From positions 4,578,997 to 4,642,996 of the forward strand of contig CBDIDV010000002.1 of NCBI GenBank assembly GCA_965277875.1: 64,000 nucleotides of DNA. The letters run 5' to 3'. The notes below the pieces were generated by a model that saw only the letters and a program-made list of their open reading frames with translations, did not search any database and was not told the DNA's origin. Position numbers and translations under genes: made by a program. Below are positions 1-64,000 of the stretch, one piece after another. The DNA comes from Chthonomonadaceae bacterium. GTDB lineage: Bacteria > Armatimonadota > Chthonomonadetes > Chthonomonadales > Chthonomonadaceae. The first letter of the stretch is position 1; every line of letters starts with the position of its first letter.

Positions 1-144
1 CGTGTCAACGTGGATGGTTACGAACTTGCGGTCAAACTCCGGCTCAAGCAGAGACTTGAGCTTCTCATAGATCGCGGCCCCAAGCTGATCAAGTTCTTCC
101 AACTGCACACGGGTAATGAGTGGGTATGGCTCTTCTTCGGACAT
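1..144 (-). CDS. hypothetical protein, N-terminal part (continues past the window edge)
   Basis: ATG at 142-144 on the minus strand reads MSEEEPYPLITRVQLEELDQLGAAIYEKLKSLLEPEF... into the window edge, downstream of hisG on the same strand. No recognisable family. Confidence 0.3.
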   Translation of the reverse strand, partial: MSEEEPYPLITRVQLEELDQLGAAIYEKLKSLLEPEFDRKFVTIHVDT

Positions 145-207
145 CACATCAACTCCTGTTAAGCGCGAACATAGCGGGAGGTCTGCCGTAAATGCTTGCA
201 GACGTTG

Positions 208-1086
208 CTAGAAGACGACTTTGTTGAGCGGGTACTCCACGATGCCCTCGGCCCCGGCGCGTTTTAATTTGGGCAGCAGGTCGCGCACGGTGTCAATGGA
301 AACGATGATTTCCAGGGCGACCCAGTGCGGCGAGGCGAGCGGCGAGATGGTCGGGTTTTTCAGGGCGGGCAACAGGGCGGTCACGGTGTCCAGGGCATTT
401 GTCGGCACGTTCATTTTCAGGCCCACAAGCGTTTCGGCGTTTAATGCGCCGCGCAGGAGCAGGGCCATGTTCTCCACTTTGGCGCGTTTCCAGTCGTCCT
501 GCCACGCCGTTTTGTTGGCGATCAGGCGGGTCGTGGAGACAAGCAGAGTATCTATGATACGCAGGTTGTGCGCGCGCAGGCTGCTGCCGGTCTCGGTATT
601 GACGACAATGGCGTCTACAAGGTCGGGAACCTTTACCTCGTCCGCGCCCCACGAAAACTCCACGTCTACCTTGACATCGTGGGCGGCAAAATAGCGCTCG
701 GTCAGGCGCACGTACTCGGTCGCCACGCGTTTGCCCTGCAGGTCACGGGCCGAATGCATATTGGAGTCGTTCGGCACGGCCAGCACGACGCGGATAGGAT
801 TGAGCGTGACTTTAGAATACGTGAGTTCGGCCACTTCCTCGACTTGGCTGTCGTTGTCCTCGATCCAGTCCTTGCCGGTCAAGCCCGCGTCCAGGATGCC
901 GTGTTCCACGTAGCGCGGTATCTCCTGCGGGCGCAGCAGAATAGGATCGAGTTCGGGGTCGTCTACGGTCGGATGGTAGGAGCGCCCGCTGCTGGTGCGA
1001 AACTCGAAGCCCGCTTTTTTGAACAGGGCGAAGGTGGCTTCCTGCAGGCTGCCCTTGGGAATGCCGATTTTCAATTTGTGTTCCAT
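208..1086 (-). CDS. hisG: ATP phosphoribosyltransferase, long form with C-terminal regulatory domain
   Basis: Translation MEHKLKIGIPKGSLQEATFALFKKAGF...TGSSLRAHNL matches HisG PRPP-binding and C-terminal regulatory-domain signatures. The ORF track extends to 1185, but the family-typical start is the ATG at 1084-1086; the extra 33 codons upstream have no homology. Confidence 0.85.
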   Translation of the reverse strand: MEHKLKIGIPKGSLQEATFALFKKAGFEFRTSSGRSYHPTVDDPELDPILLRPQEIPRYVEHGILDAGLTGKDWIEDNDSQVEEVAELTYSKVTLNPIRVVLAVPNDSNMHSARDLQGKRVATEYVRLTERYFAAHDVKVDVEFSWGADEVKVPDLVDAIVVNTETGSSLRAHNLRIIDTLLVSTTRLIANKTAWQDDWKRAKVENMALLLRGALNAETLVGLKMNVPTNALDTVTALLPALKNPTISPLASPHWVALEIIVSIDTVRDLLPKLKRAGAEGIVEYPLNKVVF

Positions 1087-1384
1087 ATCCGGTTCCAATC
1101 TCGTCTGAACTAAAATCCTCAAGCCAAAATCTTCAAGCCAAAATTCTAAACTTGTTCTCGTCGCGTCGCTGCGGTGAACCGACAAAGATTTGATTGCAAC
1201 TGTTATGCTTACCGATAGGCGATGCGCTATTCAGCCCTCATTATAGCACAGCCCTTATCGGCGTTTCCTGATAATGGGCAGAATGGAAAATAGATACGGA
1301 CTACGAAAAGAAGAACGGAAGAAGGACAATGGAGAAAGAAGCGCACAGGCAGGACAAGCGGCGGGCGGCGTCGAACAAAATGCC

Positions 1385-2308
1385 ATGAACTCTGATAATC
1401 CTTCCGCCCTCGCCCTGAACCAATCGCGCGCTCAACATTTGATTGAAACCGACGCGTTGGCCGCGCTACTGGATACGCCTGATTTCCACACCCTCTATCG
1501 CGTCGTGGATATGCGCGGCTATGTGCGTACACACAATCTGCCCGATGGCAGGCAGACGGCGGATTATGTCGGCGCACCGGAGGAGTACGCGAGTTCTCAC
1601 ATTCCGGGCGCGGTGTATCTGGACTGGACACGCGACATCGTAGACCCGGACGACCCCGTTGCGGCCCAGCTTGCCCCACCCGATAAATTCGCCCGCGTAC
1701 TTGGGCAGGCGGGCATCGGAAGCGAGCATATCGTGATCGCGTATGACGCGCACCCGGCCAGTCAGTTCGCCACGCGCCTGTGGTGGGCATTGCGCGCGTA
1801 TGGACACCCCGCCGCGCTTGTGCTGAACGGCGGCTGGCCCAAATGGACACGGGAAAATCGGCCCGTCACGAACGCCCTGCCGGACTACGCGCCCGCCGTG
1901 TTCACGCCCCGCCCGCAGTCCGGCTGGCGCATGACCGCGGACGACGTCGCTGCGCGCCTCGCCGACCCCGACATGACCTTGCTGGACGCCCGCGACCACG
2001 CGCAGTATACCGGGCAGATCGCGCGCGGGACACGGGGCGGGCATATTCCCGGCGCAAAGAACGTGCCGCGTGAAGCCCTGCTCGCTCCCGACGGCACGTT
2101 CCGCACCGCTCTGGAACTGGAACAGATCGTGACCGCGTCGGGCGCGAACCCCGACAAACAAAACGTCGCGTACTGCAACGGCGGCGTGGCGGCTACGTCC
2201 GTGCTGTTCGCCCTGTCCATGCTCGGCTACTCGCGCCTGACCAACTACGACGGCTCCTGGAACGAGTGGAGCGAACGCGCCGACCTGCCCGTAGAAAAAA
2301 CTCTATAG
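1385..2308 (+). CDS. thiosulfate/3-mercaptopyruvate sulfurtransferase (tandem rhodanese domains)
   Basis: Two rhodanese-like halves; the second carries the catalytic-cysteine context VAYCNGGVAATSV (SseA/TST type). The ORF could begin at 1274. That extra N-terminal stretch is encoded by a purine-rich low-complexity tract (ERKKDNGERSAQAG), so the ATG at 1385 is preferred. Confidence 0.75.
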   Translation: MNSDNPSALALNQSRAQHLIETDALAALLDTPDFHTLYRVVDMRGYVRTHNLPDGRQTADYVGAPEEYASSHIPGAVYLDWTRDIVDPDDPVAAQLAPPDKFARVLGQAGIGSEHIVIAYDAHPASQFATRLWWALRAYGHPAALVLNGGWPKWTRENRPVTNALPDYAPAVFTPRPQSGWRMTADDVAARLADPDMTLLDARDHAQYTGQIARGTRGGHIPGAKNVPREALLAPDGTFRTALELEQIVTASGANPDKQNVAYCNGGVAATSVLFALSMLGYSRLTNYDGSWNEWSERADLPVEKTL

Positions 2309-2337
2309 CGAATCATAGAGAACAGGAAGTGTGCCTT

Positions 2338-3225
2338 ATGTCTCTAAGTACAAAGCGATTGAGCGGTGTGCTGACCGCGATATTGACGCCGTTCGACGTG
2401 AACGGCGATCTGGCCCTGGAACATTTCCCGGCCCTGCTGGGCTTTCAGCGGAATGCGGGCATTGACGGCGTGATCGTGTGCGGCACGAACGGGGAAGGCA
2501 CGTCGCTTTCCGTAAGCGAACGTAAGCTGGCTCTGGAAGCGGTAATGGCGCATCGGGGGGACTTGGCGGTTGTGGCGGGAACCGGAGCCGTGAGCATTAC
2601 GGACGCCATAGAACTGACGCGTCATGCCGCAAACGTGGGCGCGGACGCGGTTCTTGTGCTGCCGCCGTTCTTCTACAAAAATCCGAGCGCGCAAGGGCTG
2701 GCGGACTACTTCAAAGCCGTTCTGGACGCCGCGCCCATCCCAAATCTGCTGTACAACATTCCGCAGCACAGCGCGGTCGAGGTGACGGACGAGGTCTTGA
2801 CCCTGCTGCATGGACACCCCAATCTGGCGGGACTGAAAGACAGTTCGGGCGAGTGGGCGAGCGCCCTGCACTACATCGAAACGTACCCCGATCTGCAAAT
2901 TTTCGCGGGCAGCGACAAACTGGCGAGCCGCAGCTTCGCGCAGGGCGCAAACAGCATATCGGGCGGCGCGAACATGTTTCCCGAAGTGGTCACAGCCATA
3001 CGGGACGCGGCAAGGCAGGGCCTGGAGCAGGCACAGGCCGCGCAAGCCCGCGCCGACGCCGCATTCGCCATCACCACGCGCTACCCCTTTATCTCGACCA
3101 GCAAAAGCGTGATCGCGCAGCGCGGCCTGCCGCGCCTGGGCGTTCGCCCGCCCCTCGTTCCCCTCTCCCACGCGCAGGAACAGAGCCTGATTGCGGAGCT
3201 TACCTCGGCGGGTCTGCTGTCTTGA
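2338..3225 (+). CDS. DapA-family class I aldolase (dihydrodipicolinate synthase-like lyase)
   Basis: GTNGEGTSLS matches the DapA/NAL GxxGE motif and (beta/alpha)8 pattern. ATG at 2338. The stop TGA lies inside the left arm of a palindromic repeat. Confidence 0.7.
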   Translation: MSLSTKRLSGVLTAILTPFDVNGDLALEHFPALLGFQRNAGIDGVIVCGTNGEGTSLSVSERKLALEAVMAHRGDLAVVAGTGAVSITDAIELTRHAANVGADAVLVLPPFFYKNPSAQGLADYFKAVLDAAPIPNLLYNIPQHSAVEVTDEVLTLLHGHPNLAGLKDSSGEWASALHYIETYPDLQIFAGSDKLASRSFAQGANSISGGANMFPEVVTAIRDAARQGLEQAQAAQARADAAFAITTRYPFISTSKSVIAQRGLPRLGVRPPLVPLSHAQEQSLIAELTSAGLLS

Positions 3226-3336
3226 ACTGTGATGCGATTGTCTGAACCATGATTTATCGGATTAAGATGACTACCATGATTAGATGCGTCTTCGTCATGG
3301 TAATCGTTTAATCAGACGCATCACAGCTCAAGACAA
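3219..3336. repeat. palindromic intergenic element (family R3 variant) with GTCTTGAAC / GTTCAAGAC ends
   Basis: gtcttgaactgtgatgcg ... cgcatcacagctcaagacaac inverted arms. The stop codons of both convergent flanking genes (3225 TGA and 3328 TGA) sit inside the GTCTTGA ends. Confidence 0.55.
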
Positions 3337-4221
3337 CGAAAGACGGTCGTTCAGCCAAACGAGCAAATCGGAAAATACCTGTTCGCGGTCAGGCAGGCGT
3401 TCGTTATAAACCTCGTGCATCAGGCCGGGGTACAAGTGCCAGGTGTGCGTGGTCTGAGGGTGGGCTGAGGTCAACAGATCATAGACGGTTTTGGACTCGG
3501 TGGGTGAGCAGACCTGATCCGCGCCGCCCGCCTGCCATAGCGTGGGCCAGTGAACGCCTGCCACATCGAAATGCGCCTGCGCCATTGCGCGATACGTCGC
3601 CATAAACCACGCGGGCGTGGTAAAGCCGGGCATCAACGGATCGTTAAGGGCGGCCTGCTGCTCTACGACATCGTGCGTGAGCAGTTCGGGGCGCAGCTTG
3701 AGGGGGAAATGGTAATTGGGTGCGACGCGGGCCAGAACTTTGCCCAGCGCGGCCTGCCACGCGGGAACCGGAAAGCCCACGCCCAGCAGCGGCCCGCTCA
3801 AAACGGTTCCGGCAAAGGGAAAGGCGTGTTCCCTCTGAGCGTGACGCAGCGCGACCAGTCCGCCCATGCTATGCCCGAACACAAAGGCAGGAACGTCGCC
3901 GGCAATGCCCTGCCTCAGACGCGCATAGGCGGTGTCCAGATCGGCGACATACGTGTCGTAATCGTCAATCACCATGCGCGGCCCGCCCGAACGCCCCATG
4001 CCCCGATGATCGCAGCCGCCGACTCGAAAACCTTTCGTGGTCAACTGCCGCGCCAGCCTGCCGTAGCGTCCCAGATGCTCGCCGTAGCCGTGCGACAGCA
4101 GGATCGTGGCCCTGCCTTCGGAGTGGGGCAGATCGGGCATCCATTCGGTGTAGTGCAGCGGCGTGCCGTCGGGCGCGGTCAGAAGCGTTTCAATGTCTGC
4201 GGCTGTATTCGGCACGGTCAT
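3328..4221 (-). CDS. alpha/beta hydrolase (lysophospholipase / monoglyceride lipase-like)
   Basis: HGYGEH oxyanion region and GHSMGG nucleophile elbow, 297 aa. Confidence 0.8.
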   Translation of the reverse strand: MTVPNTAADIETLLTAPDGTPLHYTEWMPDLPHSEGRATILLSHGYGEHLGRYGRLARQLTTKGFRVGGCDHRGMGRSGGPRMVIDDYDTYVADLDTAYARLRQGIAGDVPAFVFGHSMGGLVALRHAQREHAFPFAGTVLSGPLLGVGFPVPAWQAALGKVLARVAPNYHFPLKLRPELLTHDVVEQQAALNDPLMPGFTTPAWFMATYRAMAQAHFDVAGVHWPTLWQAGGADQVCSPTESKTVYDLLTSAHPQTTHTWHLYPGLMHEVYNERLPDREQVFSDLLVWLNDRLSLS

Positions 4222-4345
4222 AACATTCTTCCTTGTTCTTTGTTTGTGAAACGTCGTTCGCTCCCGCCCGTACTACGCTGTAATTATACTCTGGTATGCA
4301 AACCTGCTTCATCGTGTTTACACGCCCCGCGTACTTGTGCCATAA

Positions 4346-5749
<1,404 letters not shown>

Positions 5750-5755
5750 GGTTAT

Positions 5756-5984
5756 GCACCGCGAAACACGCCCAACAAACGAAACGAATACAAATACAAG
5801 AGGAGTTATCCACAGATTACGCAGATTTACACAGATTACGATGCAACAAAGATATGACAGGAAACTTTCTGCTCCAAGCCATTATCTGTTGTGAAATCCT
5901 GTAAATCTTGAAAATCCTGTTAATCCTGTCTATGGATTGGATCTCTTGTCTGTCTCTTTACGTTTGTTTGGCGTGTTTCGCGGT
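5756..5984. repeat. MITE-like element (family R2, copy 1) with ~22 bp terminal inverted repeats
   Basis: Ends gcaccgcgaaacacgcccaacaaacg / cgtttgtttggcgtgtttcgcggt. Conserved core ttatccacagattacgcagat...acagattac and aatcctgtaaatcttgaaaatcctgttaatcctgtc, shared with copies at 31.0 and 32.8 kb. Confidence 0.6.
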
Positions 5985-6006
5985 TTATTATGATCGAGGT
6001 GCAGGA

Positions 6007-6261
6007 ATGACGGGGCTTGAGCAGGAATATCACTGGTATGTTATAGGGTGTGACCGGCTGGGGCAGACGGCTTTAGGTCAGGCGGAGTTTGCGGCGCGGT
6101 GGCAGGAGTTGGAAGACCATGCCGAACGCCTGAAAGCCGCTGATGCGGGCAGAACGCTGGCCGACCTGGACGCGCAGGCGCGGGCCGACATGGAAAGCCG
6201 CGTCAAGGACGATCCATTTGTCAAAGCCGTGCTTGTCGGCATGGCCGAGGCGAGTGTGTAG
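6007..6261 (+). CDS. hypothetical protein (85 aa)
   Basis: ATG with a GAGGTG ribosome-binding site 7 nt upstream and coding-like GC3. No recognisable family. The longer ORF beginning at 5908 runs through the repeat and is rejected. Confidence 0.4.
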   Translation: MTGLEQEYHWYVIGCDRLGQTALGQAEFAARWQELEDHAERLKAADAGRTLADLDAQARADMESRVKDDPFVKAVLVGMAEASV

Positions 6262-6328
6262 CTTCGGGGATGTTTTGTTTAGACGGGAGTTTCAGCCCCC
6301 GGCACACGGCTAAAAGCTGCACAGCATT

Positions 6329-6697
6329 TTGTTTGGTATTTTGTTTGCTGAGGATACGCCGATCACTGCGACCACGCACAATCAGTCGTCCCGTAGACCA
6401 CGACGGACGCCGCTCCTGCAGCGGCGTCCTATCGTGGCGATTCTTACCGTGGGTATTTGCCTCGCGCTGTGCTTCCTGGGCGTGAATGCGGCCTATCCGT
6501 TTGTGCAGGCGCGGCACTATCGCGAAGCGAACGACGAGGTGCAGCGCGAAATCAGCCGCACCGCTATCCAGAACCAGAATGACGCCAGAAAGCTGGAAGC
6601 CCTGAAAACGCGCGACGGTCAGATATTCAATGCCCGTCAGCGCGGCTTCCTCTTTCCCGGCGAGCGCAAGCTGCGTATCCCCGGCGTGCGGCAGTAG
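6329..6697 (+). CDS. septum formation initiator-like protein (FtsB/DivIC family), start uncertain
   Basis: Single TM helix (IVAILTVGICLALCFLGV) followed by a coiled coil and a C-terminal ...IFNARQRGFLFPGERKL resembling the DivIC/FtsB tail. TTG start at 6329 or GTG at 6433. Confidence 0.45.
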   Translation: MFGILFAEDTPITATTHNQSSRRPRRTPLLQRRPIVAILTVGICLALCFLGVNAAYPFVQARHYREANDEVQREISRTAIQNQNDARKLEALKTRDGQIFNARQRGFLFPGERKLRIPGVRQ

Positions 6698-6743
6698 GGC
6701 GTACCGGACTGTTTACCCGCCTCTATATAGAAAAACTTGTAGC

Positions 6744-6783
6744 AAAACCGGGCGCAAGTCAACTGACTTGCGCCCGGTTTTTG
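6744..6783. terminator. bidirectional rho-independent terminator
   Basis: aaaaccgggcgcaagtca-ac-tgacttgcgcccggttttt between convergent genes. A-tract upstream and T-tract downstream. Confidence 0.65.
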
Positions 6784-6830
6784 CCGCGTTCTGCGGTTCT
6801 GTCGCAAGCCGTGGCGGCATGATCTCGCAG

Positions 6831-7043
6831 CTAACCGCCCGGAGCGCCGCTGCGCGTGATTACTTGCTTGGGCGCGCGGCCAGGAATAGCGGGAATCGGG
6901 TCGGCTTTGACATCGCTCGGCTTGGTCTGTTCGCGGGGAGGGTTGCCGTCGCTCGTCAGCATCTTCCATCCCATACCCAGAACGAGCAGGACGACGACGA
7001 CGACCGCCCCAATGATGACACCCTGCGGCATTTCTTTTTTCAC
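6831..7043 (-). CDS. small single-pass membrane protein with Pro-rich tail (70 aa)
   Basis: GTG start with GGAGG 7 nt upstream. TM segment VIIGAVVVVVLLVLGMGW. Lies immediately downstream of a DUF1559 pseudopilin gene. Confidence 0.45.
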   Translation of the reverse strand: MKKEMPQGVIIGAVVVVVLLVLGMGWKMLTSDGNPPREQTKPSDVKADPIPAIPGRAPKQVITRSGAPGG

Positions 7044-7142
7044 AACGAACCTCCAGATTCTGACTGCACACCGGCAGCGCAGGCGATCCTGAATCGGGAC
7101 AGGAAGGCGGTCGGGGATGGATGCCTGCCGCCTTCCTGTCGT

Positions 7143-8051
7143 TTAGTAGCCGCAGTAGTGGCCCTGCGACGTGGTAAAGTCGTAGTCGGGGCGGAACAGG
7201 TAAGCGTGGTCATACTGGGCGTCGTACCAGCTTAACTGCGCATACGCGTTTTTGTCATACGTGCAGTAAGGATCGGTCATCCATCCGTTGCGGGCGGGCT
7301 GTACCACGGCTGCCATCGTGCGGAATTTCGTGTGTCCATCGGCATACGTAAACACCTGCCCGTTGCCGTGCGTCGTCATGGGGCCATCCACGTTGCCGCC
7401 GTTCCACAGATAATCGTAGCAGCCATCTGTGCTGCAGGAGCCATTGCTTTTCACGGCCGTATACGTGCATCCCGCGCTGCCGTCGCACTCCATGTCCGGG
7501 TTGGCGGTCTGATAGCCGAGCAATTTGGCCTTGCCGTCGCCTTCCCACACGGCGGGGCAGGAGGCGGGATTGGCGATGCCCGCGAGCGTATAGCCATGCA
7601 GATCGCCGTTGAAGCTATATGTGACGGGAACCGGCGCGACCGCGCCCGGCGTCGGCAATCCCGACAGCTTCACAAGCTGCGCGCTGGGGCAGGCCAGCAC
7701 CTGATAGTTCTTTATGTAGGGCTGTGTGGAGTTGGCCCAGAACTGCGAGTAGGCGGTGGTGAGAGCGGCGGACTGGCCCGGAATCCAGTTGGCCGGAACC
7801 GACATGAAGTAGTACCACAGCCACTGCCCGTTGTACTTGGGATAGGCGAGGGCATACGTTTCATCGTAGTCCTGCACGTACATCATCAGGCCCGTACCCA
7901 GTTGTTTCTGGTTGGACAGGCACGATGTCTGGCGGGCCTTTTCGCGGGCCTGAGCGAAGACGGGGAAGAGGATCGCGGCGAGGATCGCGATGATGGCGAT
8001 GACCACGAGCAGTTCGATGAGGGTAAACCCTCGACGTAAACCAGAACGCAT
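7143..8051 (-). CDS. prepilin-type N-terminal cleavage/methylation domain + DUF1559 (H-X9-DG) protein
   Basis: [32 protein letters not shown] class III signal. [12 protein letters not shown] and C-terminal [12 protein letters not shown]9-DG motif. Confidence 0.85.
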
Positions 8052-8500
8052 GACAAGACTCCTTCTGACAACAGTTGAGCGACGTACAGAAATAGGGCCT
8101 ACTTCATTGTATGCGTGTTTGCAGCGAACGATGCGGTTGTGCGCACAGGTAGAAAAGCAACATCAGCCACGCCACAACAGGCGCAGGCAGGCGGTCAGCA
8201 GGGACGCGCGGGCGAAACGAGGGACAAACCTTGTCGGGGACAACAACAGCGTCGTCAACAGCAAATCAGCAGTACACTATCAGGATGTTATTATAACATA
8301 TACAACGAGTGTATTGTACACCAATAGGACGAATTTATAGGAAGGGCGCACCAAAATTGTCCAAATCGTTCATAGGTCTAAATCCTCGTCCAGCTACACG
8401 CTCTGCGGTATAGCGCAGAAATTGGTAACAAAAGCGGCGTGTTCAGCAAAACTGCCGAACACGCCGCTTCTAATAAGCGAGAACATCTGCATAGACCGAG

Positions 8501-8704
8501 CTATTTAGACGAGTCGAAGGTGGGAGCCTGAGGCGCAGAGGCGTTGGTACCACTAGATGGCTTCGCGCCGCCTTTGTCTTTTACAGCGGGAGTAGAGGAA
8601 GCACTGGACTGATCCTCTCCGCTCTTTGAACAGCCTGCGAGCATAGATAAACCCAGCAGACCGAACAAACAGAGGGCGATATGCAGATGGCGACGTGAGT
8701 GCAT
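8501..8704 (-). CDS. small lipoprotein, Ser/Ala/Pro-rich (67 aa)
   Basis: AAGGAG ribosome-binding site. Signal peptide with LAGC lipobox. Sits downstream of a DUF1559 gene. Confidence 0.6.
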   Translation of the reverse strand: MHSRRHLHIALCLFGLLGLSMLAGCSKSGEDQSSASSTPAVKDKGGAKPSSGTNASAPQAPTFDSSK

Positions 8705-8785
8705 AAATAAGCTCCTTTTTGGAATAATTTTGGAAGAAGACGCAACAACTTGTGTAAATTGTTGCGTCTCAGCTGGTGACTGTTG

Positions 8786-9667
8786 TCAGAAATCATTGTC
8801 AGGGCGGAAGAAGTAGAAATGACCGTTGGAAAACCAAGCGCCCTGCGGCAGACCAGCCGCACTGTAGTTCACAAACGGGTCATTGTTATAGTCCGTTTGC
8901 TGTGGCGCTATAACCTGAGTTGATAAATGCTTAAGCTTGACATGACCATCGGCATAGGCATACGTCATGCCCTGTCCATGCACGTTGGCAGTGTCGGTAA
9001 AGCCAAACCATGAACTGGCCAACCCATTCTTAATGGACGGGTCGGTCGTGCCGTTATGATAGACACAGGGCTTGGTGGCATCGGGGCATTGCAGAACGGG
9101 ATTGGATATGTAGTATCCATTGTAATAACCTTTACCGTAGTTCTCGGTAATCATGGCCGTACTGGCAGGCCGTACCACGCCTGACAGCGGGTAGCCCATC
9201 AGCAAACCGTTGTAGACGGAGGACACTTTTTGCGGTAACGGCGCACCCGCAGACTGCGTGACCTTTGTAGGGTTTTGCGTCGCCGCATCCGGGCAAAGCT
9301 CAACTCCGTAGTTTTTGGTGTAGGTCTGAACGGAGTTGGCCCATGACAGAGTGGTATAGTTCGTGTAGTTGGCTCCGCATACGCCATTCGCGCAGGCCGT
9401 GTTATAGGGAACGGGAGTCAAATAGTTTGTCGTCCAACCAATTCCCTGATAGAAGCCACAGGCGAGAGGGAAAGTCTCGTCGGAATCCTGCGTGTACATC
9501 AGAGTCGCTGTAGCCAACTGCTTTTGGTCGCTAATACAAGCGGTCTGGCGGGCTTTGGCGCGGGCCTGGGCGAAGACGGGGAAGAGAATGGCGGCAAGGA
9601 TCGCGATGATGGCGATGACCACGAGCAGTTCAATGAGGGTAAACCCCCGGCGTAAATCGGAACGCAT
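8786..9667 (-). CDS. prepilin-type N-terminal domain + DUF1559 protein (paralog 2)
   Basis: [48 protein letters not shown] ... [10 protein letters not shown]. The first ~150 nt are nearly identical to the paralogs at 8051 and 11489. The ORF track extends to 9787 but the ATG at 9665-9667 matches the family start. Confidence 0.85.
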
Positions 9668-10260
9668 AACAAAAATTCTCCTGAGAAGCGGTACGTGACG
9701 GCGGGCGCAAGCGACATGCAGGCGACCCACACAAAGGATAAAGAGAGCGCAAGATGCAAAAAACGCGCAGAGCCTGCGCGAATGCAATGCAGCTTGTGAC
9801 GCGCCTTTGCGCCGAAAGCGTCCTACGTCAGAGTAGAACTAACCCCTGCCTCAGCCGAAGTGAAAATGAAAGTGCAGATACATCAAGGCTGTGGAAAAAG
9901 GATAACACTATCATAACATACTTTTACGCGCTTTGTCAGCATTTAGAGCAGTCAGCAGAAATATTAGATGAAAATACCGCGTTGCCAGTCTTCGCTCAAG
10001 CCAGCCGCTACGGAAAACACAGCGGCGCGTTTACCATCTACTCTGAACGCGCCGCCGGACTTTTCCATGCCACAGAAGCCGAAGCGTCAGGGGGTTAGAT
10101 ATTGACCCCGTCAACAACCAGAGGGGGATCGTTCGCCGGGTAGAAGAATATACCGCCCGAACTATCATGGCCGGTTTGGTATCCGGTAAAGTTGACTGTC
10201 CAGACACCTGACGACAAAACGGATGTGTCAAACTGAAGGTCTATGTTGACACAGGCACGA

Positions 10261-10300
10261 ACAGGGCGCAAGACTATTGTCTTGCGCCCTGTTCATTTAT
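10261..10300 (+). terminator. rho-independent terminator-like hairpin
   Basis: acagggcgcaagac-tatt-gtcttgcgccctgt followed by tcatttatgttgatttt. The T-tract is on the plus strand only. Confidence 0.5.
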
Positions 10301-10383
10301 GTTGATTTTGCGATGCAGGATGATTAAAAGAGGTATTCACTCTTCTAACCTGCTGAACATCCGCACTGCGCCAATTGGAGACG

Positions 10384-10586
10384 CTACTCGGTGTGTGTAG
10401 AAGGAACGCTTCCTGCGGGTTTGCTTCCTGCGGGCGCTGTTGTCGTCGCGCCGCCGGGGGCGCTTCGCGGCGTGATCGTCGGCGCCACAGCGGCGGGGCC
10501 ATCATCATGGCTGCAACCGATAAGGCCGGGCAAAGCGACCAGGGTTAAAGCCATCAGGGCGGACACTCGGAAACATACTTTAATGT
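10384..10586 (-). CDS. small lipoprotein, Pro/Ala/Thr-rich (67 aa)
   Basis: GTG start with GGAGA upstream. Signal MNIKVCFRVSALMALTLVALPGLIGC lipobox. Downstream of a DUF1559 gene. Confidence 0.5.
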
Positions 10587-10634
10587 TCACTATCGTTCTC
10601 CAGCGAAAATAGTTGCAACGGATACACACGATCA

Positions 10635-11489
10635 TCAGAAGTTGGTATCAGGCGAGAAGCCAAGCTCGTGGCAGCTATTGGCGCTGCGCCATGTTCGTTT
10701 GGGCGTCCCATCCGCATTGTAGGCTTTCCACGGCTCGGTGACTTTGTCGGTTACGTTTGGATCCTGAACCGTCGTTGACAAGCGCTTGAACTTTGCATGA
10801 CCGTCCGAGTAGGCATAGGTCTCTCCACTGGAGGAGTGGAGACCGGCGGGCGCGCCGAAAGCGTACCACCCGCTGCTTCCGCCAGCCGCCGTGCAGGGGC
10901 TTGCATCGGGCTTGTACATGCAGTTCCGATTCGCATCATCGCAGTTGGTGAGGATCGGGTTCGAGAAGTCTGTGTTGCCGCCATAAGCGGCATTGCTCTC
11001 CGTAATCATCGGGAGGCCAGCCGGGCTGGAGACGCCTGCAATCGGATAGGATTGCAGCAGGCCGTTGTACACGTTCGAGATCTTGATGACGGGGGTCACT
11101 GCATAAGCGAAGTATTTGGTTGTGACTTCGGGACAAATGGCAACGCCATAGGATTTGGTGTAAGGCTGAATGGCATTGTGGAAAGCCTGTCCGAACGAGG
11201 CGGCATAAGACGGGCCGAAGATCGTGCCGGGTACGCCGAGATAGTATTTGCTCGTCCAGCCCAGCGCCGGATCCCAGCCAAACGCTTCGGGAAACGTTTC
11301 GTCGTAATCCTGTGTGTACATGAGCGTCGAAAGAGACTCCTGCTTCATGTTAGACAGGCAGCTTGTCTGTCGGGCTTTGGCGCGGGCTTGGGCGAAGACG
11401 GGGAACAGAATAGCGGCGAGGATCGCGATAATGGCGATGACCACGAGCAGTTCGATGAGGGTGAACCCTCGGCGTAAATCGGAACGCAT
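10635..11489 (-). CDS. prepilin-type N-terminal domain + DUF1559 protein (paralog 3)
   Basis: [50 protein letters not shown] ... [13 protein letters not shown] at 11487-11489. The long upstream extension in the ORF track is rejected. Confidence 0.85.
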
Positions 11490-11910
11490 AATCAAGACTC
11501 CTTCGGAAGCTGCAGCGGACGGGCGCAGAGAAACAGGCGCGAAAATCATGCCTGTACGCGAGCCGTGTCTGCACAACGGATAAAGATAGCGCGGAAAGCA
11601 AAATCCATGCGGGAAATCCCGCGCAGGCCGGTTACAGCCTGAGACGCGTCTTTGCGCTGGATACGTCCTACTTCGTGGTAAGACCGCTTGATAAAAGCCA
11701 CAACAGTTGAACGATAGGCTAATAATTAAGATAGGGTTAATATAACACACTTTTGGCCCGTTTGACACGCCTGACAGCATAGAACCGGCACTATTTTCGT
11801 ATATTTTTGTGGATTTCTCAGGAAACGTCGAACAGGCCAAAATTCTGCCCCGACAAATGACCGCATCACAGCAAATGCTTGTTGCTGATGCAAGGTACGT
11901 TAATCAACCT

Positions 11911-14808
11911 TTAGGCGGCAGGGGCGAATATGCGGGCGCGTTCTTCCAGTTTGCTCTGCTTGTCCTGCCACGCAAGCAGTCGGCCCCGCTCCTCGTCCAC
12001 GACTTCGGGCTTGGCCCGCGCCACGAAACCCGCGTTGCCCAGTTTGGCCTGTGACCGCTCGATCTCTTTGGCGACCGCGTCCAGTTCCTTTTGGATACGG
12101 GCGCGTTCCTTGTCCATGTCCATCGCGTCCCCGATTTCCAGAAACACCTCCATATCTTCACCGGGCGTACCGATCCATTTCCCGCTCTGGCCGTTTTCCG
12201 GCGAGGGGGCGGACGCAAGAAACAGGGGCGCAGACTGCAAACGGGCCAGGTCTACGATCAGGTCGCCGGTCTCGCGCAGGGCGGCATTCGCGCTCGCATT
12301 CGCGGTCACGATGGCTGCTGTGAGCCGCACACCCGGCGCGATGCTCAGTTCCACGCGCAGGTTGCGTATCGTGCGCGTGGCCGCAACCGCATACGCTATC
12401 GCCTGACATGCCTCGGCATCCTTCCACGCCTCCAGCCCCCCGGCCTGCGGGTAGGGGGCAAGACAGATCGTGTTGTTTGTTGTCTGCTGCTTGCTGCTTG
12501 CCGATGCCTCGCCGCCGGTGTCCTCCCCTTTCTCCTTTTTCCTTTCTCCTTTTTCCTGCGTCAGAGCCTGCCATATCTCCTCGGTGATGAACGGCATCAG
12601 GGGATGCAGCAGACGCAGCGTGATTTCCAGCACATACGCCAGCATGTTCCGGGCGGCGCGGCGGGACGCGCCCTCGCCGCGCAGTCGTGGCTTCGCCATT
12701 TCCAGATACCAGTCGCAAAAGTCGTTCCAGAAGAAGTTATACAGGGCGCGCGTGGCGTCGTCCACATCGTAACTGCCCAGCCGCGCGTTCACGGCCTCGA
12801 TGGTGTCGCGCAACTGCGACAGTATCCACCGATCCGCGCTCGTCTGTTCCTCACGCGGCGGCAGAGACAGGAAAACCGTACTCTCTTCTCCTTCCCTCTC
12901 TTCCTCTTCCAAACTCATCAGCACAAACCGGCTCGCGTTCCACAGCTTGTTGCAGAAGTTGCCCGCGAGTTCGGTGCGCTGCTCGCTGTACTTGATGTCC
13001 TGGTTTTTGCCGGCCTGACCGAGCAGACTAAATCGCGTGGCGTCCGCGCCGTATTTTTCGATCAGGTCAATCGGGTCAATGCCGTTGCCCAGCGTCTTGC
13101 TCATGCGCCGCCCCTGCTCGTCCAGCACGGTCGCATGGATGTACACGTCGCGGAACGGAACCTCGCCCAGAAAGTCCAGCCCGGTCATCACCATGCGGGC
13201 GACCCAGAGATAAAGGATCTCCTGCGCCGTGGACAGCAGATTGGTCGGATAGAAATAGCGCAGGTCGGCGGTATCGCGCGGCCATCCCAGCGTGGCATGA
13301 GGCCACAGAGCCGACGAAAACCATGTATCCAGCACATCCTCATCCTGCCGACAATCCGCCGTGCCTAATTTGGCGACCGCCTCTTCCCGCGTCCGCGCAA
13401 ACGCAAACCGCCGCCCGCCGTACTCGCGCACGGTGTTGTTTGTTGTTTGTTGTCTGTTGTTTGTTGATGCCTCCGTTGCGTCGGTGTCTTCCCCTTTTTC
13501 CTTTTTCCTTTCTCCTTTTTCCTCCTCCCCCTCTTCCTCCTCCGTCCACCAAACCGGAATGCGATGCCCCCACCACAATTGGCGGCTGATGCACCAGTCG
13601 CGGATATTCTCCATCCAGCTAAGATAGATGCCCTCGTAGCGGTCGGGAATGAAGCGCACCTGGCCGGATTTCACCACATCAATGGCGGGTTTGGCAAGCG
13701 GTTTCATGTCCACGAACCATTGCTCGGACAACAGCGGCTCGATCACCTCTTTGGAGCGTTCCGAGATGGGCTGCTGTATCGTATAATCTTCGATCTTGTC
13801 CAGCAGGCCCAGGGCTTCCATGTCGGCCACGACCTTTTTGCGGGCCGCATAGCGATCCAGGCCCGCATAGTCGGGGCCGGCCAGAGCGGTCATTTTGCCG
13901 TCCTTGCCGATCACGATGGGCTGAGGCAGATCGTGCCGCTGCCCGGCCTCAAAGTCGTTCAGGTCGTGGGCGGGCGTCACCTTGACCGCGCCCGACCCGA
14001 ACTCCGGCTTGGCGTAGTCGTCGGCTAGGAGCGGGATTTCCCGGTCGGTCAGGGGCAGGCGCAGCATCTTGCCAAACAGGGGCTGATAGCGCTCGTCGGC
14101 GGGATTGGCCGCAACCGCAGCGTCGCCGAACAGGGTTTCCGGGCGCGTGGTGGCAATCGTGATATGGCCGCTATCGTCCGCGAACGGGTAGCGGAAGTGG
14201 TACAGCTTGCCCTGCACCTCTTTGGTCTCGACTTCGATGTCCGACACGGCTGTCTGGAATTTGATGTCCCAATTCACGATGCGGTTGCCCCGGTAGATCA
14301 GGCCGCGCTCGAACCAGCGTCCGAACTCCTCCATGACCGCGTCCACATACGTTTCATCCAGCGTGAAGCGGGCGCGTTCCCAGTCGTAGGAGCAGCCCAA
14401 TTTCTCGAACTGATAGTAGATGCGTGTGCCGTACTGCTCGCGCCACTGCCAGCAGCGTTCGACAAACGCCTCGCGTCCCAAGTCGTGCCGGGTCAGACCC
14501 TCTTTGGCGAGTTCCCGTTCCACGACGTTTTGCAGGGCGATGCCCGCGTGGTCGGTTCCCGGCAGGCACAGGGCTGCGAACCCGCGCATTCGATGCCAGC
14601 GCGTCATGGCGTCCAGGACGCTGTTGTTCAGGGCGTGGCCCATGTGCAGGCTGCCCGTGATGTTGGGCGGCGGGATCGTGATGCAGTAGGGTTCCTTGTT
14701 CGGATCGGGTTCGGCATGGAACACGCCCCCATCTTTCCAGGCCGCATACCATTTGCTTTCCACGCTTTTCGGATCGTAGGCTTTGGGCAGCAGTGTCTCG
14801 TCGGACAT
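11911..14808 (-). CDS. valS: valine--tRNA ligase (965 aa) carrying two in-frame low-complexity insertions
   Basis: HMGH and KMSKT class I motifs, a ValRS editing domain and a C-terminal coiled coil. GAGGAG ribosome-binding site upstream of the ATG. Contains two ~30-aa EKGERKKEKGEDT...QQTTNNT inserts (see repeats at 12467 and 13437). Confidence 0.95.
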   Translation of the reverse strand: MSDETLLPKAYDPKSVESKWYAAWKDGGVFHAEPDPNKEPYCITIPPPNITGSLHMGHALNNSVLDAMTRWHRMRGFAALCLPGTDHAGIALQNVVERELAKEGLTRHDLGREAFVERCWQWREQYGTRIYYQFEKLGCSYDWERARFTLDETYVDAVMEEFGRWFERGLIYRGNRIVNWDIKFQTAVSDIEVETKEVQGKLYHFRYPFADDSGHITIATTRPETLFGDAAVAANPADERYQPLFGKMLRLPLTDREIPLLADDYAKPEFGSGAVKVTPAHDLNDFEAGQRHDLPQPIVIGKDGKMTALAGPDYAGLDRYAARKKVVADMEALGLLDKIEDYTIQQPISERSKEVIEPLLSEQWFVDMKPLAKPAIDVVKSGQVRFIPDRYEGIYLSWMENIRDWCISRQLWWGHRIPVWWTEEEEGEEEKGERKKEKGEDTDATEASTNNRQQTTNNTVREYGGRRFAFARTREEAVAKLGTADCRQDEDVLDTWFSSALWPHATLGWPRDTADLRYFYPTNLLSTAQEILYLWVARMVMTGLDFLGEVPFRDVYIHATVLDEQGRRMSKTLGNGIDPIDLIEKYGADATRFSLLGQAGKNQDIKYSEQRTELAGNFCNKLWNASRFVLMSLEEEEREGEESTVFLSLPPREEQTSADRWILSQLRDTIEAVNARLGSYDVDDATRALYNFFWNDFCDWYLEMAKPRLRGEGASRRAARNMLAYVLEITLRLLHPLMPFITEEIWQALTQEKGERKKEKGEDTGGEASASSKQQTTNNTICLAPYPQAGGLEAWKDAEACQAIAYAVAATRTIRNLRVELSIAPGVRLTAAIVTANASANAALRETGDLIVDLARLQSAPLFLASAPSPENGQSGKWIGTPGEDMEVFLEIGDAMDMDKERARIQKELDAVAKEIERSQAKLGNAGFVARAKPEVVDEERGRLLAWQDKQSKLEERARIFAPAA
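12467..12560. repeat. family R1 repeat (polypurine/polypyrimidine tract) inserted in frame in valS
   Basis: gttgtttgttgtctgctgcttgc...cccctttctcctttttcctttctcctttttcct. Encodes QEKGERKKEKGEDTGGEASASSKQQTTNNT between conserved ValRS segments EIWQALT and ICLAPYP. Confidence 0.55.
13437..13535. repeat. family R1 repeat, second in-frame copy in valS
   Basis: gttgtttgttgtttgttgtctgttgtttgttgatgcctcc...cccctttttcctttttcctttctcctttttcct, ~85% identical to the copy at 12467. Encodes EEKGERKKEKGEDTDATEASTNNRQQTTNNT after the conserved HRIPVWW segment. Confidence 0.55.
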
Positions 14809-14962
14809 AATGAACTCCTCTTTGAAAGTACCTTACACAATGACTCCTCACACAATGACTCCTCTAAGGGCCGCTCGTTCCTCGCTAGAAGAGGAGAGCG
14901 CAAGCGCAAGTTGGTACCGCACGAGCGAAGCAAACAACAAACGCACTTATCTATCGCACTGG

Positions 14963-15012
14963 CCTTCTCCCGGAACGGGAGAAGGTGGCCGGAGGCCGGA
15001 TGAGGGCCAAAG
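14963..15012. repeat. REP-like hairpin element (family R4)
   Basis: ccttctcccggaacgggagaaggtggccggaggccggatgagggccaaag. A second copy at 55350-55399 reads ccttctccctccgggagaaggtgcgcggagcgcggatgagggccacaaag. Confidence 0.5.
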
Positions 15013-15325
15013 CGCAAAACGCCTGCGCCCTCCCGAAGTGATCGAGAAGGGCGCAGGCGTTGTAAACCCGCGTGGTACCACCTTCATTCCCATGTCTTCA
15101 GCGCCGTTCGTTGCAAAGAACAAAGCAAAGAACAAACGGCAGACACAGGCGCTTGAAACGCTGTAACGGGCGAACCCGGCGAGGACTCCAGGGCGACGTT
15201 GGGCGCATGTCCGTCAGGAGGTTTCCACCGGCCCTCCCTCTCTGGAGACGTAAACGCGCTTACTCTTCCCCTTCACTGTCCCGCAAACGAATTATGGATT
15301 GTGAGTTCGGCTGTTCTGCTCTGGT

Positions 15326-15724
15326 TCAGGGCGCAGGCGGCTGTGATACCATCGAATGCGCGACAGGCGACACAGACTCTGACAGGGCAGGCGGCGCGAT
15401 AGTTGCAGCATCCCCATTCGGAGAACTGCCCCCGGACGGCGGGGCATGGGGCGCTGTATCTTGTCCTGACGCCTGCTGTTCGGTCTCGCTGCGGACAGCT
15501 TCGACACGGGCGGCTTCCTGCGCGGCTGCGGCCACGCTGTCCCACCCGCCCAGGCGGTACATGCTTTTTCCGCAGATGCTGCAAAGACCTTTGAGGTCGC
15601 GCCCGCCCCGACGATTGCAGACCTGGATCGCGCCGCTCATCTGCCGCCGCTCGCGGCAATGGACGCAGTAGCCGAGTACCGCCAGTTCCCCTGTGGGAGA
15701 TTTGCCTGCTTCCCCCCCACTCAT
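15326..15724 (-). CDS. zinc-ribbon protein (CxxC...C...CxxC), hypothetical
   Basis: GYCVHCRERRQMSGAIQVCNRRGGRDLKGLCSICGKSMY followed by a disordered tail. Overlaps the upstream gene by one nucleotide, consistent with coupling. Confidence 0.45.
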   Translation of the reverse strand: MSGGEAGKSPTGELAVLGYCVHCRERRQMSGAIQVCNRRGGRDLKGLCSICGKSMYRLGGWDSVAAAAQEAARVEAVRSETEQQASGQDTAPHAPPSGGSSPNGDAATIAPPALSESVSPVAHSMVSQPPAP

Positions 15725-16089
15725 TACTTGGCTGCGGCCTTTTTGGTTGTTGCTTTAGGGTCGGCTTTGGCTTCGGTTTTGGCGGGCGCTTTTTTGGCGG
15801 CGGGCTTCTTTTCCGCATCCTCGGCTTTAGCGTCGGCTTTGGCGGGCGCGGGCTTCTTCTCCTCAGCCACCTTCGGCTCGGCGCGCTTGAGCAGGGGCAG
15901 GCCGGTCTGCGCGCTTTCCGTGACCGTGTAGCCGTCGGGAACCTTGTCGAGGGCGAGTGTGCCGTCCTTGGCCTCTTTCACTTCTTTGGCGAAAAAGAAC
16001 AGCGTCCGCTTACCGCCGCGCGACTCGGTTTCTTTGGAATGCAGGTAATAGGTCGTGCCGTTCTTTTTGCTCTCGTGAGAGTAGGACAT
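15724..16089 (-). CDS. histone H1-like protein with Lys/Ala/Pro-rich C-terminal tail
   Basis: AAGGAGA ribosome-binding site 7 nt from the ATG at 16087-16089. N-terminal globular part MSYSHESKKNGTTYYLHS...LFFFAKEVK. C-terminal AEEKKPAPAKADAKAEDAEKKPAAKKAPAKTEAK repeats. Confidence 0.55.
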   Translation of the reverse strand: MSYSHESKKNGTTYYLHSKETESRGGKRTLFFFAKEVKEAKDGTLALDKVPDGYTVTESAQTGLPLLKRAEPKVAEEKKPAPAKADAKAEDAEKKPAAKKAPAKTEAKADPKATTKKAAAK

Positions 16090-16473
16090 CAGGTTCTCCT
16101 TGATGATATATGCTGGAAAGATTTGCAATTGTGTGGCTTGCGGTTCGTTTTGACGATGCGGCTATGATAGCACAGACTTCCACTAAACGCAAGCGATTTT
16201 CCGGGCGGTATGACCCAAATTTGCTTATTTTACGCTTGATAGTTAATGCAAAAACCGGTGTGCGTTGATTTTGCATACCCTGTGGCGATATACAAAGCCG
16301 TTCCTCTGAAGACATACGGGCCATGAGAAGCAAGGCGCGGCCTTAATTTCGCTGCCGTGCAAGGATTCCAGGCCGAACATGTCGAAAGTAGGCGTATCCT
16401 GTCCAAACACAGGCTGTATGTTGGAAGTCTGTGCCGACCGAAACCTGCGCCGGTTGTTTGCAAGCCTGACCAT

Positions 16474-16528
16474 ATTGTTATTCTATTGTTATTCTATTGT
16501 TATTCTGTTGTCATTCGATTGTTTTTCT
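16474..16528. repeat. tandem 11-bp repeat (5 units: attgttattct x3, then gttgtcattcg and attgtttttct)
   Basis: Direct tandem copies immediately upstream of the GAGGAG ribosome-binding site and start of the gene at 16552. Confidence 0.6.
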
Positions 16529-16551
16529 TTGGTTACGTGAGGAGCGCCGAA

Positions 16552-17016
16552 ATGTCGCCGCCATCGTCTTTGCCCGTCGAAAAAGCGTCTGTTGAAAAAG
16601 CGCCTCGCCGCCGTTTGCTGGCGCGCGCCGAGGCCGTCACGCTGGGCGGCATGGTACTCGTCGTATCCAGTCTGTTTTTTTTGTGGGAAAAGCGACTGTC
16701 GGATGTGCCGCCCGCGCTGCAGGCCGGCGCATTGCGCGTCGAAAGCCTGACCGTGCCGCTTGACGGCTTCGGCGCGCGCGTGGCCGCTCCGCTGACTATC
16801 TGCGCCGTGCTGTGCGCAAGTACGCTGCTGTGGGACGCGACCGAAAAGAACCGCATGGCGCTGGGCGCGGCGGGCGGCGCGGGCGGGCTGGCCTGCGTGG
16901 TCATCGCCCTGACGCGCTTCGCCCCGCTGCCCGGCATCCTGCTCGCCCTTGCGGGCGGCGCGCTGCTGCTGTGGGGAGCCATCGAACGCGCCTCCCCGCC
17001 GCGTAATAACGCGTAA
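16552..17016 (+). CDS. hypothetical membrane protein (154 aa, 3-4 TM helices)
   Basis: ATG with GAGGAG 8 nt upstream. Hydrophobic segments GGMVLVVSSLFFLW, APLTICAVLCASTLLW and LACVVIALTRFAPLPGILLALAGGALLLWGAI. Confidence 0.5.
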   Translation: MSPPSSLPVEKASVEKAPRRRLLARAEAVTLGGMVLVVSSLFFLWEKRLSDVPPALQAGALRVESLTVPLDGFGARVAAPLTICAVLCASTLLWDATEKNRMALGAAGGAGGLACVVIALTRFAPLPGILLALAGGALLLWGAIERASPPRNNA

Positions 17017-17386
17017 TAATATGTGATATTTGCCGGTTTCGCGTGTCATAATTGAAACAAGACTGCAAGGTAAACATCAGCGCCAGGGATGGATATGAGG
17101 CAGGCCGGACAAATTCAGGAACGATGGCCCGCCTGCTGCCGTCATTGCTTGCGTCTTTGCATTTTTGAGCAAAAATAAAAATTGTACAAGCATTTGTGTC
17201 CGTTGAATTTTGCTGCACTCCGCTGTGTACAGTTCACGGTGATCGTTTGCTGATTGCAGCGCCTGAAAAATAAGGCGCGGCGTCTATAGAACATCTGCCA
17301 AACATCTGCCAAACATCTATGGAGAAGAAATCCGCGCATTTTGGGGAAAATTTCACTTTGAAGAATGTCTTGATCAGGGGGATACT

Positions 17387-19927
17387 ATGAAAGCCGTCAT
17401 CATGGCCGGCGGGGAAGGCACGCGTCTGCGCCCCCTCACCTCTCAGCGGCCCAAGCCGCTCTCGCCCGCGCTCAATCTGCCCATCATGGAGCATATCGTG
17501 CTGCTGCTTAAACAGCACGGCGTCACGGACATCGTCGTCACGCTCCATTATCTGGCGGACGAGATCGAAGGTTATTTCGGAGATGGTTCCGAATGGGGCG
17601 TCAATCTCATCTACTCGGTCGAGGACACGCCGCTTGGCACGGCGGGCAGCGTGAAGCAGGCCGAGTCGCACCTGCGCGACGACACCTTCCTTATCATCAG
17701 CGGCGACGCCCTGACGGACATCAATCTCGACAAGGCCATTGAGTATCATACAAGCAAGGGCAGCCTGGCGACGATTGTGCTTTCACACGTCTCCAATCCC
17801 CTGGAGTTCGGCGTCGTGATTACGGACGACGAAGGCCATGTACGCCGGTTTCTGGAAAAACCGTCGTGGGGCGAAGTGTTTTCCGATACCGTCAATACAG
17901 GCATGTATATTCTGGACCCCAGCGTCTTCGATTACATGGAGATGGGCAAGAACTACGATTGGAGCCACGACATCTTCCCGCAGATTTTGTCGGAAGGCAA
18001 GCCCATGTTCGGCTATGTCCTGGACGGCGATTATTGGTGCGACATCGGCAACCTGCAGCAGTATCGCGAGGCGCAGTACACCGTCATGGACGGCAAAACG
18101 CGCGTCCGCATCGGCAGCGGCACAGCCGAGGGCCGCGACAACGGCGTATGGGTTGGCGAGGGCTGCGAGATCGAGCCGACCGCGCAGATATTGCCGCCGG
18201 TCGTCATCGGGCGCAACTGCAAGATCAAGGCGGGGGCGATTGTCGGCCCGTACAGCGTGATCGGCGACAACTGCATCATCGAGGAACACGCCAAAATCCA
18301 CCGCAGCGTCCTGTGGGACAACGTGTACGTGGGGCTGGAAACGCAGTTAAGCGCGTGTACCGTCTGCTCGCACTGCACCATCAAGGCGAACTGCGACGTG
18401 CAGGAAGGGGCCGTGATCGGGGCGCGCTGCCGCATCGAGGAAGACTCGACGATCCGCACCCAGATCAAACTGTGGCCCGACAAGATCATCGAGGCGGGCA
18501 GCACGGTCACAATGTCGCTTATCTGGGGGCAAAAGTGGGCCGGGTCGCTGTTTCGGAACAACGGCGTCATGGGCATCGCCAATATCGAGATCACGCCCGA
18601 CTTCGCCTGCAAGCTGGGCGCGAGCTTTGGCGGCTATCTGAAAAAGGGCGCAACAGTCGTCACCAATCGCGACAGTGGCCCCGTCGCCCGTATGATGAAA
18701 CGCGCCATGATTTCGGGCCTGCTGTCCGTGGGCGTCAATGTCGTGGATATGCGCTCCATGCCTCTGCCGGTCGCCCGTTTGGGCATCTTAGGCACACAGG
18801 CGGCGGGCGGCGTCCACATCCGGCACTCGCCCGACGACCCCCGGATGCTGATGATCGAGTTTTTTGACGCGCAGGGCGTGTACCTGTCCAAGAACGCCGA
18901 GCGCAAAGTAGAGACTATTTTCTTCCGTGAGGACTTCCGCCGCGTGGACGCCGAACAGGTGGGGCAGTTGGAGTTCGCCAGCCGCGCCATCGAGCAGTAC
19001 ACCGAGGACTTTTACCGCCACGTCAAGACCGACCTGGTCAAGCAGCGCAAACTAAAAGTCGTGGCCGATTTCGCGTATGGCCGACTGGCGACCGTGTACC
19101 CGACCGTACTCGGCCGCATGGGCGTGGAACTGATCGCTCTGAACGCGTACCCGGACGTGGGCAAGGTTCCCAAGACGCCGGACGCCCGCGCCGCCCTGCT
19201 GCCCAACCTGGGCCAGATCGTGCAAACGCTTCACGCCGACCTGGGCGTGTTGTTTGAGGCCGACGGTGAGCGCATGACCATCATTGACGAGTACGGCAAG
19301 GCCATCGAGGGCGACAATCTGCTCGCCATGATGTCGGTTCTGGTGTCGCGCACCAAAGAACGCGCCCGCATCGCCGTACCTGTGACCGCGCCGCGCATGA
19401 TTGAGGGATTGGCGGGACTGCACGGCGGCATGGTACAGCGCACCAAGACCGATGTACGCGACCTGATGGAGATGTGCCGGGGCGAAAACGGCAAGCCGGG
19501 ACGCGTGGACTTTGCGGGCGACGACGCGGGCGGGTTCATCTTTTCGGAGTTTCAGCCTTCGTTCGACGCCATGTTCGCCTTTAGCAAAATGCTGGAACTG
19601 CTGGCCGTGACCGACATCCGGCTTTCGGAACTGAGCGCGGAACTGCCCCGCGCCCACGTCGCCCGCGCCCATGTGCGCTGCCCGTGGGAGACCAAAGGCC
19701 GCATCATGCGCGTCCTGACCAAAGAGGCCGACAGCCACGAGGGCCACAACGGCGACCATGTGGAACTCATAGACGGCATCAAATTCTTCAAGGGCAAAGA
19801 CTGGGCGCTCGTCCTGCCAGACGCCTCCGAGCCGTTCTTCCACGTCTATGCGGAAGCCGACAGCGACGCCGCTGCCAACCAAATGGTAGGCGAGTACGTT
19901 GAAAAGATCGAAGCCCTGCGCGGATAA
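17387..19927 (+). CDS. bifunctional sugar-1-phosphate nucleotidyltransferase / phosphomannomutase-phosphoglucomutase (846 aa)
   Basis: N-terminal [18 protein letters not shown] nucleotidyltransferase fold (GXGTRL). A left-handed beta-helix hexapeptide region. C-terminal alpha-D-phosphohexomutase domains. Confidence 0.85.
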
Positions 19928-20364
19928 ACCAATTGCGCTTTGATGTCTTCTATGCCAAAACAGCCCTTACAGGCATACATCTGTAAGGGCTGTGATGGCT
20001 CTGTATAGGGCTGCTCTCCAAACCGCTGCTGAGAAGCATGGCGAACATGCAGTATCCTGACGACGCCCGTATTCTCAGCATCCGGCTCGATAACGCGAAA
20101 CAAAATACGGTACGCGCTACTGCCTTTACCGTAAATCAGTTGTCTAACGCCTCCACCAAGTGTGTCGCTCTCTGGTGCAGTAATGCAGCGGTGGGGCAGT
20201 TGCGCCAAACTTTCAAAGGCATTCGTCAACCCCGCGTACCAGCGTTCAGCCACTCGAAGCCCATATTGCATTCGGCCTAAGTAGGCCGCCTCTGCTTCTG
20301 CTTCTGCGGGTTCCGTCAACCTTACCTCGTAGGTTGAGAACTCGTCTGCCTCATCAGGCGGCAT
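19846..20364 (-). CDS. parE: ParE/RelE-family toxin with an unusual ~55-aa C-terminal read-through
   Basis: ...[31 protein letters not shown] matches the ParE core. The ORF continues 55 codons past the usual end and overlaps the 3' end of the convergent gene by 82 nt. Confidence 0.65.
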
Positions 20365-20638
20365 GATTATCCGCCTCCATTACCTCATGCGGCCAATCAG
20401 CGGCCAATCCATGCTTCTGGCGCTGTTCCGCAATAAACTCCGAAAGAGGGCGTTCGCGGCCTTCGTTCGCCGCTTGATCGCCGCGCCGAATGCCTTCTAT
20501 GGCGCTTGCCCTGTCCTCCACCTCCCACTCCAGACCCGCAGCAATCAGCGCGTCAGCGACAAGGTTAGTGTCCTGCCCCTCACGCTGCGCTTTTTCCCTA
20601 AGACGCGCTTCTGTTTGCGGCGTCAACACGATTGTCAT
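20354..20638 (-). CDS. parD: ParD/RHH-type antitoxin
   Basis: MTIVLTPQTEARLREKAQREGQDTNLVADALIAAGL. GGGAG ribosome-binding site. The stop overlaps the toxin start by 11 nt. Confidence 0.6.
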   Translation of the reverse strand: MTIVLTPQTEARLREKAQREGQDTNLVADALIAAGLEWEVEDRASAIEGIRRGDQAANEGRERPLSEFIAEQRQKHGLAADWPHEVMEADNHAA

Positions 20639-20704
20639 ATCTGCTCCCTTATGAAAAACTATGAAGACGATTATGAAGACAATATTGATCACGCGAATGG
20701 AAGG

Positions 20705-21310
20705 CTAATCCTCGGTACGCAGCATACGATGGTGTTCGTTGATAATGTGGTCAATGCTTTGGGCCTGCCACGGCTGCCCGCCTTCGATCTGCATATAGGC
20801 GGTGTGCATCTGGCGGGCGCAGACAGAGGGCAGCATCTGGCCCGTTGCGGTTGCCAGACCGGGACACAGTACGGTTTTGATTGCGTCCTCGTGTTCTTGG
20901 TTAAACTGGCGTACTGCGCGCAGGGCAGCGCGAAACGCGAGGTAGGCGTTGGGCGTGTCGCGAACCGTGGCGGGAACGCGCATGGTGGGGGCGCTGATAA
21001 GGTACGGCAGATCGGGATCGCCGGTTTCTAGAATGACAGCCATGCCGACCGGCAGTTCGCCGTCGTACTCCTGCCGCAATTTGGCCTGAAGCCGCTCCTG
21101 CAATTGCCAGCCAAACCGCCGTGAGTACAGCAGGTCAATTCCGCCATCCATGAACCCGAAGCTGTTGGCGGGGCTGATGATGGCGTCTGCCTGGACGCCA
21201 AAAATGTCACCCCGCGCCGGTCGCGCGGCAGGCACATCCGCAAAAACATCCGTCCACGCCGCAACCAGTCTGGTGTTGATGTCCCGCAAATGGTAGATAA
21301 CTTCGGACAT
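20705..21310 (-). CDS. macro domain protein (ADP-ribose binding / processing)
   Basis: ISPANSFGFMDGGIDLLYSRRFG ... PVGMAVILETG match the macro-domain Gly-rich diphosphate loop. ATG at 21308-21310 with AAGGAG upstream. The longer ORF-track start is rejected. Confidence 0.75.
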   Translation of the reverse strand: MSEVIYHLRDINTRLVAAWTDVFADVPAARPARGDIFGVQADAIISPANSFGFMDGGIDLLYSRRFGWQLQERLQAKLRQEYDGELPVGMAVILETGDPDLPYLISAPTMRVPATVRDTPNAYLAFRAALRAVRQFNQEHEDAIKTVLCPGLATATGQMLPSVCARQMHTAYMQIEGGQPWQAQSIDHIINEHHRMLRTED

Positions 21311-21321
21311 AGTGTACTCCT

Positions 21322-21753
21322 TTACAGCAGGCTCCAGTAGCGTTCGGCGAGGAGGACAGCGACGTAATCGTCGTAAGGAAGCCAAGGGGTACGCAGGGCG
21401 AAGGGGAGCAGGCGCTGCGAGAGCGGCGGCTTGTTTTCGCGGACAAAACGCAGGCGCGCGGCCTCGGAGGTATGCGCCTCGTCTACGGATTGGATCGGCG
21501 GCTCGAAACCGGCGGAAAGCAGGGCGTTTCGTATTGGCTTCGATCCGGTCCCGTCGCCGCACAGCACGACGACAGGGCGATGCGCGGCAATCAACTCCTG
21601 TACGGAACGCATCAGGTCGTCAGGCGGCACGATGCCGCGATACAAGATCTGTCCATCCTGCCGCACGACGGCCACGCCGCACTTGGCGCGGCCCGGATCA
21701 ATCGCCAGGGCGCATGGCGGCAGGAGGTTGTCGGGGGCGGCATTCTGCTGCAT
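21322..21753 (-). CDS. YqgF/RuvX-like RNase H-fold protein (second paralog in the window)
   Basis: LAIDPGRAKCGVAVV (compare RuvX LAFDFGTKSIGVAV). VVLCGDG ... VDEAHTSEAARLRF ... DDYVAVLLAERYW parallel the RuvX motifs. Confidence 0.5.
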   Translation of the reverse strand: MQQNAAPDNLLPPCALAIDPGRAKCGVAVVRQDGQILYRGIVPPDDLMRSVQELIAAHRPVVVLCGDGTGSKPIRNALLSAGFEPPIQSVDEAHTSEAARLRFVRENKPPLSQRLLPFALRTPWLPYDDYVAVLLAERYWSLL

Positions 21754-21806
21754 GATATATTCCGCCTTCTGCTGCCTGCTTACCGCAGAACCTGTATTGA
21801 CCGCGC

Positions 21807-23510
21807 CTACTTGCCGGAAAAGCCGCGCAGGATCGGTGAGGGATTCAGCGACGAATTGACGGACGGGCTAGCGCCGTCGGCCTGCGCGGTCATGCCTGCG
21901 CGCGCCGGGGCGGTCTGCAGGCCCAGATGCGCGCTGTCCAGCGGGTCGGCGGATGATGTGGGGATGAGAGCCACGGCCTTGATCTGCACATTGCCGCCCA
22001 TGCGCCGCACACGCGCCGTCAGTTGGCCGAGCGCGACGCTGTTGAACACGCCGACTTCCTTGCTGCCCGTCGTCGGATTGACGCGGGGAATGCTGCCCGC
22101 CCGCACCGCCGCGCCCCGAACGTCCTGCTGCAAAAACTCCGTGATCGCTTCCGTAACGCGCTCCGAGGGTTGAGACGCGTTGATGATGCGCGTGGCGACG
22201 ACCTCGTTCTTGTCGAATACGCGCCGCACTTCAAACGGGTGCAGTTCCAATAGCGCCTGCTCGCCCCTCACACAGTTGTTCAGCGAATTGGCGACGACCA
22301 CGACCGGCGCGCTGCTGGCGGCGATGTTTTCGGACAGGGCGTTCAGGCTGTCGGCCTCGTCGGTCTCCTGCATATTGCGGGGCGTGACGACGCGCTTGCT
22401 GATGATGCGTACCGCCCGCCCGTTTGCGCCCCGCCCCGCGCCATACACGCCCTCGGCGGTATCGCTGGCGTCTTCCAGTAGCTGCGTGATCTGACGCCGC
22501 GCTTCCTCCTGGCTGAGATGCGCGGACAAGGTGCGCCGGGACAGTTCCGCGCCCGCCCGTATATTGATTTCGCCCTGTCGGAGAGCGTGGTAGTTCTGCG
22601 TGAAGGCTTGTTCCGCCCCGGCAAGCTGCGTATACGCCTGATCGAGCTGGCGGTTGACCTTGTCCAGTTCCGCCTGCTTGCGGGCGATGTCGGCCTGCCT
22701 GCGCGCGAGATCGGCCTGTATGCTGCGGTTGTTGTCGTCCAGAAAATCGCCCTGTTTGCGGATGCGCTCAATCGCGCCCGTGACCTGGCTGACGTTCTGC
22801 GTCAAACGCGCCTGCTCCTGCTGCCGCTCCTTGTTGACCTGCTCCAGTTGCTTGATGGACGCCGATAACTGCTCATTTTGATTAGTTTTGTCTTTGATCC
22901 GCCCGATTAATTCTTTGCCGTAGACTTCTACGCGCCGGTTTTCGGCGATCTTCTCCTGCAGGTCGGCGGACTTGCGCGCGATGTCGGCGCGTTTCTGTGT
23001 CAGGGTCGCCTGCAAAGCGGTCTGCGTGGCCTGAAGTTTGGCAATGGCAGCCTGTTTGGGAGCGATCTCCCTGCGGGCCGCTTCCAGGTCACTTTTGCTG
23101 CGCGCCAGCAAGCTCCGGTCAGCGGTCAGTTCGCTGCTGTCTTTAGCGAGTTCCGATTGAACGCGGGCCTGTTCCAATTTGTACTGTGCGGCCTGCTCGG
23201 CAAACTTTTGCGCCTGCGTCTTGCGCTCCACGACCAGACTCACGTTCAGGCGCTTGTTCTCGTCAATCGCCCGCTCGCCATACAGCACCACCTTTTGCAC
23301 CGTGGGAAAGGCGATAAAGACCGTGATGATACTGAGCAGCGCAATGAACCCGCCCGTCAGCGTGGTAATCAGGATGGCCGTATACTTGGGACGCAGGCCG
23401 AGCCAGCGCACCCGCTTTTTGCCCCAGCGCCTGCCCTGTAAATCGCCGTAATAGGAGATAAACCCGCCCAATACCACCATCAGCAGCAGGGCGAGTATAG
23501 TCCAGAACAT
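21807..23510 (-). CDS. membrane-anchored long coiled-coil protein (DUF3084-like)
   Basis: Two N-terminal TM helices, a ~270-aa heptad-rich coiled coil and a C-terminal globular domain. ATG at 23508-23510. Confidence 0.5.
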   Translation of the reverse strand: MFWTILALLLMVVLGGFISYYGDLQGRRWGKKRVRWLGLRPKYTAILITTLTGGFIALLSIITVFIAFPTVQKVVLYGERAIDENKRLNVSLVVERKTQAQKFAEQAAQYKLEQARVQSELAKDSSELTADRSLLARSKSDLEAARREIAPKQAAIAKLQATQTALQATLTQKRADIARKSADLQEKIAENRRVEVYGKELIGRIKDKTNQNEQLSASIKQLEQVNKERQQEQARLTQNVSQVTGAIERIRKQGDFLDDNNRSIQADLARRQADIARKQAELDKVNRQLDQAYTQLAGAEQAFTQNYHALRQGEINIRAGAELSRRTLSAHLSQEEARRQITQLLEDASDTAEGVYGAGRGANGRAVRIISKRVVTPRNMQETDEADSLNALSENIAASSAPVVVVANSLNNCVRGEQALLELHPFEVRRVFDKNEVVATRIINASQPSERVTEAITEFLQQDVRGAAVRAGSIPRVNPTTGSKEVGVFNSVALGQLTARVRRMGGNVQIKAVALIPTSSADPLDSAHLGLQTAPARAGMTAQADGASPSVNSSLNPSPILRGFSGK

Positions 23511-23602
23511 GAAAGTCCTCCTGCGGGGGGAGATAACACATATGAGATAAGAGCTAGGAGGTGACAACAGGGCAGGTCTCTGCTATTCCCTGTTGTCTTC
23601 TC

Positions 23603-24757
23603 CTACCTGGATGCGCGCAGGGCCAGGATGAGGCCCAACGTCAAGCCTACGATGTCGGCGAGAAACGCGGCCAGCATGGGCGGCACGCTGCCGCTTGCGC
23701 CCGCCACCCACATGGCGCGATAAAAAACCCAGTACGCGAACACGATGCTCAGGGCCATGCCAAATCCGACCGTGCGGCTGGCTCCCCGCGAGGTGTTGAT
23801 GCCCAGCGCGGCCCCGACGATCCCAAAAATGATGCTGGCGAGCGGCAGGGCGATCTTGCCGTACAAATCTACCTCTTTGCCTTTGACATCGGCAAGATGA
23901 TTATTGGCGTAATCCGAGCGAATGTCGTAGCGCAGTTCGCGGAAACTTTTGGTGTCGTTGTCTATGCGCTGCATACTCATCAACTCATCCAGCGACTTGC
24001 CCATCTTGGCTCCGCCGGGAAGGGTGTCCAGCGTGTCGAAATCCAGAACCTGCACACTTTCCAGTTTGCCCGTATCCTTGTTCCAGACCGTGGTTTTCGC
24101 GCTGCCGTTAAAGTATTTCCAGTCCAGGCCGCTTGTGCTGCGCGCAAGCGCGCGTTCGCAGTACACTTCGACCTCGGCCTGCCCGCTGTGGGCCGGGTCT
24201 TTGCTGTACTTGATGAGCGTGACGCCGTGCGCCGTTTTGGTGCTACGGTCGAAGCCGTGATCTATCTTGATGAAGCTCTCGACCGTGGATTTGTCATCGG
24301 ACATCACGGGAAGCGCAAGCGCCTTGTCCTGACCGGCCCGCGTTGTGACCGCGTCCTGCTTCAGCTTGTAGGCCGCGCGGCTGCACGGCGGCACGACCAA
24401 TTCGTTCCACGCAAATGCGGACAGACTGACGACAATGCCCATCAGCAGTACGCCTCGCATCATGCGCGGGAAACTCACGCCTGCCGCGAAAATGGCAATC
24501 GCTTCCTTGTCCGCGCTTAATCGCCCAAATCCGAGCAGGGACGCGAGCAGCATCGCCATCGGGAACGTCTGCGTTACGATGCTGGGCAGCACATACACGA
24601 TGAAGCGCAGCACGGTCAGCGGCGGCACTCCCTGCACGAGCAGCGTGGTCGCCTGAAACAAGAACCCCGCCGTGAAGACCAGAAGCAGGAACATGAACAT
24701 GCCGTTGATGAACGGCCCGATGAGGTCCTTCAAAATCACTTTGTCAATCAGACGCAT
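23603..24757 (-). CDS. LPS export ABC permease, LptF/LptG (YjgP/YjgQ) family
   Basis: Six-TM permease fold with a periplasmic beta-jellyroll insert. Adjacent to lptB. Confidence 0.8.
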   Translation of the reverse strand: MRLIDKVILKDLIGPFINGMFMFLLLVFTAGFLFQATTLLVQGVPPLTVLRFIVYVLPSIVTQTFPMAMLLASLLGFGRLSADKEAIAIFAAGVSFPRMMRGVLLMGIVVSLSAFAWNELVVPPCSRAAYKLKQDAVTTRAGQDKALALPVMSDDKSTVESFIKIDHGFDRSTKTAHGVTLIKYSKDPAHSGQAEVEVYCERALARSTSGLDWKYFNGSAKTTVWNKDTGKLESVQVLDFDTLDTLPGGAKMGKSLDELMSMQRIDNDTKSFRELRYDIRSDYANNHLADVKGKEVDLYGKIALPLASIIFGIVGAALGINTSRGASRTVGFGMALSIVFAYWVFYRAMWVAGASGSVPPMLAAFLADIVGLTLGLILALRASR

Positions 24758-25653
24758 TATTTCTCGTCCTCATCTTTTCGATCCTCTTTTTTCTGTTCAT
24801 CTTCTTTTCGTTTATCTTCCCGTTCGTCGTCCTGTTCCTCCGGGCGCTTTAATTCGTTTTTTAGCTCTTCCTCGGCGGCGCGGCGCGCGGCGTCCTCGGC
24901 GTCCAGCCGCTGCGACTGTCCAAAGCGCTCGCCGAAATAGGTGCTGCGGGCTATGGAGTCGTGCATCAGTTCGCGGGACAGGCCCGTGACGCGTATCTGC
25001 CCGTCGGCGACGATATACGCCCGCTGCGTGATACGCAGCATGGCCTCGACATTGTGATCGGTGATCAGGATACCGATTTTGTCCGCCGATTGCGTCAGGC
25101 TGATGATGATGTCCTCAATGTCCTCGATGGCTTTGGGGTCAACGCCCGTAAATGGCTCGTCCAGAAGGATGAATTTCGGGTTGGAGGCCAGGGCGCGGGC
25201 GATCTCGACGCGTCTGCGCTGCCCGCCCGAAAGCGTCCGCGCCACCTGATGCCGTAAGGGTTCGACGTGCAGCTGCTCCATCAATTCATTGGCCCGATTT
25301 TTGCGCTGGGCGCGGGACATGCGCTGCATCTGCAACACCAGATGAATGTTTTCCTCGACGCTCAGGTTGCGGAAAACCGACGCTTCCTGCGGCAGATAAC
25401 TAATACCGGCCCTGGCCCGCTTGTACATCGGGCGGCGCGTAATGTCCTGGCCGTCGAGCAGCACAGATCCCCGCTGCGGCTTGACAAGGCCGACGATCAT
25501 GTAAAAGGTCGTGGTTTTGCCCGCGCCATTGGGGCCAAGCAGGCCGACGACTTCGCCCTGCCGCACTTCGAGCGAGATGCCGTCCACGACGCGCCGCCCC
25601 CGGTACGCCTTGACCAGATTCTTTGCGGTTATTTCAAGCAGTTGTTCGGACAT
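24757..25653 (-). CDS. lptB: LPS export ABC transporter ATP-binding protein with ~55-aa charged C-terminal tail
   Basis: GPNGAGKTT Walker A, LSGGQRRRVEIARAL signature and ILLDEPF Walker B. The extra tail is DAEDAARRAAEEELKNELKRPEEQDDEREDKRKEDEQKKEDRKDEDEK. Confidence 0.9.
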   Translation of the reverse strand: MSEQLLEITAKNLVKAYRGRRVVDGISLEVRQGEVVGLLGPNGAGKTTTFYMIVGLVKPQRGSVLLDGQDITRRPMYKRARAGISYLPQEASVFRNLSVEENIHLVLQMQRMSRAQRKNRANELMEQLHVEPLRHQVARTLSGGQRRRVEIARALASNPKFILLDEPFTGVDPKAIEDIEDIIISLTQSADKIGILITDHNVEAMLRITQRAYIVADGQIRVTGLSRELMHDSIARSTYFGERFGQSQRLDAEDAARRAAEEELKNELKRPEEQDDEREDKRKEDEQKKEDRKDEDEK

Positions 25654-25674
25654 AGTTGTTATTGCACAATGGGC

Positions 25675-25736
25675 GGGTACAGAAAACGTACCCGCCTCGG
25701 AGGGCTTCGCCCAAGCGTCCTCGCGGACGCGATGCG
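25675..25736. repeat. REP-like element (family R5)
   Basis: gggtacagaaaacgtacccgcctcggagggcttcgcccaagcgtcctcgcggacgcgatgc. Related copies at 42871-42930 and 58685-58841. Confidence 0.55.
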
Positions 25737-25853
25737 GGCCAGGATGTCACTTAACCCAAGTTGCTACCTCGACTCTTTGATCTCGACGCTTTAGCGCAAA
25801 ATGCCGTTCTTACAACGTTGCTATCTCAAAGACGTTTCAAGATAGCAACCGGG

Positions 25854-27815
25854 TTACTTACGTTTCTTTTTAGTTGGCTTCTTCGCTGAGGCCATGCCTG
25901 CATCGGCAGGCTGCGAGCCGGGCGAATTACGAAAGTGGTTGACTAGCGTACCTGTTCTCTGAGGCGTATCGTACTTCAGATCGCGGGTCAGCAGATTGTA
26001 CGTGAATATATCGTCTGGCTGGCTGCCGGTTCCATCTGTAACCCCATCCGGCGTGGCAAGGGTGATCTTGGTAACGCCCAGCACTTTGATGATCTGTGAC
26101 TGTGCGCCGCTATCGGTGACGTTGTCGGTAAATAGTACCGTGCTGCCGGCTCCGGTCAGGGTCTGCGCGCCGCCTTTTTTCAGTGGCTGCTGAAACTTGT
26201 ACGTGACATTGTTGGTGGCCCGCGCCTCGCGCAGCGCGGTCACTTTGTGGGTTTTGTTGTCTTTGCCCTTGACCTCAGTGACGACGAAATCCGCTTCCAG
26301 GTGCGGCGTGTTGATTTCGGCGTCGCTCTTGGTGGCCGGGTCATTGGACACGAAATGTACGCGTGGGCCTTCCACAAGCAGACTTTTTTCCGGGATGTAC
26401 GTGGCGGTCTGAAAGGCGGTCACGACAATATCGCCGATGACGAACGGCGTTGTTTTGCCGGATGTGGGGAACACGATATCGCTTGGTAGACCGGGCGGCT
26501 GTGCGTTCGGCTCCTCTTCGGGCGGCGCGGCGTTGATAACGGGCGGGTTGGCTGCGTCGGGCGCACTATTGGCGGCAGGCGGGACAGGCGCGTTGGCGGG
26601 CCGCACATTCGCTCCCTCCAAGGGGGTTGGCGCAGGCCTGGTTCCTGCCGCCTGTCCGACGGGCGGCGTGGTGCGAGGCGCGAAACTCAGGCGCGTGTGT
26701 TCGGGCGAGCCGGTCACGACATAGCGCGGATCGTCGCCCATCGTGGCCGTAACCCGCGTAGCCGTGAGCGTGGCGGGTTCTTTCAGCGTGGCGGGATCGG
26801 TCAGGCCGGCATTTACGCCGCCCTCCAGGATGAGCGGCTGGCCGCGCTGCGACGTGATCTGCCCCGCCGTGCCTGTCAGCGTCTGCATATTGCCCTGCGC
26901 GGTCGTGCGGCGGCAGTCGAATGTGACGCCCCCGGTCGCGGCAAGACTGTCCTTGTCTTTCTCCAGGCCGGCCACAAAATGGGGCGCTTTGAAAACATTG
27001 TGGCTTTTGTCCTGCGGGTTGTCAGACTCGATCACGACGAGCGGCCCATCAAATCGCGCCGCCTTGCCCGTATCTACATCGCCGCTCGCAAAACCATGCG
27101 CGTGAACCGTGCCGGGCTGAAACGCGAATGCGCGTTTTTTGCCGTCGGCCTTTTTGCCATTTGCTTCACCACCCGTCTTTTGGTCGGGGGGGGGCAGGGG
27201 CGTAAACCGTATGTCGTTCAGGGCCGCGCTGCCGGCTACATGGTAGCGGCCTTCACCTGGCATGACCAGGCTGCCGACGCTCAGAACGGCGGGGTTGAGA
27301 AAACGTGAAGGATCGGTCAGCGTAGCGTGGACATCGTCCAGCAGGCGCAGGGTCTTGTCGGCCTGTTGATAGGTGGCGCGGCGTGCCGTGCCTTGAATTA
27401 CGCGCTCGAAAATGCGCCCGCCCAGCTTTACCTGCTCTGTGATGGTATAGCGCACATTGCCGATTAGGTCTGCCGAGCCATTGCCGCCGCTCGCCTGGTG
27501 CGTCGTGATGTGGTCGGCCAGGACGAGAAGATGCAGGGTGCGTTTCTTGTCCGTCGTTTCAACCTTGATGTCGGGGCCTTCCAGCGTAGAGTTCTTGAAG
27601 CCGTCCGGGCTGGTGAGACTGCGATAGTCGGTAATAGTAACGTCGCCGATTTGCGTTTTATTCGGGTTTTTCGCGACGGCAGGCTTTGACGCTCCTGATT
27701 TCGCTCCCCCCATCGGCTGCGTGGCGGGCGCGGGCGGCGCGGCGGACGCGAGACGAGGCACGACGCCCGCCATCAGCAGCAAGGCACACGGTTTTATTGG
27801 GGCGAACATTCTCAT
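25854..27815 (-). CDS. LptA/OstA-like periplasmic protein, unusually large (about 650 aa) with Pro/Ala-rich linker
   Basis: Signal peptide MRMFAPIKPCALLLMAGVVPRLASA. Repeated OstA-like beta-jellyroll segments. Located between the lptC-like and lptB genes. Confidence 0.55.
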   Translation of the reverse strand: MRMFAPIKPCALLLMAGVVPRLASAAPPAPATQPMGGAKSGASKPAVAKNPNKTQIGDVTITDYRSLTSPDGFKNSTLEGPDIKVETTDKKRTLHLLVLADHITTHQASGGNGSADLIGNVRYTITEQVKLGGRIFERVIQGTARRATYQQADKTLRLLDDVHATLTDPSRFLNPAVLSVGSLVMPGEGRYHVAGSAALNDIRFTPLPPPDQKTGGEANGKKADGKKRAFAFQPGTVHAHGFASGDVDTGKAARFDGPLVVIESDNPQDKSHNVFKAPHFVAGLEKDKDSLAATGGVTFDCRRTTAQGNMQTLTGTAGQITSQRGQPLILEGGVNAGLTDPATLKEPATLTATRVTATMGDDPRYVVTGSPEHTRLSFAPRTTPPVGQAAGTRPAPTPLEGANVRPANAPVPPAANSAPDAANPPVINAAPPEEEPNAQPPGLPSDIVFPTSGKTTPFVIGDIVVTAFQTATYIPEKSLLVEGPRVHFVSNDPATKSDAEINTPHLEADFVVTEVKGKDNKTHKVTALREARATNNVTYKFQQPLKKGGAQTLTGAGSTVLFTDNVTDSGAQSQIIKVLGVTKITLATPDGVTDGTGSQPDDIFTYNLLTRDLKYDTPQRTGTLVNHFRNSPGSQPADAGMASAKKPTKKKRK

Positions 27816-27844
27816 AATTCGTCTTTCAGAGAGAACAGGCCAGA

Positions 27845-28498
27845 TCAATGCAGATTATTGTCGCTGCGAAACGTGCGTTTGGCCGTGTCGTAGAGAATGC
27901 GGTTCGACTGAGTGCTTACGTCCGGCGAACCCGGCTGTGTGCGGAACAAGCGCGCATTCCCTGTACAAACCACCTGCGTGGTATGCGAGTCCCACTTCAC
28001 TTTATCCGCCTGTACGGTCGTGTCGGAGGGTTTGGCCTTTTGTCCCGGCGCGGTCATCGGGTCTAAAACGGAATGGAGGGTCACGCCGCCCGTGGCGATA
28101 AGGATGCGGTCGCGCTCGTTCGTCGTGACAAAAGGCGCGTCGAGTGTGGCGGACGGCTGGCCCTCATGGTAAAAAGTGGCGTGAACGTCGCGCAGGTGAA
28201 CGGTCAGCACGTTCTGCTTGCCCACCGTTTTGTTGTCCATCAAGCCCTGCCGCGCATCGGCGACAAGAATGCGCCGGGGTGGGGCCGTGGGGTTTTTAGG
28301 ATCGGGCGCATACCAGGGGATATGCCAGCCGGTTCCCTGCACGGCCCCCGGCAAGATTATATCTTTCGCCGCCTGCTTCAATTTGGCTCGGCTTGCCCCG
28401 CCGTGCAACGCCGCCATGTCCGGCCCGGACTTCGGTACGCCGCATCCGCCGACAATAATGAGACCACAAGCAATTATGTTTTGTGCTGACTTGTTCAA
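27845..28498 (-). CDS. LptC-like protein (lipoprotein-type N-terminus), TTG start
   Basis: IIACGLIIVGGCG hydrophobic/lipobox N-terminus and a beta-jellyroll-like body. Position upstream of the lptA-like gene. Confidence 0.45.
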   Translation of the reverse strand: MNKSAQNIIACGLIIVGGCGVPKSGPDMAALHGGASRAKLKQAAKDIILPGAVQGTGWHIPWYAPDPKNPTAPPRRILVADARQGLMDNKTVGKQNVLTVHLRDVHATFYHEGQPSATLDAPFVTTNERDRILIATGGVTLHSVLDPMTAPGQKAKPSDTTVQADKVKWDSHTTQVVCTGNARLFRTQPGSPDVSTQSNRILYDTAKRTFRSDNNLH

Positions 28499-28520
28499 GC
28501 GGTAGTTCGTTTCACTTCTT

Positions 28521-28666
28521 GTCTTGAACTCGGATTACACGGATTGAATGGATGACCATGATGTTTGTACCCAACTCTGCCCTGTTGGATTGTAGAACAG
28601 GCTGCTACAAACGGCATATCTAATCCTGTCCATCCTATAAATCCGTGTAATCCGAGTTCAAGACAA
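28521..28666. repeat. palindromic element (family R3) with 27-bp perfect terminal inverted repeats
   Basis: gtcttgaactcggattacacggatt ... aatccgtgtaatccgagttcaagacaac. The interior contains taatcctgtccatcctataaatcc, shared with family R2. Confidence 0.65.
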
Positions 28667-28670
28667 CACA

Positions 28671-29891
28671 TTACTCCGGCGAACCCGGACGCTGCGCGTG
28701 TACCCAGGCGTCGAAGTCGTCGTCCTGGGTTTCCAACAAGTCAGTCTCTTCTTGGAGTGTCTCAAGACGGAACCGCATAGCCGTCGCTTTCAAGTTGGCT
28801 TCGAGCAAAATTGCCTTCCATGTGCGAGCGCCGATACGCTCTTCTTGCTGCCGTATTCGTTCCTTTGTTTGTTCCGCAGCCTGCGTAGCCTGAACAAGCA
28901 GCGATTGCATTACAGGTAATATCTGTTCATGCTGTCGCTTTTCCCTGTAGAATTGCCGGGCCAATTCACGGTTGCCCTGGTCGAGCGTCTGCAAGGCTTT
29001 GCGGCTATACTCCTCATTAAGCTTTGCATGTCTGGCAACCTGACTTGTCAGATTGTTCTTGTAAGTCAGAGCGCGAATGGCATACTCGCGGTTCCTGATC
29101 TGGTTTTCCTTCAGGTCAATCACGGCCTGCCGCAAAATCGTTTCGACCGACACGCTCGCATCGTCCTGCTCGTCCGCCTCTGCCGTATTCAGAGGCAGGA
29201 TGTACTCGGCCAGATCAGCCAGCCGCTTGTTGAGAACAGACTGATACTCTTCCGGTGTAACGCCCCGCTCCTGCGCCCGCGCGGCAACTACGGCGTCGAA
29301 CTGCGGCGACTCGTTTACGGCGGCAGAAGGTAGGCCCGTCGGGGAGGCGTCTGTTACGTCCTGTGCCTCGTTCCCCTCTTTGCTTCCCTGTACTGCGGCA
29401 TCATCCGCTGAGATGTCGGCTGCGAGCGGCTGGTCGTAATCGCCCGATGCGAGGGCATCCAGCGTGTCGCTCAGGATGTTCGGAAGTGGGGGCGTTTCCT
29501 CGGTGCTGGCGGGTGCGTTGAATATCGGCGGCTTGGGCGCTTCGGCGGGCTGCATTTTGAGCAGGTCTTCGAGGTCGCGGATGCTGCGCTTCACTTCCTC
29601 TACGCTGGTTTCGATGCCTGCCAGTTCCCCGCGCCGCGTTTGAAGTTCCTGGTCGGCAGCGACTTTGGCTTGAAGGCGCAGTTTGGCGGTTCCCCGGTTG
29701 CCGTCGCGCAGGGCTTCGGTCGCCTCGCGCTCCAGGGTGGCTGTCCGCTGCTCCAATCGCTCCACTTCGACATGCAGATCGTTGCGGCGCGTGATGGCGT
29801 TCATGAGCGCGGCGCGGTTCTGCTCCTGCATGGCCCTCAGATCAAGGGCGGAATTCTCCGGCATACGTTCACTCTCCAGCCAAATTGTCAA
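28671..29891 (-). CDS. PspA/IM30-family protein with ~215-aa N-terminal coiled-coil/acidic extension
   Basis: The C-terminal 190 aa, ETILRQAVIDLKENQIRNREYAIRALTY...RELARQFYREK..., follow the PspA/Vipp1 helix pattern. The N-terminal half is coiled coil plus a D/E-rich linker. Confidence 0.55.
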   Translation of the reverse strand: MTIWLESERMPENSALDLRAMQEQNRAALMNAITRRNDLHVEVERLEQRTATLEREATEALRDGNRGTAKLRLQAKVAADQELQTRRGELAGIETSVEEVKRSIRDLEDLLKMQPAEAPKPPIFNAPASTEETPPLPNILSDTLDALASGDYDQPLAADISADDAAVQGSKEGNEAQDVTDASPTGLPSAAVNESPQFDAVVAARAQERGVTPEEYQSVLNKRLADLAEYILPLNTAEADEQDDASVSVETILRQAVIDLKENQIRNREYAIRALTYKNNLTSQVARHAKLNEEYSRKALQTLDQGNRELARQFYREKRQHEQILPVMQSLLVQATQAAEQTKERIRQQEERIGARTWKAILLEANLKATAMRFRLETLQEETDLLETQDDDFDAWVHAQRPGSPE

Positions 29892-29928
29892 GTATTCAAC
29901 TGTTCTACGACAGAGTTTGCGATGCCGC

Positions 29929-31044
29929 TCAGACCGCGTTCAGTTCGATTGTCGGCAGGGAACGGGTCGAGCGGCGTAACGCGCTGTTCTGCTCCGCGCC
30001 ATTTTGTTCTATTTCGCGGCGCAGTTGCCCGCAGGCAGCCGCGATGGCGTGACCGCGTGTCATGCGCTGTGTGGCGACCCGTCCCGCCCGTTCCAATTCC
30101 TCGCGAAAGCGGACGATACTTTCCCTTGTCGGACGCCCAAAGCCCTGCGATGTTTCCACGTAGTTGAACGGAATCAGGTTCACGTTACCGGGCAGTTTTT
30201 TGGAACGCAACAGTGCGCCCAATTCGCGGGCATGTTCCGGGCGGTCGTTGACGCCGCCGATAAGCAGATACTCGAATGTCAGGTCGCGATGCGTGTTTTT
30301 CACATACTCGGCGCAGGCGTCCATGATCTCGTCCAGCTTCCACTTGCGGGCCGTAGGAATCAGTGTGGCGCGCAGATCGTCGTTGGGCGCGTGTATCGAA
30401 AGCGCGAGCGTGACCGGCAGATCTTCGTGGGCAAGCTGCCGTATACCCGGCACGACCCCGACCGTGGAAATGGTCAGATTTCTTAGCGACACGCCGACTT
30501 CACTACCCAATACGCGCAGGCTCTTGACGACATTGTCATAGTTCCACAGCGGCTCGCCCATGCCCATATAGACTGCGTGCGAGATGCGCCGCGCGCTGTC
30601 GTTCTGCATCTTGACGAACTGCCCGACGATCTCGCCGACCGTCAGGTTGCGCGCCAGCCCGCCCTTTGCCGTGGCGCAGAACGTACACCCCGCCGCGCAC
30701 CCGATCTGCGTGGACAGGCACACCGACACGCGTTCGGGATAGGGCAGGTACACGCTTTCAATCGTCAGGCCGTCCGCCTGCTTCATCAAATACTTGGCTG
30801 TCTCATCGGGCGACACGTCTTTGTGCGCGATGTCCGGCAGGCCCACTGTGTACGTCTCGGCCAGCCGCTCCCGGAACGGACGCGGCAGATCGTTCATAGC
30901 GTCCAGGGTCTCGGCCCCGCGTTTATAAATCCATGCGCCAAGTTGCTTGCCCCGATACGCGGGCTGTCCCGCATTTTGCGCCACCGCGCCCAATTCTTCC
31001 GTTGTCAACCCAATCAAAGACTTCATAACTGATTCCAAATTCAT
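29929..31044 (-). CDS. rlmN: 23S rRNA (adenine2503-C2)-methyltransferase, radical SAM (RlmN/Cfr family)
   Basis: CLSTQIGCAAGCTFCAT radical-SAM cysteine cluster; full-length RlmN. Confidence 0.9.
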   Translation of the reverse strand: MNLESVMKSLIGLTTEELGAVAQNAGQPAYRGKQLGAWIYKRGAETLDAMNDLPRPFRERLAETYTVGLPDIAHKDVSPDETAKYLMKQADGLTIESVYLPYPERVSVCLSTQIGCAAGCTFCATAKGGLARNLTVGEIVGQFVKMQNDSARRISHAVYMGMGEPLWNYDNVVKSLRVLGSEVGVSLRNLTISTVGVVPGIRQLAHEDLPVTLALSIHAPNDDLRATLIPTARKWKLDEIMDACAEYVKNTHRDLTFEYLLIGGVNDRPEHARELGALLRSKKLPGNVNLIPFNYVETSQGFGRPTRESIVRFREELERAGRVATQRMTRGHAIAAACGQLRREIEQNGAEQNSALRRSTRSLPTIELNAV

Positions 31045-31045
31045 G

Positions 31046-31264
31046 TTTCACGCAAAGACGCCAAGACACAAAGAGAACAAGAAAAGTTATCCACAGATTA
31101 ACACAGATGTTTACAGATTACCATGCAAAAGGATAAAAGAACAACATCAGGCTGTTTGTGAAATCAACCTCCAGCTAGTTCTAAAATCCTGTCCATCCTG
31201 AAAATCTTGTTAATCCTGTCTAATTCTCTTGTCTTTCCTTTGTGCGGGGCGTCTTTGCGTGAAA
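31046..31264. repeat. MITE-like element (family R2, copy 2)
   Basis: Ends tttcacgcaaagacgcc / ggcgtctttgcgtgaaa. Same conserved core as copy 1 (ttatccacagattaacacagat...acagattac; aatcctgtccatcctgaaaatcttgttaatcctgtc). Abuts the rlmN start codon. Confidence 0.6.
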
Positions 31265-31274
31265 CCCTACTGTA

Positions 31275-32726
31275 TTATCTGCGCGGCGGTGTGGTCGTCG
31301 GGCGAACGGGCGGCTGCACGGGTGTGGGTGTGACCGGGCGCACGGGCAGAACGGGTTCAAAGTCCATTTCCGACGTGGGCAGGGCGCTGGTATCGCGCCG
31401 CGTGTTATTCCCGCCGTTGCCGTTCGCGTTGTTCTTGCCGCCGATGCCGTTGCCGCCCGTGACGACCTGCGCGGCCATCAGGGTCTGCACGACGCGCATC
31501 ACGTCGTCGCTGCCCGATGCCGCCGCGCTGTGTCCGCCTTCGCCGGTCGTGCCGAAGTTGACGAACTGGCCGTTGGCGAGGGCGTTAGCGACTTCGCGGG
31601 TCAGAGCGGGGGCCATTTCCAGGCGTCGCAGGTCAAGATACGCGCCGCCCGCCTCGGAAAGCGCCTGCGCCTTCATGCGGATGGCCTCGGACTCGGCCTC
31701 GGCGACCGCGCGGATACGCGCCGCCTGCGCCCGTCCTTCGGCTTCCTGCTGAATCACGTTCTGCTCGGCGTCCGCGCTGGCCTGCGTGATCTGGTTTGCG
31801 GCCAGTTCCGCCGAACGCTGCTCGCGCACGGCGGCCTGCTTTTCGGCCTCGGCGCGGGCGATGCTTGCGCCGTTCGAGGCGATCTGCATGTTCAGGGCGC
31901 GTTCCTGGTCGTTGACCTTCTGCTGCGCTTCCAGTTGCGCGATGCGCGACCGCTGCTCTTCCTGCGCCTGCACCACGTCCGCGCTGGCTTTGGCGCGCGC
32001 CGCCGACTCGCGCCGCCGCGCCTCGGCCACCTCGCTCAAAACCGCCTTAATGTTCAAACTGTTAAACGACAATCCCAAGTCCAGCAGTTCCCGCGAACAG
32101 GCGTCCTTGATGATGACGGCAAGCTCGTCGTCCTCGCCATGCGTCAGGCTTTCCGCGCCGCTGTTGGGAATGACAAGCGCGCCCGCCGCCCGCTGCGTCA
32201 CGATTTCTGCGCCCACGGGCGGCACGAGCAGGGCGCTGCCGGTCGGGGCCAGTGCCTGCGCGGGCCGCGCGTTGAACAACTGATCGTGCTTGAGCAGGTT
32301 GATGGCGCGGCGTCCCGCCGACGATAGCACATCGGTCAGCGTGGAAAGCTGATCGCCCGCAGGCTTGGAAAAGAACTTGTTAGCCGCCGTGTTGACCATC
32401 GCGTCGCTTTCGCCCACGCTGACGATGGCCGAGGCGCGTACCGTGACCTTGACGGGCGCGGGACGGCCATTCGAGTCCACGTCCGCCGTCTGGTCGGTAA
32501 TCTCGATGTCCACGTTGATGGCCTGCGCGGGAATGGCGCGCGACTGCGTGAACAGCGGCACGACAAACGCTTTGGTCGGGCCGCGAAAAATACGTAGTCC
32601 GCCCGCCTTCCACCAGTTGACAAGCAGAATCTGTCCCGCGTCCACGCTCCGTAGAAACGTGGTCACGATGATCGTTGTAAAAACCAACAGGCCGATAATG
32701 GTAGCGGCCAAAACCACGAGTGCCAT
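31275..32726 (-). CDS. SPFH/band-7 flotillin-like protein
   Basis: N-terminal TM segment, SPFH domain, and a long EA-rich coiled coil (flotillin repeats). GAGGAGA ribosome-binding site. Confidence 0.85.
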   Translation of the reverse strand: MALVVLAATIIGLLVFTTIIVTTFLRSVDAGQILLVNWWKAGGLRIFRGPTKAFVVPLFTQSRAIPAQAINVDIEITDQTADVDSNGRPAPVKVTVRASAIVSVGESDAMVNTAANKFFSKPAGDQLSTLTDVLSSAGRRAINLLKHDQLFNARPAQALAPTGSALLVPPVGAEIVTQRAAGALVIPNSGAESLTHGEDDELAVIIKDACSRELLDLGLSFNSLNIKAVLSEVAEARRRESAARAKASADVVQAQEEQRSRIAQLEAQQKVNDQERALNMQIASNGASIARAEAEKQAAVREQRSAELAANQITQASADAEQNVIQQEAEGRAQAARIRAVAEAESEAIRMKAQALSEAGGAYLDLRRLEMAPALTREVANALANGQFVNFGTTGEGGHSAAASGSDDVMRVVQTLMAAQVVTGGNGIGGKNNANGNGGNNTRRDTSALPTSEMDFEPVLPVRPVTPTPVQPPVRPTTTPPRR

Positions 32727-32774
32727 AAATCTCTCCTCAACAGCGGCACACAGTTAAAACCTTTGAAAACTTTG

Positions 32775-32935
32775 TCTCACGCAGAGACAAAGCACAAATA
32801 CTATCCACAGATTACGCAGATGACACACATTAAGGACGGTGAACAGTCGAGTCGGCTACCACATCAATCCTGTACATCCTGAGAAATCCTGTTAATCCTG
32901 TCCATTTCCCCTGCGCCTCTGCGTGGGGCGTGAGA
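32775..32935. repeat. MITE-like element (family R2, copy 3) inside the nfeD-flotillin operon
   Basis: Ends tctcacgcagagacaaagc / gcctctgcgtggggcgtgaga. Conserved core ctatccacagattacgcagat; aatcctgtacatcctgagaaatcctgttaatcctgtc. Confidence 0.6.
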
Positions 32936-33622
32936 TCATCCTATCGAAACTTGTAGGTGTTCACCGTCGGGGTCTACTTCTTCGACGCGCATCTTATCGC
33001 CGACGCGCACCGGCATCATCGCCTGGGCGGGCGGCAGGATCGCGCTGAACTGCACCTCGCGCCCGTCACGTACCACGCGCACAATACCCTTGCCGTTGCG
33101 GAACGGCGTCACGGCATGAGCCTCGGCCATCACAAGATGCTCGACCGGCGTGCTGGGCGTTCCCTGAAAGCCCATCAGAAAATTCCATAGCGGTGTAAGC
33201 GCCAGTCGTTCCAGCAGCACGGCGGGCAGCAGGGCTGCGACGTAGGCGAGGGCAAGCGGCGTATGGAACGCTTCAACAAGCGCGTAGCCGAATGCGCCAT
33301 ACGCAGCCAGGATGCTGAACACAATTCGCGGTGAGGGCAGCCAGCGCGATACTCCGGCTCCATTGCCGGGTGCGGCTGCGCCGGCCTGCGCGCCATTAGA
33401 GGCAGGCACGTTCGCCCCGCCCTTGGGCAGAAGCGAGGCGCCGTGCGCGTGGGAAAGCGCGGCCTGCGCCCCGCCCGGAAGATGCCCGTGGACGCCCATG
33501 CCGTGGCTGTGCCGCCCGAACGCGGGTATCGCCATCAACGCCATGCCGAACATGCCGGCAATCATCAGCACAAGAAACAGCGTCATCACGCCCTCCCTCG
33601 CCGCTTTGCGAGCCTCCGTCAA
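32936..33622 (-). CDS. NfeD-like membrane protein (partner of SPFH/flotillin), start at 33622 (TTG) or 33586 (ATG)
   Basis: N-terminal TM helices. C-terminal OB-fold segment KGIVRVVRDGREVQFSAIL...GDKMRVEEVD typical of NfeD. Directly upstream of the flotillin gene. Confidence 0.65.
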   Translation of the reverse strand: MTEARKAAREGVMTLFLVLMIAGMFGMALMAIPAFGRHSHGMGVHGHLPGGAQAALSHAHGASLLPKGGANVPASNGAQAGAAAPGNGAGVSRWLPSPRIVFSILAAYGAFGYALVEAFHTPLALAYVAALLPAVLLERLALTPLWNFLMGFQGTPSTPVEHLVMAEAHAVTPFRNGKGIVRVVRDGREVQFSAILPPAQAMMPVRVGDKMRVEEVDPDGEHLQVSIG

Positions 33623-33817
33623 ACCCGTACCACTTTACACCTATCTGTATCTTTATTATACATTGATTCGCTGCGCTTTGAGAGCCTGTGTTCCCGCTCG
33701 CTTTGCAGCATGTTTCGCATGTTGTCGTGAATGCTCAGGCAAAACATGAGCGATTTATGGCATAATACTATTGTAAACAACTTTGTAAACAACGGACGCT
33801 AAAAGGGGCTGAACATA

Positions 33818-34414
33818 ATGCCGATCAAACCGCCGCGCCGCTTCTCTCCTTTTACGAACACGCTGTACCATGCAGGTCTCGCCTGCACACTCGGCGCACT
33901 TCTTTTCGCTATCACCTTCCCGCTTTTTGAGGAGTATCTTCCGGGCCGCAATAGGGCTTACCTCCATGTATTGGAACAGCATTACAACCCGCATTTTGTC
34001 AAGCATCAGAAACGTGAACACAACCAATTTGTTTATGAGCGTCAGCCTTATCTGCTATACCTCTCCTGGTTCCCAACCGGCGATCCTGTCTGGGCGCGCG
34101 CCTGTACCGTAAGCGCAAAGGGCGCGACGAAACATGAGCGTATTGTTTGGAACAATGGAACCGGAGGAGGCGAGGGCGAATCCATTGACGACCCGCGTGA
34201 CCTGGAGACATTACAGCAGCTGTCCGCGCTGCCGTCCGGCCTGGAGTCTCCCAATGATGTGGCGTATGGCGGACTGCTGATTGTCACTTCCGCGCGACAG
34301 GGGCGGCGCGTCACGCGCTATTACGACCGCGCGCGCCTTCCCCCGACTGTGAACAGACTTGTTCAACTGCTCCATCTGGAACTGAACTCGCGCCTGGAAG
34401 TGAACTTGCGCTGA
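33818..34414 (+). CDS. hypothetical protein with N-terminal TM helix
   Basis: ORF with coding-like composition followed by a convergent terminator. No family recognised. Confidence 0.35.
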   Translation: MPIKPPRRFSPFTNTLYHAGLACTLGALLFAITFPLFEEYLPGRNRAYLHVLEQHYNPHFVKHQKREHNQFVYERQPYLLYLSWFPTGDPVWARACTVSAKGATKHERIVWNNGTGGGEGESIDDPRDLETLQQLSALPSGLESPNDVAYGGLLIVTSARQGRRVTRYYDRARLPPTVNRLVQLLHLELNSRLEVNLR

Positions 34415-34444
34415 GAAAGCCTTGTAATGGAGCGACACTGCACA

Positions 34445-34490
34445 ACGCGCCGCCGATTCCTGTGGAGGATTTCGGCGGCGCGTCTTTTAT
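34445..34490. terminator. bidirectional terminator hairpin
   Basis: acgcgccgccga...ttcggcggcgcgt stem followed by cttttat, between convergent genes. Confidence 0.55.
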
Positions 34491-34555
34491 GCTGTTACGC
34501 TCTTTTTGTTCTTCTTTCGTTTGGTTCGCGTGTTTTGCGGTTTGACTTCCCCGCG

Positions 34556-36406
34556 TTACTTCTTGAGCGCTTTCACGGCCTCGACGATGTGTTTGGCGCT
34601 GATGCCCGCCGCGTCAATGAGTTCTTCGGGTTTGCCGGATCCGGGCATGTCGCGCACGCCGATGCGCGTGACGCTGGGCGCGGGCTGGCCGTTGAACACT
34701 TCCAGAACCGCGTCGCCCATGCCGCCCTGCGGCCAGTGGTCCTCGACGACGATAAGCTGATCCTGGCACTCATGCGCGGCCTTTTCTATCGTTGCGGCGT
34801 CAATCGGCTTCACGGTGTACAGGTCAATCACGCGGATGTGGATGCCCTCGGCCTGCAATAGATCGTATGCTTTCAGCGTTTCATGCAGCGTGATGCCCGC
34901 CGCGATCACAGCCGCCACGTCGCTGTCGGACGATTTCAGCGTCTTGCTGCCGCCAATCGGGAAACTTTCGTCGGGGCCGTACAGTACGGGCAGTTTTTCG
35001 CGCGTCGTCCGCATGTAGTTGATGCCCTTGCGTCCGGCCATCTGCGCGATCAGATGCACGGTCGTGGTGGGGCAGGACGGATACACGACGACGCTGTCAA
35101 ACACACAGCGCATGATGGCGAGGTCTTCCAGGGCCATCTGCGAGGGGCCGTCCTCGCCAATCGAAACGCCCGCATGCGAGCCGACAAGGTTGATGTTGGC
35201 GCGCGAGATCGCCGCCATACGGATCTGGTCGTAGGCGCGGGCGAAAAAGGCCGCGAACGTGGACGCGAACGGGATTTTGCCCAGCACCTGCATTCCGACC
35301 GCCGCGCTCACAAGCTGCTGTTCGGCGATGTACACTTCCAAAAAGCGATCCGGGTACACCTTCTTGAACTTGTCGGCGAATGTGCTGTTGCTGACCTCGC
35401 CGTCCATGACCGCGACATTGGGATTGGCCGCACCCAGGGCGACAAGCGCGTCGCCATACGCCTCGCGGGTAGCGACTTTCGTACCCATCGCATACTGCGG
35501 CGGCACGAACTTCGCCATGTCGGGCAGCTTGGTCGGGTTGCCTTCGCGGGGCGGCTTCACCTTGATGATGATGTCGCCTTTGGGGTTGCCCAATTCGGCA
35601 AGCGCGCGGGCCTCGTCCGCCTGCGGGATGGCCTTGCCGTGATAGCCCTCGATGTCGGACGTAAAAGAAACGCCCGCGCCCTTCATGGTCTTGGCGATGA
35701 TACAGGTGGGCTTAAACGACTCTTCTGCCTCTTCGAGCGCGTCGGCGCACTCCTGCACATTATGGCCGTCAATCACAATCGCGTGCCAGCCGAAGCTCTC
35801 CATGCGCGCCTTGTAGACCTCAGTATGCCACTGCACCATTGTCGGCCCGCGCTGTCCAAGCCTATTGTCGTCAATGATGGCGACCAGGTTGTTGAGGTTA
35901 TAAAAGCCGGCCAGTTCCAGGGCTTCGTAGTTGCTGCCCTCGGCCATTTCGCTGTCGCCCAACAGCACCCACACCTTCATGTTGTCGTGCAGCAGGTTCT
36001 TGGCGGCCCAGGCCATGCCCACGCCTGCCGGCAGGCCCTGACCGAGCGAGCCGGTCGCCAGATCCACATACGGCAGGCCGCTGGGTTCGGGAACCGGGTG
36101 GCCTTCGATGCGGCTGCCGAACTTGCGGAGGGTCAGCATCTCCGCATCGGTAATCGCGCCCGCCGCCTTGAACATGGAATACAGCAGGGGCGCGGCGTGG
36201 CCTTTCGACAAGATCAGGCGGTCGTTGCGCGGGCTGTGCGGGTCGTTAAAGTCGTAGTGCAGATGTTCGGACAGCAGCACGGCCATGATGTCGGCTGCCG
36301 ACATGCTGGACGTGGGGTGTCCGCTGCCCGCCGTCGTGGTGCTGCGGATGCTGTCGGAGCGCAACTGCGCGGCCAGGGCTTTCCATTCTTCGGGATTGTT
36401 TGCCAT
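34556..36406 (-). CDS. tkt: transketolase (616 aa)
   Basis: TPP-binding GSGHPTSSMSAADIM and GDSEMAEGSNYEA motifs, a pyrimidine-binding domain and a C-terminal domain. Confidence 0.9.
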   Translation of the reverse strand: MANNPEEWKALAAQLRSDSIRSTTTAGSGHPTSSMSAADIMAVLLSEHLHYDFNDPHSPRNDRLILSKGHAAPLLYSMFKAAGAITDAEMLTLRKFGSRIEGHPVPEPSGLPYVDLATGSLGQGLPAGVGMAWAAKNLLHDNMKVWVLLGDSEMAEGSNYEALELAGFYNLNNLVAIIDDNRLGQRGPTMVQWHTEVYKARMESFGWHAIVIDGHNVQECADALEEAEESFKPTCIIAKTMKGAGVSFTSDIEGYHGKAIPQADEARALAELGNPKGDIIIKVKPPREGNPTKLPDMAKFVPPQYAMGTKVATREAYGDALVALGAANPNVAVMDGEVSNSTFADKFKKVYPDRFLEVYIAEQQLVSAAVGMQVLGKIPFASTFAAFFARAYDQIRMAAISRANINLVGSHAGVSIGEDGPSQMALEDLAIMRCVFDSVVVYPSCPTTTVHLIAQMAGRKGINYMRTTREKLPVLYGPDESFPIGGSKTLKSSDSDVAAVIAAGITLHETLKAYDLLQAEGIHIRVIDLYTVKPIDAATIEKAAHECQDQLIVVEDHWPQGGMGDAVLEVFNGQPAPSVTRIGVRDMPGSGKPEELIDAAGISAKHIVEAVKALKK

Positions 36407-36925
36407 GTCGAAATAAACTCCTCTTGGGTTCGGGGGTTGGTGTCGCCGTAATCGTTTACGTATATTCGCCGCCTATGGTCGCGTTGCCTGCCTGTTTTAC
36501 CTGCGTATAGTCAGTATTTTAGCCTGTTCTATGCAGCACGGAGGAGATTACGACGAGTCCTGTCCTTGTGCTTTGTGGAATGTTGCGCTTTGTTATGTTT
36601 CGTGGCACCATGGTTGGAAATGCAAAGGAAGTGAAAGACCGGAGTTTGAAGGGGGCGCAGACCTAATGCCACAAACACGCGAACATAAGTCGGAGGATCT
36701 GCCGCAATCCGACTTGAAGTTACTTGCGGCTTCTGACGTGTCTGTTGCTGATGAACATCCTATAGAGGCTGTACTGCCTGTCCCTGACACGCACCCCCTG
36801 GCGCACCTTGCCGGCAAGTACAACGAGGAGCCATTATGGGACGACTTCTTGCAGGCCATGCACGAAGTTCGCTGCCGCATGAACGCGCAGTAAGAGACTA
36901 CGGAGTAGACTGGTGTACGTAAGGA

Positions 36926-37351
36926 ATGTCAAACCGACCAATCTTCCGCTTTCAGGTCCGGCACTTTGCCGAAATCGGACAAATTACGCGTCAGGAGCGT
37001 AGCGTTGTTTGCAACAGCAATGGCCGCGATTTGCAAATCTTTTGTGCCGACGCGAAGACGAGCCACCCTAAGACGTTCGTAGACGGCAGCAGCCTTTTCA
37101 TCGTAATCTAAAATGGGAATGTGCCGAAACCTCTCCACATGACGGCGTAATCTTGCGAATGCCTCAATCTGCTTTGGAGACGTATTGGCGTACGCAGCAT
37201 AGGCTAGCCATCCGCGCATCTGCTCCTCGTAAGTGACGATAGTAACGAAAGCCTCTTCCTCCGGCAAAGCGGCGAGACGCCTTCCGAGGTTGAAAGCCTC
37301 GATAGTATCCAAATCCAATATGCTGAGATGGTCTGTATCCAAGACGTACAT
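36926..37351 (-). CDS. vapC: PIN-domain toxin VapC
   Basis: MYVLDTDHLSIL ... TKDLQIAAIAVANNATLLTRNLSDF match the PIN acidic residues and fold pattern. Confidence 0.8.
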
Positions 37352-37569
37352 CAGGAAGCAGGCTCCTCATCGTACTCCATACGTTGCGCCTCCCGCCACT
37401 CCCGCCCTAGCTGCATGGCCTCAATATAAGCCGGATCGTTTTTGAACGTCCCGCGTATCTCTTCCCACCAGGGCTTCTTCGCAGGCGCAGTCAAAGCGCG
37501 TCCCCGTTTCAACGCTTCCACTTCCGCTTCCAATCGCGTCAGCCGTTCTTCCAGTTCTGTGACTGCCAT
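37351..37569 (-). CDS. VapB-like antitoxin (72 aa), overlaps the vapC start
   Basis: Small coiled-coil protein immediately upstream with a 1-nt overlap. Pairs with the PIN toxin. Confidence 0.5.
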   Translation of the reverse strand: MAVTELEERLTRLEAEVEALKRGRALTAPAKKPWWEEIRGTFKNDPAYIEAMQLGREWREAQRMEYDEEPAS

Positions 37570-37697
37570 TTGAATACACTCCTCACTGCGCTCTTGATAA
37601 TAGCCTGATTGTACCTCAACTTCTCCTCTCTCTCACGTCCGCCTTTCTAGCTGTCGGACGGCCTATGCGCCTGTAATTGCGTATGTTGAGCGTGGGT

Positions 37698-37880
37698 TAT
37701 CCGGCATATAAAATGCCGGATACTAGGCCTGCGGCCAACTGTCCTGTTTGTTAAGGGTCGTGTGTAAGCAGCGACATTGGATGTTCAGTCCGCTTAACCC
37801 ACAACGTAAATTCATTCCCATTTTGTGTTCCTCGTCCGGTTGGCCGCAGGCCTAATATCCGGCATTTTATATGCCGGATA
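37698..37880. repeat. long inverted repeat (two ~42-bp arms) containing near-palindromic tatccggcatataaaatgccggata boxes
   Basis: Left arm ttatccggcatataaaatgccggatactaggcctgcggccaac at 37698-37739. Its reverse complement at 37839-37880. ~100 bp spacer. Upstream of vapBC. Confidence 0.6.
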
Positions 37881-38336
37881 CGCGCCCGCCCCGGTTAGTT
37901 GCCGGACAGCACACGCCGCAAGCCGCCGACTGGCAGATGCAGTCGGCGGCTTGCCAGACAGGTTTCATCGAGTGCCGGCGCGTTCCTGCCCGCAGCGCAA
38001 AACGCAACCGGACAAAGCGCGGCGTAACGTCTGCTCATTTCACATCAAGCGCAGACCTGAACCGGCAGCGACCTTCGCGCTAACGAGACTGCTTGCGGCG
38101 ACGGCGCAGAAACACGCCGCCCGCGCAGAAAGCTGAGGTGAAGCATATACAGGGGATACAGGTCACATCAGGCTAAGTTTACTCTCGCCGAGTGATGTGC
38201 GCCTCGCAGGTGTACACCTCGCGGAGACAATTCGATAAGGCATTTGTATGTGCAGGAATGTTGATGTTTATGCTCAGAGATCGGAGGCAACGCAAGGTAG
38301 GTTGGGAGGATTTCCCAAACCTACCCTGCGCCAGCA

Positions 38337-40389
38337 TCAGGGGGTGGGGAAAGTATAGGAAGCGAGAACGGCTCCGGTGTGGGTGTCCACGACCGAGAGC
38401 AGCAACGTGCCGTCAAGCTGACTGGCAAGCAGGCGCGTGTTGTTGTCGCTGCCTGTACTCAGCGCCGTGTACGCCGCCCCCATCGGAGGCACATACGCCA
38501 CGCCCGTATCTACAGCGTCGGCGCTGATGTCTACGCTCCACACGCCCGTCAGTCCATCTATCCGGTTCCACAACACGCGGGCGCGCTTGTCCCCGCCCAC
38601 GCTCAGCGCGGTCGCCGTCCAACTGGCATCGGTGGGGTACGCGCGCGAGTAGCGGGGGGAGGCGCTCAGGCTGTCGAGCCGCCACAGGCTCATCAGCCCC
38701 CCCGGAGCCGTCCACAAGACGCTTGCGCGGTTGTCGCTGTCGAGAGCTATTGCCTGAGCGTTCCACGGCGCGCAGGGGCCATACGCCACGCCGTACACAG
38801 CGGCATTGGCCAGCACATTGACGTTCCACAGGCTCAGGTAGCCCGCAGGCGTGGTCCACAGCACGCGCGCCAGGTTGTCGCGGCCCACGGCAATGCCCTG
38901 TGCGTTCCAGGGTGTGCAGGGGCCATACGCGGAGGTATATACGTTGCTGCCATCCGTCTCGTCTATGTTCCACAATCCGATCTGACCCTGCGCGTTGCTC
39001 CACAGCAGGCGCGGCTTGTTGTCGGCTCCTACGCTCAGGCCGGTGGCTGTCCAGCCGACAAACGGGCCATACGCATAGCGGGTAAGAACGCTGCCGGTCG
39101 TGGTGTTGACGTTCCACACCTGAATGCTTCCATCGCTCTTGTTCCACAACACGCGCGTGTTGCCGTCCGGCCCTACCGCCTGCGCCTGCGCCTGCCACAC
39201 CGGACGTTCATACGCGCCAATGTCGCTGTGACTGCCCTGACGTGACGCGCCCCGCTGATCCGTCGTGGGCGCAACGGTGTCGTCGCCCGCGTCTATGGCC
39301 GGACTGCCTGCCAGCAGTGAGAGCGTAGGAGTTGCGCCGCCGGTGTATACTAGCGGGCCGAGCAGAGGGTTGGTGTTGTTTTTGCTCGTGGCGGACGTGA
39401 AGGCGCACGACGCGTCCGAGCAAAGGTTGTGTCCTCCGTCTACGATGCTACCGCCGCCATTCGCGCCTGATGTGCTGGCTGCGTTTCCTGCGACAATAGT
39501 GTTAGTCATGGTCAGTGTGCTTTGATTGGAGAAGCCTGAAATGTCGTTGTAAATTCCGCCTCCGCTACCTGCTCCTCCTGCCCCACTTGTTACAACGTTG
39601 TTGCCGAGCGTACAGTTGTTCATCGTATAGGAATGACTCAAAGCGTAGCTACAGTATACCGCACCGCCGCGCGCGTTGTTGTTACTGCCACCGTTCGCGC
39701 TGTTGCCGACGAAGGTGCAATTATTGATTGTGCCGTTGAGGGTGGAGAGCATCAGCGCGCCGCCATATGCGCCTGCGTTCGCGCCACCTGCAGCCTGGTT
39801 GTTAAGAAAGGCGCAGTTGGTAAATAGGCATGTCCCAGGAGAGGCAGCCCCCATACTACACTCCACGTACACCGCCCCGCCCTCGCCACTGGGACTGCTT
39901 CCATTCGACACGGCAGGGACAATAGCCTTATTGTTTGAAAAGGTGCTGTTAGTGATATTTATGGTGTAGGGACGGCTATAGCAACTGACCATTAACGCTC
40001 CCCCAAGTGCGGGTATAGCGTTCCCAGCAGCGGTAACGCTGTTATTGAGGAACCTGTTGTTTGTTATAGTCAAATTTGTATTTGAGGCGACAGAAAGTGC
40101 TCCGCCGTAACTAACCGCGCGATTACTCGTAAATGTGCAATCGGTGAGGGTCAGGATTGTTGAGGCATCTGCGCTAAGTGCTCCTCCACTATCAGTCGCA
40201 TAGCCGTTTGCCAGCGTCACATGCTTGATTGCAAGCGTGTAAGAAGAATTATCTCCTGCTGCGCTTGTATTGGAAATGTATAATATTTGCACGTTACCGC
40301 CGCCATCCAAAATGATGTTGTGACCAGTAGCGTCCAATGTCAAATTTGTAGTGCCGTCTCCCCTTGCGCCAAGTCCTACCCTTTTAGTG
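38337..40389 (-). pseudogene. C-terminal portion of a secreted beta-helix + six-bladed beta-propeller protein disrupted by an IS insertion
   Basis: Pmp-like GGA[ILV] right-handed beta-helix repeats, a CSDASCAF...DIGAYE module, then six ~44-aa repeats (RVLWNKSDGSIQVWNVN and similar). The frame runs open into the IS end at 40390 with no in-frame start of its own. Confidence 0.75.
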
Positions 40390-40399
40390 CTAGAGAGTG

Positions 40400-40615
40400 T
40401 TAGGCACTTTTGAGCAAGGGAGCGGCCTTCGCGAGCATCAGCACGGCAAAAGCGACAAAATGAAAGGCGGTGAGCGTCTCTTCGAGCCGTTCGTAGTCGC
40501 GTGCTAAACGTCGGAAGCGACTGGCCCAGGCAAAAGAACGCTCCACTACCCAGCGTCTGGGCAATAGCACAAAACCTTTCTTGGCTTCGGGCAACTTGAC
40601 GACTTCCAGTTGCAC
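40400..40615 (-). CDS. IS5-family DDE transposase, C-terminal fragment
   Basis: [49 protein letters not shown] matches the characteristic IS5/IS427 C-terminus. Confidence 0.75.
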
Positions 40616-40747
40616 TCCCTGTTCTTGGGCGGCGTGGCGGGCGTTAGGGCCGGTGTAGCCTTCATCTACATACTATAATGACCCCAAGAAACTGGACAAT
40701 GGTTTAAGGTGGTGGCTGTGTCAAAATAGAACACAGGAGAACCCATC

Positions 40748-41038
40748 ATGTCCACACTACGTAAACGCTATTCTGCCGAGTTCAAGGCCAAGTTGGCGCT
40801 CGAAGTGGTCAAAGGCAGCCGCACTCTCGCGGAGATCGCAAGCGAAGCGCAAGTGCATCCCAATCTGCTGATGCAGTGGAAGAAGCAACTGCTCGATAGC
40901 CTGCCCACCGTCTTTGCCGACAAGCGCGTCAAGGACGACAAAGACCAAGAAGAACTCACGGATCAACTCTACCAGCAGATCGGGCAGCTCAAGGTCGAAC
41001 TCGACTGGCTCAAAAAAAAATCAGGACGGCTCTCTTGA
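40748..41038 (+). CDS. IS3-family transposase OrfA (helix-turn-helix / leucine zipper)
   Basis: MSTLRKRYSAEFKAKLALEVVKGSRTLAEIASEAQVHPNLLMQWKKQ... is a classic IS3 OrfA. Ends just after the A9 run at 41014-41022. Confidence 0.85.
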   Translation: MSTLRKRYSAEFKAKLALEVVKGSRTLAEIASEAQVHPNLLMQWKKQLLDSLPTVFADKRVKDDKDQEELTDQLYQQIGQLKVELDWLKKKSGRLS

Positions 41039-41867
41039 TGTACTGCGGCAGCGCGTCGAAGCCCGTCATCCGCAGATCAGCATCGCGCGCCAATGTGAAC
41101 TGTTAGGTTTGTCTCGCTCCGGCTACTACTACCAACCGCGTGGCGAGAGCGAACTCAACCTACGCCTGATGCGCCTGATAGATGAAGAGTACACCGCGCA
41201 CCCGTTCTTCGGCTACCGCAAGGTCACGCGTATGCTGCGCCAGGGTGGATACGAGGTCAACAAGAAGCGGATTGCCCGCTTGATGCAGGTCATGGGCTTG
41301 CAGGCAATGGTTCCCGGCCCGAATACAAGCCGCCCGTCGCCTGAGAACCCGACCTATCCTTACCTGCTGCGCGGCGTCAAGATCGACCACGTCAATCAGG
41401 TGTGGAGCGGCGACATCACGTATATTCCCATGCCGAAGGGATTTGTGTACCTGTTTGCTGTGATCGATTGGTACAGCCGCTTCGTCCTGGCCTGGCAGCT
41501 TTCCAACACAATGGACACCGCCTTCTGTATAGAAGGGCTGGAACAGGCACTGACAAGCGGCAAGCCGCATATCTTTAACAGCGATCAGGGCGTTCAGTTC
41601 ACGAGCAGGGAGTTTACCGGTCGCCTGCTGGCGGAAGACATTGCAATCAGCATGGATGGGCGAGGCCGCGCCTTAGACAACATCTTTGTAGAACGCTTGT
41701 GGCGAACCGTCAAATACGAAGACGTATATCTGAAAGGATATGAAACGCCTAACGAAGTGCAAAGCGGACTGTGCGCCTACTTCCACTTCTATAATGAAGC
41801 GCGTCCGCACCAGGCGCTGGGCTACCAGACACCGGCAGCCGTGTACCGTCAATCGCTCGGCTGCTAG
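41038..41867 (+). CDS. IS3-family transposase OrfB (DDE integrase core); the frame opens at 40914 and joins OrfA near the A9 run
   Basis: DDE integrase catalytic core. OrfB lies in the +1 frame relative to OrfA. Confidence 0.8.
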
Positions 41868-41933
41868 GCCGACAAAGATCGGCACACCGACCACCTTAAA
41901 CAGGACGAAAATTTGTCTTGACAAATGGGGTCA

Positions 41934-42471
41934 CTATATACGCCACTTCAACGTGGTCACCCGTTACTTCCTGCACTTTTCGGAGTAGTGCGCCTACTTG
42001 GGCGCGTTCCTGCTCGTTGGCAGGCGTTACCAGACAGGCGAGCAACTGACCGAGTGTGTCCACAGCGATATGCGTTTTGCTGCCGCGCGTCTTCTTGTGA
42101 CCGTCGAAGCCACCACGACTGCCGCTCTCAATGGTGCTTCGCAGGGTGCGTCCGTCCAGCACCACCGCCGTAGGCTCTTGGTCACGCCCCAACGCCTTGC
42201 GGAGCAGGTGGCGCAGGTCATGCACGATGTTCTCGAAGCACTTGGCGGCAATCCAGCGTTGCGTTTGCTCGTAGACGGTGTGCCACGGCGGTAGATCATG
42301 CGGCAGCAGACGCCACGCCGCCCCGGCTCGTACCAGCCAGCGCAGAGCATTGAAGAGTTCACGCAGCGGGTACTGCCGTTGCGGAGCGTCTTGGGTCATT
42401 AGGGTCAGGTAGGGCGCGACGAACGCCCATTCCTCGTCAGAAACGTCACTGGAATATGGCTTGCGAGTAGA
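41934..42471 (-). CDS. IS5-family transposase, N-terminal fragment
   Basis: MSTRKPYSSDVSDEEWAFVAPYLTLMTQDAPQRQYPLRELFNALRWLVRAGAAWRLLPHDLPPWHTVYEQ is the IS5-family N-terminal domain. Split from its C-terminal part by the IS3 insertion. Confidence 0.7.
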
Positions 42472-42523
42472 CATACCTGCTACTACGACTTGCCTGCTCG
42501 CCAAAGTGCCTAACACTCTCTAG

Positions 42524-42737
42524 TGATGGGGATGACGCCGTCGCAGGCGAACGTTACCACGCCACCGCCCTGCATTGCGGCGTTCAGAGCCGCTTCGGTT
42601 GGCTGCTTCACTACTCCGGCGGCAGACGCGCCCGGACAGGCGGCGCTCGTGAGGGCGCTCCACAGCAGGCAGGCCAGAAGGGAGAGTAGGGCGGGGCGGG
42701 CGCAATAGGCGCGCTGAACGAAAGGACAAGGCAGCAT
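42524..42737 (-). pseudogene. N-terminal (signal peptide) portion of the beta-helix/beta-propeller protein gene
   Basis: AAGGAG ribosome-binding site. MLPCPFVQRAYCARPALLSLLACLLWSALTSAACPGASAAG...VVTFACDGVIPIT then runs into the IS inverted repeat. Joining ...atcact | aaaagggtagg... restores one frame: IPIT-KRVGLGARGDGTTNLTLDATGHNIILDGGG. Confidence 0.7.
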
Positions 42738-42870
42738 GAGAAACTCCTTTCAAAACGAAGTGCAGCAGGCGGGCAATCGGTGGTTCAGAACAAAGATGGC
42801 AGGAAATCGCGCTGGTACAGAACTGGCGACGGCAAAAACCTTTGCGCTAAGAGCCTATTCAGGATAGGCC

Positions 42871-42930
42871 GGGTACACAAAACGCACCCGTCTCGGAGGC
42901 TTCGCCAAGCGTCCTCGCGGACGCGGATGC
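42871..42930. repeat. REP-like element (family R5)
   Basis: gggtacacaaaacgcacccgtctcggaggcttcgccaagcgtcctcgcggacgcggatgc. Confidence 0.55.
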
Positions 42931-43363
42931 AGATGCCTGTCAGAATAGGCTCCGAGGCAACTGCCCGAATTTTGAGGTGATTTCGTTCCGGCGCGTATTA
43001 GATTTTGCAATGTGCTAATACAGCATACCCTAAGCAGCACGAATTTATGATGCGAAAGGACAGAAGATTATGTAGGCCACAATATTTGGTACTGAACAGC
43101 ACAACAAGTTCACGAGCGTGGGAGGCGGCGCAAACATATAAACTTGGGAAAGCCTGATGGAAGTATGGGGCGGGCATTCGCCATAATCGAAACACGGCAG
43201 GGTATTGATGCAGGCAGCGATTCGTCGGGTATACTTTGCCGCAGGCTTTTTGTTTGAGCGTCTCGTTCGGGCGTACTGGTTGAGGCGTAAAGTCTGTTTG
43301 GAATGATTATCTGGAATGAATGCTCGGTAGGTATTTGGCAAGACTGTTTGGAAGGCGTGTATT

Positions 43364-44548
43364 TTGACATCTGATGCCGGTGTTTCCGGGCTGTGGGCGC
43401 GGCGGGTTCTGGCGTTCTCGTGCTGTTTCGCCATGTTCGCGTTCGCCGTGTACCTGGGCGCGATTGGCGTACTGCTGCCCGCCGTGGGGCGCGCGTTCGG
43501 CCTGGGGGCGGCGGCGCAGGCAAGGCTTTTTCCGGCGAACTTTGCCGGGTTTACGCTCGTCGTACTGGTCGCGGGGTGGGCCTCGGATCGCCTAGCTCGC
43601 AAGACCGTGCTGATGGCGGGAACGGCCCTGTTCGCGCTGGGCTTGATTGTGTTTGCGCGGGCTGCCACGTTCGATGTGGCCCTGGCCGCGTCGCTGCTCA
43701 TCGGCGGCGGCAGCGGCGCGATGGGCGTGACATCGAGCGCGCTGGCCGTAGACCTGTACCCGCACCGCCGCGCGCATCTGTTGGCGGCGATACAGGTGGC
43801 GTTCGGATTAGGCGCGGCACTGGGGCCGGGGATCGCGGCTCTGATGCTCGGTCAGGGCGTGTCGTGGCGCGTCCTGTACGGCGCGCTGGCGTTTGTCGTT
43901 GTGCTGCTGTTGTTCGCGCTGCAAAGTCAGCCCGCGCCTGTTCGTGTGCAGCGTTTCGATGCGCCGCCCACGCCTTCCCTGCCGCAACTGCTGGCGCGAA
44001 GGCCCGTGCAGATCTTGTGTCTGTTTCAGATTTTGTACGGCGGGGCCGAAGTCGGCTACTATTCGTGGATGCCCACGTATTTCGAGAAACGTCTGCCCCA
44101 GGGCGTGATGCTGGCCGGGATTACGGTGACGGTCTTCTGGACGGCCATGACAATCGGGCGCAGCCTGACGGGGCGGTTCATGGGTCGAATACCGTTTATG
44201 CGCCTGAGCGCCCTGCTGGCAATAGCGGGAGCGGCGAGCGCGGGCCTTACCCTGCTCTGGAGCAGTCCGTACATCGTGCTGGTGTTCGTGGCGTTGACGG
44301 GCCTGTGTTTCGCGGGCATTTATATTCTGCTGACAGCCGAAGCGAGCGAACGCTACCCGCATGAGATCGGCGGCGTGTTCGGCTGCATGAACGCCATCGG
44401 CGCATTGGGCAGCGCGCTTGTGCCGTGGGCCGTCGGCAGTCTGGCCGCGACGCGGGCGGGATGGACGGGCGCATTGTGCCTGATCCCCTGCGCCGCTGTG
44501 GGCGTGGCCGTTTGTTCTGTATTGCTGCAAAGAAAAGGGTTGTCTTGA
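43364..44548 (+). CDS. MFS transporter (12 TM), TTG start
   Basis: Twelve hydrophobic helices. MFS motif A-like GRFMGR / DRLARK between TM2 and TM3. The stop TGA lies within the left arm of the R3 repeat. Confidence 0.75.
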   Translation: MTSDAGVSGLWARRVLAFSCCFAMFAFAVYLGAIGVLLPAVGRAFGLGAAAQARLFPANFAGFTLVVLVAGWASDRLARKTVLMAGTALFALGLIVFARAATFDVALAASLLIGGGSGAMGVTSSALAVDLYPHRRAHLLAAIQVAFGLGAALGPGIAALMLGQGVSWRVLYGALAFVVVLLLFALQSQPAPVRVQRFDAPPTPSLPQLLARRPVQILCLFQILYGGAEVGYYSWMPTYFEKRLPQGVMLAGITVTVFWTAMTIGRSLTGRFMGRIPFMRLSALLAIAGAASAGLTLLWSSPYIVLVFVALTGLCFAGIYILLTAEASERYPHEIGGVFGCMNAIGALGSALVPWAVGSLAATRAGWTGALCLIPCAAVGVAVCSVLLQRKGLS

Positions 44549-44642
44549 ACTCGGATTACACGGATTAGCAGGATAGACAGGATTAGGTGGGCGCGTCATC
44601 CTGTTCATCTCATTAATCCGCGTAATCCGAGTTCAAGACAAC
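44542..44642. repeat. palindromic element (family R3) with 27-bp terminal inverted repeats
   Basis: gtcttgaactcggattacacggatt ... aatccgcgtaatccgagttcaagacaac. The interior has a second inverted-repeat pair (ttagcaggatagacaggattagg). Confidence 0.65.
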
Positions 44643-44660
44643 GAAGGCGAAGTAATATCT

Positions 44661-45230
44661 ATGGGCAAGATCATGGCGCTGGATGTAGGTTCCAAGACCA
44701 TCGGCGTGGCGTTTTGCGAGGAGGGGACGCGGCTGGCGTTTCCCGGCAAAACCATTCTGCGGCACGAGGGCAAACGCCGGGACATGGCCGCGCTGCGCGA
44801 ACTGATCGCCCTCAATGATGTGCGGCGCATCGTGGTCGGGATGCCCCTGTTCCTTGACGGCACACGCGGCATACAGGCCGAGAAAGTGGACGCCTTCATC
44901 GCCACCCTGCGAAACAACGTCCGTATACCGATAATCACGCAGGATGAAGGCTTGTCTACAAGCGAGTCCGCCGATTTGCTGCTGGCTGCCGGCAAGCGCC
45001 CTGCGATACACAAGCGGACGATTGACAGCGTGGCGGCGGCGTTGATTTTGGAGTGGTATCTGGAAGAACAGGAACAAGGAACAAGGAAAATGGAGAAAGG
45101 GCAGGACATGGCGACGGAAACATCTGCGTTTGCGCCTGTTGCCGCCATACCTTCTCCTGAACCTTTCGTTGCCGACAAGAACCTGACGACTGAAAATTCA
45201 AAGGCAGAAAACCCGGTGGCGAATGGCTGA
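44661..45230 (+). CDS. ruvX: Holliday-junction resolvase-like pre-16S rRNA nuclease RuvX/YqgF with ~50-aa C-terminal extension
   Basis: MALDVGSKTIGVAF ... IVVGMP ... DEGLSTSESADLL match RuvX motifs. The extension is encoded by a polypurine tract (EEQEQGTRKMEKGQD). Confidence 0.8.
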   Translation: MGKIMALDVGSKTIGVAFCEEGTRLAFPGKTILRHEGKRRDMAALRELIALNDVRRIVVGMPLFLDGTRGIQAEKVDAFIATLRNNVRIPIITQDEGLSTSESADLLLAAGKRPAIHKRTIDSVAAALILEWYLEEQEQGTRKMEKGQDMATETSAFAPVAAIPSPEPFVADKNLTTENSKAENPVANG

Positions 45231-46341
45231 ACCGGAGGGCAGGGCGCAGAATACGCTCAGGGCGCAGGCGCGGCGGCAGCAGGCGCGAATGCGACGTGTG
45301 CGCGGCGTTGGAATCGCGCTGCTTGTCGCGGCGCTTGCTTTTGCGGGCGTGTGGCAGTGGGCCACGAGTGCGCCCTCCGGGGCGCATGTGCGCCTGCCCG
45401 TCGTGGTTCCGCGCGGCCTGAACAGCCTGGAGATTGGGCGACTGCTGACCCGGCAGGGCGTGGTTCGCAGCGCGTATGCGTTTCTGCTGCAAACGCGCCT
45501 GACGGGCGCAAACCGCGAGTTACAGGCGGGGCGGCACGAGTTTTACAGCGATATGCCGCTGGAACAGGTCGTGGAAACGCTCAGGCAAAAAGCGGGGGGG
45601 GACGAGGACGGTCTGCGCGTTACCCTGCCCGAAGGCTATACCCTGCGCCAGATCGCGGACGCGCTGAACGCAAAGCATGTGTGCGACGGCAATGAGCTGT
45701 ACCGCCTTGCTACGGATGCCGCATTTATCCGTACCGTGCCGAGCGACTTTGCGCTGCCCACCGATACGCTGGAAGGCTATCTGTTTCCCGACACGTACAC
45801 GTTTAAGACCGGCACGACGCCCGCCCTAGCCCTCCAAACCATGCTGACGAACTTTGGCGCGCACTTCGCCCGTCCCTATCAGCAGGAAATCGGAGCAGGC
45901 GGGCGCAGTCTGCATGACGTGGTGACAATCGCCTCCTTGATAGAGCGCGAGGCCCGCGTGGATGCTGACCGCGCCCGCATTGCCGGGGTCATTGACAACC
46001 GTTTGAAACGCAATATGCGCCTGGAAATAGACGCCACCGTATTATATGCGCTCGGACACCATAAATCGCGTGTCACGTACAAGGATTTACGGGTAGACTC
46101 GCCGTATAATACATACCGTCACGCGGGCCTGCCGCCCGGCCCCATCGCAAACCCCGGTTTGCCGTGCCTGCTGGCCGCGCTGCACCCCGAAACCAACGCG
46201 TTTGTGTACTATGTGGCCCGGCCCAATGGCGCGCACATCTTTACGCGCACAGCTATCGAGCATCAGGCCGCGATACGACAGGCGCAGCGCGAGCGCCGAC
46301 AGCAGGCGACCATCGAGCCGGACGATGGCGGCAAAAACTAA
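45223..46341 (+). CDS. mltG: endolytic murein transglycosylase MltG (YceG family)
   Basis: N-terminal TM segment. ...LEGYLFPDTYTF... matches YceG signature residues. The start overlaps the ruvX stop by 8 nt. Confidence 0.8.
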   Translation: MAEPEGRAQNTLRAQARRQQARMRRVRGVGIALLVAALAFAGVWQWATSAPSGAHVRLPVVVPRGLNSLEIGRLLTRQGVVRSAYAFLLQTRLTGANRELQAGRHEFYSDMPLEQVVETLRQKAGGDEDGLRVTLPEGYTLRQIADALNAKHVCDGNELYRLATDAAFIRTVPSDFALPTDTLEGYLFPDTYTFKTGTTPALALQTMLTNFGAHFARPYQQEIGAGGRSLHDVVTIASLIEREARVDADRARIAGVIDNRLKRNMRLEIDATVLYALGHHKSRVTYKDLRVDSPYNTYRHAGLPPGPIANPGLPCLLAALHPETNAFVYYVARPNGAHIFTRTAIEHQAAIRQAQRERRQQATIEPDDGGKN

Positions 46342-46422
46342 GCGGCAGATGTATCGCAGGTATATCTCAAGAAGCGCGGCAGCCCAAATCTTTGATCCCG
46401 ACAGGCCGGAGGAAACGCGCCC

Positions 46423-47187
46423 ATGACGGCCCCCGACAAACCCGAACCCGACCCGAACCTTCGTCCGAGCAGCGGCAGTACGACAGGCCAACAGGTACAG
46501 GATACGCCTGCGGCAAGCGCGGCACAAACGCCCGTCCCGCCCGCGTCCCTGCCCAACCTGCTGGAAAGCAAAATCATTCAGGCTATGGATGCTCAGGTAA
46601 CGCAAACCGATGCGCCCGTCACCCCGACCGGAGCGGTCTCGCCCCAGGCGGTCAGAAACGGCCATCCGCCGCGACACGGCCTGCTGATCTTTTGCCCGCA
46701 CCGCCTTGTCGAGACCGTATGGCAGATTTCCCCGGACGAGTTCCGGCAGTTGGGCATACAGGGCATCATTCTGGATCTGGACAACACCCTTGTGCGCTGG
46801 CAGCAGGACGAAATGGCTGTGGAGGTCACGACCTGGCTTCAAGCCTTGCTCGCTGCCAATATCAAACTGTGCATCCTGTCCAACAGCATGATGGGCAAGC
46901 GTTCGCAGCGCATTGCCGAGGGCCTCAAAAGCGCGTATGTGTTGCAGGCCCGCAAGCCGGCCAAGCAGGGGTTTGAAAAGGCGATGCAGGCGATGGGAAC
47001 GGTTCCCGCAACCACGGCGATTGTGGGTGATCAGATGTTTACCGACATTTGGGGCGGCAACCGCACCGGCATCTACACCATCATGGTAAAGCCCATTCAT
47101 CCGCACGAGTTTCCGTACACGCGCTTTGTCAGCCGCCCGCCCGAAAAATTGCTCTTGAAATACTTTAAGCGCAGCGGTAAGATTTAG
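46423..47187 (+). CDS. HAD-IIIA family phosphatase (YqeG-like) with disordered N-terminal extension
   Basis: GIILDLDNTLV (DxD motif I), SNS, and VGDQMFTDIWGGNRTG motifs. GGAGGA ribosome-binding site. Confidence 0.7.
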   Translation: MTAPDKPEPDPNLRPSSGSTTGQQVQDTPAASAAQTPVPPASLPNLLESKIIQAMDAQVTQTDAPVTPTGAVSPQAVRNGHPPRHGLLIFCPHRLVETVWQISPDEFRQLGIQGIILDLDNTLVRWQQDEMAVEVTTWLQALLAANIKLCILSNSMMGKRSQRIAEGLKSAYVLQARKPAKQGFEKAMQAMGTVPATTAIVGDQMFTDIWGGNRTGIYTIMVKPIHPHEFPYTRFVSRPPEKLLLKYFKRSGKI

Positions 47188-47356
47188 CAGGAAGTTGGCG
47201 GGGGTGACGGGTACGTTCCCCTTGCCCGTCATCTCCTGCACCCTGTCGCTAACGGACTTGCGTGTAGATGCGTATCGTCTACTTACGGATGCTCTATTGA
47301 TACTCGGTTGAAGGGCAAAACAGCAGCACAGCGCAAGTCGGGAACAGAATACAGTA

Positions 47357-48439
47357 ATGGCGGCGTCAAACGAAATCAGCGTTTCTCCTACTGTTGCTTC
47401 TATGCCTGTCGTTCCTGTGTCGGCGTTGCAGGATATAAGCGGCAGTACGCGGGTCGTGGGCGTGTTTGGGCATCCGGTCACGCACAGTTTGTCGCCCGCG
47501 ATGCACAATGCGGCGTTCAAAGCATTAGAGTTGCCTTATGTTTATGTGCCGTTTGCCGTGGCCCCGGACGCGATTGGTTCGGCTCTGCGCGGCCTGCCTG
47601 CATTGGGCATTGTGGGCGTCAACCTGACCATCCCGCACAAAGAGAGCGCACTGCCCTTTCTGGATGAGATCACGGACGAAGCGCGGATTGTGGGCGCGGT
47701 CAACACCGTGCATTGCCTGAACGGACTGCTGATCGGCGACAACACGGACGGACGCGGGTTTTATCAGCCGCTTGTCGAGGCGGGCGTCACAGTGCGCGGG
47801 CAGACGGTCGTGGTGTTGGGCGCGGGCGGCGCGGCGCGGGCCGTGGTGTACCGACTGGTACGCGAGGGCGCGAACGTGATTCTGGCAAACCGAACACGCG
47901 AACGCGCCGAGCGGCTGGCACACGACATCGCGCAAACCTGTGCATCCGATTTTACTTCCGACCGCTCCGGAAAAACTGATTTTCAGGCAAACGCGTCACG
48001 GCTAACTATTGCTTCGGCCAGCGTCTCCCCTGAGATATATGCTTCTGTAACCTCTTCTCACGAGAGAAACCTCGGCAAAGACGCCGTGCAGGTGGTGACA
48101 TGGGACGACAGCAGCACGTCCCAAAACGCGCTGAGGGACGCGCTGGCCCAGGCGCGCGTTCTGGTCAACACCACGCGTGTCGGCATGGTTCCTAACGCGG
48201 ATGCTATGCCCGATGTTCCTTTGAACGCCCTGCCCCCGACAGCACTGGTGTATGATCTGGTATATAATCCTATCGAAACACGGCTGCTCCACGCCTCACG
48301 CCGGCGCGGACTCAGCACATTGACAGGCGTAAAGATGCTGGTCTATCAGGGCGCAGCATCGTTTGAACGCTGGACAGGCGTATGGCCGCCGACCGAAGTT
48401 ATGGAACAGGCCGTCATTGAGGGACTCAGCCGAAAGTAG
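47357..48439 (+). CDS. aroE: shikimate dehydrogenase with a ~60-aa low-GC insertion
   Basis: SLSPAMHNAAF, NLTIPHK and GAGGAARAV (NADP Rossmann) motifs. The inserted segment CASDFTSDRSGKTDFQANASRLTIASASVSPEIYASVTSSHERNLGKDAVQVVTWDDSSTSQ lies between the Rossmann core and the C-terminal helix. Confidence 0.8.
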   Translation: MAASNEISVSPTVASMPVVPVSALQDISGSTRVVGVFGHPVTHSLSPAMHNAAFKALELPYVYVPFAVAPDAIGSALRGLPALGIVGVNLTIPHKESALPFLDEITDEARIVGAVNTVHCLNGLLIGDNTDGRGFYQPLVEAGVTVRGQTVVVLGAGGAARAVVYRLVREGANVILANRTRERAERLAHDIAQTCASDFTSDRSGKTDFQANASRLTIASASVSPEIYASVTSSHERNLGKDAVQVVTWDDSSTSQNALRDALAQARVLVNTTRVGMVPNADAMPDVPLNALPPTALVYDLVYNPIETRLLHASRRRGLSTLTGVKMLVYQGAASFERWTGVWPPTEVMEQAVIEGLSRK

Positions 48440-48442
48440 GTT

Positions 48443-48509
48443 AGGAGAAAGTAAAAAGTAAAAAGGAAAAAGTGACAGATGCGTTACTTTCTCCTTTCTC
48501 CTTTTTCCT
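48443..48509. repeat. family R1 repeat (polypurine tract followed by its polypyrimidine complement; hairpin-capable)
   Basis: aggagaaagtaaaaagtaaaaaggaaaaagtgac...gttactttctcctttctcctttttcct. Same CTTTCTCCTTTCTCCTTTTTCC unit as the valS inserts. Confidence 0.55.
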
Positions 48510-48614
48510 CGCCTGGTGACTTGCACTGAGCGCATGAGTATGTTATAATCGGGCGCACAACCCGCACTTCCCGCCGGGACTTGAACCGGAAGACGATAAG
48601 GTGGAGACACTCGC

Positions 48615-50438
48615 ATGGCAATGGCACGCAAAAGTCTTGGCGATTATATGCTCGAAAAGCAGTATCTCACCCAGACGCAGTTGGACGAGGCGCGCAAAGC
48701 GCAGCAAAGCACGCGCGGCGATCTGGCTAAAATCCTTGTGGAGATGGGCATTGACGGGCGCAAGGTGTACGAGGCCAAGGCGCAGGAGATGGGCGTACAG
48801 TACGCCAACCTTGCCATCTTCAAGCCCGAACCCTCCGCCATCAACGTCGTGCCGGAACACGTCGCCAAGCGGCACAACGTCATGCCGCTGAAAAAGCAGG
48901 ACAACATTTTGTTCGTCGCGATGGCCGATCCCGGCAATTTACAGGCGTCCGACGATCTGCGCCTGGTTTCGCGCTGTACCATCCGCCCTGTCATGGCCCC
49001 GCCCGCCGACATCGAGGAGACTATTGGCCGCAGCTACGGCAGCGCCCTCACTCCCCTGGACAACGCCACGGTCGCTGCGGCGACTACGACCGGCTCGTCT
49101 GCCAAACTTATGCCCGGCATGAACCCCAACAAGGGCGGTGGCGGCACGGAAGTGATGGACGTAGATACCAAGTCGGCCTTGGCCGAAGTCATAGCCTTGC
49201 AAGGGGCCGGCAAAGCCGCGATGGACGGCGAAAAAGAGGATGAAGCCGCTGCGGCGATGGTCGAGGAAGCGCCTATTGTGCGCCTCGCCAACACGATTTT
49301 GCAGTCGGCCATCAAAGAAAAGGCGTCGGATATTCACATCGAGCCGGATCGCCGCTACATCCGTGTCCGCTTCCGCATTGACGGCGTACTTCACGAAGTG
49401 ATGCAGATGCCCGCGTACATCAAGCAGCCCTTGATCGCCCGCTACAAAATCCTGTCGGAAATGAACATCGCCGAGCGGCGCGTTCCCCAGGACGGACGTA
49501 TCGGAACGCGCTACGACGGCAAAGAGTACGACCTGCGCGTATCGTGCCTGCCCAGCCTGCACGGCGAAAAGATCGTCATGCGTATCCTGGACAAGGGCAG
49601 CGTCATGCTCGGCATGAACAAACTCGGCTTTACGCCCGAAATGCAGGCGCAGATCGAGGAGCTGGCCTCGCAGCCCAACGGTATGCTGCTGTCTACCGGC
49701 CCCACGGGATCGGGCAAAACGACAACGCAGTATAGCCTGCTGAACAAACTCAACACGATTGAGAAGAACATTCTCACCGTGGAAGACCCCTGCGAATACC
49801 AGCTAAGCGGCATCACGCAGGTGCAGGTGAACAAGAAGGCCGGTCTGACGTTCTCGTCCGCCCTGCGCTCGTTCTTGCGGCAGGACCCGGACATCATCAT
49901 GGTCGGGGAAATGCGCGACCTGGAAACCGCTGAAATCGCCATTGAATCGGCGCTTACGGGCCACCTTGTGCTGAGTACGCTGCACACCAACGACGCGCCC
50001 TCGGCAACCATCCGCTTGATTGACATGGGCATCGAGCCATTCCTTATCTCGGCCACGATCATCGGCGTCATGGCGCAGCGGCTTGGACGCCGTATCTGCA
50101 CAAACTGCAAAGAGTATTATGAGGTTCCGGCCCCCGACCTGCGCCGTTTCGGCTACAAGGTGACAGACCCGGCTGAGATGGTACAGCTTGCGCGGGGCAA
50201 GGGCTGCGAGATGTGCCGCAACACGGGCTACAAAGGCCGCGTCGGCTTCTACGAGCTGATGACGATGAACGCGGAAATGGCCGAAATGATTGTGCGCCGC
50301 GCCCCGCTCACCGACCTGAAAGAAGCCGCCAAAGCCAACGGCATGAAGGAACTGCGCGAAGACGGACTTATCAAAGTCCTCCAGGGCCAGACCACTCCCG
50401 AAGAGGTCATGCGCGTAGTCTTCACCGCAGGCTTCTAA
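48615..50438 (+). CDS. pilB: type IV pilus assembly ATPase PilB (GspE family), full length
   Basis: N-terminal T2SSE_N-like domain. GPTGSGKTT Walker A, TVEDPCEY Asp box, IIMVGEMRD Walker B, GHLVLSTLHTN His box and a CxxC...CxxC tetracysteine. Confidence 0.9.
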   Translation: MAMARKSLGDYMLEKQYLTQTQLDEARKAQQSTRGDLAKILVEMGIDGRKVYEAKAQEMGVQYANLAIFKPEPSAINVVPEHVAKRHNVMPLKKQDNILFVAMADPGNLQASDDLRLVSRCTIRPVMAPPADIEETIGRSYGSALTPLDNATVAAATTTGSSAKLMPGMNPNKGGGGTEVMDVDTKSALAEVIALQGAGKAAMDGEKEDEAAAAMVEEAPIVRLANTILQSAIKEKASDIHIEPDRRYIRVRFRIDGVLHEVMQMPAYIKQPLIARYKILSEMNIAERRVPQDGRIGTRYDGKEYDLRVSCLPSLHGEKIVMRILDKGSVMLGMNKLGFTPEMQAQIEELASQPNGMLLSTGPTGSGKTTTQYSLLNKLNTIEKNILTVEDPCEYQLSGITQVQVNKKAGLTFSSALRSFLRQDPDIIMVGEMRDLETAEIAIESALTGHLVLSTLHTNDAPSATIRLIDMGIEPFLISATIIGVMAQRLGRRICTNCKEYYEVPAPDLRRFGYKVTDPAEMVQLARGKGCEMCRNTGYKGRVGFYELMTMNAEMAEMIVRRAPLTDLKEAAKANGMKELREDGLIKVLQGQTTPEEVMRVVFTAGF

Positions 50439-50458
50439 ACCTCCGACGATTGACGCTT

Positions 50459-50488
50459 GGGTTCCGGGCGCAAAAATGCCCGGAACCC
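50459..50488 (+). terminator. stem-loop between pilB and its paralog (attenuator/terminator-like)
   Basis: gggttccgggc-gcaaaaat-gcccggaaccc is a perfect 11-bp stem, followed by a U-poor tail. Confidence 0.45.
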
Positions 50489-50514
50489 GTTGTGGTTAGT
50501 AAGATGGTGTCCTT

Positions 50515-51834
50515 GTGGCTGAAAACGTAGAAGAAGCCGCCGTACAGATCGTGGATACAGATACCAAGTCAGCGCTTGCCGAAGTAATCGCTCTAGCCGG
50601 ATCGCGGGATGAGGCCGCCTTCTTTGAGGACATGGCTTCTTATAAGGAAGTAGCTGCGCGAGTAGAAGAAGCGCCGATTGTACGACTCGCTAACACGATT
50701 TTACAGTCGGCTATCAAAGCAGGCGCATCGCATATTCATATCGAGCCAAATCGCCGCTATACCGGTGTGTACTTCCGCATCGACGGCGTACTGTACGAAT
50801 TGGCGGCAATGCCGAAATATGCTCAACGCCCGCTTATACAGCGTTACAAAGTTCTGGCAAGCGTCAACATTATTGAGTACCGTGTGCCGCAATCGGGGGA
50901 AATAGGCGCTCGCTACGACGGCAGCGCTTACAATTTGATTGTGAGTTTTTTGCCGACTCTGCACGGCGAAAAAGTGGTAATCCGTATTGCAGATCCCTGC
51001 CTGCCGAAACTTACGCTGGATCAACTTGGCTTCACGCCGGATGTGCAGGCGCGGCTTGAAGATGTTTTGACAAACCGACGTGGCATGTTGTTGATTGCCG
51101 GGGCGACCGGGCAGGGCAAAACAACTACGCAATACGCTTTACTGAACAAGTTGATTCAAAGCGGGCTGACTGCTATCGCCGTTGATAGCGTTTATGATTA
51201 CGAACTTAGCGGTGTCACGCAAGTCAAGCTGAACAAGCAAATTGGGTACACGGCGGAAGAAGCGCTGGCGTCCGTTGCTTTGCTGGACATTGATGTTGTC
51301 GCGCTTGGCAGTTGTCCGAGCAAAGAGGCGCTGAACATCGCTTTGCAGATGGCGGCAGACAGCCAATTTGTTATCCATACACTGAGTTCTCATGGTCCTG
51401 CCGGTGTCCTGAACCGACTGCTGAACATCGGCGCAGCTCCTTCCCTGATTGCGGAAGGCGTCCATAGCATTCTTGTGCAAAGACTGGCGCGAAAGGTTTG
51501 CGCCCACTGCAAAGAGTCCTACGAAATCTGTGCCGATGAACTGCGACCCTTTGGCTATGACAGCGCCGGCCCCTATGAAATGGTACAGCTTGCTAGAGGT
51601 AAAGGCTGTGAGATGTGCCGCAACACGGGCTACAAGGGCCGCATCGGACTGTTTGAACTAATGACCATGAATGCGGAAATGGCAGAGGCAACAGCACGGG
51701 GCGCAGGCAAAAATTCTTTGATGGAAGCCGTCAAAGCCAATGGCATGATGGAAATGCGCGAAGACGGCCTCATCAAAATCTTACAGGGCGTTACCACCCT
51801 GGAAGAAATAATGCGCGTGGTTCCGGTAAGTTAA
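50515..51834 (+). CDS. catalytically degenerate PilB/GspE paralog (PilB') lacking the N-terminal domain
   Basis: Aligns to PilB from residue ~180 onward with high identity at both ends. Walker A is altered (GATGQGKTT), Asp box AVDSVYDY, Walker B VVALGSCPS, His box SQFVIHTLSSH. The tetracysteine is retained. GTG start. Confidence 0.75.
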   Translation: MAENVEEAAVQIVDTDTKSALAEVIALAGSRDEAAFFEDMASYKEVAARVEEAPIVRLANTILQSAIKAGASHIHIEPNRRYTGVYFRIDGVLYELAAMPKYAQRPLIQRYKVLASVNIIEYRVPQSGEIGARYDGSAYNLIVSFLPTLHGEKVVIRIADPCLPKLTLDQLGFTPDVQARLEDVLTNRRGMLLIAGATGQGKTTTQYALLNKLIQSGLTAIAVDSVYDYELSGVTQVKLNKQIGYTAEEALASVALLDIDVVALGSCPSKEALNIALQMAADSQFVIHTLSSHGPAGVLNRLLNIGAAPSLIAEGVHSILVQRLARKVCAHCKESYEICADELRPFGYDSAGPYEMVQLARGKGCEMCRNTGYKGRIGLFELMTMNAEMAEATARGAGKNSLMEAVKANGMMEMREDGLIKILQGVTTLEEIMRVVPVS

Positions 51835-51852
51835 TTGTTGCATGGAACTTGT

Positions 51853-52095
51853 ATGGCATACAAACAGTTGCACATACTGCAAAGAGTAGTGACAATCACG
51901 CGCTATCTTGCCCTGACCGGCACAGACGGCCCATCGCTCGCGCGCCTGCTTGACGAAACGGATTATCTTATCAGCCTGATACGGCATGGCGAAGAACAAC
52001 CGGGCGAGTTCGAGCGAGTGTTGCAAAATATCGGAAGATTACACGCTGATTTTGCCTCACTTGCTCAAGAGTATACAATGCCGGTCGCTGCATAG
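51853..52095 (+). CDS. hypothetical small protein (80 aa) within the pilus cluster
   Basis: ORF between pilB' and the pilin gene. No family recognised. May start at TTG 51835. Confidence 0.3.
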   Translation: MAYKQLHILQRVVTITRYLALTGTDGPSLARLLDETDYLISLIRHGEEQPGEFERVLQNIGRLHADFASLAQEYTMPVAA

Positions 52096-52123
52096 CATTT
52101 GAAGCGCGACAGGAGAAAATCAG

Positions 52124-52729
52124 ATGCCGAACACTCGTTGCCGCGCGTTTACATTGGTGGAACTGTTGGTTGCTGTGGGCGTGATTGGGATACTGGCGGC
52201 GTTGCTGTTTCCTGTGGTCAACAAAGCGCGAAGTCAGGCGCGCAAGACGACGTGCCTGTCCAACCTGCGGCAGGTCGGTCTTGCGCTTAATCTGTACGAG
52301 CAGGATTGGGGGCAGTACGCGCCGCAGGGCTGGCACGACAACAGCCAGGATCTTGAACTCGTGCTGCCTGACCCGCTCGCCGCGTACACGCACGGCGCGG
52401 CGCTGTACCAGTGTCCCGAAACCAAATGCGAGTACAGTTTTCGCGGCTCGCTTGAAATGGATCTGGACGGACACTATAAATTGTTTCAGATGGCCCCGGA
52501 TAACGTACTTGCCTATTGCCCCCACGAGGATCATATTGAAGGACGCAAAGGCGACTTCTACCAGGTACTGCGTCAGGATATGTCGGTCAGCCGCGTACCC
52601 TCCGCCGATGTGAAGCTATGGTACTACATCAACGGGACATGGCAGCCGAACGCGCCCGCTTCCGAGTCGTATCAGCCGGGCGTAGTAGTGTTTCCCGGCG
52701 AAACGTGGCCGCTGCCGTTCACGAACTGA
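52124..52729 (+). CDS. type IV pilin-like protein (class III signal peptide)
   Basis: AGGAGA ribosome-binding site. MPNTRCRAFTLVELLVAVGVIGILAALLFPV. A TTCLSNLRQVGLALNLY segment shared with the DUF1559 proteins, but no H-X9-DG motif. Confidence 0.75.
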   Translation: MPNTRCRAFTLVELLVAVGVIGILAALLFPVVNKARSQARKTTCLSNLRQVGLALNLYEQDWGQYAPQGWHDNSQDLELVLPDPLAAYTHGAALYQCPETKCEYSFRGSLEMDLDGHYKLFQMAPDNVLAYCPHEDHIEGRKGDFYQVLRQDMSVSRVPSADVKLWYYINGTWQPNAPASESYQPGVVVFPGETWPLPFTN

Positions 52730-52740
52730 GAGTAAATTCT

Positions 52741-53142
52741 ATGACATCCTTTGCCCATGCGGAGATTTCGAGTTCAGGGAGCATCCAGACCGACATAAAC
52801 AATGCCGCCCGCAGGAAGGGATTGTTTATGTTCATCGAAAAGGCAAAGGAAGCCCAAGAGATCGCCCCTGAAACTGCGGAACTGGCATGGAGTACCTGGA
52901 ACCTGTTGAGCCGGACACTTGCACAGACGCTAATGGTTCCCGATGCCTCGTGTGGGCCGGACGATCAAATGCTGTTCCTGTGGGACAAAGACGAGCATCA
53001 CCTGGGACTTGAAATCGAGGCGACCGGAAACGGTTACTTTTTTTATCGCAATCGAGCGTCAGGAGCATTGTGGGACATGGACTACACACCGGGAAATGCT
53101 CTTAGCAGCGATGTGGTTGAGAAGCTGAGGATGTTTGCCTGA
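52741..53142 (+). CDS. hypothetical protein (133 aa), unknown function, inside the pilus cluster
   Basis: ATG ORF with good GC3. No signal peptide, no recognisable domain. Confidence 0.4.
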   Translation: MTSFAHAEISSSGSIQTDINNAARRKGLFMFIEKAKEAQEIAPETAELAWSTWNLLSRTLAQTLMVPDASCGPDDQMLFLWDKDEHHLGLEIEATGNGYFFYRNRASGALWDMDYTPGNALSSDVVEKLRMFA

Positions 53143-53145
53143 TTT

Positions 53146-53655
53146 ATGTCCATGCCGCTAATTCATGCCGGGCAGCAGGGAGAACGTCTGCCGGACGGCG
53201 AGAGAGTTCTTCGCCTGCTGAAAAAGACAACGAACGATGGGAAAGTTTCTCCTGACGAGTTTGAGCTTTCCACGCAGGATAAGCAGTCCCTGCTGCAATC
53301 CCTTTCAGTCTGGGCCGAGCGCCTGACGACGCCGGAGCAGGCGCGGGCGTTTATGGGCGACAAAAAGTACAGCTACTCCCTGTACTGTTCACTTGCAGTA
53401 GACACAATACGCGCACTTAGGCCGGAGCCGGATGCGAGCGCCGTTCGCCCACTGGATGTTGTCTGGGATCTGCTTACAATGGCGCAGCAAGACCATGAGG
53501 GTGCGTATGTGCCTCTGGGTATGGAAGGGCATTGCGGCCTGATGGGTTTGATGCGCCCGCCCGGTCTGTCAAAGCAGCATTTCTTCAGCCTGAGAAGCCA
53601 GTTAGCAGATTTAGCGAATAGCAGTCTCGCAAGCATACGCCGGGAACCGGACTGA
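53146..53655 (+). CDS. hypothetical protein (169 aa), translationally coupled to the previous ORF
   Basis: Its ATG is 4 nt after the stop of 52741-53142. No recognisable domain. Confidence 0.4.
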   Translation: MSMPLIHAGQQGERLPDGERVLRLLKKTTNDGKVSPDEFELSTQDKQSLLQSLSVWAERLTTPEQARAFMGDKKYSYSLYCSLAVDTIRALRPEPDASAVRPLDVVWDLLTMAQQDHEGAYVPLGMEGHCGLMGLMRPPGLSKQHFFSLRSQLADLANSSLASIRREPD

Positions 53656-53799
53656 AAAGAAGGTCTGGTAAAATTCCCAAAATAAGCGTATACTGACAAA
53701 TATAGTTTCGCATCTTTGTTCGCTTTGTACCACTTGCCGCGCCCATGACTGCTGATGCAAGCATAATCGGGCCAAAATCAACACTGTCGGAGAAAACAC

Positions 53800-55167
53800 T
53801 TGGCAAACAATCCGTACCCAACCCAGCCGCCTGGACAGCCGGGCGGTCAACAGCCGCAGCAGCCGGGAGGACAGCAGCCGACGGCCTACAACCCGGTTGC
53901 CACGCAACAGATGCCCGGAATGACGGGGCAGCCGCAGCAGTTACCCGGCCAGTCCACGCAGCCGGGGCAAATGCCCGTGCCGCAGGGCATCGGCCAGCCG
54001 ATGCCTACGGCACAGCCGATGCCTGCCGTGCAGGCCGTGCAGGTGGCATCCGCCAAGCCCACGCCGCTTGACGACGCGCATATTGACGACCTGCTGATGA
54101 CCATGTTCGAGAAGGGCGCGTCCGACCTGCACCTTGCCGTGGGAATCCCGCCCATCATCCGCGTGGACGGCGCGCTGGTTCCCTGCCCCTACGAGAAACT
54201 CAGCCCGCAGCACTCGCAGCGCCTGATCTACGACATCCTGACCGACGAGCAGATACAGCGGTTTGAAACGCACATGGAACTGGACTTTTCGTACCAGCTT
54301 GCGCGTACCGCCCGCTTCCGCGTCAACGTGTTTCGCGACAAGGGCAACGTGGCGAGCGCGTTCCGCCAGATCCCGCAGAAAATCCCGACACTCAAGGACC
54401 TGAACCTGCCCAACGTGCTGGAAGAGCTAACGCGCCTGCCGCGCGGCCTGGTCCTCGTGACCGGCCCGACGGGATCGGGTAAGTCCACCACGCTCGCCGC
54501 CATGATCAACCAGATCAACAGCGAAGTGAGCAAGCATGTCATCACGATTGAAGACCCGATTGAGTACCTGCACAACCACCGCACCAGCGTTATCAATCAG
54601 CGCGAAGTCGGCCAGGATACGCTGGAATTCAAGAACGCCCTGCGCGCCGCCCTGCGCGAAGACCCGGACGTGATCCTCGTCGGCGAAATGCGCGACCTGG
54701 AAACCATGCAGATGGCCGTGTCCGCAGCCGAAACGGGCCACCTTGTGTTCGCCACGCTGCATACCAACAGCGCGGCAACCTCGGTCGAGCGCATCGTGGA
54801 CTCGTTCCCGTCCGGTCAGCAGGAGCAGGTACGCCTTCAGTTGTCCAACAACCTGCAGGCGATCCTGTGCCAGCAGCTTATCCCGCGCGCCAATCAGCCG
54901 GGACGCGTCTGCGCCCTGGAGATCATGCGCGCTTCTCCGGCCATCCGCAACCTGATTCGCGAGGCCAAAGCGCATCAGATCACGAGTATGATCCAGACCA
55001 GCGCGAACCTGGGAATGCAGACAATGGATCAATGCTTGCGCGACCTGTACGTTCGGGGCCAGATCAGCTTCGAGGAAGCCATGACGCGCGCCATGAACCC
55101 GCCGGAACTGGAAAAGATGATTCGCACGGTCACAGCTCCGCTCGATGCCAAGCCCGCCGGAAGATAG
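53800..55167 (+). CDS. pilT: twitching-motility ATPase PilT with ~95-aa Pro/Gln-rich N-terminal extension (TTG start; N-terminus uncertain)
   Basis: Canonical PilT from LDDAHIDDLLMTMFEKGASDLHL onward: GPTGSGKSTT, IEDPIEY, ILVGEMRD, GHLVFATLHTN and the AIRNLIRE motif. Confidence 0.85.
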   Translation: MANNPYPTQPPGQPGGQQPQQPGGQQPTAYNPVATQQMPGMTGQPQQLPGQSTQPGQMPVPQGIGQPMPTAQPMPAVQAVQVASAKPTPLDDAHIDDLLMTMFEKGASDLHLAVGIPPIIRVDGALVPCPYEKLSPQHSQRLIYDILTDEQIQRFETHMELDFSYQLARTARFRVNVFRDKGNVASAFRQIPQKIPTLKDLNLPNVLEELTRLPRGLVLVTGPTGSGKSTTLAAMINQINSEVSKHVITIEDPIEYLHNHRTSVINQREVGQDTLEFKNALRAALREDPDVILVGEMRDLETMQMAVSAAETGHLVFATLHTNSAATSVERIVDSFPSGQQEQVRLQLSNNLQAILCQQLIPRANQPGRVCALEIMRASPAIRNLIREAKAHQITSMIQTSANLGMQTMDQCLRDLYVRGQISFEEAMTRAMNPPELEKMIRTVTAPLDAKPAGR

Positions 55168-55245
55168 ACACCTGCGCTTTCCTCTCTCCTGGTTTTTGGA
55201 GAAGAGGGAAAGGCGGAAGTTTGTTGACACCGCCGGAAGTTTCTA

Positions 55246-55283
55246 CCCTCACCCCCGGCCCCTCTCCCTGCATGGGAGAGGGA
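55246..55283. repeat. hairpin repeat (family R6)
   Basis: ccctcacccccggcccctctccc-tgcatg-ggagaggga. A second copy at 63483-63521 reads ccctcacccccggcccctgtccc-acgcgt-gggacagggg. Confidence 0.5.
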
Positions 55284-55349
55284 GTGAAGGTGCAGCCGGG
55301 TTCGTTGTTATCCGCAAATTCTATCCGACGCGCAACGTGAACGGACTGA

Positions 55350-55399
55350 CCTTCTCCCTCCGGGAGAAGGTGCGCGGAGCGCGGATGAGGGCCACAAAG
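55350..55399. repeat. REP-like hairpin element (family R4, copy 2)
   Basis: ccttctccctccgggagaaggtgcgcggagcgcggatgagggccacaaag. Confidence 0.5.
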
Positions 55400-55457
55400 T
55401 TATGTTGGGAGCGTTCCCTATAACCTAGAACCTACCTGCGCTTCAGGGAGAAACGTC

Positions 55458-55940
55458 ATGCCCATCTTCCAGTACACGGTGCTTGACCAGAGCGGAACTA
55501 TTCGTACTGGCACGTCGGAGGCCAGTGACAGCGAAATTCTTGATTATCGCCTGCGAGAGCAGGGTTTCGACGTCAAGGACATTCAGCCGGTAAACCAGCG
55601 CGCAAATCGGACATTTCCTGTTCGGGTAGCGCGTACTGATGTACTGGTGTTCTGGATACAGTTTTCGATTATGATTGACGCGCAGGTGGCGCGCTGGCGT
55701 TCCCTGGATGTTGCGGCAGAACAGGCGGCTTCGCCCGTCTTCAGGAACGTGCTGACCAAGCTTTCCAACCAGGTAATGGGAGGTACGCCCTTGTATCAGG
55801 CGATGGAACTGTATCCCCACGTGTTCGACAAGCCGAGCGTCGGCATCATCCGCGCCGGCGAAGTCGCCAACGCCTTGCCCGATGCGGTTCACCGCCTGAT
55901 ACAGTTTATGGAACGCGACCGGCGGCGCGAACGCGTTTAA
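55458..55940 (+). CDS. truncated PilC/GspF paralog (first T2SSF domain only, 160 aa)
   Basis: MPIFQYTVLDQSGTIRTGTSEASDSEILDYRLREQGFDV... parallels the pilC N-terminus. It ends after the first cytoplasmic domain and has no TM helices. Confidence 0.6.
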   Translation: MPIFQYTVLDQSGTIRTGTSEASDSEILDYRLREQGFDVKDIQPVNQRANRTFPVRVARTDVLVFWIQFSIMIDAQVARWRSLDVAAEQAASPVFRNVLTKLSNQVMGGTPLYQAMELYPHVFDKPSVGIIRAGEVANALPDAVHRLIQFMERDRRRERV

Positions 55941-56067
55941 CCTTGTGCCTGGACTGCCCTTTTACACACTCTTGTTAGACAACCTGCGTACACTGCCGAT
56001 GTATGCCGCGCCTGCAATTTTCGTTTCGTGATTTACCGTGCGTCCGCTTGGGAAGGAACCTAAACCA

Positions 56068-57327
56068 ATGCCCGTTTTTCAATATACTGTGCGTGACCAG
56101 ACCGGGGCCGTCCGCACCGGAACTTCGGAAGCGGAAAGCCAGGAGATCCTGAAGCGCCGCCTGCAGGAGCAGGGCTTTCAAGTCAACGAGGTCAGCGCGA
56201 CCAAAGGCAAAAAGAAAAAGTCGGCCACGGCGGGCTTCGGCAAAGTAAAACTGCACGACCTGTCCATCTTTTGCCGCCAGTTCTCCACAATGATTGATGC
56301 GGGCGTGTCGCTCGTGCGCGCCCTGGACGTGTTGGGCGAGCAGACGCAGAACCCCAAACTCAAGCGCATCCTCAAAGAGATACAGGTCGAAGTCGAGTCG
56401 GGCGGCCAGTTGTCCAAAGCGATGCAGAAGTACCCTAAAGTCTTCAGCAACCTGTTCATCGGGCTTGTGCGGGCGGGGGAAGTCGGTGGTGTACTCGAAG
56501 AAGCCCTCCAGCGCCTGTCCCACTTCCTTGAAAAGGACATGGAACTCAAGCGCAAGGTGAAGTCGGCCATGACGTATCCCGTCATCGTCCTGGTCGTCGC
56601 CCTGCTCATCGTGCTTGGCCTGTGTACCTTCATCGTCCCCAAGTTCGTAGACCTGTTCAAAGACCTGGGCGTCAAGGAACTGCCCGCCATGACGCAGTTC
56701 CTCGTGGATGTCAGCGACTTTATCAAAACGAAATGGTACGTCGGTATCATTATTATCCTGGTGGTGTGGTTTTCCATCAAATACTTTGGCACAACCAAAG
56801 TCGGGCGGCGCGTCATTGACCGCGTCAAGCTGAAAGTGCCGGTCTTTGGCAAGCTGGGACACAAAATCTGTATCGCGCGTTTTTCGCGCACACTGGCAAC
56901 TCTGCTTGTGTCGGGCGTACCGATTTTGCAGGCGATGGAAACCGTGGCCGGAACGCTGGGCAATGAGATCATTGCCGAGGCCGTGATGAACGCCCGCGCC
57001 CGCATCCGTGAGGGTGACAAGATCAACGAGCCGCTGGAAAAAAGCAAGATGTTCCCGCCAATGGTCGTTCACATGATCAGCATCGGCGAGGAGTCGGGCG
57101 CGCTCGACCAGATGCTTTCCAAAGTGGCCGAGTTCTATGAGGCCGAGGTGGAAGCCTCTCTCGCCAGTCTGACGGCGGCCATCGAGCCGGTCATGATCGT
57201 TGTCCTGGGCATCATCGTCGGCTTCATCGTTATCGCCATGTTCATGCCCCTGATCGCGGTCATCCAGAACCTGACGGGCGGCGGCGACGACGAGAACAAG
57301 AAGTCCGGCGGCGCCGCCAGCGAGTAG
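56068..57327 (+). CDS. pilC: type IV pilus inner-membrane platform protein PilC (GspF family)
   Basis: Two T2SSF domains and three TM helices. GGAAGGA ribosome-binding site upstream of the ATG at 56068. Confidence 0.9.
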   Translation: MPVFQYTVRDQTGAVRTGTSEAESQEILKRRLQEQGFQVNEVSATKGKKKKSATAGFGKVKLHDLSIFCRQFSTMIDAGVSLVRALDVLGEQTQNPKLKRILKEIQVEVESGGQLSKAMQKYPKVFSNLFIGLVRAGEVGGVLEEALQRLSHFLEKDMELKRKVKSAMTYPVIVLVVALLIVLGLCTFIVPKFVDLFKDLGVKELPAMTQFLVDVSDFIKTKWYVGIIIILVVWFSIKYFGTTKVGRRVIDRVKLKVPVFGKLGHKICIARFSRTLATLLVSGVPILQAMETVAGTLGNEIIAEAVMNARARIREGDKINEPLEKSKMFPPMVVHMISIGEESGALDQMLSKVAEFYEAEVEASLASLTAAIEPVMIVVLGIIVGFIVIAMFMPLIAVIQNLTGGGDDENKKSGGAASE

Positions 57328-57409
57328 GAAAGGGGCAGGGAAAAGGAGAAAGGAAACAGGAGAAAGCAGCGTCGCCGTCACTTTCTCCTTTCTCCTTTTC
57401 CCTTTTTCC
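57327..57409. repeat. family R1 repeat (hairpin-capable polypurine/polypyrimidine)
   Basis: ggaaaggggcagggaaaaggagaaaggaaacaggagaaagcagcgtcgccgtcactttctcctttctccttttccctttttcct. Lies between pilC and pilD. Confidence 0.55.
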
Positions 57410-57419
57410 TGAAGCAAGC

Positions 57420-58613
57420 ATGATTGTTCCTGTCGCCTTCTGGGGTATCACGATGTTTGCGCTGGGCATCACGGTCGGCAGTTTTCTGACGGCGGTGATT
57501 TATCGGCTTGGGCAGCAGGCGCTCGGATTGCAGACATTAAGCCTGCTGGAACCCAAGCGCTCGATGTGTCCCATTTGCAGGCATTCGCTGGGTGCGCTGG
57601 ACTTGATACCGCTGTTCAGTTTTCTGCTTGCCGGACAGAAGTGCCGCTACTGCAAAGCGCCGATCTCGTGGCGCTACTTCGGCGTGGAACTGCTGACGGG
57701 CCTGCTGTTTGTAAGTTTGTTTCTGCACTTTCCGCATACCACGATGCGGGACGTGCCTACCCTGATCGCCGCGCTCGCGTTCGGCGCGACCCTGATCCCC
57801 ATCTTCTTCATTGACCTGGAAACGTATACCATTCCGATCTCGCTGACCCTTCTGGCAACGGTGATCCCCGTTGCAAGGGATATATGGGGCATCACGCATC
57901 ACGAAATGGGATACGAACTGGTATGGGGATGGCTGCCGCGCTCGATTTTGGGCGGCCTGATAGGCGGATTAATCTTCGGATTCGTGCGTGTGTCGGGCTG
58001 GATATACAAGGGCATTGAGGCGATGGGCCTGGGCGACGTATATCTGGCACGGGGAATGGGCGCGATGCTGATGATCTCCATGCCGCCCGCCCTGGCTGCG
58101 GGGTGGTTTTTCCTGTGGGTGATACTGTCCTGCGTGACGGCTATAGTCGTCTACCCGATAGACAAGGCCGTTCGGCGCAAGGCGAATGCAAAAAAAATTT
58201 CGCTGACCGGGCAAAAAACTCTGGATCGGTACGGAAATACGCCTGCTCCTGTGGAATTAACCGGCAAACCGGGCGATAATGAAGACGAGCAATCGGAAGA
58301 AACTCTATCCTGGCAGCGCGAAGGCACATTCGGCGCGCAGGTGCGCGACATTGCCGAGGCCCTGTTCGGCTACGACGCCCTGGAATGGACGCGCTACACC
58401 TTTGACCGCAAGTACCGACAGCGCCTGGAAGCCGAGGCCGTAAACCTGCCGGACGAGGAAGAATGGACGCCCGCCGACACCGCCATTCCGTTCGGCCCGT
58501 TCCTTGTCGTAGGCTTCCTGCTGACCCTGTTCTTCGGCCCGGCCCTGCTCACCGCCTATTTCGCCTACACACATCTGTTTGCGCCCGCAAACACGGCTTC
58601 GGTCACGCAATAG
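57420..58613 (+). CDS. pilD: prepilin peptidase/N-methyltransferase PilD (A24 family) with ~100-aa cytoplasmic insertion
   Basis: N-terminal CPICRH...CRYC zinc motif. Catalytic-Asp context FIDLETYTIP. Eight TM helices. The inserted acidic segment is KANAKKISL...DEEEWTPADT. Confidence 0.85.
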   Translation: MIVPVAFWGITMFALGITVGSFLTAVIYRLGQQALGLQTLSLLEPKRSMCPICRHSLGALDLIPLFSFLLAGQKCRYCKAPISWRYFGVELLTGLLFVSLFLHFPHTTMRDVPTLIAALAFGATLIPIFFIDLETYTIPISLTLLATVIPVARDIWGITHHEMGYELVWGWLPRSILGGLIGGLIFGFVRVSGWIYKGIEAMGLGDVYLARGMGAMLMISMPPALAAGWFFLWVILSCVTAIVVYPIDKAVRRKANAKKISLTGQKTLDRYGNTPAPVELTGKPGDNEDEQSEETLSWQREGTFGAQVRDIAEALFGYDALEWTRYTFDRKYRQRLEAEAVNLPDEEEWTPADTAIPFGPFLVVGFLLTLFFGPALLTAYFAYTHLFAPANTASVTQ

Positions 58614-58684
58614 CCGACAGGAACAACGCGCCATGAAGCGTCGTCAAAGAAGCAAGTTTGCGCGTTAGTGAAGACGCGGGTATA

Positions 58685-58841
58685 GGAACGTACCCGTCTT
58701 GGAGGCGGCTGCGCCGCCGGGCGTCCACCGGGCGTAGCCGGAAGGACAAAGCGTCCTCGCGGACGCGATACACTTGTGCTTTCAAAGCATTCACGTCCAG
58801 AGGACGTTCGGTGCGTAGCGCCTCCAAGACGGGTACGTTCC
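58685..58841. repeat. REP-like composite element (family R5, long form) with 23-bp inverted ends
   Basis: ggaacgtacccgtcttggaggcg ... aagcgtcctcgcggacgcgatac ... cgcctccaagacgggtacgttcc. Confidence 0.55.
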
Positions 58842-58906
58842 TGTACCCGCGCCCGTATCCGCATTCGCGAGTCGCTGCCTGCCTGGGTGGGCCAAAGGAA
58901 TCGTTT

Positions 58907-59812
58907 ATGAACCGCAAGGGCTTCACCCTGATCGAACTGCTCGTCGTGATCGCGATAATCGCGATTCTCGCCGCCATCCTGTTCCCCGTCTTCGGGCGGG
59001 TTCGCGAGCAGGTGCGCCAGTCGCAGTGCATGACGCAGATGCACCAGATTGATGTGGCGGTCAAGCAATTTTATGAGGACAACGGCAAGTATCCCGCTTC
59101 CCTATACGGTTTTGCCGAGATAAGGCACAGCGCGAACCAACTACCCAGCTTTGTAACGGCCACCGGCTCCAACCTGCAAAGCACGAGTCAGATGTATTAT
59201 AAGCCGCTGTTCAATAAGCAGAAACTGCTCAATGACAACGCCATTTTCCTTTGTCCCGACACGCGCGACAAGACGCAGGCGGGGCCGGGAGGGACAGCCA
59301 CGACGCAGTTGGTAACGAACGCGGTCTACCCGTCCATGAGCGGTATACAAAGCGGAAACTACACTTGGACATTGTTCATGTGGCGCAACCTGGGCCGTGA
59401 CCGTCTTATCAACGGCATCGCCGAGTTCAACAACTACAACGGCAAATCCGTTTATTTTTACAAGGCCGACAACTACGATGTGCAGCCCAAGCCCAATGCC
59501 ACTCTGGACGGCCCGGACACATCAGGTGCGTATGAGGTACATTACGCGCTGGACTGGACGGGAACAAGTTCCGATCCGACGGGCGCGGCCATCAAAGCCG
59601 AGAACGCAAAAGGCATCTACACGAATCAGTTGAAATACGGCAGGCTGTGCGATGACTCGCATACCGTAGTGACGTGGTGCAGCGACCATCTTCTCAATGC
59701 GGGCAGCGACAAGGTGATCCTCCTGACGCTGGGCGGGGCTACCAAAGCCGTAGACAAGAAAACGTTTTACAACGCGGGGTCGAAGCAGGGGCCGCTGTTT
59801 ATCTTGAAGTAA
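58907..59812 (+). CDS. type IV pilin-like protein
   Basis: [29 protein letters not shown] class III signal. AAAGGAA ribosome-binding site. Confidence 0.8.
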   Translation: MNRKGFTLIELLVVIAIIAILAAILFPVFGRVREQVRQSQCMTQMHQIDVAVKQFYEDNGKYPASLYGFAEIRHSANQLPSFVTATGSNLQSTSQMYYKPLFNKQKLLNDNAIFLCPDTRDKTQAGPGGTATTQLVTNAVYPSMSGIQSGNYTWTLFMWRNLGRDRLINGIAEFNNYNGKSVYFYKADNYDVQPKPNATLDGPDTSGAYEVHYALDWTGTSSDPTGAAIKAENAKGIYTNQLKYGRLCDDSHTVVTWCSDHLLNAGSDKVILLTLGGATKAVDKKTFYNAGSKQGPLFILK

Positions 59813-59995
59813 CGCGCAGAGTATAGTCGGCTCCAATAACGTCCGCGTGACAAACTGGCTCACGACGCAAGTACGCAGAGGATTTACCGTCCGCAGGACG
59901 ATGTCCTTCGCTGCGCGTGGACGCCCGGCCGAAGGCCCTGTTATTCGGTGGAAAATTTAGAAAGTATATACCGGATACTTGTGCGGGAGAATAGC

Positions 59996-61000
59996 ATGAA
60001 GACAAACCGAATAGGACACACTCAGAGCGCGTTCACCTTGATCGAACTGCTCGTGGTCATCGCGATTATTTCGATTCTTGCAGCCATACTGTTCCCGGTC
60101 TTCGCGACCGTGCGCGAGTCGGCGCGGCAAAGCAGTACCATGACCAACATGCACACCGTCTATCTGGGCGCGCGACTGTACTATGAAGACGAGGGACACT
60201 ATCCGAGTTCTCTGTTCGGCTACGCCGAAGGGCCAACGAACTTCCCACCAGGCCCTTCCAGCCCATCGGCCTACGTTCTCACATCGGGCAGCGCGACCAA
60301 TGCAACACCGATGGATCAGGCGACGGAGAACTTCGCCACTGCGGGGGGCAACGGAGTCCTCAATAAGGGCTATTTGTACCGCGAACAAGTCAAAGATTTT
60401 AACACCTTCGTCAACTCCATCAATCCCGTCGCCAAGCAGCAGAACGGGAAGACACAGGTGACGTCTGTTATATACCCCACCACCCTGCCCGCGCTTGTGA
60501 GTGGCGGTACGCCTTCCGGCACAGTGAAATGGAATGACACAGCTCCCAGCGGAACCTGTCCCAAATCGCCTGACGCTGACTCACCCACCTTTAGCGGCTC
60601 ATCCTACAACGGCATCCCCAAGATATACTATAAGATGGACAGCATGGACATCGGGCCGGCGCTGACAACCGACACCAACGGCAATGTCGTTCCCGTAATG
60701 AATGGAAACAATTTCGTCTACGAACTGCACTATTCGCCGGACTGGACAAAAGAGCGTTTCGATCCAACCAACAACTGTGACGAGCAGGTTATTGGCGGCG
60801 TCAACAAAGCAATCGTGGCGCAGTTGAAGTACAAGAACCCGCCGACCGAGCGCACGGTTCTGACGTATATCACGGATCACGTCGCCTACAACAACAACAA
60901 CAAGGTGCTGATCCTGCTGATGAGCGGCACGGCTCGGACAATGGACGCCAAGCAGGCTATCACGTCCACCAGCGGACACGTCCTGCCGCTCGGCTATTGA
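59996..61000 (+). CDS. type IV pilin-like protein
   Basis: [42 protein letters not shown] ribosome-binding site. Confidence 0.8.
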   Translation: MKTNRIGHTQSAFTLIELLVVIAIISILAAILFPVFATVRESARQSSTMTNMHTVYLGARLYYEDEGHYPSSLFGYAEGPTNFPPGPSSPSAYVLTSGSATNATPMDQATENFATAGGNGVLNKGYLYREQVKDFNTFVNSINPVAKQQNGKTQVTSVIYPTTLPALVSGGTPSGTVKWNDTAPSGTCPKSPDADSPTFSGSSYNGIPKIYYKMDSMDIGPALTTDTNGNVVPVMNGNNFVYELHYSPDWTKERFDPTNNCDEQVIGGVNKAIVAQLKYKNPPTERTVLTYITDHVAYNNNNKVLILLMSGTARTMDAKQAITSTSGHVLPLGY

Positions 61001-61291
61001 GATCCAGCCTCGATACGCAAACAGCCGTAAATCATGGAAATAAATGGGCGGGGAAGTCACGCAAAAGCAACACTTCCCCGCCTGCCTTATGTCACAATAA
61101 CTCCGGTCGGTAAATATGCCGGCCATGTAGGTATGCGTCGAGCAAGTGGAACTCCCGCCTGCGTTGGCAGCAGGCACAGGGCGGGGCATCGGAACAAAGG
61201 TTTTCAAGCCGTCGTCGTAAACAGGAGGGTCATGCTTGACGCTCTCCTGCCCGTGTTCCTTTCCAGTTCGTTTTTCAGTCAGACTAAAACC

Positions 61292-63478
61292 ATGAAATCA
61301 CGACAACAGAACCTTTACCAGAACAGGTTGATAATGCCCGCCTCGACGCGTCCCCTGTCTGCGTTCCGCCGCCGCGCCTGTTATGGAGCGCGCGCCGGAT
61401 TCTCGCTGCTTGAAGTCCTGGTGGTTCTGGTCGTGCTGCTCATCGGCATTCTGTCTATTTTGCAGTTGTTTCCCGGCGGCTTTCTGGTGATAGCGCGGAC
61501 GGCGGAGCAGACGATGGCCGTGCAGCTTGCCGGTCAGCAGTTGGACGCGCAGCGCGCCCTGTCCGTGCAGCCCGACTACATCGTTCCGGGCCTGCCCGAC
61601 AAATCCGGCAACATCCACGAGATCTCCAGCATCCGACCTGACGACACCACGCAGGAAACGGACACGAGCATCGCCGATTACAGCAGCGGCAGTAAAAGCA
61701 ACCCGGCCGATGTATTTACGCTGCCCGACAACTATCCCGGCTACTTCTTCTCCGACATCAACCGCCTGCGCTACATCAAGGGCGAGACCCTGCATGTGCC
61801 GGTCGCCAACCCGAACATCAAAAACAACAATTATCAGCCCATCGGCTCGTTCTACACGCTCCAATTTGGTCCGGCCTACAACTTCTTCAACTCCGATACG
61901 ACGCAGAACCCGAACGGGTGCAGCGTCAAGGTGTACGGCGCGGCATTAGCGCGCACTATCCAGAGCAGCATCGCCACCCTGGATCAGCCCGACAGCCGCG
62001 CCCTGCTGCAAAACGACAACCAGTACGCCATTGACTACGTGAACCATCGCATCGCCTTTTTCCCCCGCGTGGGCAAAACAGGCGCAGCGCGCAGCCGGAC
62101 GTTCAACATCACGCTCGATTACTATAACACGTCCTCCAATCCGCCCGTACTGATGCACCTGTCCGGGTCTATTCCCGTGCCGGATTTAGACGCCACTCTC
62201 GTGGCGTCGGGCGTGGCCCCGCAGGCTGTGTGGCAGGAGATTTTCCTCGCGGCCAACTTTCCGGGCATGACGCTGCCGAGCGTGACGGATCAGAGTAATA
62301 TCCGCTCCGAAAGCGAAGATGTCAGCCGCCAGTTCAAGTTGATTACTATAGACAGCACCGGCGCGGCAGTATCGCCTCCTACTTTTATCGGCGCGGCGAA
62401 CGGCCCGCAGTGGTCGGATGATCCCTATGAGTACGCGTGGTACAGCGCGCAGCAGGGTTCGCTCAACGCCAACCCCGGCACGCTGCTGTTCAATCCCAGC
62501 GGGCATCTGTCGTTCGCGGTCAACAGCAATGTGAGCGACACGCAGACGCAGATCGCCGGACAGGCGTATGCCAACGCGCAGGCGCTCGTGGCCCGCATAG
62601 ACTATCTGGTTTACGACAATCATATCATCCGCGACCAGCGTACCATGCCCTCCGGCGGGCCGTACACCGTGAAGCTGACCCTGCCCAATGTGCTGACAAA
62701 CGGCGATCTGCTTGACGACGCCAGTACCTTCAACGGCATTTTTCAGGGTTCCTCGACCGGAACCTCCGACGTTCTGGTGATTGACGCCAACGACGGCACG
62801 GAACTTTGCGAGATACAGCAGGGCGCGGCGACGGGCAGCAGTATCCTGGGCGTGGACGCTCTGGACGCCACGGCGGGAACCATCACGTTCAAGACCACCT
62901 ACATGGACCCGAACAACAGCAATATCCGGGGCGTGGAAGATCTGAACCTGCAGGGCAGGCCGCTGCGGATCCTCTATCGGACGCAGAAGAACTGGGGCCA
63001 GCAGGTGCAAAAGGCCAGCAGCGTGTACGCGCCCGTCTCGGCCTCCGCTCAGGTGACATATACCACCTATTTTGTGGGCGACGGCACGGGCGGCAGCAGC
63101 AAGACGCGCATCTACTTTGCGCCGTCCGAATCCGGTAAGACCGTCAACATCGGTGAATTCTACCTGATGACGGCCACGGGCAGCATCTTCGCGCCGTTCA
63201 AGAACGAGACCTTTCAAATTCAGGACGACCGGGCGCAGTACGACGCCGTTGGCCTGCCGTTCATTGACATCACCACGACGCACATCAATTCCGACAGCGA
63301 ACATCTGGCAAACGGCGCGACCGGGCCGGAGCCGATCACGGGCTTTACGGCCAAGCCCACGGGCCGCGCGATCAACAGTGTGCGCGGATTGTCCATCAAG
63401 TCCCGCGTGATGTGGAAAAGCAGCAGCCGCTTCCGCACCATTGACCAGGACAGCATCCTGCCCACCGACCGCCTGTAA
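61292..63478 (+). CDS. large (about 730 aa) pilin-like protein with class III signal peptide (minor pilin / tip-adhesin candidate); start at 61292 or 61334
   Basis: ...ARAGFSLLEVLVVLVVLLIGILSILQLF prepilin motif followed by a ~650-aa beta-rich domain. Confidence 0.65.
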   Translation: MKSRQQNLYQNRLIMPASTRPLSAFRRRACYGARAGFSLLEVLVVLVVLLIGILSILQLFPGGFLVIARTAEQTMAVQLAGQQLDAQRALSVQPDYIVPGLPDKSGNIHEISSIRPDDTTQETDTSIADYSSGSKSNPADVFTLPDNYPGYFFSDINRLRYIKGETLHVPVANPNIKNNNYQPIGSFYTLQFGPAYNFFNSDTTQNPNGCSVKVYGAALARTIQSSIATLDQPDSRALLQNDNQYAIDYVNHRIAFFPRVGKTGAARSRTFNITLDYYNTSSNPPVLMHLSGSIPVPDLDATLVASGVAPQAVWQEIFLAANFPGMTLPSVTDQSNIRSESEDVSRQFKLITIDSTGAAVSPPTFIGAANGPQWSDDPYEYAWYSAQQGSLNANPGTLLFNPSGHLSFAVNSNVSDTQTQIAGQAYANAQALVARIDYLVYDNHIIRDQRTMPSGGPYTVKLTLPNVLTNGDLLDDASTFNGIFQGSSTGTSDVLVIDANDGTELCEIQQGAATGSSILGVDALDATAGTITFKTTYMDPNNSNIRGVEDLNLQGRPLRILYRTQKNWGQQVQKASSVYAPVSASAQVTYTTYFVGDGTGGSSKTRIYFAPSESGKTVNIGEFYLMTATGSIFAPFKNETFQIQDDRAQYDAVGLPFIDITTTHINSDSEHLANGATGPEPITGFTAKPTGRAINSVRGLSIKSRVMWKSSSRFRTIDQDSILPTDRL

Positions 63479-63590
63479 AATGCCCTCACCCCCGGCCCCT
63501 GTCCCACGCGTGGGACAGGGGAGCAGTCAAGTGAGCGCGACACATTAACATCAAGAACCGTCTGGAACATAAACACGCCATGACCGCAAC

Positions 63591-64000
63591 GCAACCTGAA
63601 AATATCGTTTCGCGCCCCGGCTTTGGGCTGCACCGCGTCCGCGCCGCGTTCACGCTGATCGAACTATTGGTCGTGATCGCGCTGACCGTGATCCTGTTTA
63701 CCCTCGTCTTTGTGCCGCTGATTGACAGCCTTAACCTGACAAGCCGGGCCAGCACGCAGATCGAGGCGCAGGGTTCGGCGCGGGACGTGATGCGGCAGAT
63801 ACAGGCGGAACTGAGCGCGCCCGTATACGTGTACGACAACGGCGCGACCGGAACCAACCTGGGCGATCCCGATGGGCGCGTGAACCTGTGGATGTACGGG
63901 CAGTTCGCGCAGGGCGTGAACGATGACCCGACCACGGGCAGCGCGTATGTCGTGCCGCTGCGCTTCGGCATGGTAGAGTTTATCGAGGCCGCGAGCCAGT
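63591..64000 (+). CDS. pseudopilin (GspH/FimT-like), partial at the window end
   Basis: [47 protein letters not shown]. Confidence 0.7.

Follow-up and report, generated by a model that had tools for sequence, protein, structure and literature searches.

The BIMEs of E. coli and the pneumococcal BOX elements are mosaic, modular repeats whose modules are species-specific; to our knowledge no BIME or BOX module is shared across phyla. IS1397 and ISKpn1, which are full IS3-family elements with target-site duplications, insert into the loops of REP sequences, and the intervening sequences of 23S rRNA consist of a long hairpin placed at the tip of an existing helix, with a small ORF in the loop. 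REP and REPIN elements with RAYT transposases are found in Pseudomonas and E. coli (PMC3116915, PMC3733652), and one of their ends bears an unpaired tag, GTAG or CGTC (PMC3733652). Arrays of short tandem units are represented by the cyanobacterial STRR heptamer arrays and by the TAACTGA direct repeats of Beggiatoaceae, Cyanobacteria and Bacteroidetes; for the TAACTGA repeats horizontal spread has been suspected, with ‘no mechanism evident’ (PMC4679880).

The repeats considered here, termed R2, are present in three copies at positions 5756–5984 (c1), 31046–31264 (c2) and 32775–32935 (c3) of a 64-kb stretch of DNA, the whole of which is referred to as the window. Like REP/REPIN elements, R2 and the repeats related to it are short intergenic palindromes, arranged as hairpin-folding inverted doublets in which compensatory changes are common; both occur in multiple copies, show no target-site duplications and are regarded as selfish. 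Unlike in REP/REPIN elements, neither a GTAG/CGTC tag nor a RAYT was seen in the R2 class, the arms are tandem arrays of ~9-nt units, the modules are not specific to a lineage but near-identical from phylum to phylum, and the gene found inside some members encodes a PD-(D/E)XK protein, GxxExxY. BIMEs and BOX elements are also composites drawn from a small module vocabulary in variable combinations, and also place stem-loops in operon transcripts, but they lack the concentric arrangement of palindromes made of periodic units. As with IS1397/ISKpn1 and nested MITEs, a mobile element in the loop of an existing palindrome produces nesting, although the inserts of the R2 class are small palindromes or half-arrays without a duplication. 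STRR and TAACTGA repeats share with R2 the use of short tandem intergenic units and the recurrence of the same unit in distant phyla; they are, however, direct 7-mer arrays, often just upstream of start codons, whereas the R2 class is made of 9-mers normally accompanied by an inverted copy, giving a hairpin. The 23S rRNA intervening sequences similarly have a selfish-looking small ORF in a hairpin loop, but this ORF belongs to a four-helix-bundle family and the site is in rRNA, and the likeness is one of description. R2 is distinct from all of these systems in its periodic arms, its concentric layering, the cross-phylum identity of its modules and its associated gene family. No description of such a repeat class (A, B and F units, GxxExxY, or Armatimonadetes repeats) was found in the part of the literature that was searched.

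The reading that we favour, at a probability of roughly 0.6, is that R2 copies are layered, non-coding, hairpin-forming REPIN/MITE-like repeats which are gained, lost, replaced and nested in one another, and whose spread would be hairpin-dependent, with the GxxExxY nuclease as the candidate enzyme. R2 is composite and periodic, its modules are spread across phyla, and elements of its class turn over and nest at orthologous sites.

Composite anatomy of the R2 copies

The three copies were recovered on the plus strand at the coordinates given above, as the initial annotation had placed them, and the conserved interior that it described is real and far above chance. With up to three mismatches allowed, the right core AATCCTGTTAATCCTGTC matches the window only at the three copies (0.02 matches expected), and the left core TTATCCACAGATTA, with up to two mismatches, matches at the same three (0.16 expected). 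Each copy consists of an outer stem, a left array termed B (TTATCCACAGATTACGCAGAT) and a right array termed A (AATCCTGT units). The B half is made of CACAGATTA/CGCAGATTA units and terminates in TTATCCACA, and the A half is made of AATCCTGTN units. The shared ‘core’ is two further modules, the B half and the A half, within the loop of an outer palindrome. The outer stems belong to different unit families, namely E (CGCGAAACA), E' (CGCAAAGAC, also present in the contig L123) and F (CGCAGAGAC/CACAGAGG). R2 is a composite of modules, not a simple MITE. A periodicity of ~9 nt runs through it: identity at a lag of 9 is 0.40 in the arms of the class as a whole and 0.41 in R2 arms, against 0.25–0.28 in background random segments. 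As all layers are runs of ~9-nt tandem units, the arms can re-pair in several registers after units have been gained or lost.

In c1 the left arm, of E type (ACCGCGAAACACGCC..., 5758–5787), pairs over 30 nt with the right arm (5955–5984) at 90% complementarity, and the two enclose the B half-array (TTATCCACAGATTACGCAGATTTACACAGATTAC, 5806–5839) and the A half-array (AAATCCTGTAAATCTTGAAAATCCTGTTAATCCTGTC, 5894–5930), recognised by their left-core and right-core matches. The left arm of c2 is of E' type (GTTTCACGCAAAGACGCC, then AAGACACAAAGAGAACAAG, 31045–31086) and is followed by the B half-array (31087–31121), the A half-array (31184–31220) and the right arm (31221–31265), with the core matches again marking the half-arrays. 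The outermost 18 nt of its two arms (31045–31062 and 31248–31265) pair perfectly, and the pairing can be extended to ~40 nt; an arm resembling that of c2, CGCGCAAAGACGCAAAGACGCCAAGA, is found in L123. Folded as single-stranded DNA, both copies give end-to-end hairpins of ~230 nt, with a dG of -47.6 kcal/mol and a z of -7.8 for c1, and a dG of -42.1 kcal/mol and z values of -6.7 and -8.2 in two runs for c2.

The third copy is degenerate. It has an F-type left arm (TCTCACGCAGAGAC, 32775–32788), a B half-array at the left-core match (CTATCCACAGATTACGCAGAT, 32801–32821), an A half-array at the right-core match (32866–32902) and a right arm (32915–32935) with an extra 8-nt block (GGGGCGTG). Its terminal pairing is clean for TCTCACGC/GCGTGAGA only, and its fold is no better than that of shuffled sequences (z -1.0 and 0.0). 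The terminal arms had been said to stay complementary within each copy, which is true of c1 and c2 and was overstated for c3. All of these features lie on the plus strand. The termini differ between the copies and the loop sequences are poorly conserved; the sample comprises three copies and a few orthologs, and several boundary and homology assignments come from short alignments judged by eye. The tetranucleotide TTAT is found near both ends of c1; on the left it does not directly adjoin the copy, and it does not recur at the other copies.

Besides R2, the 64-kb window holds at least five further periodic palindromes of other unit types, so that multi-copy, intergenic, imperfect palindromes forming hairpin-folding inverted doublets are present in it as three R2 copies and at least five others. 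These palindromes, to which no strand applies, include an intergenic one of the same class at 3218–3335 (33-nt arms, 79% complementary), one of CGGATTACACGGATT/AATCCGTGTAATCCG units at 28519–28666 (44-nt arms, 86% complementary), a second copy of the latter type at 44539–44642 (45-nt arms, 84% complementary) and one of D type, with GGAGAAAG units, at 57336–57411 (31-nt arms, 84% complementary). Arrays related to the D type are located at 12499–12557, 13479–13523 and 48439–48509. The palindrome at 28519–28666 and the A array of R2 have ATCCTGTCCATCC in common, and in two relatives, L244 and L257, E hairpins are enclosed in an outermost layer of D-type units.

Genomic context

All three copies are intergenic, in keeping with their description as lying at gene boundaries: c1 is situated between eno and a conserved 84-aa gene, c2 between the genes for flotillin and RlmN, and c3 between a 228-aa ORF and the flotillin gene. 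The statement that c2 abuts the start of rlmN holds for the longest ORF only, as the start conserved in orthologs is 18 nt further downstream. Likewise, the copy assigned to an nfeD–flotillin operon does occupy the spacer between the 228-aa ORF and flotillin, but the NfeD label was unconfirmed by Pfam. The plus-strand orientation is kept whatever the orientation of the neighbouring genes, c1 being sense and c2 and c3 antisense to transcription; in the relative L241 the copy at the c2 site is flipped relative to c2.

No terminator-like site and no promoter signal was found within any R2 copy. The form of an intrinsic terminator, a short GC-rich hairpin with a T run directly after it, is not that of R2, and in the base profile it is TAAAAA, and no T run, that comes after A palindromes. 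A role of R2 as terminator or promoter was rejected for lack of such signals. Any effect on the host is probably incidental, that of a large non-terminating stem-loop in an operon transcript.

Turnover at orthologous spacers

The spacers occupied by R2 were compared with those of relatives, which are Chthonomonadaceae-like Armatimonadota contigs; among named organisms, it is in Chthonomonadaceae that the flanking genes have their nearest relatives. The flotillin–rlmN spacer, which in the window holds c2 with its E' stem and its A and B halves, is empty in L242 and L243 (7–22 and 13 nt). It contains a bare E hairpin in L245 and an E hairpin with an unrelated loop in L246. In L241, with a flotillin identity of 93%, an E hairpin encloses an A half alone and is oriented oppositely to c2, and the stem is nearest to that of c1 in the window. 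In L244 there are three concentric layers, made up of GGAGAAAAG arms (D), E arms and an A half. The E stem family of c1 is thus found alone or with other loop contents in L245, L246, L241 and L244.

The spacer between the ORF and flotillin is empty in L245 and L242 and is filled by orthologs of c3 in L241, L246 and L248, whose stems are longer and better paired than that of c3 itself. Each of the two arms carries the 8-nt block (CCCCRCGC) in L246; a single arm does so in the window and in L248, and L241 lacks the block. At the site downstream of eno, where c1 is located in the window, L256 (enolase identity 96%) is empty, with 10 nt, and L255 (99%) has a different palindrome, of CGGATGAAN units. 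At the same site L257 (93%) has GGAGAAAAG arms around an E half, and in L258 (93%) CACGGGG arms enclose two arrays, CGGATGAAA on the left and AATCCTGT on the right. With the exception of c3 in the window, the elements at the three spacers fold with z values of -3.7 to -10.9.

Spacers that are empty, that hold a bare hairpin or that are differently filled in close relatives point to fast turnover, and these elements are gained, lost, replaced and nested at orthologous sites. The initial annotation had suggested a hairpin-dependent mobile element as one possibility, and this is supported by the finding that the same spacers in relatives are empty, carry a bare outer hairpin or carry other nested palindromes. 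Target-site duplications, which it had proposed to look for around the copies, were absent from every filled site when empty and filled versions of the three spacers were compared, and no insertion event or intermediate was seen at these spacers. From such comparisons we infer that the elements are mobile and would spread by an active, hairpin-dependent mechanism.

A and B modules in other phyla

The modules of the R2 core are widespread. An 18-mer of the right core, searched for in one genome per species, located the A motif in at least 120 genome contigs, where the chance expectation for one 18-mer is a few dozen matches; it was usually found as A–A palindromes. The contexts of these matches are non-random, with further AATCCTGTN units and usually an inverted copy 0–100 nt upstream, and a typical A palindrome reads GACAGGATTAACAGGATT-loop-AATCCTGTTAATCCTGTC. 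The phyla concerned include Verrucomicrobiota, Kiritimatiellota, Acidobacteriota, Bacteroidota, Chloroflexota, Gamma- and Betaproteobacteria, Nitrospirota, Gemmatimonadota and Armatimonadota, and among the cultured isolates are Thioalkalivibrio denitrificans, Spirosoma terrae and Verrucomicrobium sp. In T. denitrificans, A palindromes are nested in other A palindromes between hslU, ubiE, ubiB and lpdA. A scan of metagenomes with the left core located the B motif in at least 120 soil-metagenome contigs, mostly as short palindromes of the form TATCCACAGATTACRCAGAT-loop-ATCTGYGTAATCTGTGGATA.

When each left arm was taken together with the next right arm in 248 loci and the window, 59 pairings were B–B, 55 were A–A and eight were hybrid, and three of the eight A/B hybrids are the R2 copies of the window. 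No similarity between R2 and the A- and B-motif loci was found outside the arrays. The motif matches are biased towards intergenic DNA, with 38% of them in open frames of at least 120 codons as compared with 90% of all bases. Arrays are present on IMG/VR viral contigs, and a search of GenBank phages gave no match. A plasmid search returned one weak match. The near-identity of modules across phyla could alternatively stem from a binding factor that is itself conserved, in which case the modules would have a function.

GxxExxY nuclease genes and a model for spread

Some palindromes of the class contain a gene. GxxExxY proteins (TIGR04256/PF13366) are PD-(D/E)XK nucleases, and in 1.6 Mb of motif-selected loci all six GxxExxY genes lie within 320 nt of a motif match. 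Four of the six are in the loop of a palindrome, which is A–A in L015 and L097 and B–B in L133 and L137. Periodic arrays also adjoin every one of nine GxxExxY genes sampled independently of the motif, six from plasmids and three from viral contigs. Inverted arms bracket five of these nine, three of them scoring above all 399 random controls and two at ~2%, and clean bracketing is absent for the other four. The genes are located between housekeeping genes; in Sphingomonas (L253), for instance, fabD is followed by TTCACGCGAAGGCGCGAGGACGCGA, the GxxExxY gene, TCGCGTCTTCGCGGCTTCGCGTGAA and fabG, and the arms are similar to the E' stem of R2. The arms of a Bernardetia element are of CACAGAGA units, and a GxxExxY element in L306 has 48-nt arms similar to a gene-less palindrome in the relative L244. 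Nuclease identity follows arm type, at 58–71% for B–B, 49% for A–A and 34–39% for A–B.

R2 and the gene-bearing elements have an arm vocabulary in common, and inverted arms of ~9-nt tandem units are present in R2. A profile-HMM search of the six-frame translation found no GxxExxY gene in the 64-kb window, none was found in the short loci of the relatives, and a PDB sequence search with a GxxExxY protein gave no match. R2 would be a gene-less derivative of the periodic-arm elements that bear GxxExxY, and the co-location of gene and arrays suggests that this nuclease possibly drives their spread.

In the model that we favour, each R2 copy is an outer palindrome (E, E' or F) with half of a B array and half of an A array in its loop, and elements of the class are gained, lost and replaced in permissive intergenic spacers, often nested in one another. 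The complementarity of the arms would be kept because a DNA hairpin or cruciform is what is retained or propagated; a second reason is that different copies carry different outer palindromes. The trans-acting enzyme may be the GxxExxY (PD-(D/E)XK) nuclease, the product of the gene in the loop of gene-bearing palindromes. It would cut at the hairpin, and a donor would then be copied in with the arms serving as homology. A broader proposal, which we put forward tentatively and regard as possible rather than probable, is that R2 and the other palindromes of the window are gene-less members of an undescribed, pan-bacterial class of selfish elements. The autonomous form would be a GxxExxY nuclease gene of ~130 aa bracketed by inverted ~9-nt arrays, propagated by the cutting of hairpins or cruciforms and by arm-homology copying, and such a mechanism would explain the nesting in loops, the absent target-site duplications and the rapid replacement of spacers.

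If this is true, a sizeable share of the intergenic DNA of many large-genome environmental bacteria (Armatimonadota, Verrucomicrobiota, Acidobacteriota, Bacteroidota, Chloroflexota and some Proteobacteria) would be a single kind of modular hairpin repeat whose turnover outpaces the divergence of the flanking genes, and the large orphan family GxxExxY/PDDEXK_3 would gain a testable role as a hairpin-moving nuclease. For annotation, open frames running through the arrays give spurious low-complexity peptides, such as an NPVNPV tail. The covariation of the arms mimics the signature sought in RNA-motif discovery. In operon biology, stem-loops of ~200 nt inside operon transcripts have to be taken into account, and in strain typing, spacers that differ even at 99% enolase identity.

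Covariation and alternative explanations

R2 had been presented as one family with covarying terminal stems. Covariation is formally present: in an alignment of six such outer stems, 90.4% of cells are paired, four pairs are changed on both sides, and the covariation score is 0.178 in this small sample, compared with 0.089 for shuffles (0 of 500 of which reach 0.178) and 0.03–0.10 for slid controls. The single family is an oversimplification, as the outer stems are separate, widespread palindrome families. The apparent covariation comes in part from different outer palindromes around a similar core, and in part from joint change of the two arms of one element, by unit indels and occasional double substitutions. 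This concerted change would arise either from selection on a hairpin intermediate or from the copying of one arm off the other. Covariation does not in itself point to RNA, because REPINs show the same pattern (PMC3116915). Across 344 palindromes of the class, G·T and A·C mismatches number 426 and 427, giving no strand-specific wobble signal, and strand concordance among those with at least two transition mismatches is 60 observed versus 63 expected. Rfam gave no gathering-level match in the window, and scans by E-value returned only chance-level hairpin matches, for example to a plant miRNA model at 25 bits versus a cutoff of 211 bits.

A structured non-coding or cis-regulatory RNA, with its terminal helix selected for RNA base-pairing, would agree with the long stable hairpins of c1 and c2, with the formal covariation of the outer stems and with the position of copies between co-transcribed genes. 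It is nevertheless very improbable. The structured RNA that the initial annotation had offered as its other possibility is left with no Rfam match and no G·U bias in the 344 members; orientation to transcription is not fixed among the copies and is flipped in L241, the element is missing from the same spacers in close relatives, loops are poorly conserved, and c3 folds about as well as shuffles. DNA sites for proteins, conserved together with their binder, are a highly unlikely account of the arrays. For such sites, whether for DnaA titration via TTATCCACA or for nucleoid proteins or gyrase as in BIMEs, speak the near-identity of units across phyla, the E. coli DnaA-box consensus TTATCCACA with which the B half begins in c1 and c2, and the regular 9-bp spacing. 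Yet c3 has CTATCCACA instead, many different unit sequences occur in the same role, close relatives dispense with the sites and have unrelated unit types in their place, and a 9-bp period does not hold them on a single face of the helix. An ordinary MITE, a deletion derivative of a DDE-type IS with conserved terminal inverted repeats and target-site duplications, might be expected from the size of R2 (160–230 bp), its terminal inverted repeats, its intergenic multi-copy distribution and the two IS transposase genes in the window. This we regard as extremely improbable, since the termini differ between copies, target-site duplications are lacking and the inverted repeats are layered through the whole element rather than confined to its ends. 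Derivation of R2, as a MITE, from the IS elements of the window was rejected, there being no similarity to IS5-like or IS3-family ends.

Two further explanations are unlikely, if less remote. R2 and its modules might be REP/REPIN elements moved by a RAYT, a Y1 transposase, with its gene in another part of the genome. Inverted doublets that lie between genes, form hairpins and show compensatory changes are the hallmark of REPINs (PMC3116915), the absence of a target-site duplication fits single-strand Y1 mechanisms, and both c1 and c2 have GTAGGGTT 2–6 nt beyond one end (in c1 this tetranucleotide-like match overlaps the stop codon of eno; it is not found at c3 or at the copies of relatives). 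However, in the base profile the ends of A/B palindromes carry no GTAG or CGTC tag, nor do c3 and the relatives' copies, and no Y1 transposase was identified among 40 window ORFs scanned with Pfam. REP families are, moreover, usually lineage-specific, whereas A/B modules are near-identical across phyla, and the gene inside the palindromes is GxxExxY, not a RAYT. Alternatively the palindromes might be immobile, shaped in place by replication slippage, through which units come and go, and by intra-strand template switching, in which one arm serves as template for the other, with the likeness between sites due to mutational or selective convergence. The tandem 9-nt units with their whole-unit indels, the 8-nt block on two, one or no arms of orthologs, the lack of a target-site duplication and the symmetry of G·T and A·C mismatches would suit such an origin. 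It accounts poorly for the recurrence of the same strings of 18–20 nt at hundreds of unrelated sites and in many phyla, for families common to different spacers of one lineage (the c1 stem resembling the flotillin–rlmN stems of relatives), for a wholly different element at the c1 site in a strain with 99% enolase identity, and for the existence of elements with a gene in the loop. Mobile, layered hairpin repeats remain the reading that we prefer.

Arrays for RNA-binding proteins of the CsrA or Hfq type (GGA and ARN motifs) were considered and dropped, as the purine-rich side of the hairpin pairs with the complementary arm and the orientation is not fixed. A match of ACAGGATTA to 16S rRNA, at positions ~781–789, was judged coincidental.

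Sequence motifs within and beside the R2 copies

The B half-array, one of the two half-arrays of about 9-nt periodicity in the loop of the nested hairpin repeat R2, begins with the 9-mer TTATCCACA, which matches the E. coli DnaA-box consensus. This is the case at 5806–5814 and 31087–31095, while the third B half-array of the window starts with the same 9-mer carrying one mismatch (32801–32809). Since B half-arrays start in this way, the B–B palindromes contain two inverted DnaA-box-like 9-mers at a spacing of 40–60 bp.

A second short sequence, GTAGGGTT, lies immediately beyond one end of the outer stem, the terminal inverted arms, in the copies downstream of eno (5746–5753, plus strand) and between flotillin and rlmN (31266–31273, minus strand); at the former it overlaps the eno stop codon. 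Its position beside these outer stems is reminiscent of the GTAG tag of REPs. It is absent from the third window copy (32775–32935) and from the copies in relatives.

Arrays in other genomes and in viral contigs

In a Lewinellaceae MAG (L025, 5400–5700), A arrays are embedded in a unit of about 97 nt that recurs head to tail in at least three copies; this repetition is a further route of module amplification. The B or A motif occurs 3–6 times in some IMG/VR viral contigs (L303/L304, which are IMGVR_UViG_3300037264_001851, L295 and L277). These contigs could carry the arrays horizontally between hosts, or they could be host sequence that binning wrongly assigned to viruses. At locus L015, where an A–A palindrome bears a gene of the GxxExxY nuclease family, the open frame of that gene continues into the A array (1260–1287) and terminates in ...NPVNPVNPV, indicating that periodic arrays can give annotated proteins spurious low-complexity tails.

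Other repeats and mobile elements

The window contains several further repeats. An inverted repeat with 42-nt arms (37698–37739 and 37839–37880; 98% complementary, spacing 99 nt) lies in a 1.4-kb region without a confident gene and has a small palindrome (TATCCGGCAT..ATGCCGGATA) within each arm; this repeat is not of the R2 type. Another, with 33-nt arms (58675–58707 and 58819–58851; 97% complementary, spacing 111 nt), is situated where a region of pilin-like genes begins. At 16473–16527, about 5 tandem copies of the 11-nt unit TATTGTTATTC occupy the start of a 219-aa ORF or lie close to it. Numerous paralogous genes whose products have a prepilin-type methylation motif at the N-terminus (N_methyl, DUF1559; 7143–11840, 52124–52729, 58658–61000 and 63649–63695) underlie the families of long direct and inverted repeats D1, D10, D11 and I1–I6; these genes adjoin the type II/IV secretion genes T2SSE and T2SSF.

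The perfect 18-nt palindrome AAAACCGGGCGCAAGTCA/TGACTTGCGCCCGGTTTT (6744–6781), flanked by A and T runs, looks like a bidirectional intrinsic terminator, and its geometry is opposite to that of the A-type palindromes. In one close relative (L248, 2892–3671), flotillin is followed by a conventional terminator-like hairpin (GGTTTCTCCC..GGGGAGAAACC, then TTTTGTTT) in place of a periodic palindrome, and a TPR-repeat gene lies between flotillin and rlmN.

An IS5-like element (40390–42523), whose terminal inverted repeats (CTAGAGAGTGTTAGGCACTTT) are perfect over 21 bp and whose transposase gene is on the minus strand (41896–42516), is interrupted by an IS3-family element with an HTH_21 and rve ORF on the plus strand (40914–41867); both are unrelated to R2. 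In one relative (L258, 1–934), an IS605-type TnpB gene (OrfB_IS605, Cas12f1-like) on the strand opposite to eno precedes it by about 570 nt; the palindrome-filled eno spacer is on the far side of eno from this gene.

Follow-up and report, generated by a model that had tools for sequence, protein, structure and literature searches.

A predicted hydrolysis-dead paralogue of the PilB motor core is kept beside pilB in uncultured Armatimonadota

We analyzed a stretch of 64,000 nt (hereafter the window) from a Chthonomonadaceae bacterium (Armatimonadota; assembly GCA_965277875.1, contig CBDIDV010000002.1, positions 4,578,997-4,642,996, forward strand). All genomes compared were uncultured MAGs or assemblies. 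The following features lie in the window, at window coordinates:

48615..50438, + strand: pilB, full-length type IV pilus extension ATPase (607 aa, MshEN N1 plus T2SSE core), all catalytic motifs intact
50458..50489, + strand: stem-loop of 13 pairs, terminator- or attenuator-like, with a weak U-tract
50515..51834, + strand: pilB', 439-aa pseudo-ATPase paralogue of the PilB core (N2D plus CTD), GTG start (BLASTP, Pfam, motifs)
51835..52095, + strand: ORF of 86 aa with no family assigned, which travels with pilB' (tblastn, linkage)
53800..55167, + strand: pilT, retraction ATPase; its motifs are intact and its N-terminus is extended by a Pro/Gln-rich stretch (ORF, Pfam)
55458..55940, + strand: pilC', soluble protein of 160 aa, paralogous to the N-terminal cytoplasmic part of PilC (Pfam, AF2 model)
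56038..57327, + strand: pilC, full-length platform protein (429 aa, two T2SSF domains; ORF, Pfam)
57420..58613, + strand: pilD, prepilin peptidase (ORF, Pfam)

The original prediction had placed the two ORFs at 48615-50438 and 50515-51834 and aligned PilB' to PilB from about residue 180 to the C-terminus. Both ORFs were recovered, and BLASTP matched PilB' residues 1-436 to PilB residues 169-602 with 54% identity (E = 6e-161). Pfam assigned MshEN and T2SSE domains to PilB and T2SSE alone to PilB' (PF00437, 269.6 bits, residues 51-434). The N1 (MshEN/GSPII) domain, which docks PilB and senses c-di-GMP, was absent from PilB', as the predicted N-terminal truncation required: no PF05157 match was found by Pfam, and the first residue of PilB' corresponds to PilB residue 169. 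PilB' scored 341.5 bits against TIGR02538 (PilB) and 345.6 bits against TIGR02533 (GspE), below the curated equivalog cut-offs of 675.65 and 630.25, respectively; the neighboring PilB scored 629.8 and 578.9 bits. Among 5.8 billion proteins, the PilB' family comprised 8 clusters scoring 697-799 bits, with true PilBs at 623 bits or less. The AF2 model of PilB' was confident (pLDDT 86), and its best structural matches were the PilB cores 5TSH, 5TSG and 5OIU (TM 0.89-0.91), so the modeled fold appears to be intact and of the PilB two-domain type.

Motif states were scored over eight members of the PilB' family, and roles were assigned to the residues from the structures of Geobacter PilB (PMC5424180). 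Every motif string quoted in the original prediction was reproduced. Walker A, GPTGSGKTT in PilB, reads GATGQGKTT in PilB', a modified form that survives as GxxGxGK[ST]; it was intact in 6/8 members, and the P-loop lysine was lost in the other two, suggesting that nucleotide binding is not universal in the family. The Asp box TVEDPCEY reads AVDSVYDY. At its Mg-ligand position (Geobacter PilB E357) the window copy has Asp, and each of the eight members has either Asp or Glu; the other acidic residues of the box were lost. Across Walker B and the catalytic glutamate, DIIMVGEMRD was replaced by DVVALGSCPS, and the glutamate itself (Geobacter E395) had become Ser, Arg, Gln or His in all eight copies. 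The glycine of the atypical Walker B (hhhhG) had changed to Asp in seven of the eight, giving the canonical hhhhD motif, and with it PilB' may carry out some unusual catalytic chemistry. The His box, a gamma-phosphate sensor, changed from LTGHLVLSTLHTN to ADSQFVIHTLSSH, with T411, H413 and H420 all lost in 8/8 copies. The arginine fingers R271 and R286, which were kept in 7/8 and 4/8 family members, are Ile and Arg in the window copy. The claim that every catalytic signature is ablated was borne out for the catalytic glutamate and the His box but is slightly too strong, since the window copy keeps one arginine finger and, at the Mg-ligand position, an Asp that may take over the role of the glutamate. 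The four cysteines of the zinc motif (CxxC...CxxC) were intact in all eight copies, as predicted for the window, and the acidic residue of the pore loop, a putative contact with PilC, was likewise retained in 8/8.

In at least seven loci (the window, L081-L085 and L087), pilB was immediately followed by an intact pilB', which in each of them lay strictly between pilB and pilT; two further copies were found on short contigs. The nine full-length copies (434-456 aa, mutual identity down to 48%) contained no stops or frameshifts, and PilB' formed one clade in 200/200 bootstraps. Among pilB' orthologues, dN/dS was 0.12-0.25. The closest, unsaturated pair gave 0.12 by three methods, with dS equal to that of pilB, and the other pairs gave 0.15-0.25, the range of the flanking housekeeping genes. 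PilB orthologues were 85-97% identical, with dN/dS of 0.05-0.13. PilB' is thus kept intact by selection in at least eight related genomes. The old active-site segment was only 32% identical to PilB and 61% identical among PilB' copies (dN/dS 0.12), and it appears to have gained a conserved sequence of its own, without decay. With homology to an enzyme family, loss of catalytic residues and an intact gene under purifying selection, PilB' is, as judged from its sequence, a pseudoenzyme. The motif alignment, dN/dS, synteny of the pair and search for stops or frameshifts in orthologues all favored the retained dead paralogue that had been proposed over a decaying pseudogene.

The near-identical ends of PilB and PilB' had been read as the mark of a local tandem duplication; a recent event was not supported. 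The similarity held for the peptides but not for the DNA, where the same stretches were 57% identical at the N-terminal junction and 76-82% identical around the zinc motif. The duplication is older than the divergence of genomes that share only about 80% DNA identity in their housekeeping genes, and the monophyly of PilB' likewise speaks against a recent event. The similar ends instead reflect constraint at the protein level, perhaps with a contribution from old, patchy gene conversion. Between the window and its sister genome L083, PilB' was 54% identical and PilB 96.7% (dS about 1.5 vs 0.46), and dN was 0.38 vs 0.023, an amino-acid rate about 17-fold higher for PilB'. The PilB' tree was incongruent with the pilB tree, and a variable island adjoins pilB'. 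The syntenic outgroup L088 had neither PilB' nor PilC'. From these comparisons, we consider it very likely that PilB' is a selected, hydrolysis-dead paralogue of the PilB core derived from an old duplication.

The predicted 11-bp perfect hairpin at 50459-50488 proved to be real. It consists of 11 perfect Watson-Crick pairs (50459-50469 / 50478-50488), or 13 pairs including G-U (50458-50489), starts 20 nt past the pilB stop codon, and has a loop of 6-8 nt and the tail TTGTGGTTAG. It was the single such hairpin in the 64-kb window, and 0/100 shuffles reproduced one (z = -3.2). By eye, a clear hairpin was also read 3' of pilB in L081 and L085, an imperfect stem with a large loop in L082, and a long inverted repeat in L083 and L084. 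The element looks like an intrinsic terminator or attenuator. GC3 was 0.555 in pilB' vs 0.78 in pilB, and similarly low (0.52) in the 86-aa ORF. Homologues of this ORF (41-63% identity, tblastn) lay directly before or after pilB' in L081, L084, L085 and L087, and no match was found for it in Pfam, NCBIfam or PADLOC; its linkage makes it a putative member of the pilB' system.

PilC', which the original prediction had not mentioned, was 43% identical to PilC residues 11-172 and ends just before the first transmembrane helix. It matched PF00482 (T2SSF) with 49.8 bits, and its AF2 model (pLDDT 88) matched cytoplasmic domain I of the GspF/PilC proteins OutF, EpsF and PilC with rmsd 1.1-1.9 A. Transmembrane helices and the second T2SSF repeat were absent, the protein stopping before TM1 in 5/5 intact copies. 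Besides the window, pilC' was intact in L083, L084, L085 and L087 (dN/dS 0.11-0.23) and frameshifted in L081 and L082, both of which are assemblies with further indels, in pilC or pilT. The counterpart of PilC', the N-terminal cytoplasmic domain of full-length PilC, has been reported to pull down PilB and is predicted to lie within the PilB pore (PMC5424180).

Other Armatimonadota lineages carried other degenerate PilB copies, also beyond the original prediction, at least two of which look like independent duplications: P0146 adjoins its own PilB, which is also its nearest relative, and P0300 is nearest to P0043, a PilB whose contig has the same length. No PilC' was found beside the independently derived P0146, so the PilB'-PilC' pairing is not obligatory. 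P0139 combines in one natural polypeptide a pair of soluble T2SSF domains, a PilB core that is degenerate (Walker A K>T, Asp-box E>Q) and an intact PilB core; it is a single cluster of an origin independent of the PilB' family. Thirteen Patescibacteria-type proteins of about 1000 aa, whose close relatives are named Patescibacteria, fuse two intact PilB cores. The recurrence of degenerate copies in separate lineages, together with natural fusions of the same modules, argues that the arrangement is useful and not accidental.

PilB' has lost the catalytic residues but selection has maintained it, so it probably serves the pilus motor in a non-catalytic role, as a partner or regulator. In the explanation we prefer, PilB' does not hydrolyze ATP, probably still binds nucleotide, is made in small amounts, and acts on the PilB-PilC motor as a partner or modulator; we put the probability of this explanation as a whole at roughly 55%. 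The pilB core would have been duplicated once in tandem, in the ancestor of a small Armatimonadota clade, and the copy then kept by selection. PilB' retains the N2D plus CTD core, a self-sufficient hexamer former in crystallized PilB, along with the zinc site. With the core, the zinc site, the P-loop, and the Mg-ligand and pore-loop acidic residues kept, it probably folds, oligomerizes, and binds nucleotide and PilC-type domains; with the catalytic glutamate and the His box gone, it is predicted not to turn over ATP. Expressed at a low level behind the terminator-like hairpin, it would engage the surfaces that PilB itself uses, namely other PilB-core subunits and the PilC N-terminal domain, and tune pilus extension as a non-hydrolyzing subunit, competitor or brake. 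It would probably act with PilC', the soluble copy of the PilB-binding PilC domain found in the same clade. We propose this specific mode of action only tentatively. Indirect support for it comes from the match between PilC' and the PilB-binding domain of PilC, the pore-loop acidic residue present in 8/8, the low GC3 of pilB' and the hairpin that precedes it, P0139, the double-PilB fusions and the recurrence of degenerate copies. The hairpins or inverted repeats after pilB, the low GC3 and the natural fusions lend similarly indirect support to the original suggestions that PilB' could form hetero-hexamers and that the hairpin could set the stoichiometry of the two genes. Under the C2 mechanism proposed for PilB (PMC5424180), subunits on opposite sides of the ring fire at the same time; this conflicts with strict alternation of live and dead subunits, so a 3:3 hetero-hexamer is not obviously workable. 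Lacking N1, PilB' may also fail to reach the machine alone. More speculatively, PilB' and PilC' could form a soluble, non-hydrolyzing mimic of the motor and platform, or PilB' could enter mixed PilB rings; either would provide a built-in brake or tuner of extension, and dead motor subunits would then have evolved repeatedly in Armatimonadota and, as fusions, elsewhere.

PilB' could instead be functional away from the pilus motor, as a stand-alone nucleotide-binding or signaling protein that stayed beside its parent gene. Consistent with this are the missing docking domain, degenerate PilB-like proteins outside pilus loci (P0150, in L090) and others with N-terminal HTH domains (P0170), as well as the signaling role reported for PilB in Myxococcus exopolysaccharide control (PMC5544727). 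We nevertheless regard an off-motor role as unlikely, given the strict position of pilB' between pilB and pilT in seven loci, its appearance together with PilC', the retained pore-loop acidic residue and oligomerization core, and the natural fusion protein that joins the same three modules. It is less probable that PilB' is still an active ATPase with substitute catalytic residues, serving as a second extension motor like TfpB in Acinetobacter. Systems with two extension ATPases do exist (PMC11656802), and the intact Walker A in 6/8 copies, the acidic Mg-ligand position in 8/8 and the restored hhhhD in 7/8 would fit such an enzyme. However, the catalytic glutamate was replaced and the whole His box lost in every copy, the arginine fingers were lost variably (the first is Ile in the window copy), the score of 341 bits compares with a PilB equivalog cut-off of 675, and mutations in these catalytic motifs abolish the activity of PilT-like ATPases (PMC5424180).

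The roughly 17-fold amino-acid divergence, the incongruent trees and the neighboring variable island would also suit a decoy, in which PilB', possibly with PilC', soaks up phage or other PilB inhibitors and shields the real motor; PilB-binding phage proteins are known (review PMC11656802). We judge this very improbable, as dN/dS was well below 1 in every region with no diversifying selection detected, the defense-system models of PADLOC gave no match, and the most diverged part is the buried old active site, which is no obvious binding surface. A slowly decaying pseudogene with an accidentally open frame, for which the lost catalytic motifs, the low GC3 and the fast evolution of the protein might speak, is hardly credible, being contradicted by the nine full-length copies without a lesion, the dN/dS, the old active-site segment conserved within the family and the confident AF2 model.

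Descriptions of type IV pilus and type II secretion motors portray rings built from a single type of subunit, with control exerted by small ligands and by cofactors unrelated to the motor; for control by non-catalytic paralogues, F1/V1-ATPases and clamp loaders are well-known cases. That a dead motor-core copy is kept by selection beside the live gene suggests an extra layer of control by a non-catalytic paralogue, and PilC' in the same clade points the same way. As the original prediction had stated, no dead-paralogue partner or regulator of a PilB-family ATPase was found in the papers searched, including a 2024 review of PilB cofactors. If PilB' does act as a built-in brake or tuner of pilus extension, the PilT/GspE/VirB11 family of secretion ATPases would gain its first natural pseudo-ATPase regulator, and PilB' could serve as a natural probe for the coupling between the PilB ring and PilC. 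The predicted hydrolysis-dead subunit PilB' and the soluble platform domain PilC' could also be useful tools, in structural and mechanistic studies, for learning how PilC is gripped and turned by the PilB ring. The PilB' family is restricted to a handful of uncultured Armatimonadota, and the function assigned to it here is a prediction.

Compared with known systems, PilB' shares the core fold and domain order of the PilB/GspE ATPases (Geobacter metallireducens PilB, 5TSG/5TSH; Thermus PilF, 5OIU) at 36-37% identity and TM 0.89-0.91. It also has their P-loop, tetracysteine zinc site and pore-loop acidic residue, and in extent (PilB 169-602) it is close to the 'core ATPase domains' crystal construct of Geobacter PilB, in which N1 is absent or unbuildable. 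Unlike these enzymes, PilB' lacks N1/MshEN, E395, T411/H413/H420 and the first Asp-box acidic residues, and reaches about half the equivalog cut-off score. PilU and TfpB are likewise second paralogues of a pilus ATPase and cooperate with the primary motor (PMC6762196, PMC11656802); as described there, they are functional ATPases that drive retraction or extension, whereas PilB' has no catalytic glutamate or His box. The alpha/B subunits of F1/V1-ATPases are paralogues of the catalytic subunit with non-catalytic, 'pseudo-active' sites in a hexameric ring (PMC10624635, PMC12550136); they belong to another ATPase family in which the alternating hetero-hexamer is established, whereas one of PilB and PilB' is hypothetical and the C2 mechanism makes strict alternation questionable. 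P0139 joins in one protein the soluble PilC-like domains, the degenerate PilB core and the intact PilB core that the window encodes as separate genes, while the 13 double-PilB proteins also carry two cores per polypeptide but, unlike the PilB/PilB' pair, have both intact. PilZ/FimX, CpiA and the phage proteins Tip/Aqs1 modulate PilB at the protein level, as proposed for PilB', but have unrelated folds and are not paralogues of the motor (PMC11656802). In the archaellum, a relative of the type IV pilus, ArlH/FlaH binds ATP without hydrolysis, and assembly requires that it bind, in a nucleotide-dependent manner, to ArlI/FlaI, the motor of the PilB family (PMC5019145). FlaH has a single-domain fold of the RecA/KaiC type and is not a motor paralogue, whereas PilB' is a direct copy of the motor core with the two-domain PilB fold. 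The likeness is functional only and PilB-PilB' binding is putative, but by this analogy ArlH/FlaH may be the nearest known example of how PilB' works.

We found both reading frames at the positions given by the original prediction, with PilB as the type IV pilus extension ATPase and PilB' as a shortened, motif-degenerate paralogue directly 3' of it; the motif strings quoted there were all reproduced from the sequence, and the hairpin described between the two genes is real. In BLASTP, residues 1-436 of PilB' matched residues 169-602 of PilB (54% identity, E = 6e-161). The gene order was RuvX, YceG, HAD phosphatase, shikimate dehydrogenase, PilB, PilB', a variable stretch, PilT, PilC', PilC, PilD and pilins, where PilC is the platform protein and PilC' a short soluble paralogue of its N-terminal cytoplasmic domain. 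The named neighbours among the best PilB matches were Chthonomonadaceae and Armatimonadota MAGs, and the window's own proteins lie on a contig of 6.15 Mb. The features of the region are the following:

48443-48502: purine-rich/pyrimidine-rich inverted repeat (GGAGAAAG...CTTTCTCC), just 5' of pilB
48615-50438: pilB, 607 aa, MshEN and T2SSE domains (Pfam)
50458-50489: hairpin between pilB and pilB', 11 perfect pairs (13 including G-U), tail TTGTGGTTAG
50515-51834: pilB', 439 aa, GTG start, T2SSE domain alone (Pfam)
51835-52095: 86-aa ORF
52124-53655: variable island between pilB' and pilT
52124-52729: DUF1559 prepilin-like gene within the island
~52741-53142 and 53146-53655: two ORFs of the island
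53800-54090: PilT, TTG start and N-terminal extension
55458-55940: pilC', 160 aa, just upstream of pilC
57336-57411: second inverted repeat of the same kind, just 3' of pilC

Rfam returned no match across the entire 64-kb window, and PADLOC returned only weak generic P-loop matches.

Residue roles were assigned from the Geobacter PilB structures (PMC5424180), whose numbering is used here. The results showed that the catalytic glutamate (E395) was replaced and the His-box residues T411, H413 and H420 were lost in all eight PilB' copies compared, and that the first acidic residues of the Asp box were lost as well. The Mg-coordinating Asp-box glutamate (E357) was Asp or Glu in 8/8 copies, the Walker A lysine and threonine were present in 6/8, and every copy kept the four zinc cysteines and an acidic residue (D398 or E400) in pore loop 1, which is expected to face PilC. 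The arginine fingers R271 and R286 were kept in seven and four of the eight copies, respectively; in the window PilB', Ile replaces R271 and R286 is conserved. The atypical Walker-B glycine had become aspartate in every copy except that of the window (7/8). This motif pattern predicts that PilB' is able to bind Mg-nucleotide and is incapable of hydrolysing it. Additionally, both equivalog models (PilB and GspE) gave PilB' scores of roughly half their curated cut-offs, and it should therefore not be annotated as PilB.

To assess selection on PilB', we compared its copies across related genomes. Nine full-length copies, some sharing as little as 48% identity, contained neither stops nor frameshifts. 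The closest pair, from the related loci L084 and L087 (93.6% identical), gave a dN of 0.032, a dS of 0.26 and a dN/dS of 0.12 by three methods, and its dS equalled that of pilB for the same two genomes. Other PilB' pairs gave dN/dS values of 0.15-0.25, the range of the flanking housekeeping genes, and pilB gave 0.05-0.13. In the former active-site segment (residues 386-470 of PilB, where the parent protein has its Asp box, Walker B and His box), PilB' and PilB were only 32% identical, and the PilB' copies were 61% identical to one another with a dN/dS of 0.12; the segment has acquired new conserved sequence, such as LN..IGYTAE.AL.S.A.LD..V.AL. An AF2 model of PilB' was confident (pLDDT 86) and best matched the PilB cores 5TSH, 5TSG and 5OIU (TM 0.89-0.91). 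A decaying pseudogene is rejected by the intact copies, the purifying dN/dS range (0.12-0.25), the conserved active-site segment and this model, in agreement with the original prediction of a dead paralogue that is retained.

The pair proved to be old. Other assemblies also encoded short proteins (434-456 aa) whose motifs had degenerated in the same way; in L081-L085 and L087, the PilB' gene immediately followed a full-length pilB, with the synteny of the window preserved, and two further copies were on short contigs. The window and these relatives are different species: the flanking housekeeping genes of the window and of L083, its nearest relative, shared 78-81% DNA identity and 72-81% protein identity, and PilB, PilT and PilC shared 96-97% protein identity. 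PilB' formed one clade (200/200 bootstraps) when placed with 33 true PilBs in a neighbour-joining tree, and a PilB' profile run against 5.8 billion proteins recovered eight clusters at 697-799 bits, compared with at most 623 bits for true PilBs. The more distant syntenic locus L088 (GCA_038216735.1) shared the pilB-pilT-pilC-pilD gene order and had neither PilB' nor PilC'. The near-identical peptide stretches shared by PilB and PilB' had been read as a sign of local tandem duplication; a recent event of this kind is not supported, since PilB' is monophyletic, occurs in several species and has diverged DNA beneath those stretches. Recent gene conversion was rejected as an explanation for the similar ends, because no PilB' segment resembled the pilB of its own genome more than that of other genomes. 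The ends are thus better attributed to protein-level constraint. PilB' contained only lineage-specific patches of raised identity to the entire PilB clade, and old, patchy conversion perhaps also contributed.

Between the window and L083, PilB' (dN 0.38, dS ~1.5) and PilC' (dS ~1.3) had dS values roughly double those of the genes around them (0.34-0.94). The PilB' copies of these two loci were not sisters in the tree, whereas their pilB genes were, and the PilB' and PilC' trees both disagreed with the pilB tree. The raised dS together with the discordant trees may reflect allele exchange between lineages; weak codon bias and saturation are also possible sources of the excess dS.

The second paralogue of the locus, PilC', matched PilC residues 11-172 at 43% identity and ended just short of the first transmembrane helix. 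It aligned with cytoplasmic domain I, which is soluble and has been crystallised from EpsF, OutF and Thermus PilC, and its AF2 model, built from a two-sequence alignment (pLDDT 88), superposed on these domains at 1.1-1.9 Å. PilC' was intact, with conserved motifs of its own, before pilC in L083, L084, L085 and L087 (dN/dS 0.11-0.23). The homologous DNA was frameshifted in L081 and L082; these frameshifts are likely sequencing indels, because pilC is frameshifted in L081 and pilT truncated in L082. PilB' and PilC' occurred in one and the same clade, the outgroup L088 lacked both, and we propose that PilC' is part of one system with PilB'.

The intergenic hairpin was the strongest terminator-like site of the region, with a folding energy of -34 kcal/mol over the surrounding 85 nt (z = -3.2), occurred once in the window and is no repeated element. 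A clear hairpin also followed pilB in L081 and L085, and L082-L084 had an imperfect or long inverted repeat there. GC3 was 0.555 in pilB' versus 0.78 in pilB and 0.67-0.82 in the neighbouring genes. The low GC3 and the terminator-like hairpin ahead of the gene fit a low expression of pilB' relative to pilB.

Several other elements of the locus were also compared. The pilB-pilB' spacer of L083 (9812-10000) and L084 (7280-7750) contained a long inverted repeat built on CCGGGTACAGAGAACGTACCCGTC, absent from the window and possibly a small mobile element or a REP-like one. The 86-aa ORF recurred in L084 (7475-7690), L087 (11900-12121), L085 (11760-11984) and L081 (12659-12856) at 41-63% identity, always adjoining pilB' on one side or the other; it had no family match, its GC3 was as low as that of pilB', and it could be a third component of the system. 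The two ORFs of the variable island were common only to the window and L083 (64-71% identity), L081 had a DDE transposase at that position, and the remaining loci differed again. The purine-rich/pyrimidine-rich inverted repeats of the window bracket the motor genes, and the one 3' of pilC was 81% identical, in reverse orientation, to DNA upstream of the L084 pilB. The PilT of the window, L081 and L083 shared a Pro/Gln/Gly-rich low-complexity N-terminal extension of ~95 aa, which is probably unusual for PilT.

When the PilB' profile was used in an exhaustive HMMER search, it recovered further PilB-like proteins, either truncated or degenerate (P0146, P0147, P0150, P0151, P0155-P0157, P0160, P0161 and P0165) or full-length and degenerate (P0148 and P0300), all of which kept the four cysteines and had lost assorted catalytic residues. 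P0146 lay directly 3' of its own pilB in the same synteny (locus L089), with no PilC' beside it. Its identity was 62% to its own PilB, 52-57% to other PilBs and 39-47% to PilB' of the window clade, which points to an independent duplication. P0300 was likewise nearest to P0043 (66%), a candidate neighbour to judge by the equal length of their contigs, and a metagenome scan with P0300 gave no matches; P0150 was solitary, away from pilus genes (locus L090). All degenerate paralogues grouped together in the neighbour-joining tree, probably through long-branch attraction, since P0146 and P0300 are each nearest to the PilB of their own lineage. A profile built from these heterogeneous paralogues failed to distinguish them from either true PilBs or double-PilB fusions. 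Among the matches listed from a contig scan with the PilB' alignment (generic PilB patterns, all ≤42% identity), none of 140 PilB/PilT-family ORFs at 80 unrelated PilB loci from many phyla was a motif-degenerate paralogue.

The search also recovered proteins of ~1000 aa (P0132-P0145, P0149 and P0169, with P0139 a separate fusion type) made of two complete PilB cores in tandem, with the catalytic motifs of both halves intact in 13/13 examined; their named close relatives were Patescibacteria. P0139 (1047 aa) combined two soluble T2SSF (PilC-like) cytoplasmic domains with two PilB cores, one degenerate (Walker A K>T, Asp-box E>Q) and the other intact, and is a natural fusion of three modules for which the window has separate genes. 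Gene fusions are classically taken as a sign that the parts function together. In P0170, P0171 and P0173, the N1 domain of a PilB core was seemingly swapped for an excisionase-type helix-turn-helix domain (HTH_17 confirmed by Pfam in P0170, read by eye in the other two), and the His boxes were degenerate to varying degrees.

PilB' corresponds essentially to the hexamer-forming core used in PilB crystallography, without N1 (docking and c-di-GMP sensing) and, as predicted, without hydrolysis. We hypothesise that it most likely acts through PilB-type surfaces as a non-hydrolysing subunit, competitor or brake. It would pack against PilB subunits through N2D-CTD contacts and accommodate PilC-type N-domains in its pore. 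The PilC N-terminal domain is reported to pull down PilB, with the PilB pore as its predicted seat (PMC5424180), and PilC' may be a partner or counter-player of PilB'. Mixed PilB/PilB' rings, separate PilB' rings and a soluble PilB'-PilC' complex are the candidate forms; strict alternation of PilB and PilB' within one ring fits poorly with the proposed C2 firing pattern of PilB.

As modulators of PilB, a 2024 review (PMC11656802) and full-text literature searches gave c-di-GMP, PilZ/FimX, CpiA and phage inhibitors, together with the active second motors TfpB and PilU. Neither the review nor the searches yielded any mention of a catalytically dead PilB paralogue, in line with the original prediction that no such partner is described. 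The closest working analogue of the role predicted for PilB' is FlaH/ArlH of the archaellum, an ATP-binding but non-hydrolysing protein whose interaction with the PilB-family motor FlaI is required for assembly (PMC5019145), although its fold differs from that of PilB'.

Follow-up and report, generated by a model that had tools for sequence, protein, structure and literature searches.

In the PilC/GspF platform proteins, Cyto1 is the part that contacts the motor ATPase, and it packs on Cyto2 in the platform ring. In Tad pili the platform function is split between TadB and TadC (CpaG/CpaH), which carry one T2SSF repeat each, are both integral membrane proteins and jointly replace PilC. The coupling of the hexameric motor ATPases to the platform ranks among the steps that are understood least well, in type IV pilus and in type II secretion machines alike, and the picture drawn of it at present derives from models and from PilC N-terminal truncations made in the laboratory. 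The PilC N-terminal domain is bound by purified PilB, according to the passages of PMC5424180 and PMC5595344 that cite this result, and in Synechocystis the PilC NTD interacts with itself and serves for regulator docking (bioRxiv 10.1101/2021.06.11.447907). In an AF2-multimer model of PulE6:PulF3, every Cyto domain has one ATPase N2 domain bound to it (PMC10790770).

Here we describe pilC', a natural gene for the PilC N-terminal region in a 64,000-nucleotide stretch of DNA from a Chthonomonadaceae bacterium (hereafter, the window). It has long been kept separate from pilC, and its product was tethered by one transmembrane (TM) helix first and became cytosolic later. We establish the identity, fold, conservation and synteny of pilC', the selection acting on it and its evolutionary history, and we weigh what its product may bind.

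Identity and fold of PilC'

The product of pilC' (features of the locus are listed in Table 1) aligns end to end with the N-terminal region of the adjacent PilC (PilC' 1-159 with PilC 1-162; 69/162 identical, 43%; BLASTP, E 2e-44), such that the similarity extends well past the first 25 residues. The N-domain is the region closest to PilC in this alignment, and the end of PilC' aligns to PilC 159-162, just short of PilC TM1. Pfam T2SSF (PF00482) was matched with 49.8 bits, the gathering score being 25.2 (E 4.1e-13), and with coverage of profile positions 4-95 of 125, the final ~30 (TM1) being absent. The best 19-residue hydropathy window reaches 1.3 in PilC' versus 3.35 in PilC TM1, in agreement with the predicted absence of TM helices from the short product. 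PilC' has a single T2SSF stretch and no Cyto2, versus two stretches in PilC (E 5e-71; NCBIfam PilC of the Thermus type, E 2e-136); none of the three TM segments of the platform class is present in it, and its relatives carry one at most. Its scores fall under the NCBIfam cut-offs both for PilC of the Myxococcus type (81.7/700 bits) and for GspF (74.5/424). The original prediction had described pilC' as a copy of the first cytoplasmic domain of pilC, and it is indeed a truncated paralog that consists of the N-domain and Cyto1 only. A decayed remainder of pilC cannot fit in the 127-bp spacer 3' of pilC', and tblastn of the window returned no second T2SSF gene as a source of the absent C-terminal portion, for which reason a split platform of PilC' plus a separate C-terminal half was rejected.

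Table 1. Coordinates of pilC', its parts and the neighbouring pilus genes in the window.
Feature	Position	Strand	Description
pilB	48615..50438	+	Assembly ATPase; Pfam MshEN + T2SSE; catalytic motifs all intact; candidate partner
pilB'	50515..51834	+	PilB paralog, N-terminally truncated, catalytically degenerate
pilT	53800..55167	+	Retraction ATPase; Pfam T2SSE; invariable 5' neighbour of pilC'
GGGAGA	55446..55451	+	Shine-Dalgarno-like; 6 nt 5' of the pilC' ATG; read from the sequence
pilC'	55458..55940	+	160-aa soluble PilC paralog (N-domain + Cyto1); ATG start; TAA stop 55938-55940
N-domain (T2SSF_N)	55458..55589	+	Codons 1-44; beta-beta-alpha-beta; precomputed Pfam PF28597
Variable linker	55590..55631	+	Codons 45-58; lowest pLDDT block, about 70
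Cyto1 six-helix bundle	55632..55937	+	Codons 59-160; closes with the conserved RLIQFMERDRRR tail
pilC'-pilC spacer	55941..56067	+	127 bp; terminator prediction negative
pilC	56068..57327	+	419 aa; full-length platform protein: N, Cyto1, TM1, Cyto2, TM2, TM3; 83-96% identity between loci with pilC'
pilD	57420..58613	+	Prepilin peptidase; Pfam A24_N_bact / Peptidase_A24 on orthologs; 3' end of the conserved block

The reading frame of pilC' is intact and has its own ribosome-binding site (RBS), as had been proposed. The motif recurs in orthologs: GGAGA(A) is equally distant from the pilC' ATG in L007, L003, L004 and L008, where the remaining spacer is unconserved, and a GGAGA-like RBS is present at most orthologous loci. 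Rfam gave no matches in the pilT-pilC' or pilC'-pilC spacers, in which the RBS is all that is conserved, and an RNA element there was rejected. Because a scan of 55100-56120 found 0 terminator-like sites, pilC' and pilC are presumably co-transcribed. For pilC itself, a start at GTG 56038 was considered and rejected in favour of ATG 56068, since every ortholog begins with MPVFQYTV. GC3 of pilC' is 0.57-0.68 versus 0.75-0.82 in pilB, pilT and pilC, which would fit an accessory, less highly expressed gene.

AlphaFold2 modelled PilC' confidently (pLDDT 90.6). The N-domain, annotated as PF28597 (precomputed) on all PilC' orthologs, is modelled with strands at residues 3-9, 15-21 and 38-44 and a helix at 25-34; its Foldseek matches, T7 Gp2 and YkzG, are weak (E 0.06-0.08), and the same two proteins have likewise been reported as structurally homologous to PulF's N-domain (PMC10790770). 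The linker that follows differs in length and sequence between orthologs and contains 3 Arg and 0 Lys, versus 7 Lys in the PilC linker. Cyto1 superposes on EpsF (2VMB/3C1Q) with a TM-score to target of 0.82-0.85 and an rmsd of 1.2-1.9 (Foldseek, PDB). Further PDB matches were OutF (5NBG), Thermus PilC (2WHN) and TcpE (4HHX), and across all five entries E ranged from 4e-7 to 9e-4 and the TM-score to target from 0.80 to 0.89.

To describe how far the residues typical of platform proteins persist, we used the 36 columns that are at least 60% conserved among 119 full-length PilC/GspF proteins and lie no further than PilC residue 155, at which PilC' is still aligned. The soluble PilC' family has the majority residue at 24/36 of these; PilC' keeps G13, G18, A22, L32, G36, F65, Q68, L83, G109, A115, P120, F123, G134, E135, L140 and E152, and among the deviations are R70->I, G79->Q and G141->N. 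Most conserved residues being kept, the surfaces of the Cyto1 binding module may therefore be largely retained. The family also has invariant motifs of its own, VLVFWIQFSIMID and GIIxAGExxNA. The universally conserved Arg of F-x-R-Q (PilC R70) is an invariant Ile in PilC' and Leu in the membrane-anchored orthologs described below, and the polar face of helix alpha1 in PilC (S66/R70/T74) is replaced by L63/I67/I71 plus W66. Should the ATPase contact lie on this face, PilC' would have altered or lost the canonical mode of docking.

Conservation, selection and history of pilC'

Besides the window copy, we found 15 intact PilC' orthologs of 157-178 aa, with 51-83% identity and a common end point. 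The dN/dS of pilC' is 0.07-0.23 in comparisons in which the protein is 50-82% identical; the short frame is thus present, intact and under purifying selection in relatives, as the original prediction required of a real gene. Such long retention under selection shows that N + Cyto1 is functional in its own right. Every locus examined has the gene order pilT-pilC'-pilC, 11 with the soluble type and 4-5 with a TM type that occupies the same slot in other lineages. Orthologs of the TM type are ~190 aa long and have one C-terminal transmembrane helix, with a hydrophobic window of 2.2-2.9 positioned as PilC TM1. Both types fall in one clade of the N-domain tree (78% bootstrap) and have an FW[IL] motif in common. 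This pattern indicates that the soluble state is derived, the anchor having been lost in the window's clade and kept in relatives.

By contrast with these carriers, most related pilus clusters do without the gene: 20 other related pilB-pilT-pilC-pilD loci have no pilC', which is therefore dispensable for the basic machine. The gene appears restricted to Chthonomonadales-like Armatimonadota. A search of 1.84 billion proteins returned several short T2SSF_N+Cyto1 matches outside this lineage that look like contig-end or chimeric fragments; some of these have tails such as SEEHTSELQS. In full-text literature searches, no account of a naturally occurring PilC paralog limited to the N-domain came up. 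As to whether pilC' arose once, the N-domain tree supports one clade, the PilC tree lacks the resolution to tell whether the carriers are monophyletic, and the history may have involved either a single gain with later losses or transfer among lineages.

We also considered that pilC' has no function and is simply what is left of a tandem duplication of pilC, with a frame that happens to be still open. The gene is truncated, related clusters do without it, and it reads as frameshifted in two loci, L005 and L006, with several indels in the 480 bp of pilC' itself in L005. Both of these loci come from error-prone nanopore bins of one sample, and frameshifts occur elsewhere in them as well (in L006 pilC, pilD and also a large gene further downstream; in L005 two in pilT), so that the disrupted copies were not accepted as a sign of decay. 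The L005 copy is still suspicious, with no verdict on decay to be drawn from it. Against the remnant reading stand 16 intact copies with one end point in lineages down to 50% mutual identity, together with the family-specific invariant motifs, the conserved RBS and the confident fold. It strikes us as extremely improbable, and conservation and dN/dS effectively refute the view of pilC' as a pseudogene; to judge from these comparisons, pilC' is a real, conserved gene and not a decaying fragment.

When the same pairs of genomes are compared, PilC' evolves 5-15x faster than the N-terminal part of PilC. A local replacement (recombination) tract covers the 5' half of pilC' between L001 and L009, loci that are 95-98% identical elsewhere. 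At 4-fold sites the divergence of pilC' is ~2x that of pilB, pilT and pilC. This excess was not accepted as a sign of something unusual, given that pilB' and pilD behave similarly and that GC3 is far higher in the core genes; its simplest reading would be a codon-usage constraint on the core genes.

Candidate partners and role of PilC'

PilC' probably binds the pilus motor or the platform. The gene arose when pilC was duplicated in tandem and the copy was cut short after TM1, a form that persists in related lineages, and subsequent loss of the anchor in the window's clade left a free, cytosolic N-domain plus Cyto1. As Cyto1 contacts the motor ATPase and packs against Cyto2, the free module is most probably found at the pilus base, where, most likely, it docks on the N2 domain of the motor ATPase or on PilC Cyto2 and modulates motor-platform coupling. 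We prefer a version in which PilC' would take the site of a PilC cytoplasmic domain on N2 of a hexamer from the PilB family, which may be PilB, PilT or, in clusters that have it, the inactive PilB'; N2 occupancy would then tune the frequency or productivity of motor-platform engagement, and PilC' would act as a stoichiometric modulator or competitor, not as a structural core part. Competition for the PilB/PilT docking site, which the original prediction had raised, is plausible in view of published work on the PilC NTD (PMC5424180, PMC5595344, PMC10790770), and the present data would fit both it and binding to PilC itself. A strict mimic of a surface contacting the near-invariant PilB and PilT would not be expected to evolve as rapidly as PilC' does. 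We tentatively regard pilC' as an accessory gene of the T4aP motor that is functional and translated, and its product as a free module docking at the pilus base as a stoichiometric modulator or competitor, whose partner and effect we infer.

Binding to PilC itself is an alternative, with Cyto1 of PilC', free here or tethered by TM1 in relatives, capping or joining the Cyto1/Cyto2 ring so that the protein would serve as an assembly factor, an extra subunit or an oligomerisation poison. In the PulF trimer model, two conserved Cyto1 patches lie on Cyto2, within the protomer and on the neighbouring protomer, and Cyto1 and Cyto2 alternate in a ring with TMS1 in the protomer interface (PMC10790770); the ancestral form of PilC' comprises exactly N + Cyto1 + TM1, the elements that contact the neighbouring protomer. 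The conserved Cyto1 residues are mostly kept, pilC' always directly adjoins pilC, and helix alpha1, with its invariant stripe of hydrophobic residues, hints at a partner that is obligate. However, the window's clade dropped TM1 and kept the gene, making integration into the PilC membrane bundle unnecessary, and across these genomes PilC is 90-99% identical whereas PilC' is 50-82% identical, a poor fit to a tight, co-evolving heteromer. We consider PilC binding unlikely, although it deserves some weight.

The original prediction had paired pilC' with pilB' as partial duplicates of both motor-platform components. The duplicate of pilB is real: PilB' is 53% identical to PilB 169-602 and is without the first ~168 residues. 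The Asp-box Glu, the Walker B Glu and the His-box His are replaced in 8/8 PilB' orthologs; PilB' retains its N2 domain, its C-terminal domain and the Zn motif. The notion of a paired set was not supported, since each gene occurs without the other: pilC' without pilB' in L004, L008, L010, L013 and L014, and a pilB'-like gene without pilC' in L033 and probably L028. Essentially the earlier reading, a second, inactive motor-platform pair of PilC' and the pseudo-ATPase PilB' working as a brake or clutch, draws on the presence of both genes in the window's cluster, on their shared fast evolution and low GC3, and on the retained N2 with lost catalytic Glu and His, by which PilB' could bind Cyto1 without turning it. 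Yet co-occurrence fails in both directions, pilC' is older than pilB', and between L001 and L009 PilB' is 94% identical whereas PilC' is only 72% identical. The phyletic pattern has already weakened this pairing, which we would give a slim chance; the two genes lie in the same cluster without evolutionary coupling.

PilC' might instead be a decoy or docking hub that offers a spare PilC N-terminal region to regulators, for example response regulators binding the PilC NTD, or to pilus inhibitors encoded by phages, buffering or rerouting signals and leaving the motor untouched. PATAN regulators bind the PilC NTD in Synechocystis, PilC' resembles PilC most closely in its N-domain, and the recombination tract over the 5' half of the gene and its fast evolution overall would suit such a role. 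No regulator or phage gene was found associated with the locus, dN/dS is far under 1, and positive selection was unseen at the resolution used. By analogy, then, a decoy is conceivable but improbable.

In a more ambitious reading, PilC' would be a naturally evolved trans-acting motor regulator that occupies ATPase N2 or caps Cyto2, gating PilB/PilT engagement, and that would form with the dead PilB' (acquired later, in a subclade) a brake- or clutch-like inactive complex. This reading is doubtful. If true, it would add a principle of regulation for which type IV filament machines have so far offered no described case, and PilC' would be a soluble probe, ready for use, of the ATPase-platform interface. 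More generally, the locus suggests that pilus motors are tunable by sub-stoichiometric domain mimics, and PilC' is a potential soluble, evolution-tested reagent for binding and structure studies with PilB, PilT and PilC. As a practical limit, the gene is carried by Chthonomonadales-like Armatimonadota that have received little study and are for the most part uncultured.

Comparison with known systems

PilC' is homologous to the PilC/GspF platform proteins (43% identity to the adjacent PilC; T2SSF above cut-off), is encoded in the same gene cluster and shares with them the N-domain (beta-beta-alpha-beta) and the bundle of six helices (TM-score to target 0.8-0.89). It differs in ending before TM1, without Cyto2, TM2 and TM3, and therefore cannot be a membrane platform or channel; further differences are the Arg to Ile change in FxRQ, the hydrophobic stripe on helix alpha1 and the 5-15x faster evolution. 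It may be compared with TadB and TadC as a natural polypeptide with a single T2SSF repeat encoded beside its partner. Unlike in those systems, a complete PilC is also present here, and PilC' has no TM helix (window) or at most one (relatives).

Recombinant PilC NTD constructs, which run from residue 1 to about 160-173, have nearly the same ends as PilC'. They are soluble, self-interacting and bind PilB and regulators, as exemplified by the pull-down of P. aeruginosa PilC NTD with PilB and by Synechocystis PilC 1-173 in yeast two-hybrid assays; they are laboratory truncations, whereas pilC' is a natural, selected gene that has diverged from its parental domain. Shortened PilC proteins also arise by mutation, in glucose-tolerant strains of Synechocystis and as a 32-aa N-terminal truncation in PAO1. 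Those are loss-of-function changes in the sole pilC, whereas here an intact pilC is accompanied by a separate, conserved short gene. Eukaryotic microProteins of the ID and LITTLE ZIPPER type, which titrate the partners of their parents, are non-homologous to PilC' and offer a conceptual analogy only; as in their case, PilC' derives by duplication from a larger protein of which the interaction domain alone was kept.

A short pilC paralog in the pilus motor cluster

In the window, a cluster of type IVa pilus motor genes, all on the + strand, includes the short paralogs pilC' and pilB'. The original prediction described pilC' as a copy of the N-terminal part of PilC that is without TM helices and has its own ribosome-binding site, and all three points were borne out. 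PilC' aligns over its full length to PilC residues 1-162, well beyond the first 25 residues, with 69/162 identical positions (E 2e-44), a similarity far above chance. It passes the Pfam T2SSF threshold with profile positions 4-95 of 125 matched and, because the match ends at position 95, is without the part covering TM1; its 19-residue hydropathy maximum is 1.3, versus 3.35 in TM1 of PilC. A GGGAGA motif lies 6 nt upstream of the pilC' ATG, and no terminator was predicted between pilC' and pilC.

Positions of the pilus genes, predicted PilC' segments and features of related loci (L numbers)
Sequence	Feature	Position	Strand	Method
Window	pilB	48615-50438	+	
Window	pilB', truncated	50515-51834	+	
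Window	pilB'-pilT interval	51835-53655		
Window	pilin-like gene and two small unknown ORFs	52124-53655	+	
Window	pilT	53800-55167	+	
Window	PilT N-terminal extension	53800-54090		
Window	pilC', 160-aa ORF	55458-55940	+	
Window	pilC	ATG 56068 to 57327	+	
Window	pilC-pilD hairpin	57325-57412		
Window	pilD	57420-58613	+	
Window	more pilin genes	downstream of pilD		
PilC'	N-domain, beta-beta-alpha-beta	residues 3-44		AlphaFold2
PilC'	variable linker, lower confidence	residues 45-58		AlphaFold2
PilC'	six-helix bundle	residues 59-159		AlphaFold2
L001	low-identity stretch covering the pilT-pilC' spacer plus the first half of pilC'	9750-10240		
L005	pilC', frameshifted	7470-7960		
L006	pilC', frameshifted	8001-8480		
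L027	Uma2-family-endonuclease-like ORF in the pilT-pilC gap	2790-3500		

Elsewhere in the cluster, the pilB'-pilT interval, whose gene content varies among related loci, holds an 86-aa ORF, a 201-aa prepilin-like gene with an N-terminal cleavage/methylation motif and two ORFs (~133 and ~169 aa) that gave no family match. PilT has an N-terminal extension, unusual for PilT, of ~95 residues with many Pro, Gln and Gly before its ATPase core; PilT proteins of relatives (427-483 aa) have extensions of comparable length. The pilC-pilD hairpin, a possible terminator or attenuator, is very stable (dG -42.9 kcal/mol; z -4.3 versus shuffles), begins at the stop codon of pilC and has a U-run after it; in Rfam it gave weak, spurious miRNA matches.

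Conservation and evolutionary rates

Searching 5.8 billion proteins gave, apart from PilC' itself, 17 homologs, all short. Two of them stand apart: P0018, from a short contig, is a piece of a true PilC, and P0017 is a TM-anchored relative. The remaining 15 are intact orthologs (157-178 aa, 51-83% identity to the window PilC') that have its end point in common, along with motifs specific to the family and invariant in it: VLVFWIQFSIMID, GIIxAGExxNA and, as the C-terminal tail, RLIQFMERDRRR. In every locus inspected (L001-L004, L007-L009 and L014), pilC' lies between pilT and pilC within a conserved block, ruvX-yceG-HAD-aroE-pilB...pilT-pilC'-pilC-pilD-pilin. In the pilT-pilC' spacer, the only conserved element is a GGAGA-like motif correctly spaced from the start codon, and pairwise Nei-Gojobori dN/dS for pilC' is 0.07-0.23. 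Judging from these sequences, pilC' is a real gene, and a functionless remnant is effectively excluded.

Disrupted copies occur only in L005 and L006, two Chthonomonadaceae MAGs derived from nanopore data of a single sample; they are the two GTDB-species representatives with soluble pilC'. As evidence of decay these frameshifts were discounted, since both MAGs have frameshifts in other genes: in L006 also in pilC, pilD and one further gene, and in L005 two in pilT, which fall in the low-complexity N-terminal extension. The ~4-7 indels concentrated in pilC' of L005 are unusual, and genuine decay may have occurred there.

Across the same genome pairs (the window and L001-L009), PilB, PilT and PilC are 89-99% identical, while PilC' (50-82%), PilB' (54-94%) and PilD (63-77%) diverge further. 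Divergence at four-fold sites is ~2x higher in pilC' and pilB' than in core genes, and GC3 is 0.56-0.69 in accessory versus 0.68-0.85 in core genes, a pattern consistent with highly expressed core genes under strong constraint on codon usage and with accessory genes expressed at a lower level. In this lineage, both the proteins and the codons of the core motor are unusually strongly constrained. Between L001 and L009, DNA identity falls to 30-63% in a sharply bounded stretch flanked by pilT, pilC and pilD at 95-98%, indicating a local recombination or replacement tract, which accounts for the low PilC' identity of this pair (72%) versus 94% for PilB' and 99% for PilC.

Origin, distribution and relation to pilB'

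When 1.84 billion representatives were searched exhaustively with a profile, a second group of short proteins (184-201 aa) ranked above all full-length PilC. These consist of the N + Cyto1 module (N-terminal and first cytoplasmic domains) followed by one hydrophobic helix at the position of PilC TM1 (19-residue hydropathy 2.2-2.9), share an FW[IL] motif with soluble PilC' proteins, and are encoded in the same pilT-pilC slot and conserved neighbourhood (L010, L012, L013 and L036). In a neighbour-joining tree built on the N-terminal regions, soluble PilC' proteins are monophyletic (100%) and cluster with the TM-anchored proteins (78%), and the cognate PilC proteins form a separate clade (96%). 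The simplest history is that pilC was duplicated in tandem, that the copy was cut off after TM1 and that the window's clade later lost the anchor.

Scanning metagenomes with the PilC alignment gave 25 further loci, and in 20 of these pilT is followed directly by pilC (62-84% identical PilC) across a gap of 40-222 bp or, in one locus (L027), an unrelated Uma2-like insert; only part of this group therefore has the gene. Relatives that bear a name are 'uncultured Chthonomonadaceae' MAGs and one 'Chthonomonadales bacterium' protein. As the PilC tree is poorly resolved, this spread may reflect one gain with losses, or transfer.

PilB' has no MshEN region and shares 53% identity with residues 169-602 of PilB. 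In all eight orthologs compared (the window, L001, L002, L003, L005, L006, L007 and L009), the Asp-box Glu, the catalytic Walker B Glu and both His-box histidines are replaced; the tetracysteine Zn motif and, mostly, the Walker A Lys are kept, and PilB' is a conserved pseudo-ATPase. The idea that pilC' and pilB' are paired duplicates did not hold: pilB' is limited to a subclade of pilC'-bearing genomes, five loci (L004, L008, L010, L013 and L014) have only pilC', and L033, probably also L028, has only a pilB'-like gene. The two genes are not coupled, and pilC' is the older and more widespread. This phyletic pattern also counts against PilC' being a partner specific to PilB', an explanation that is weakened.

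Fold, candidate partners and classification

AlphaFold2, given a 24-sequence alignment, produced a confident PilC' model (mean pLDDT 90.6). In Foldseek searches of the PDB, its bundle matched solved structures of the Cyto1 domain from EpsF of V. cholerae (2VMB/3C1Q), OutF of D. dadantii (5NBG), Thermus PilC (2WHN) and TcpE (4HHX), with TM-scores to target of 0.80-0.89 and rmsd of 1.2-2.4 A; in agreement, a profile search of PDB sequences matched M. xanthus PilC at 5e-25. [quoted passage not shown]

Compared with 119 full-length PilC/GspF sequences, PilC' keeps most universally conserved residues (G13, G18, A22, L32, G36, F65, Q68, L83, G109, A115, P120, F123, G134, E135, L140 and E152). G79 is changed, as is G141 in the soluble form, and PilC R70, the Arg in the F-x-R-Q motif, is consistently replaced by Ile. 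On helix alpha1, the polar face S66/R70/T74 of PilC becomes L63/I67/I71, with W66 adjacent, throughout the family. This hydrophobic stripe suggests an obligate partner and, together with the loss of the conserved Arg, shows that PilC' is no simple copy of the PilC surface.

Two papers cite the binding of the PilC N-terminal domain by purified PilB and the stimulation of PilB by PilC (PMC5424180, PMC5595344). The cross-link-validated PulF trimer and an AF2-multimer PulE6:PulF3 model place one ATPase N2 domain on each Cyto domain, and there two further conserved Cyto1 patches pack on Cyto2 within and between protomers; the PulF N-domain is mobile and dispensable, yet required for full efficiency (PMC10790770). 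Given these contacts, the base of the pilus offers a free N + Cyto1 module two or more plausible places to dock. We tentatively favour docking of PilC' on the motor-ATPase N2 domain, which would modulate motor-platform engagement, and put this at slightly under an even chance. The main rival, binding to the Cyto2 ring of PilC through such patches, seems unlikely but deserves weight. The Synechocystis PilC NTD self-interacts and docks PATAN regulators (bioRxiv 10.1101/2021.06.11.447907); that PilC' is a decoy or docking hub is improbable.

By homology and predicted fold, PilC' belongs to the T2SSF domain family, where its relatives carry only the generic database labels 'type II secretion system F family protein' or 'PulF'. 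It misses the defining features of a platform protein (three TM segments, the second repeat and curated equivalog scores), and annotation as PilC is to be avoided. Full-text literature searches found no description of a natural gene of this kind. As a conserved gene, PilC' is a clean experiment of nature on how motor and platform meet, although its function is putative and its hosts are difficult to study. Its nearest natural analogy is the TadB/TadC pair, each with a single T2SSF repeat; those are membrane proteins that substitute for PilC instead of accompanying it. The nearest functional analogy to PilC' is the recombinant PilC NTD of binding assays.
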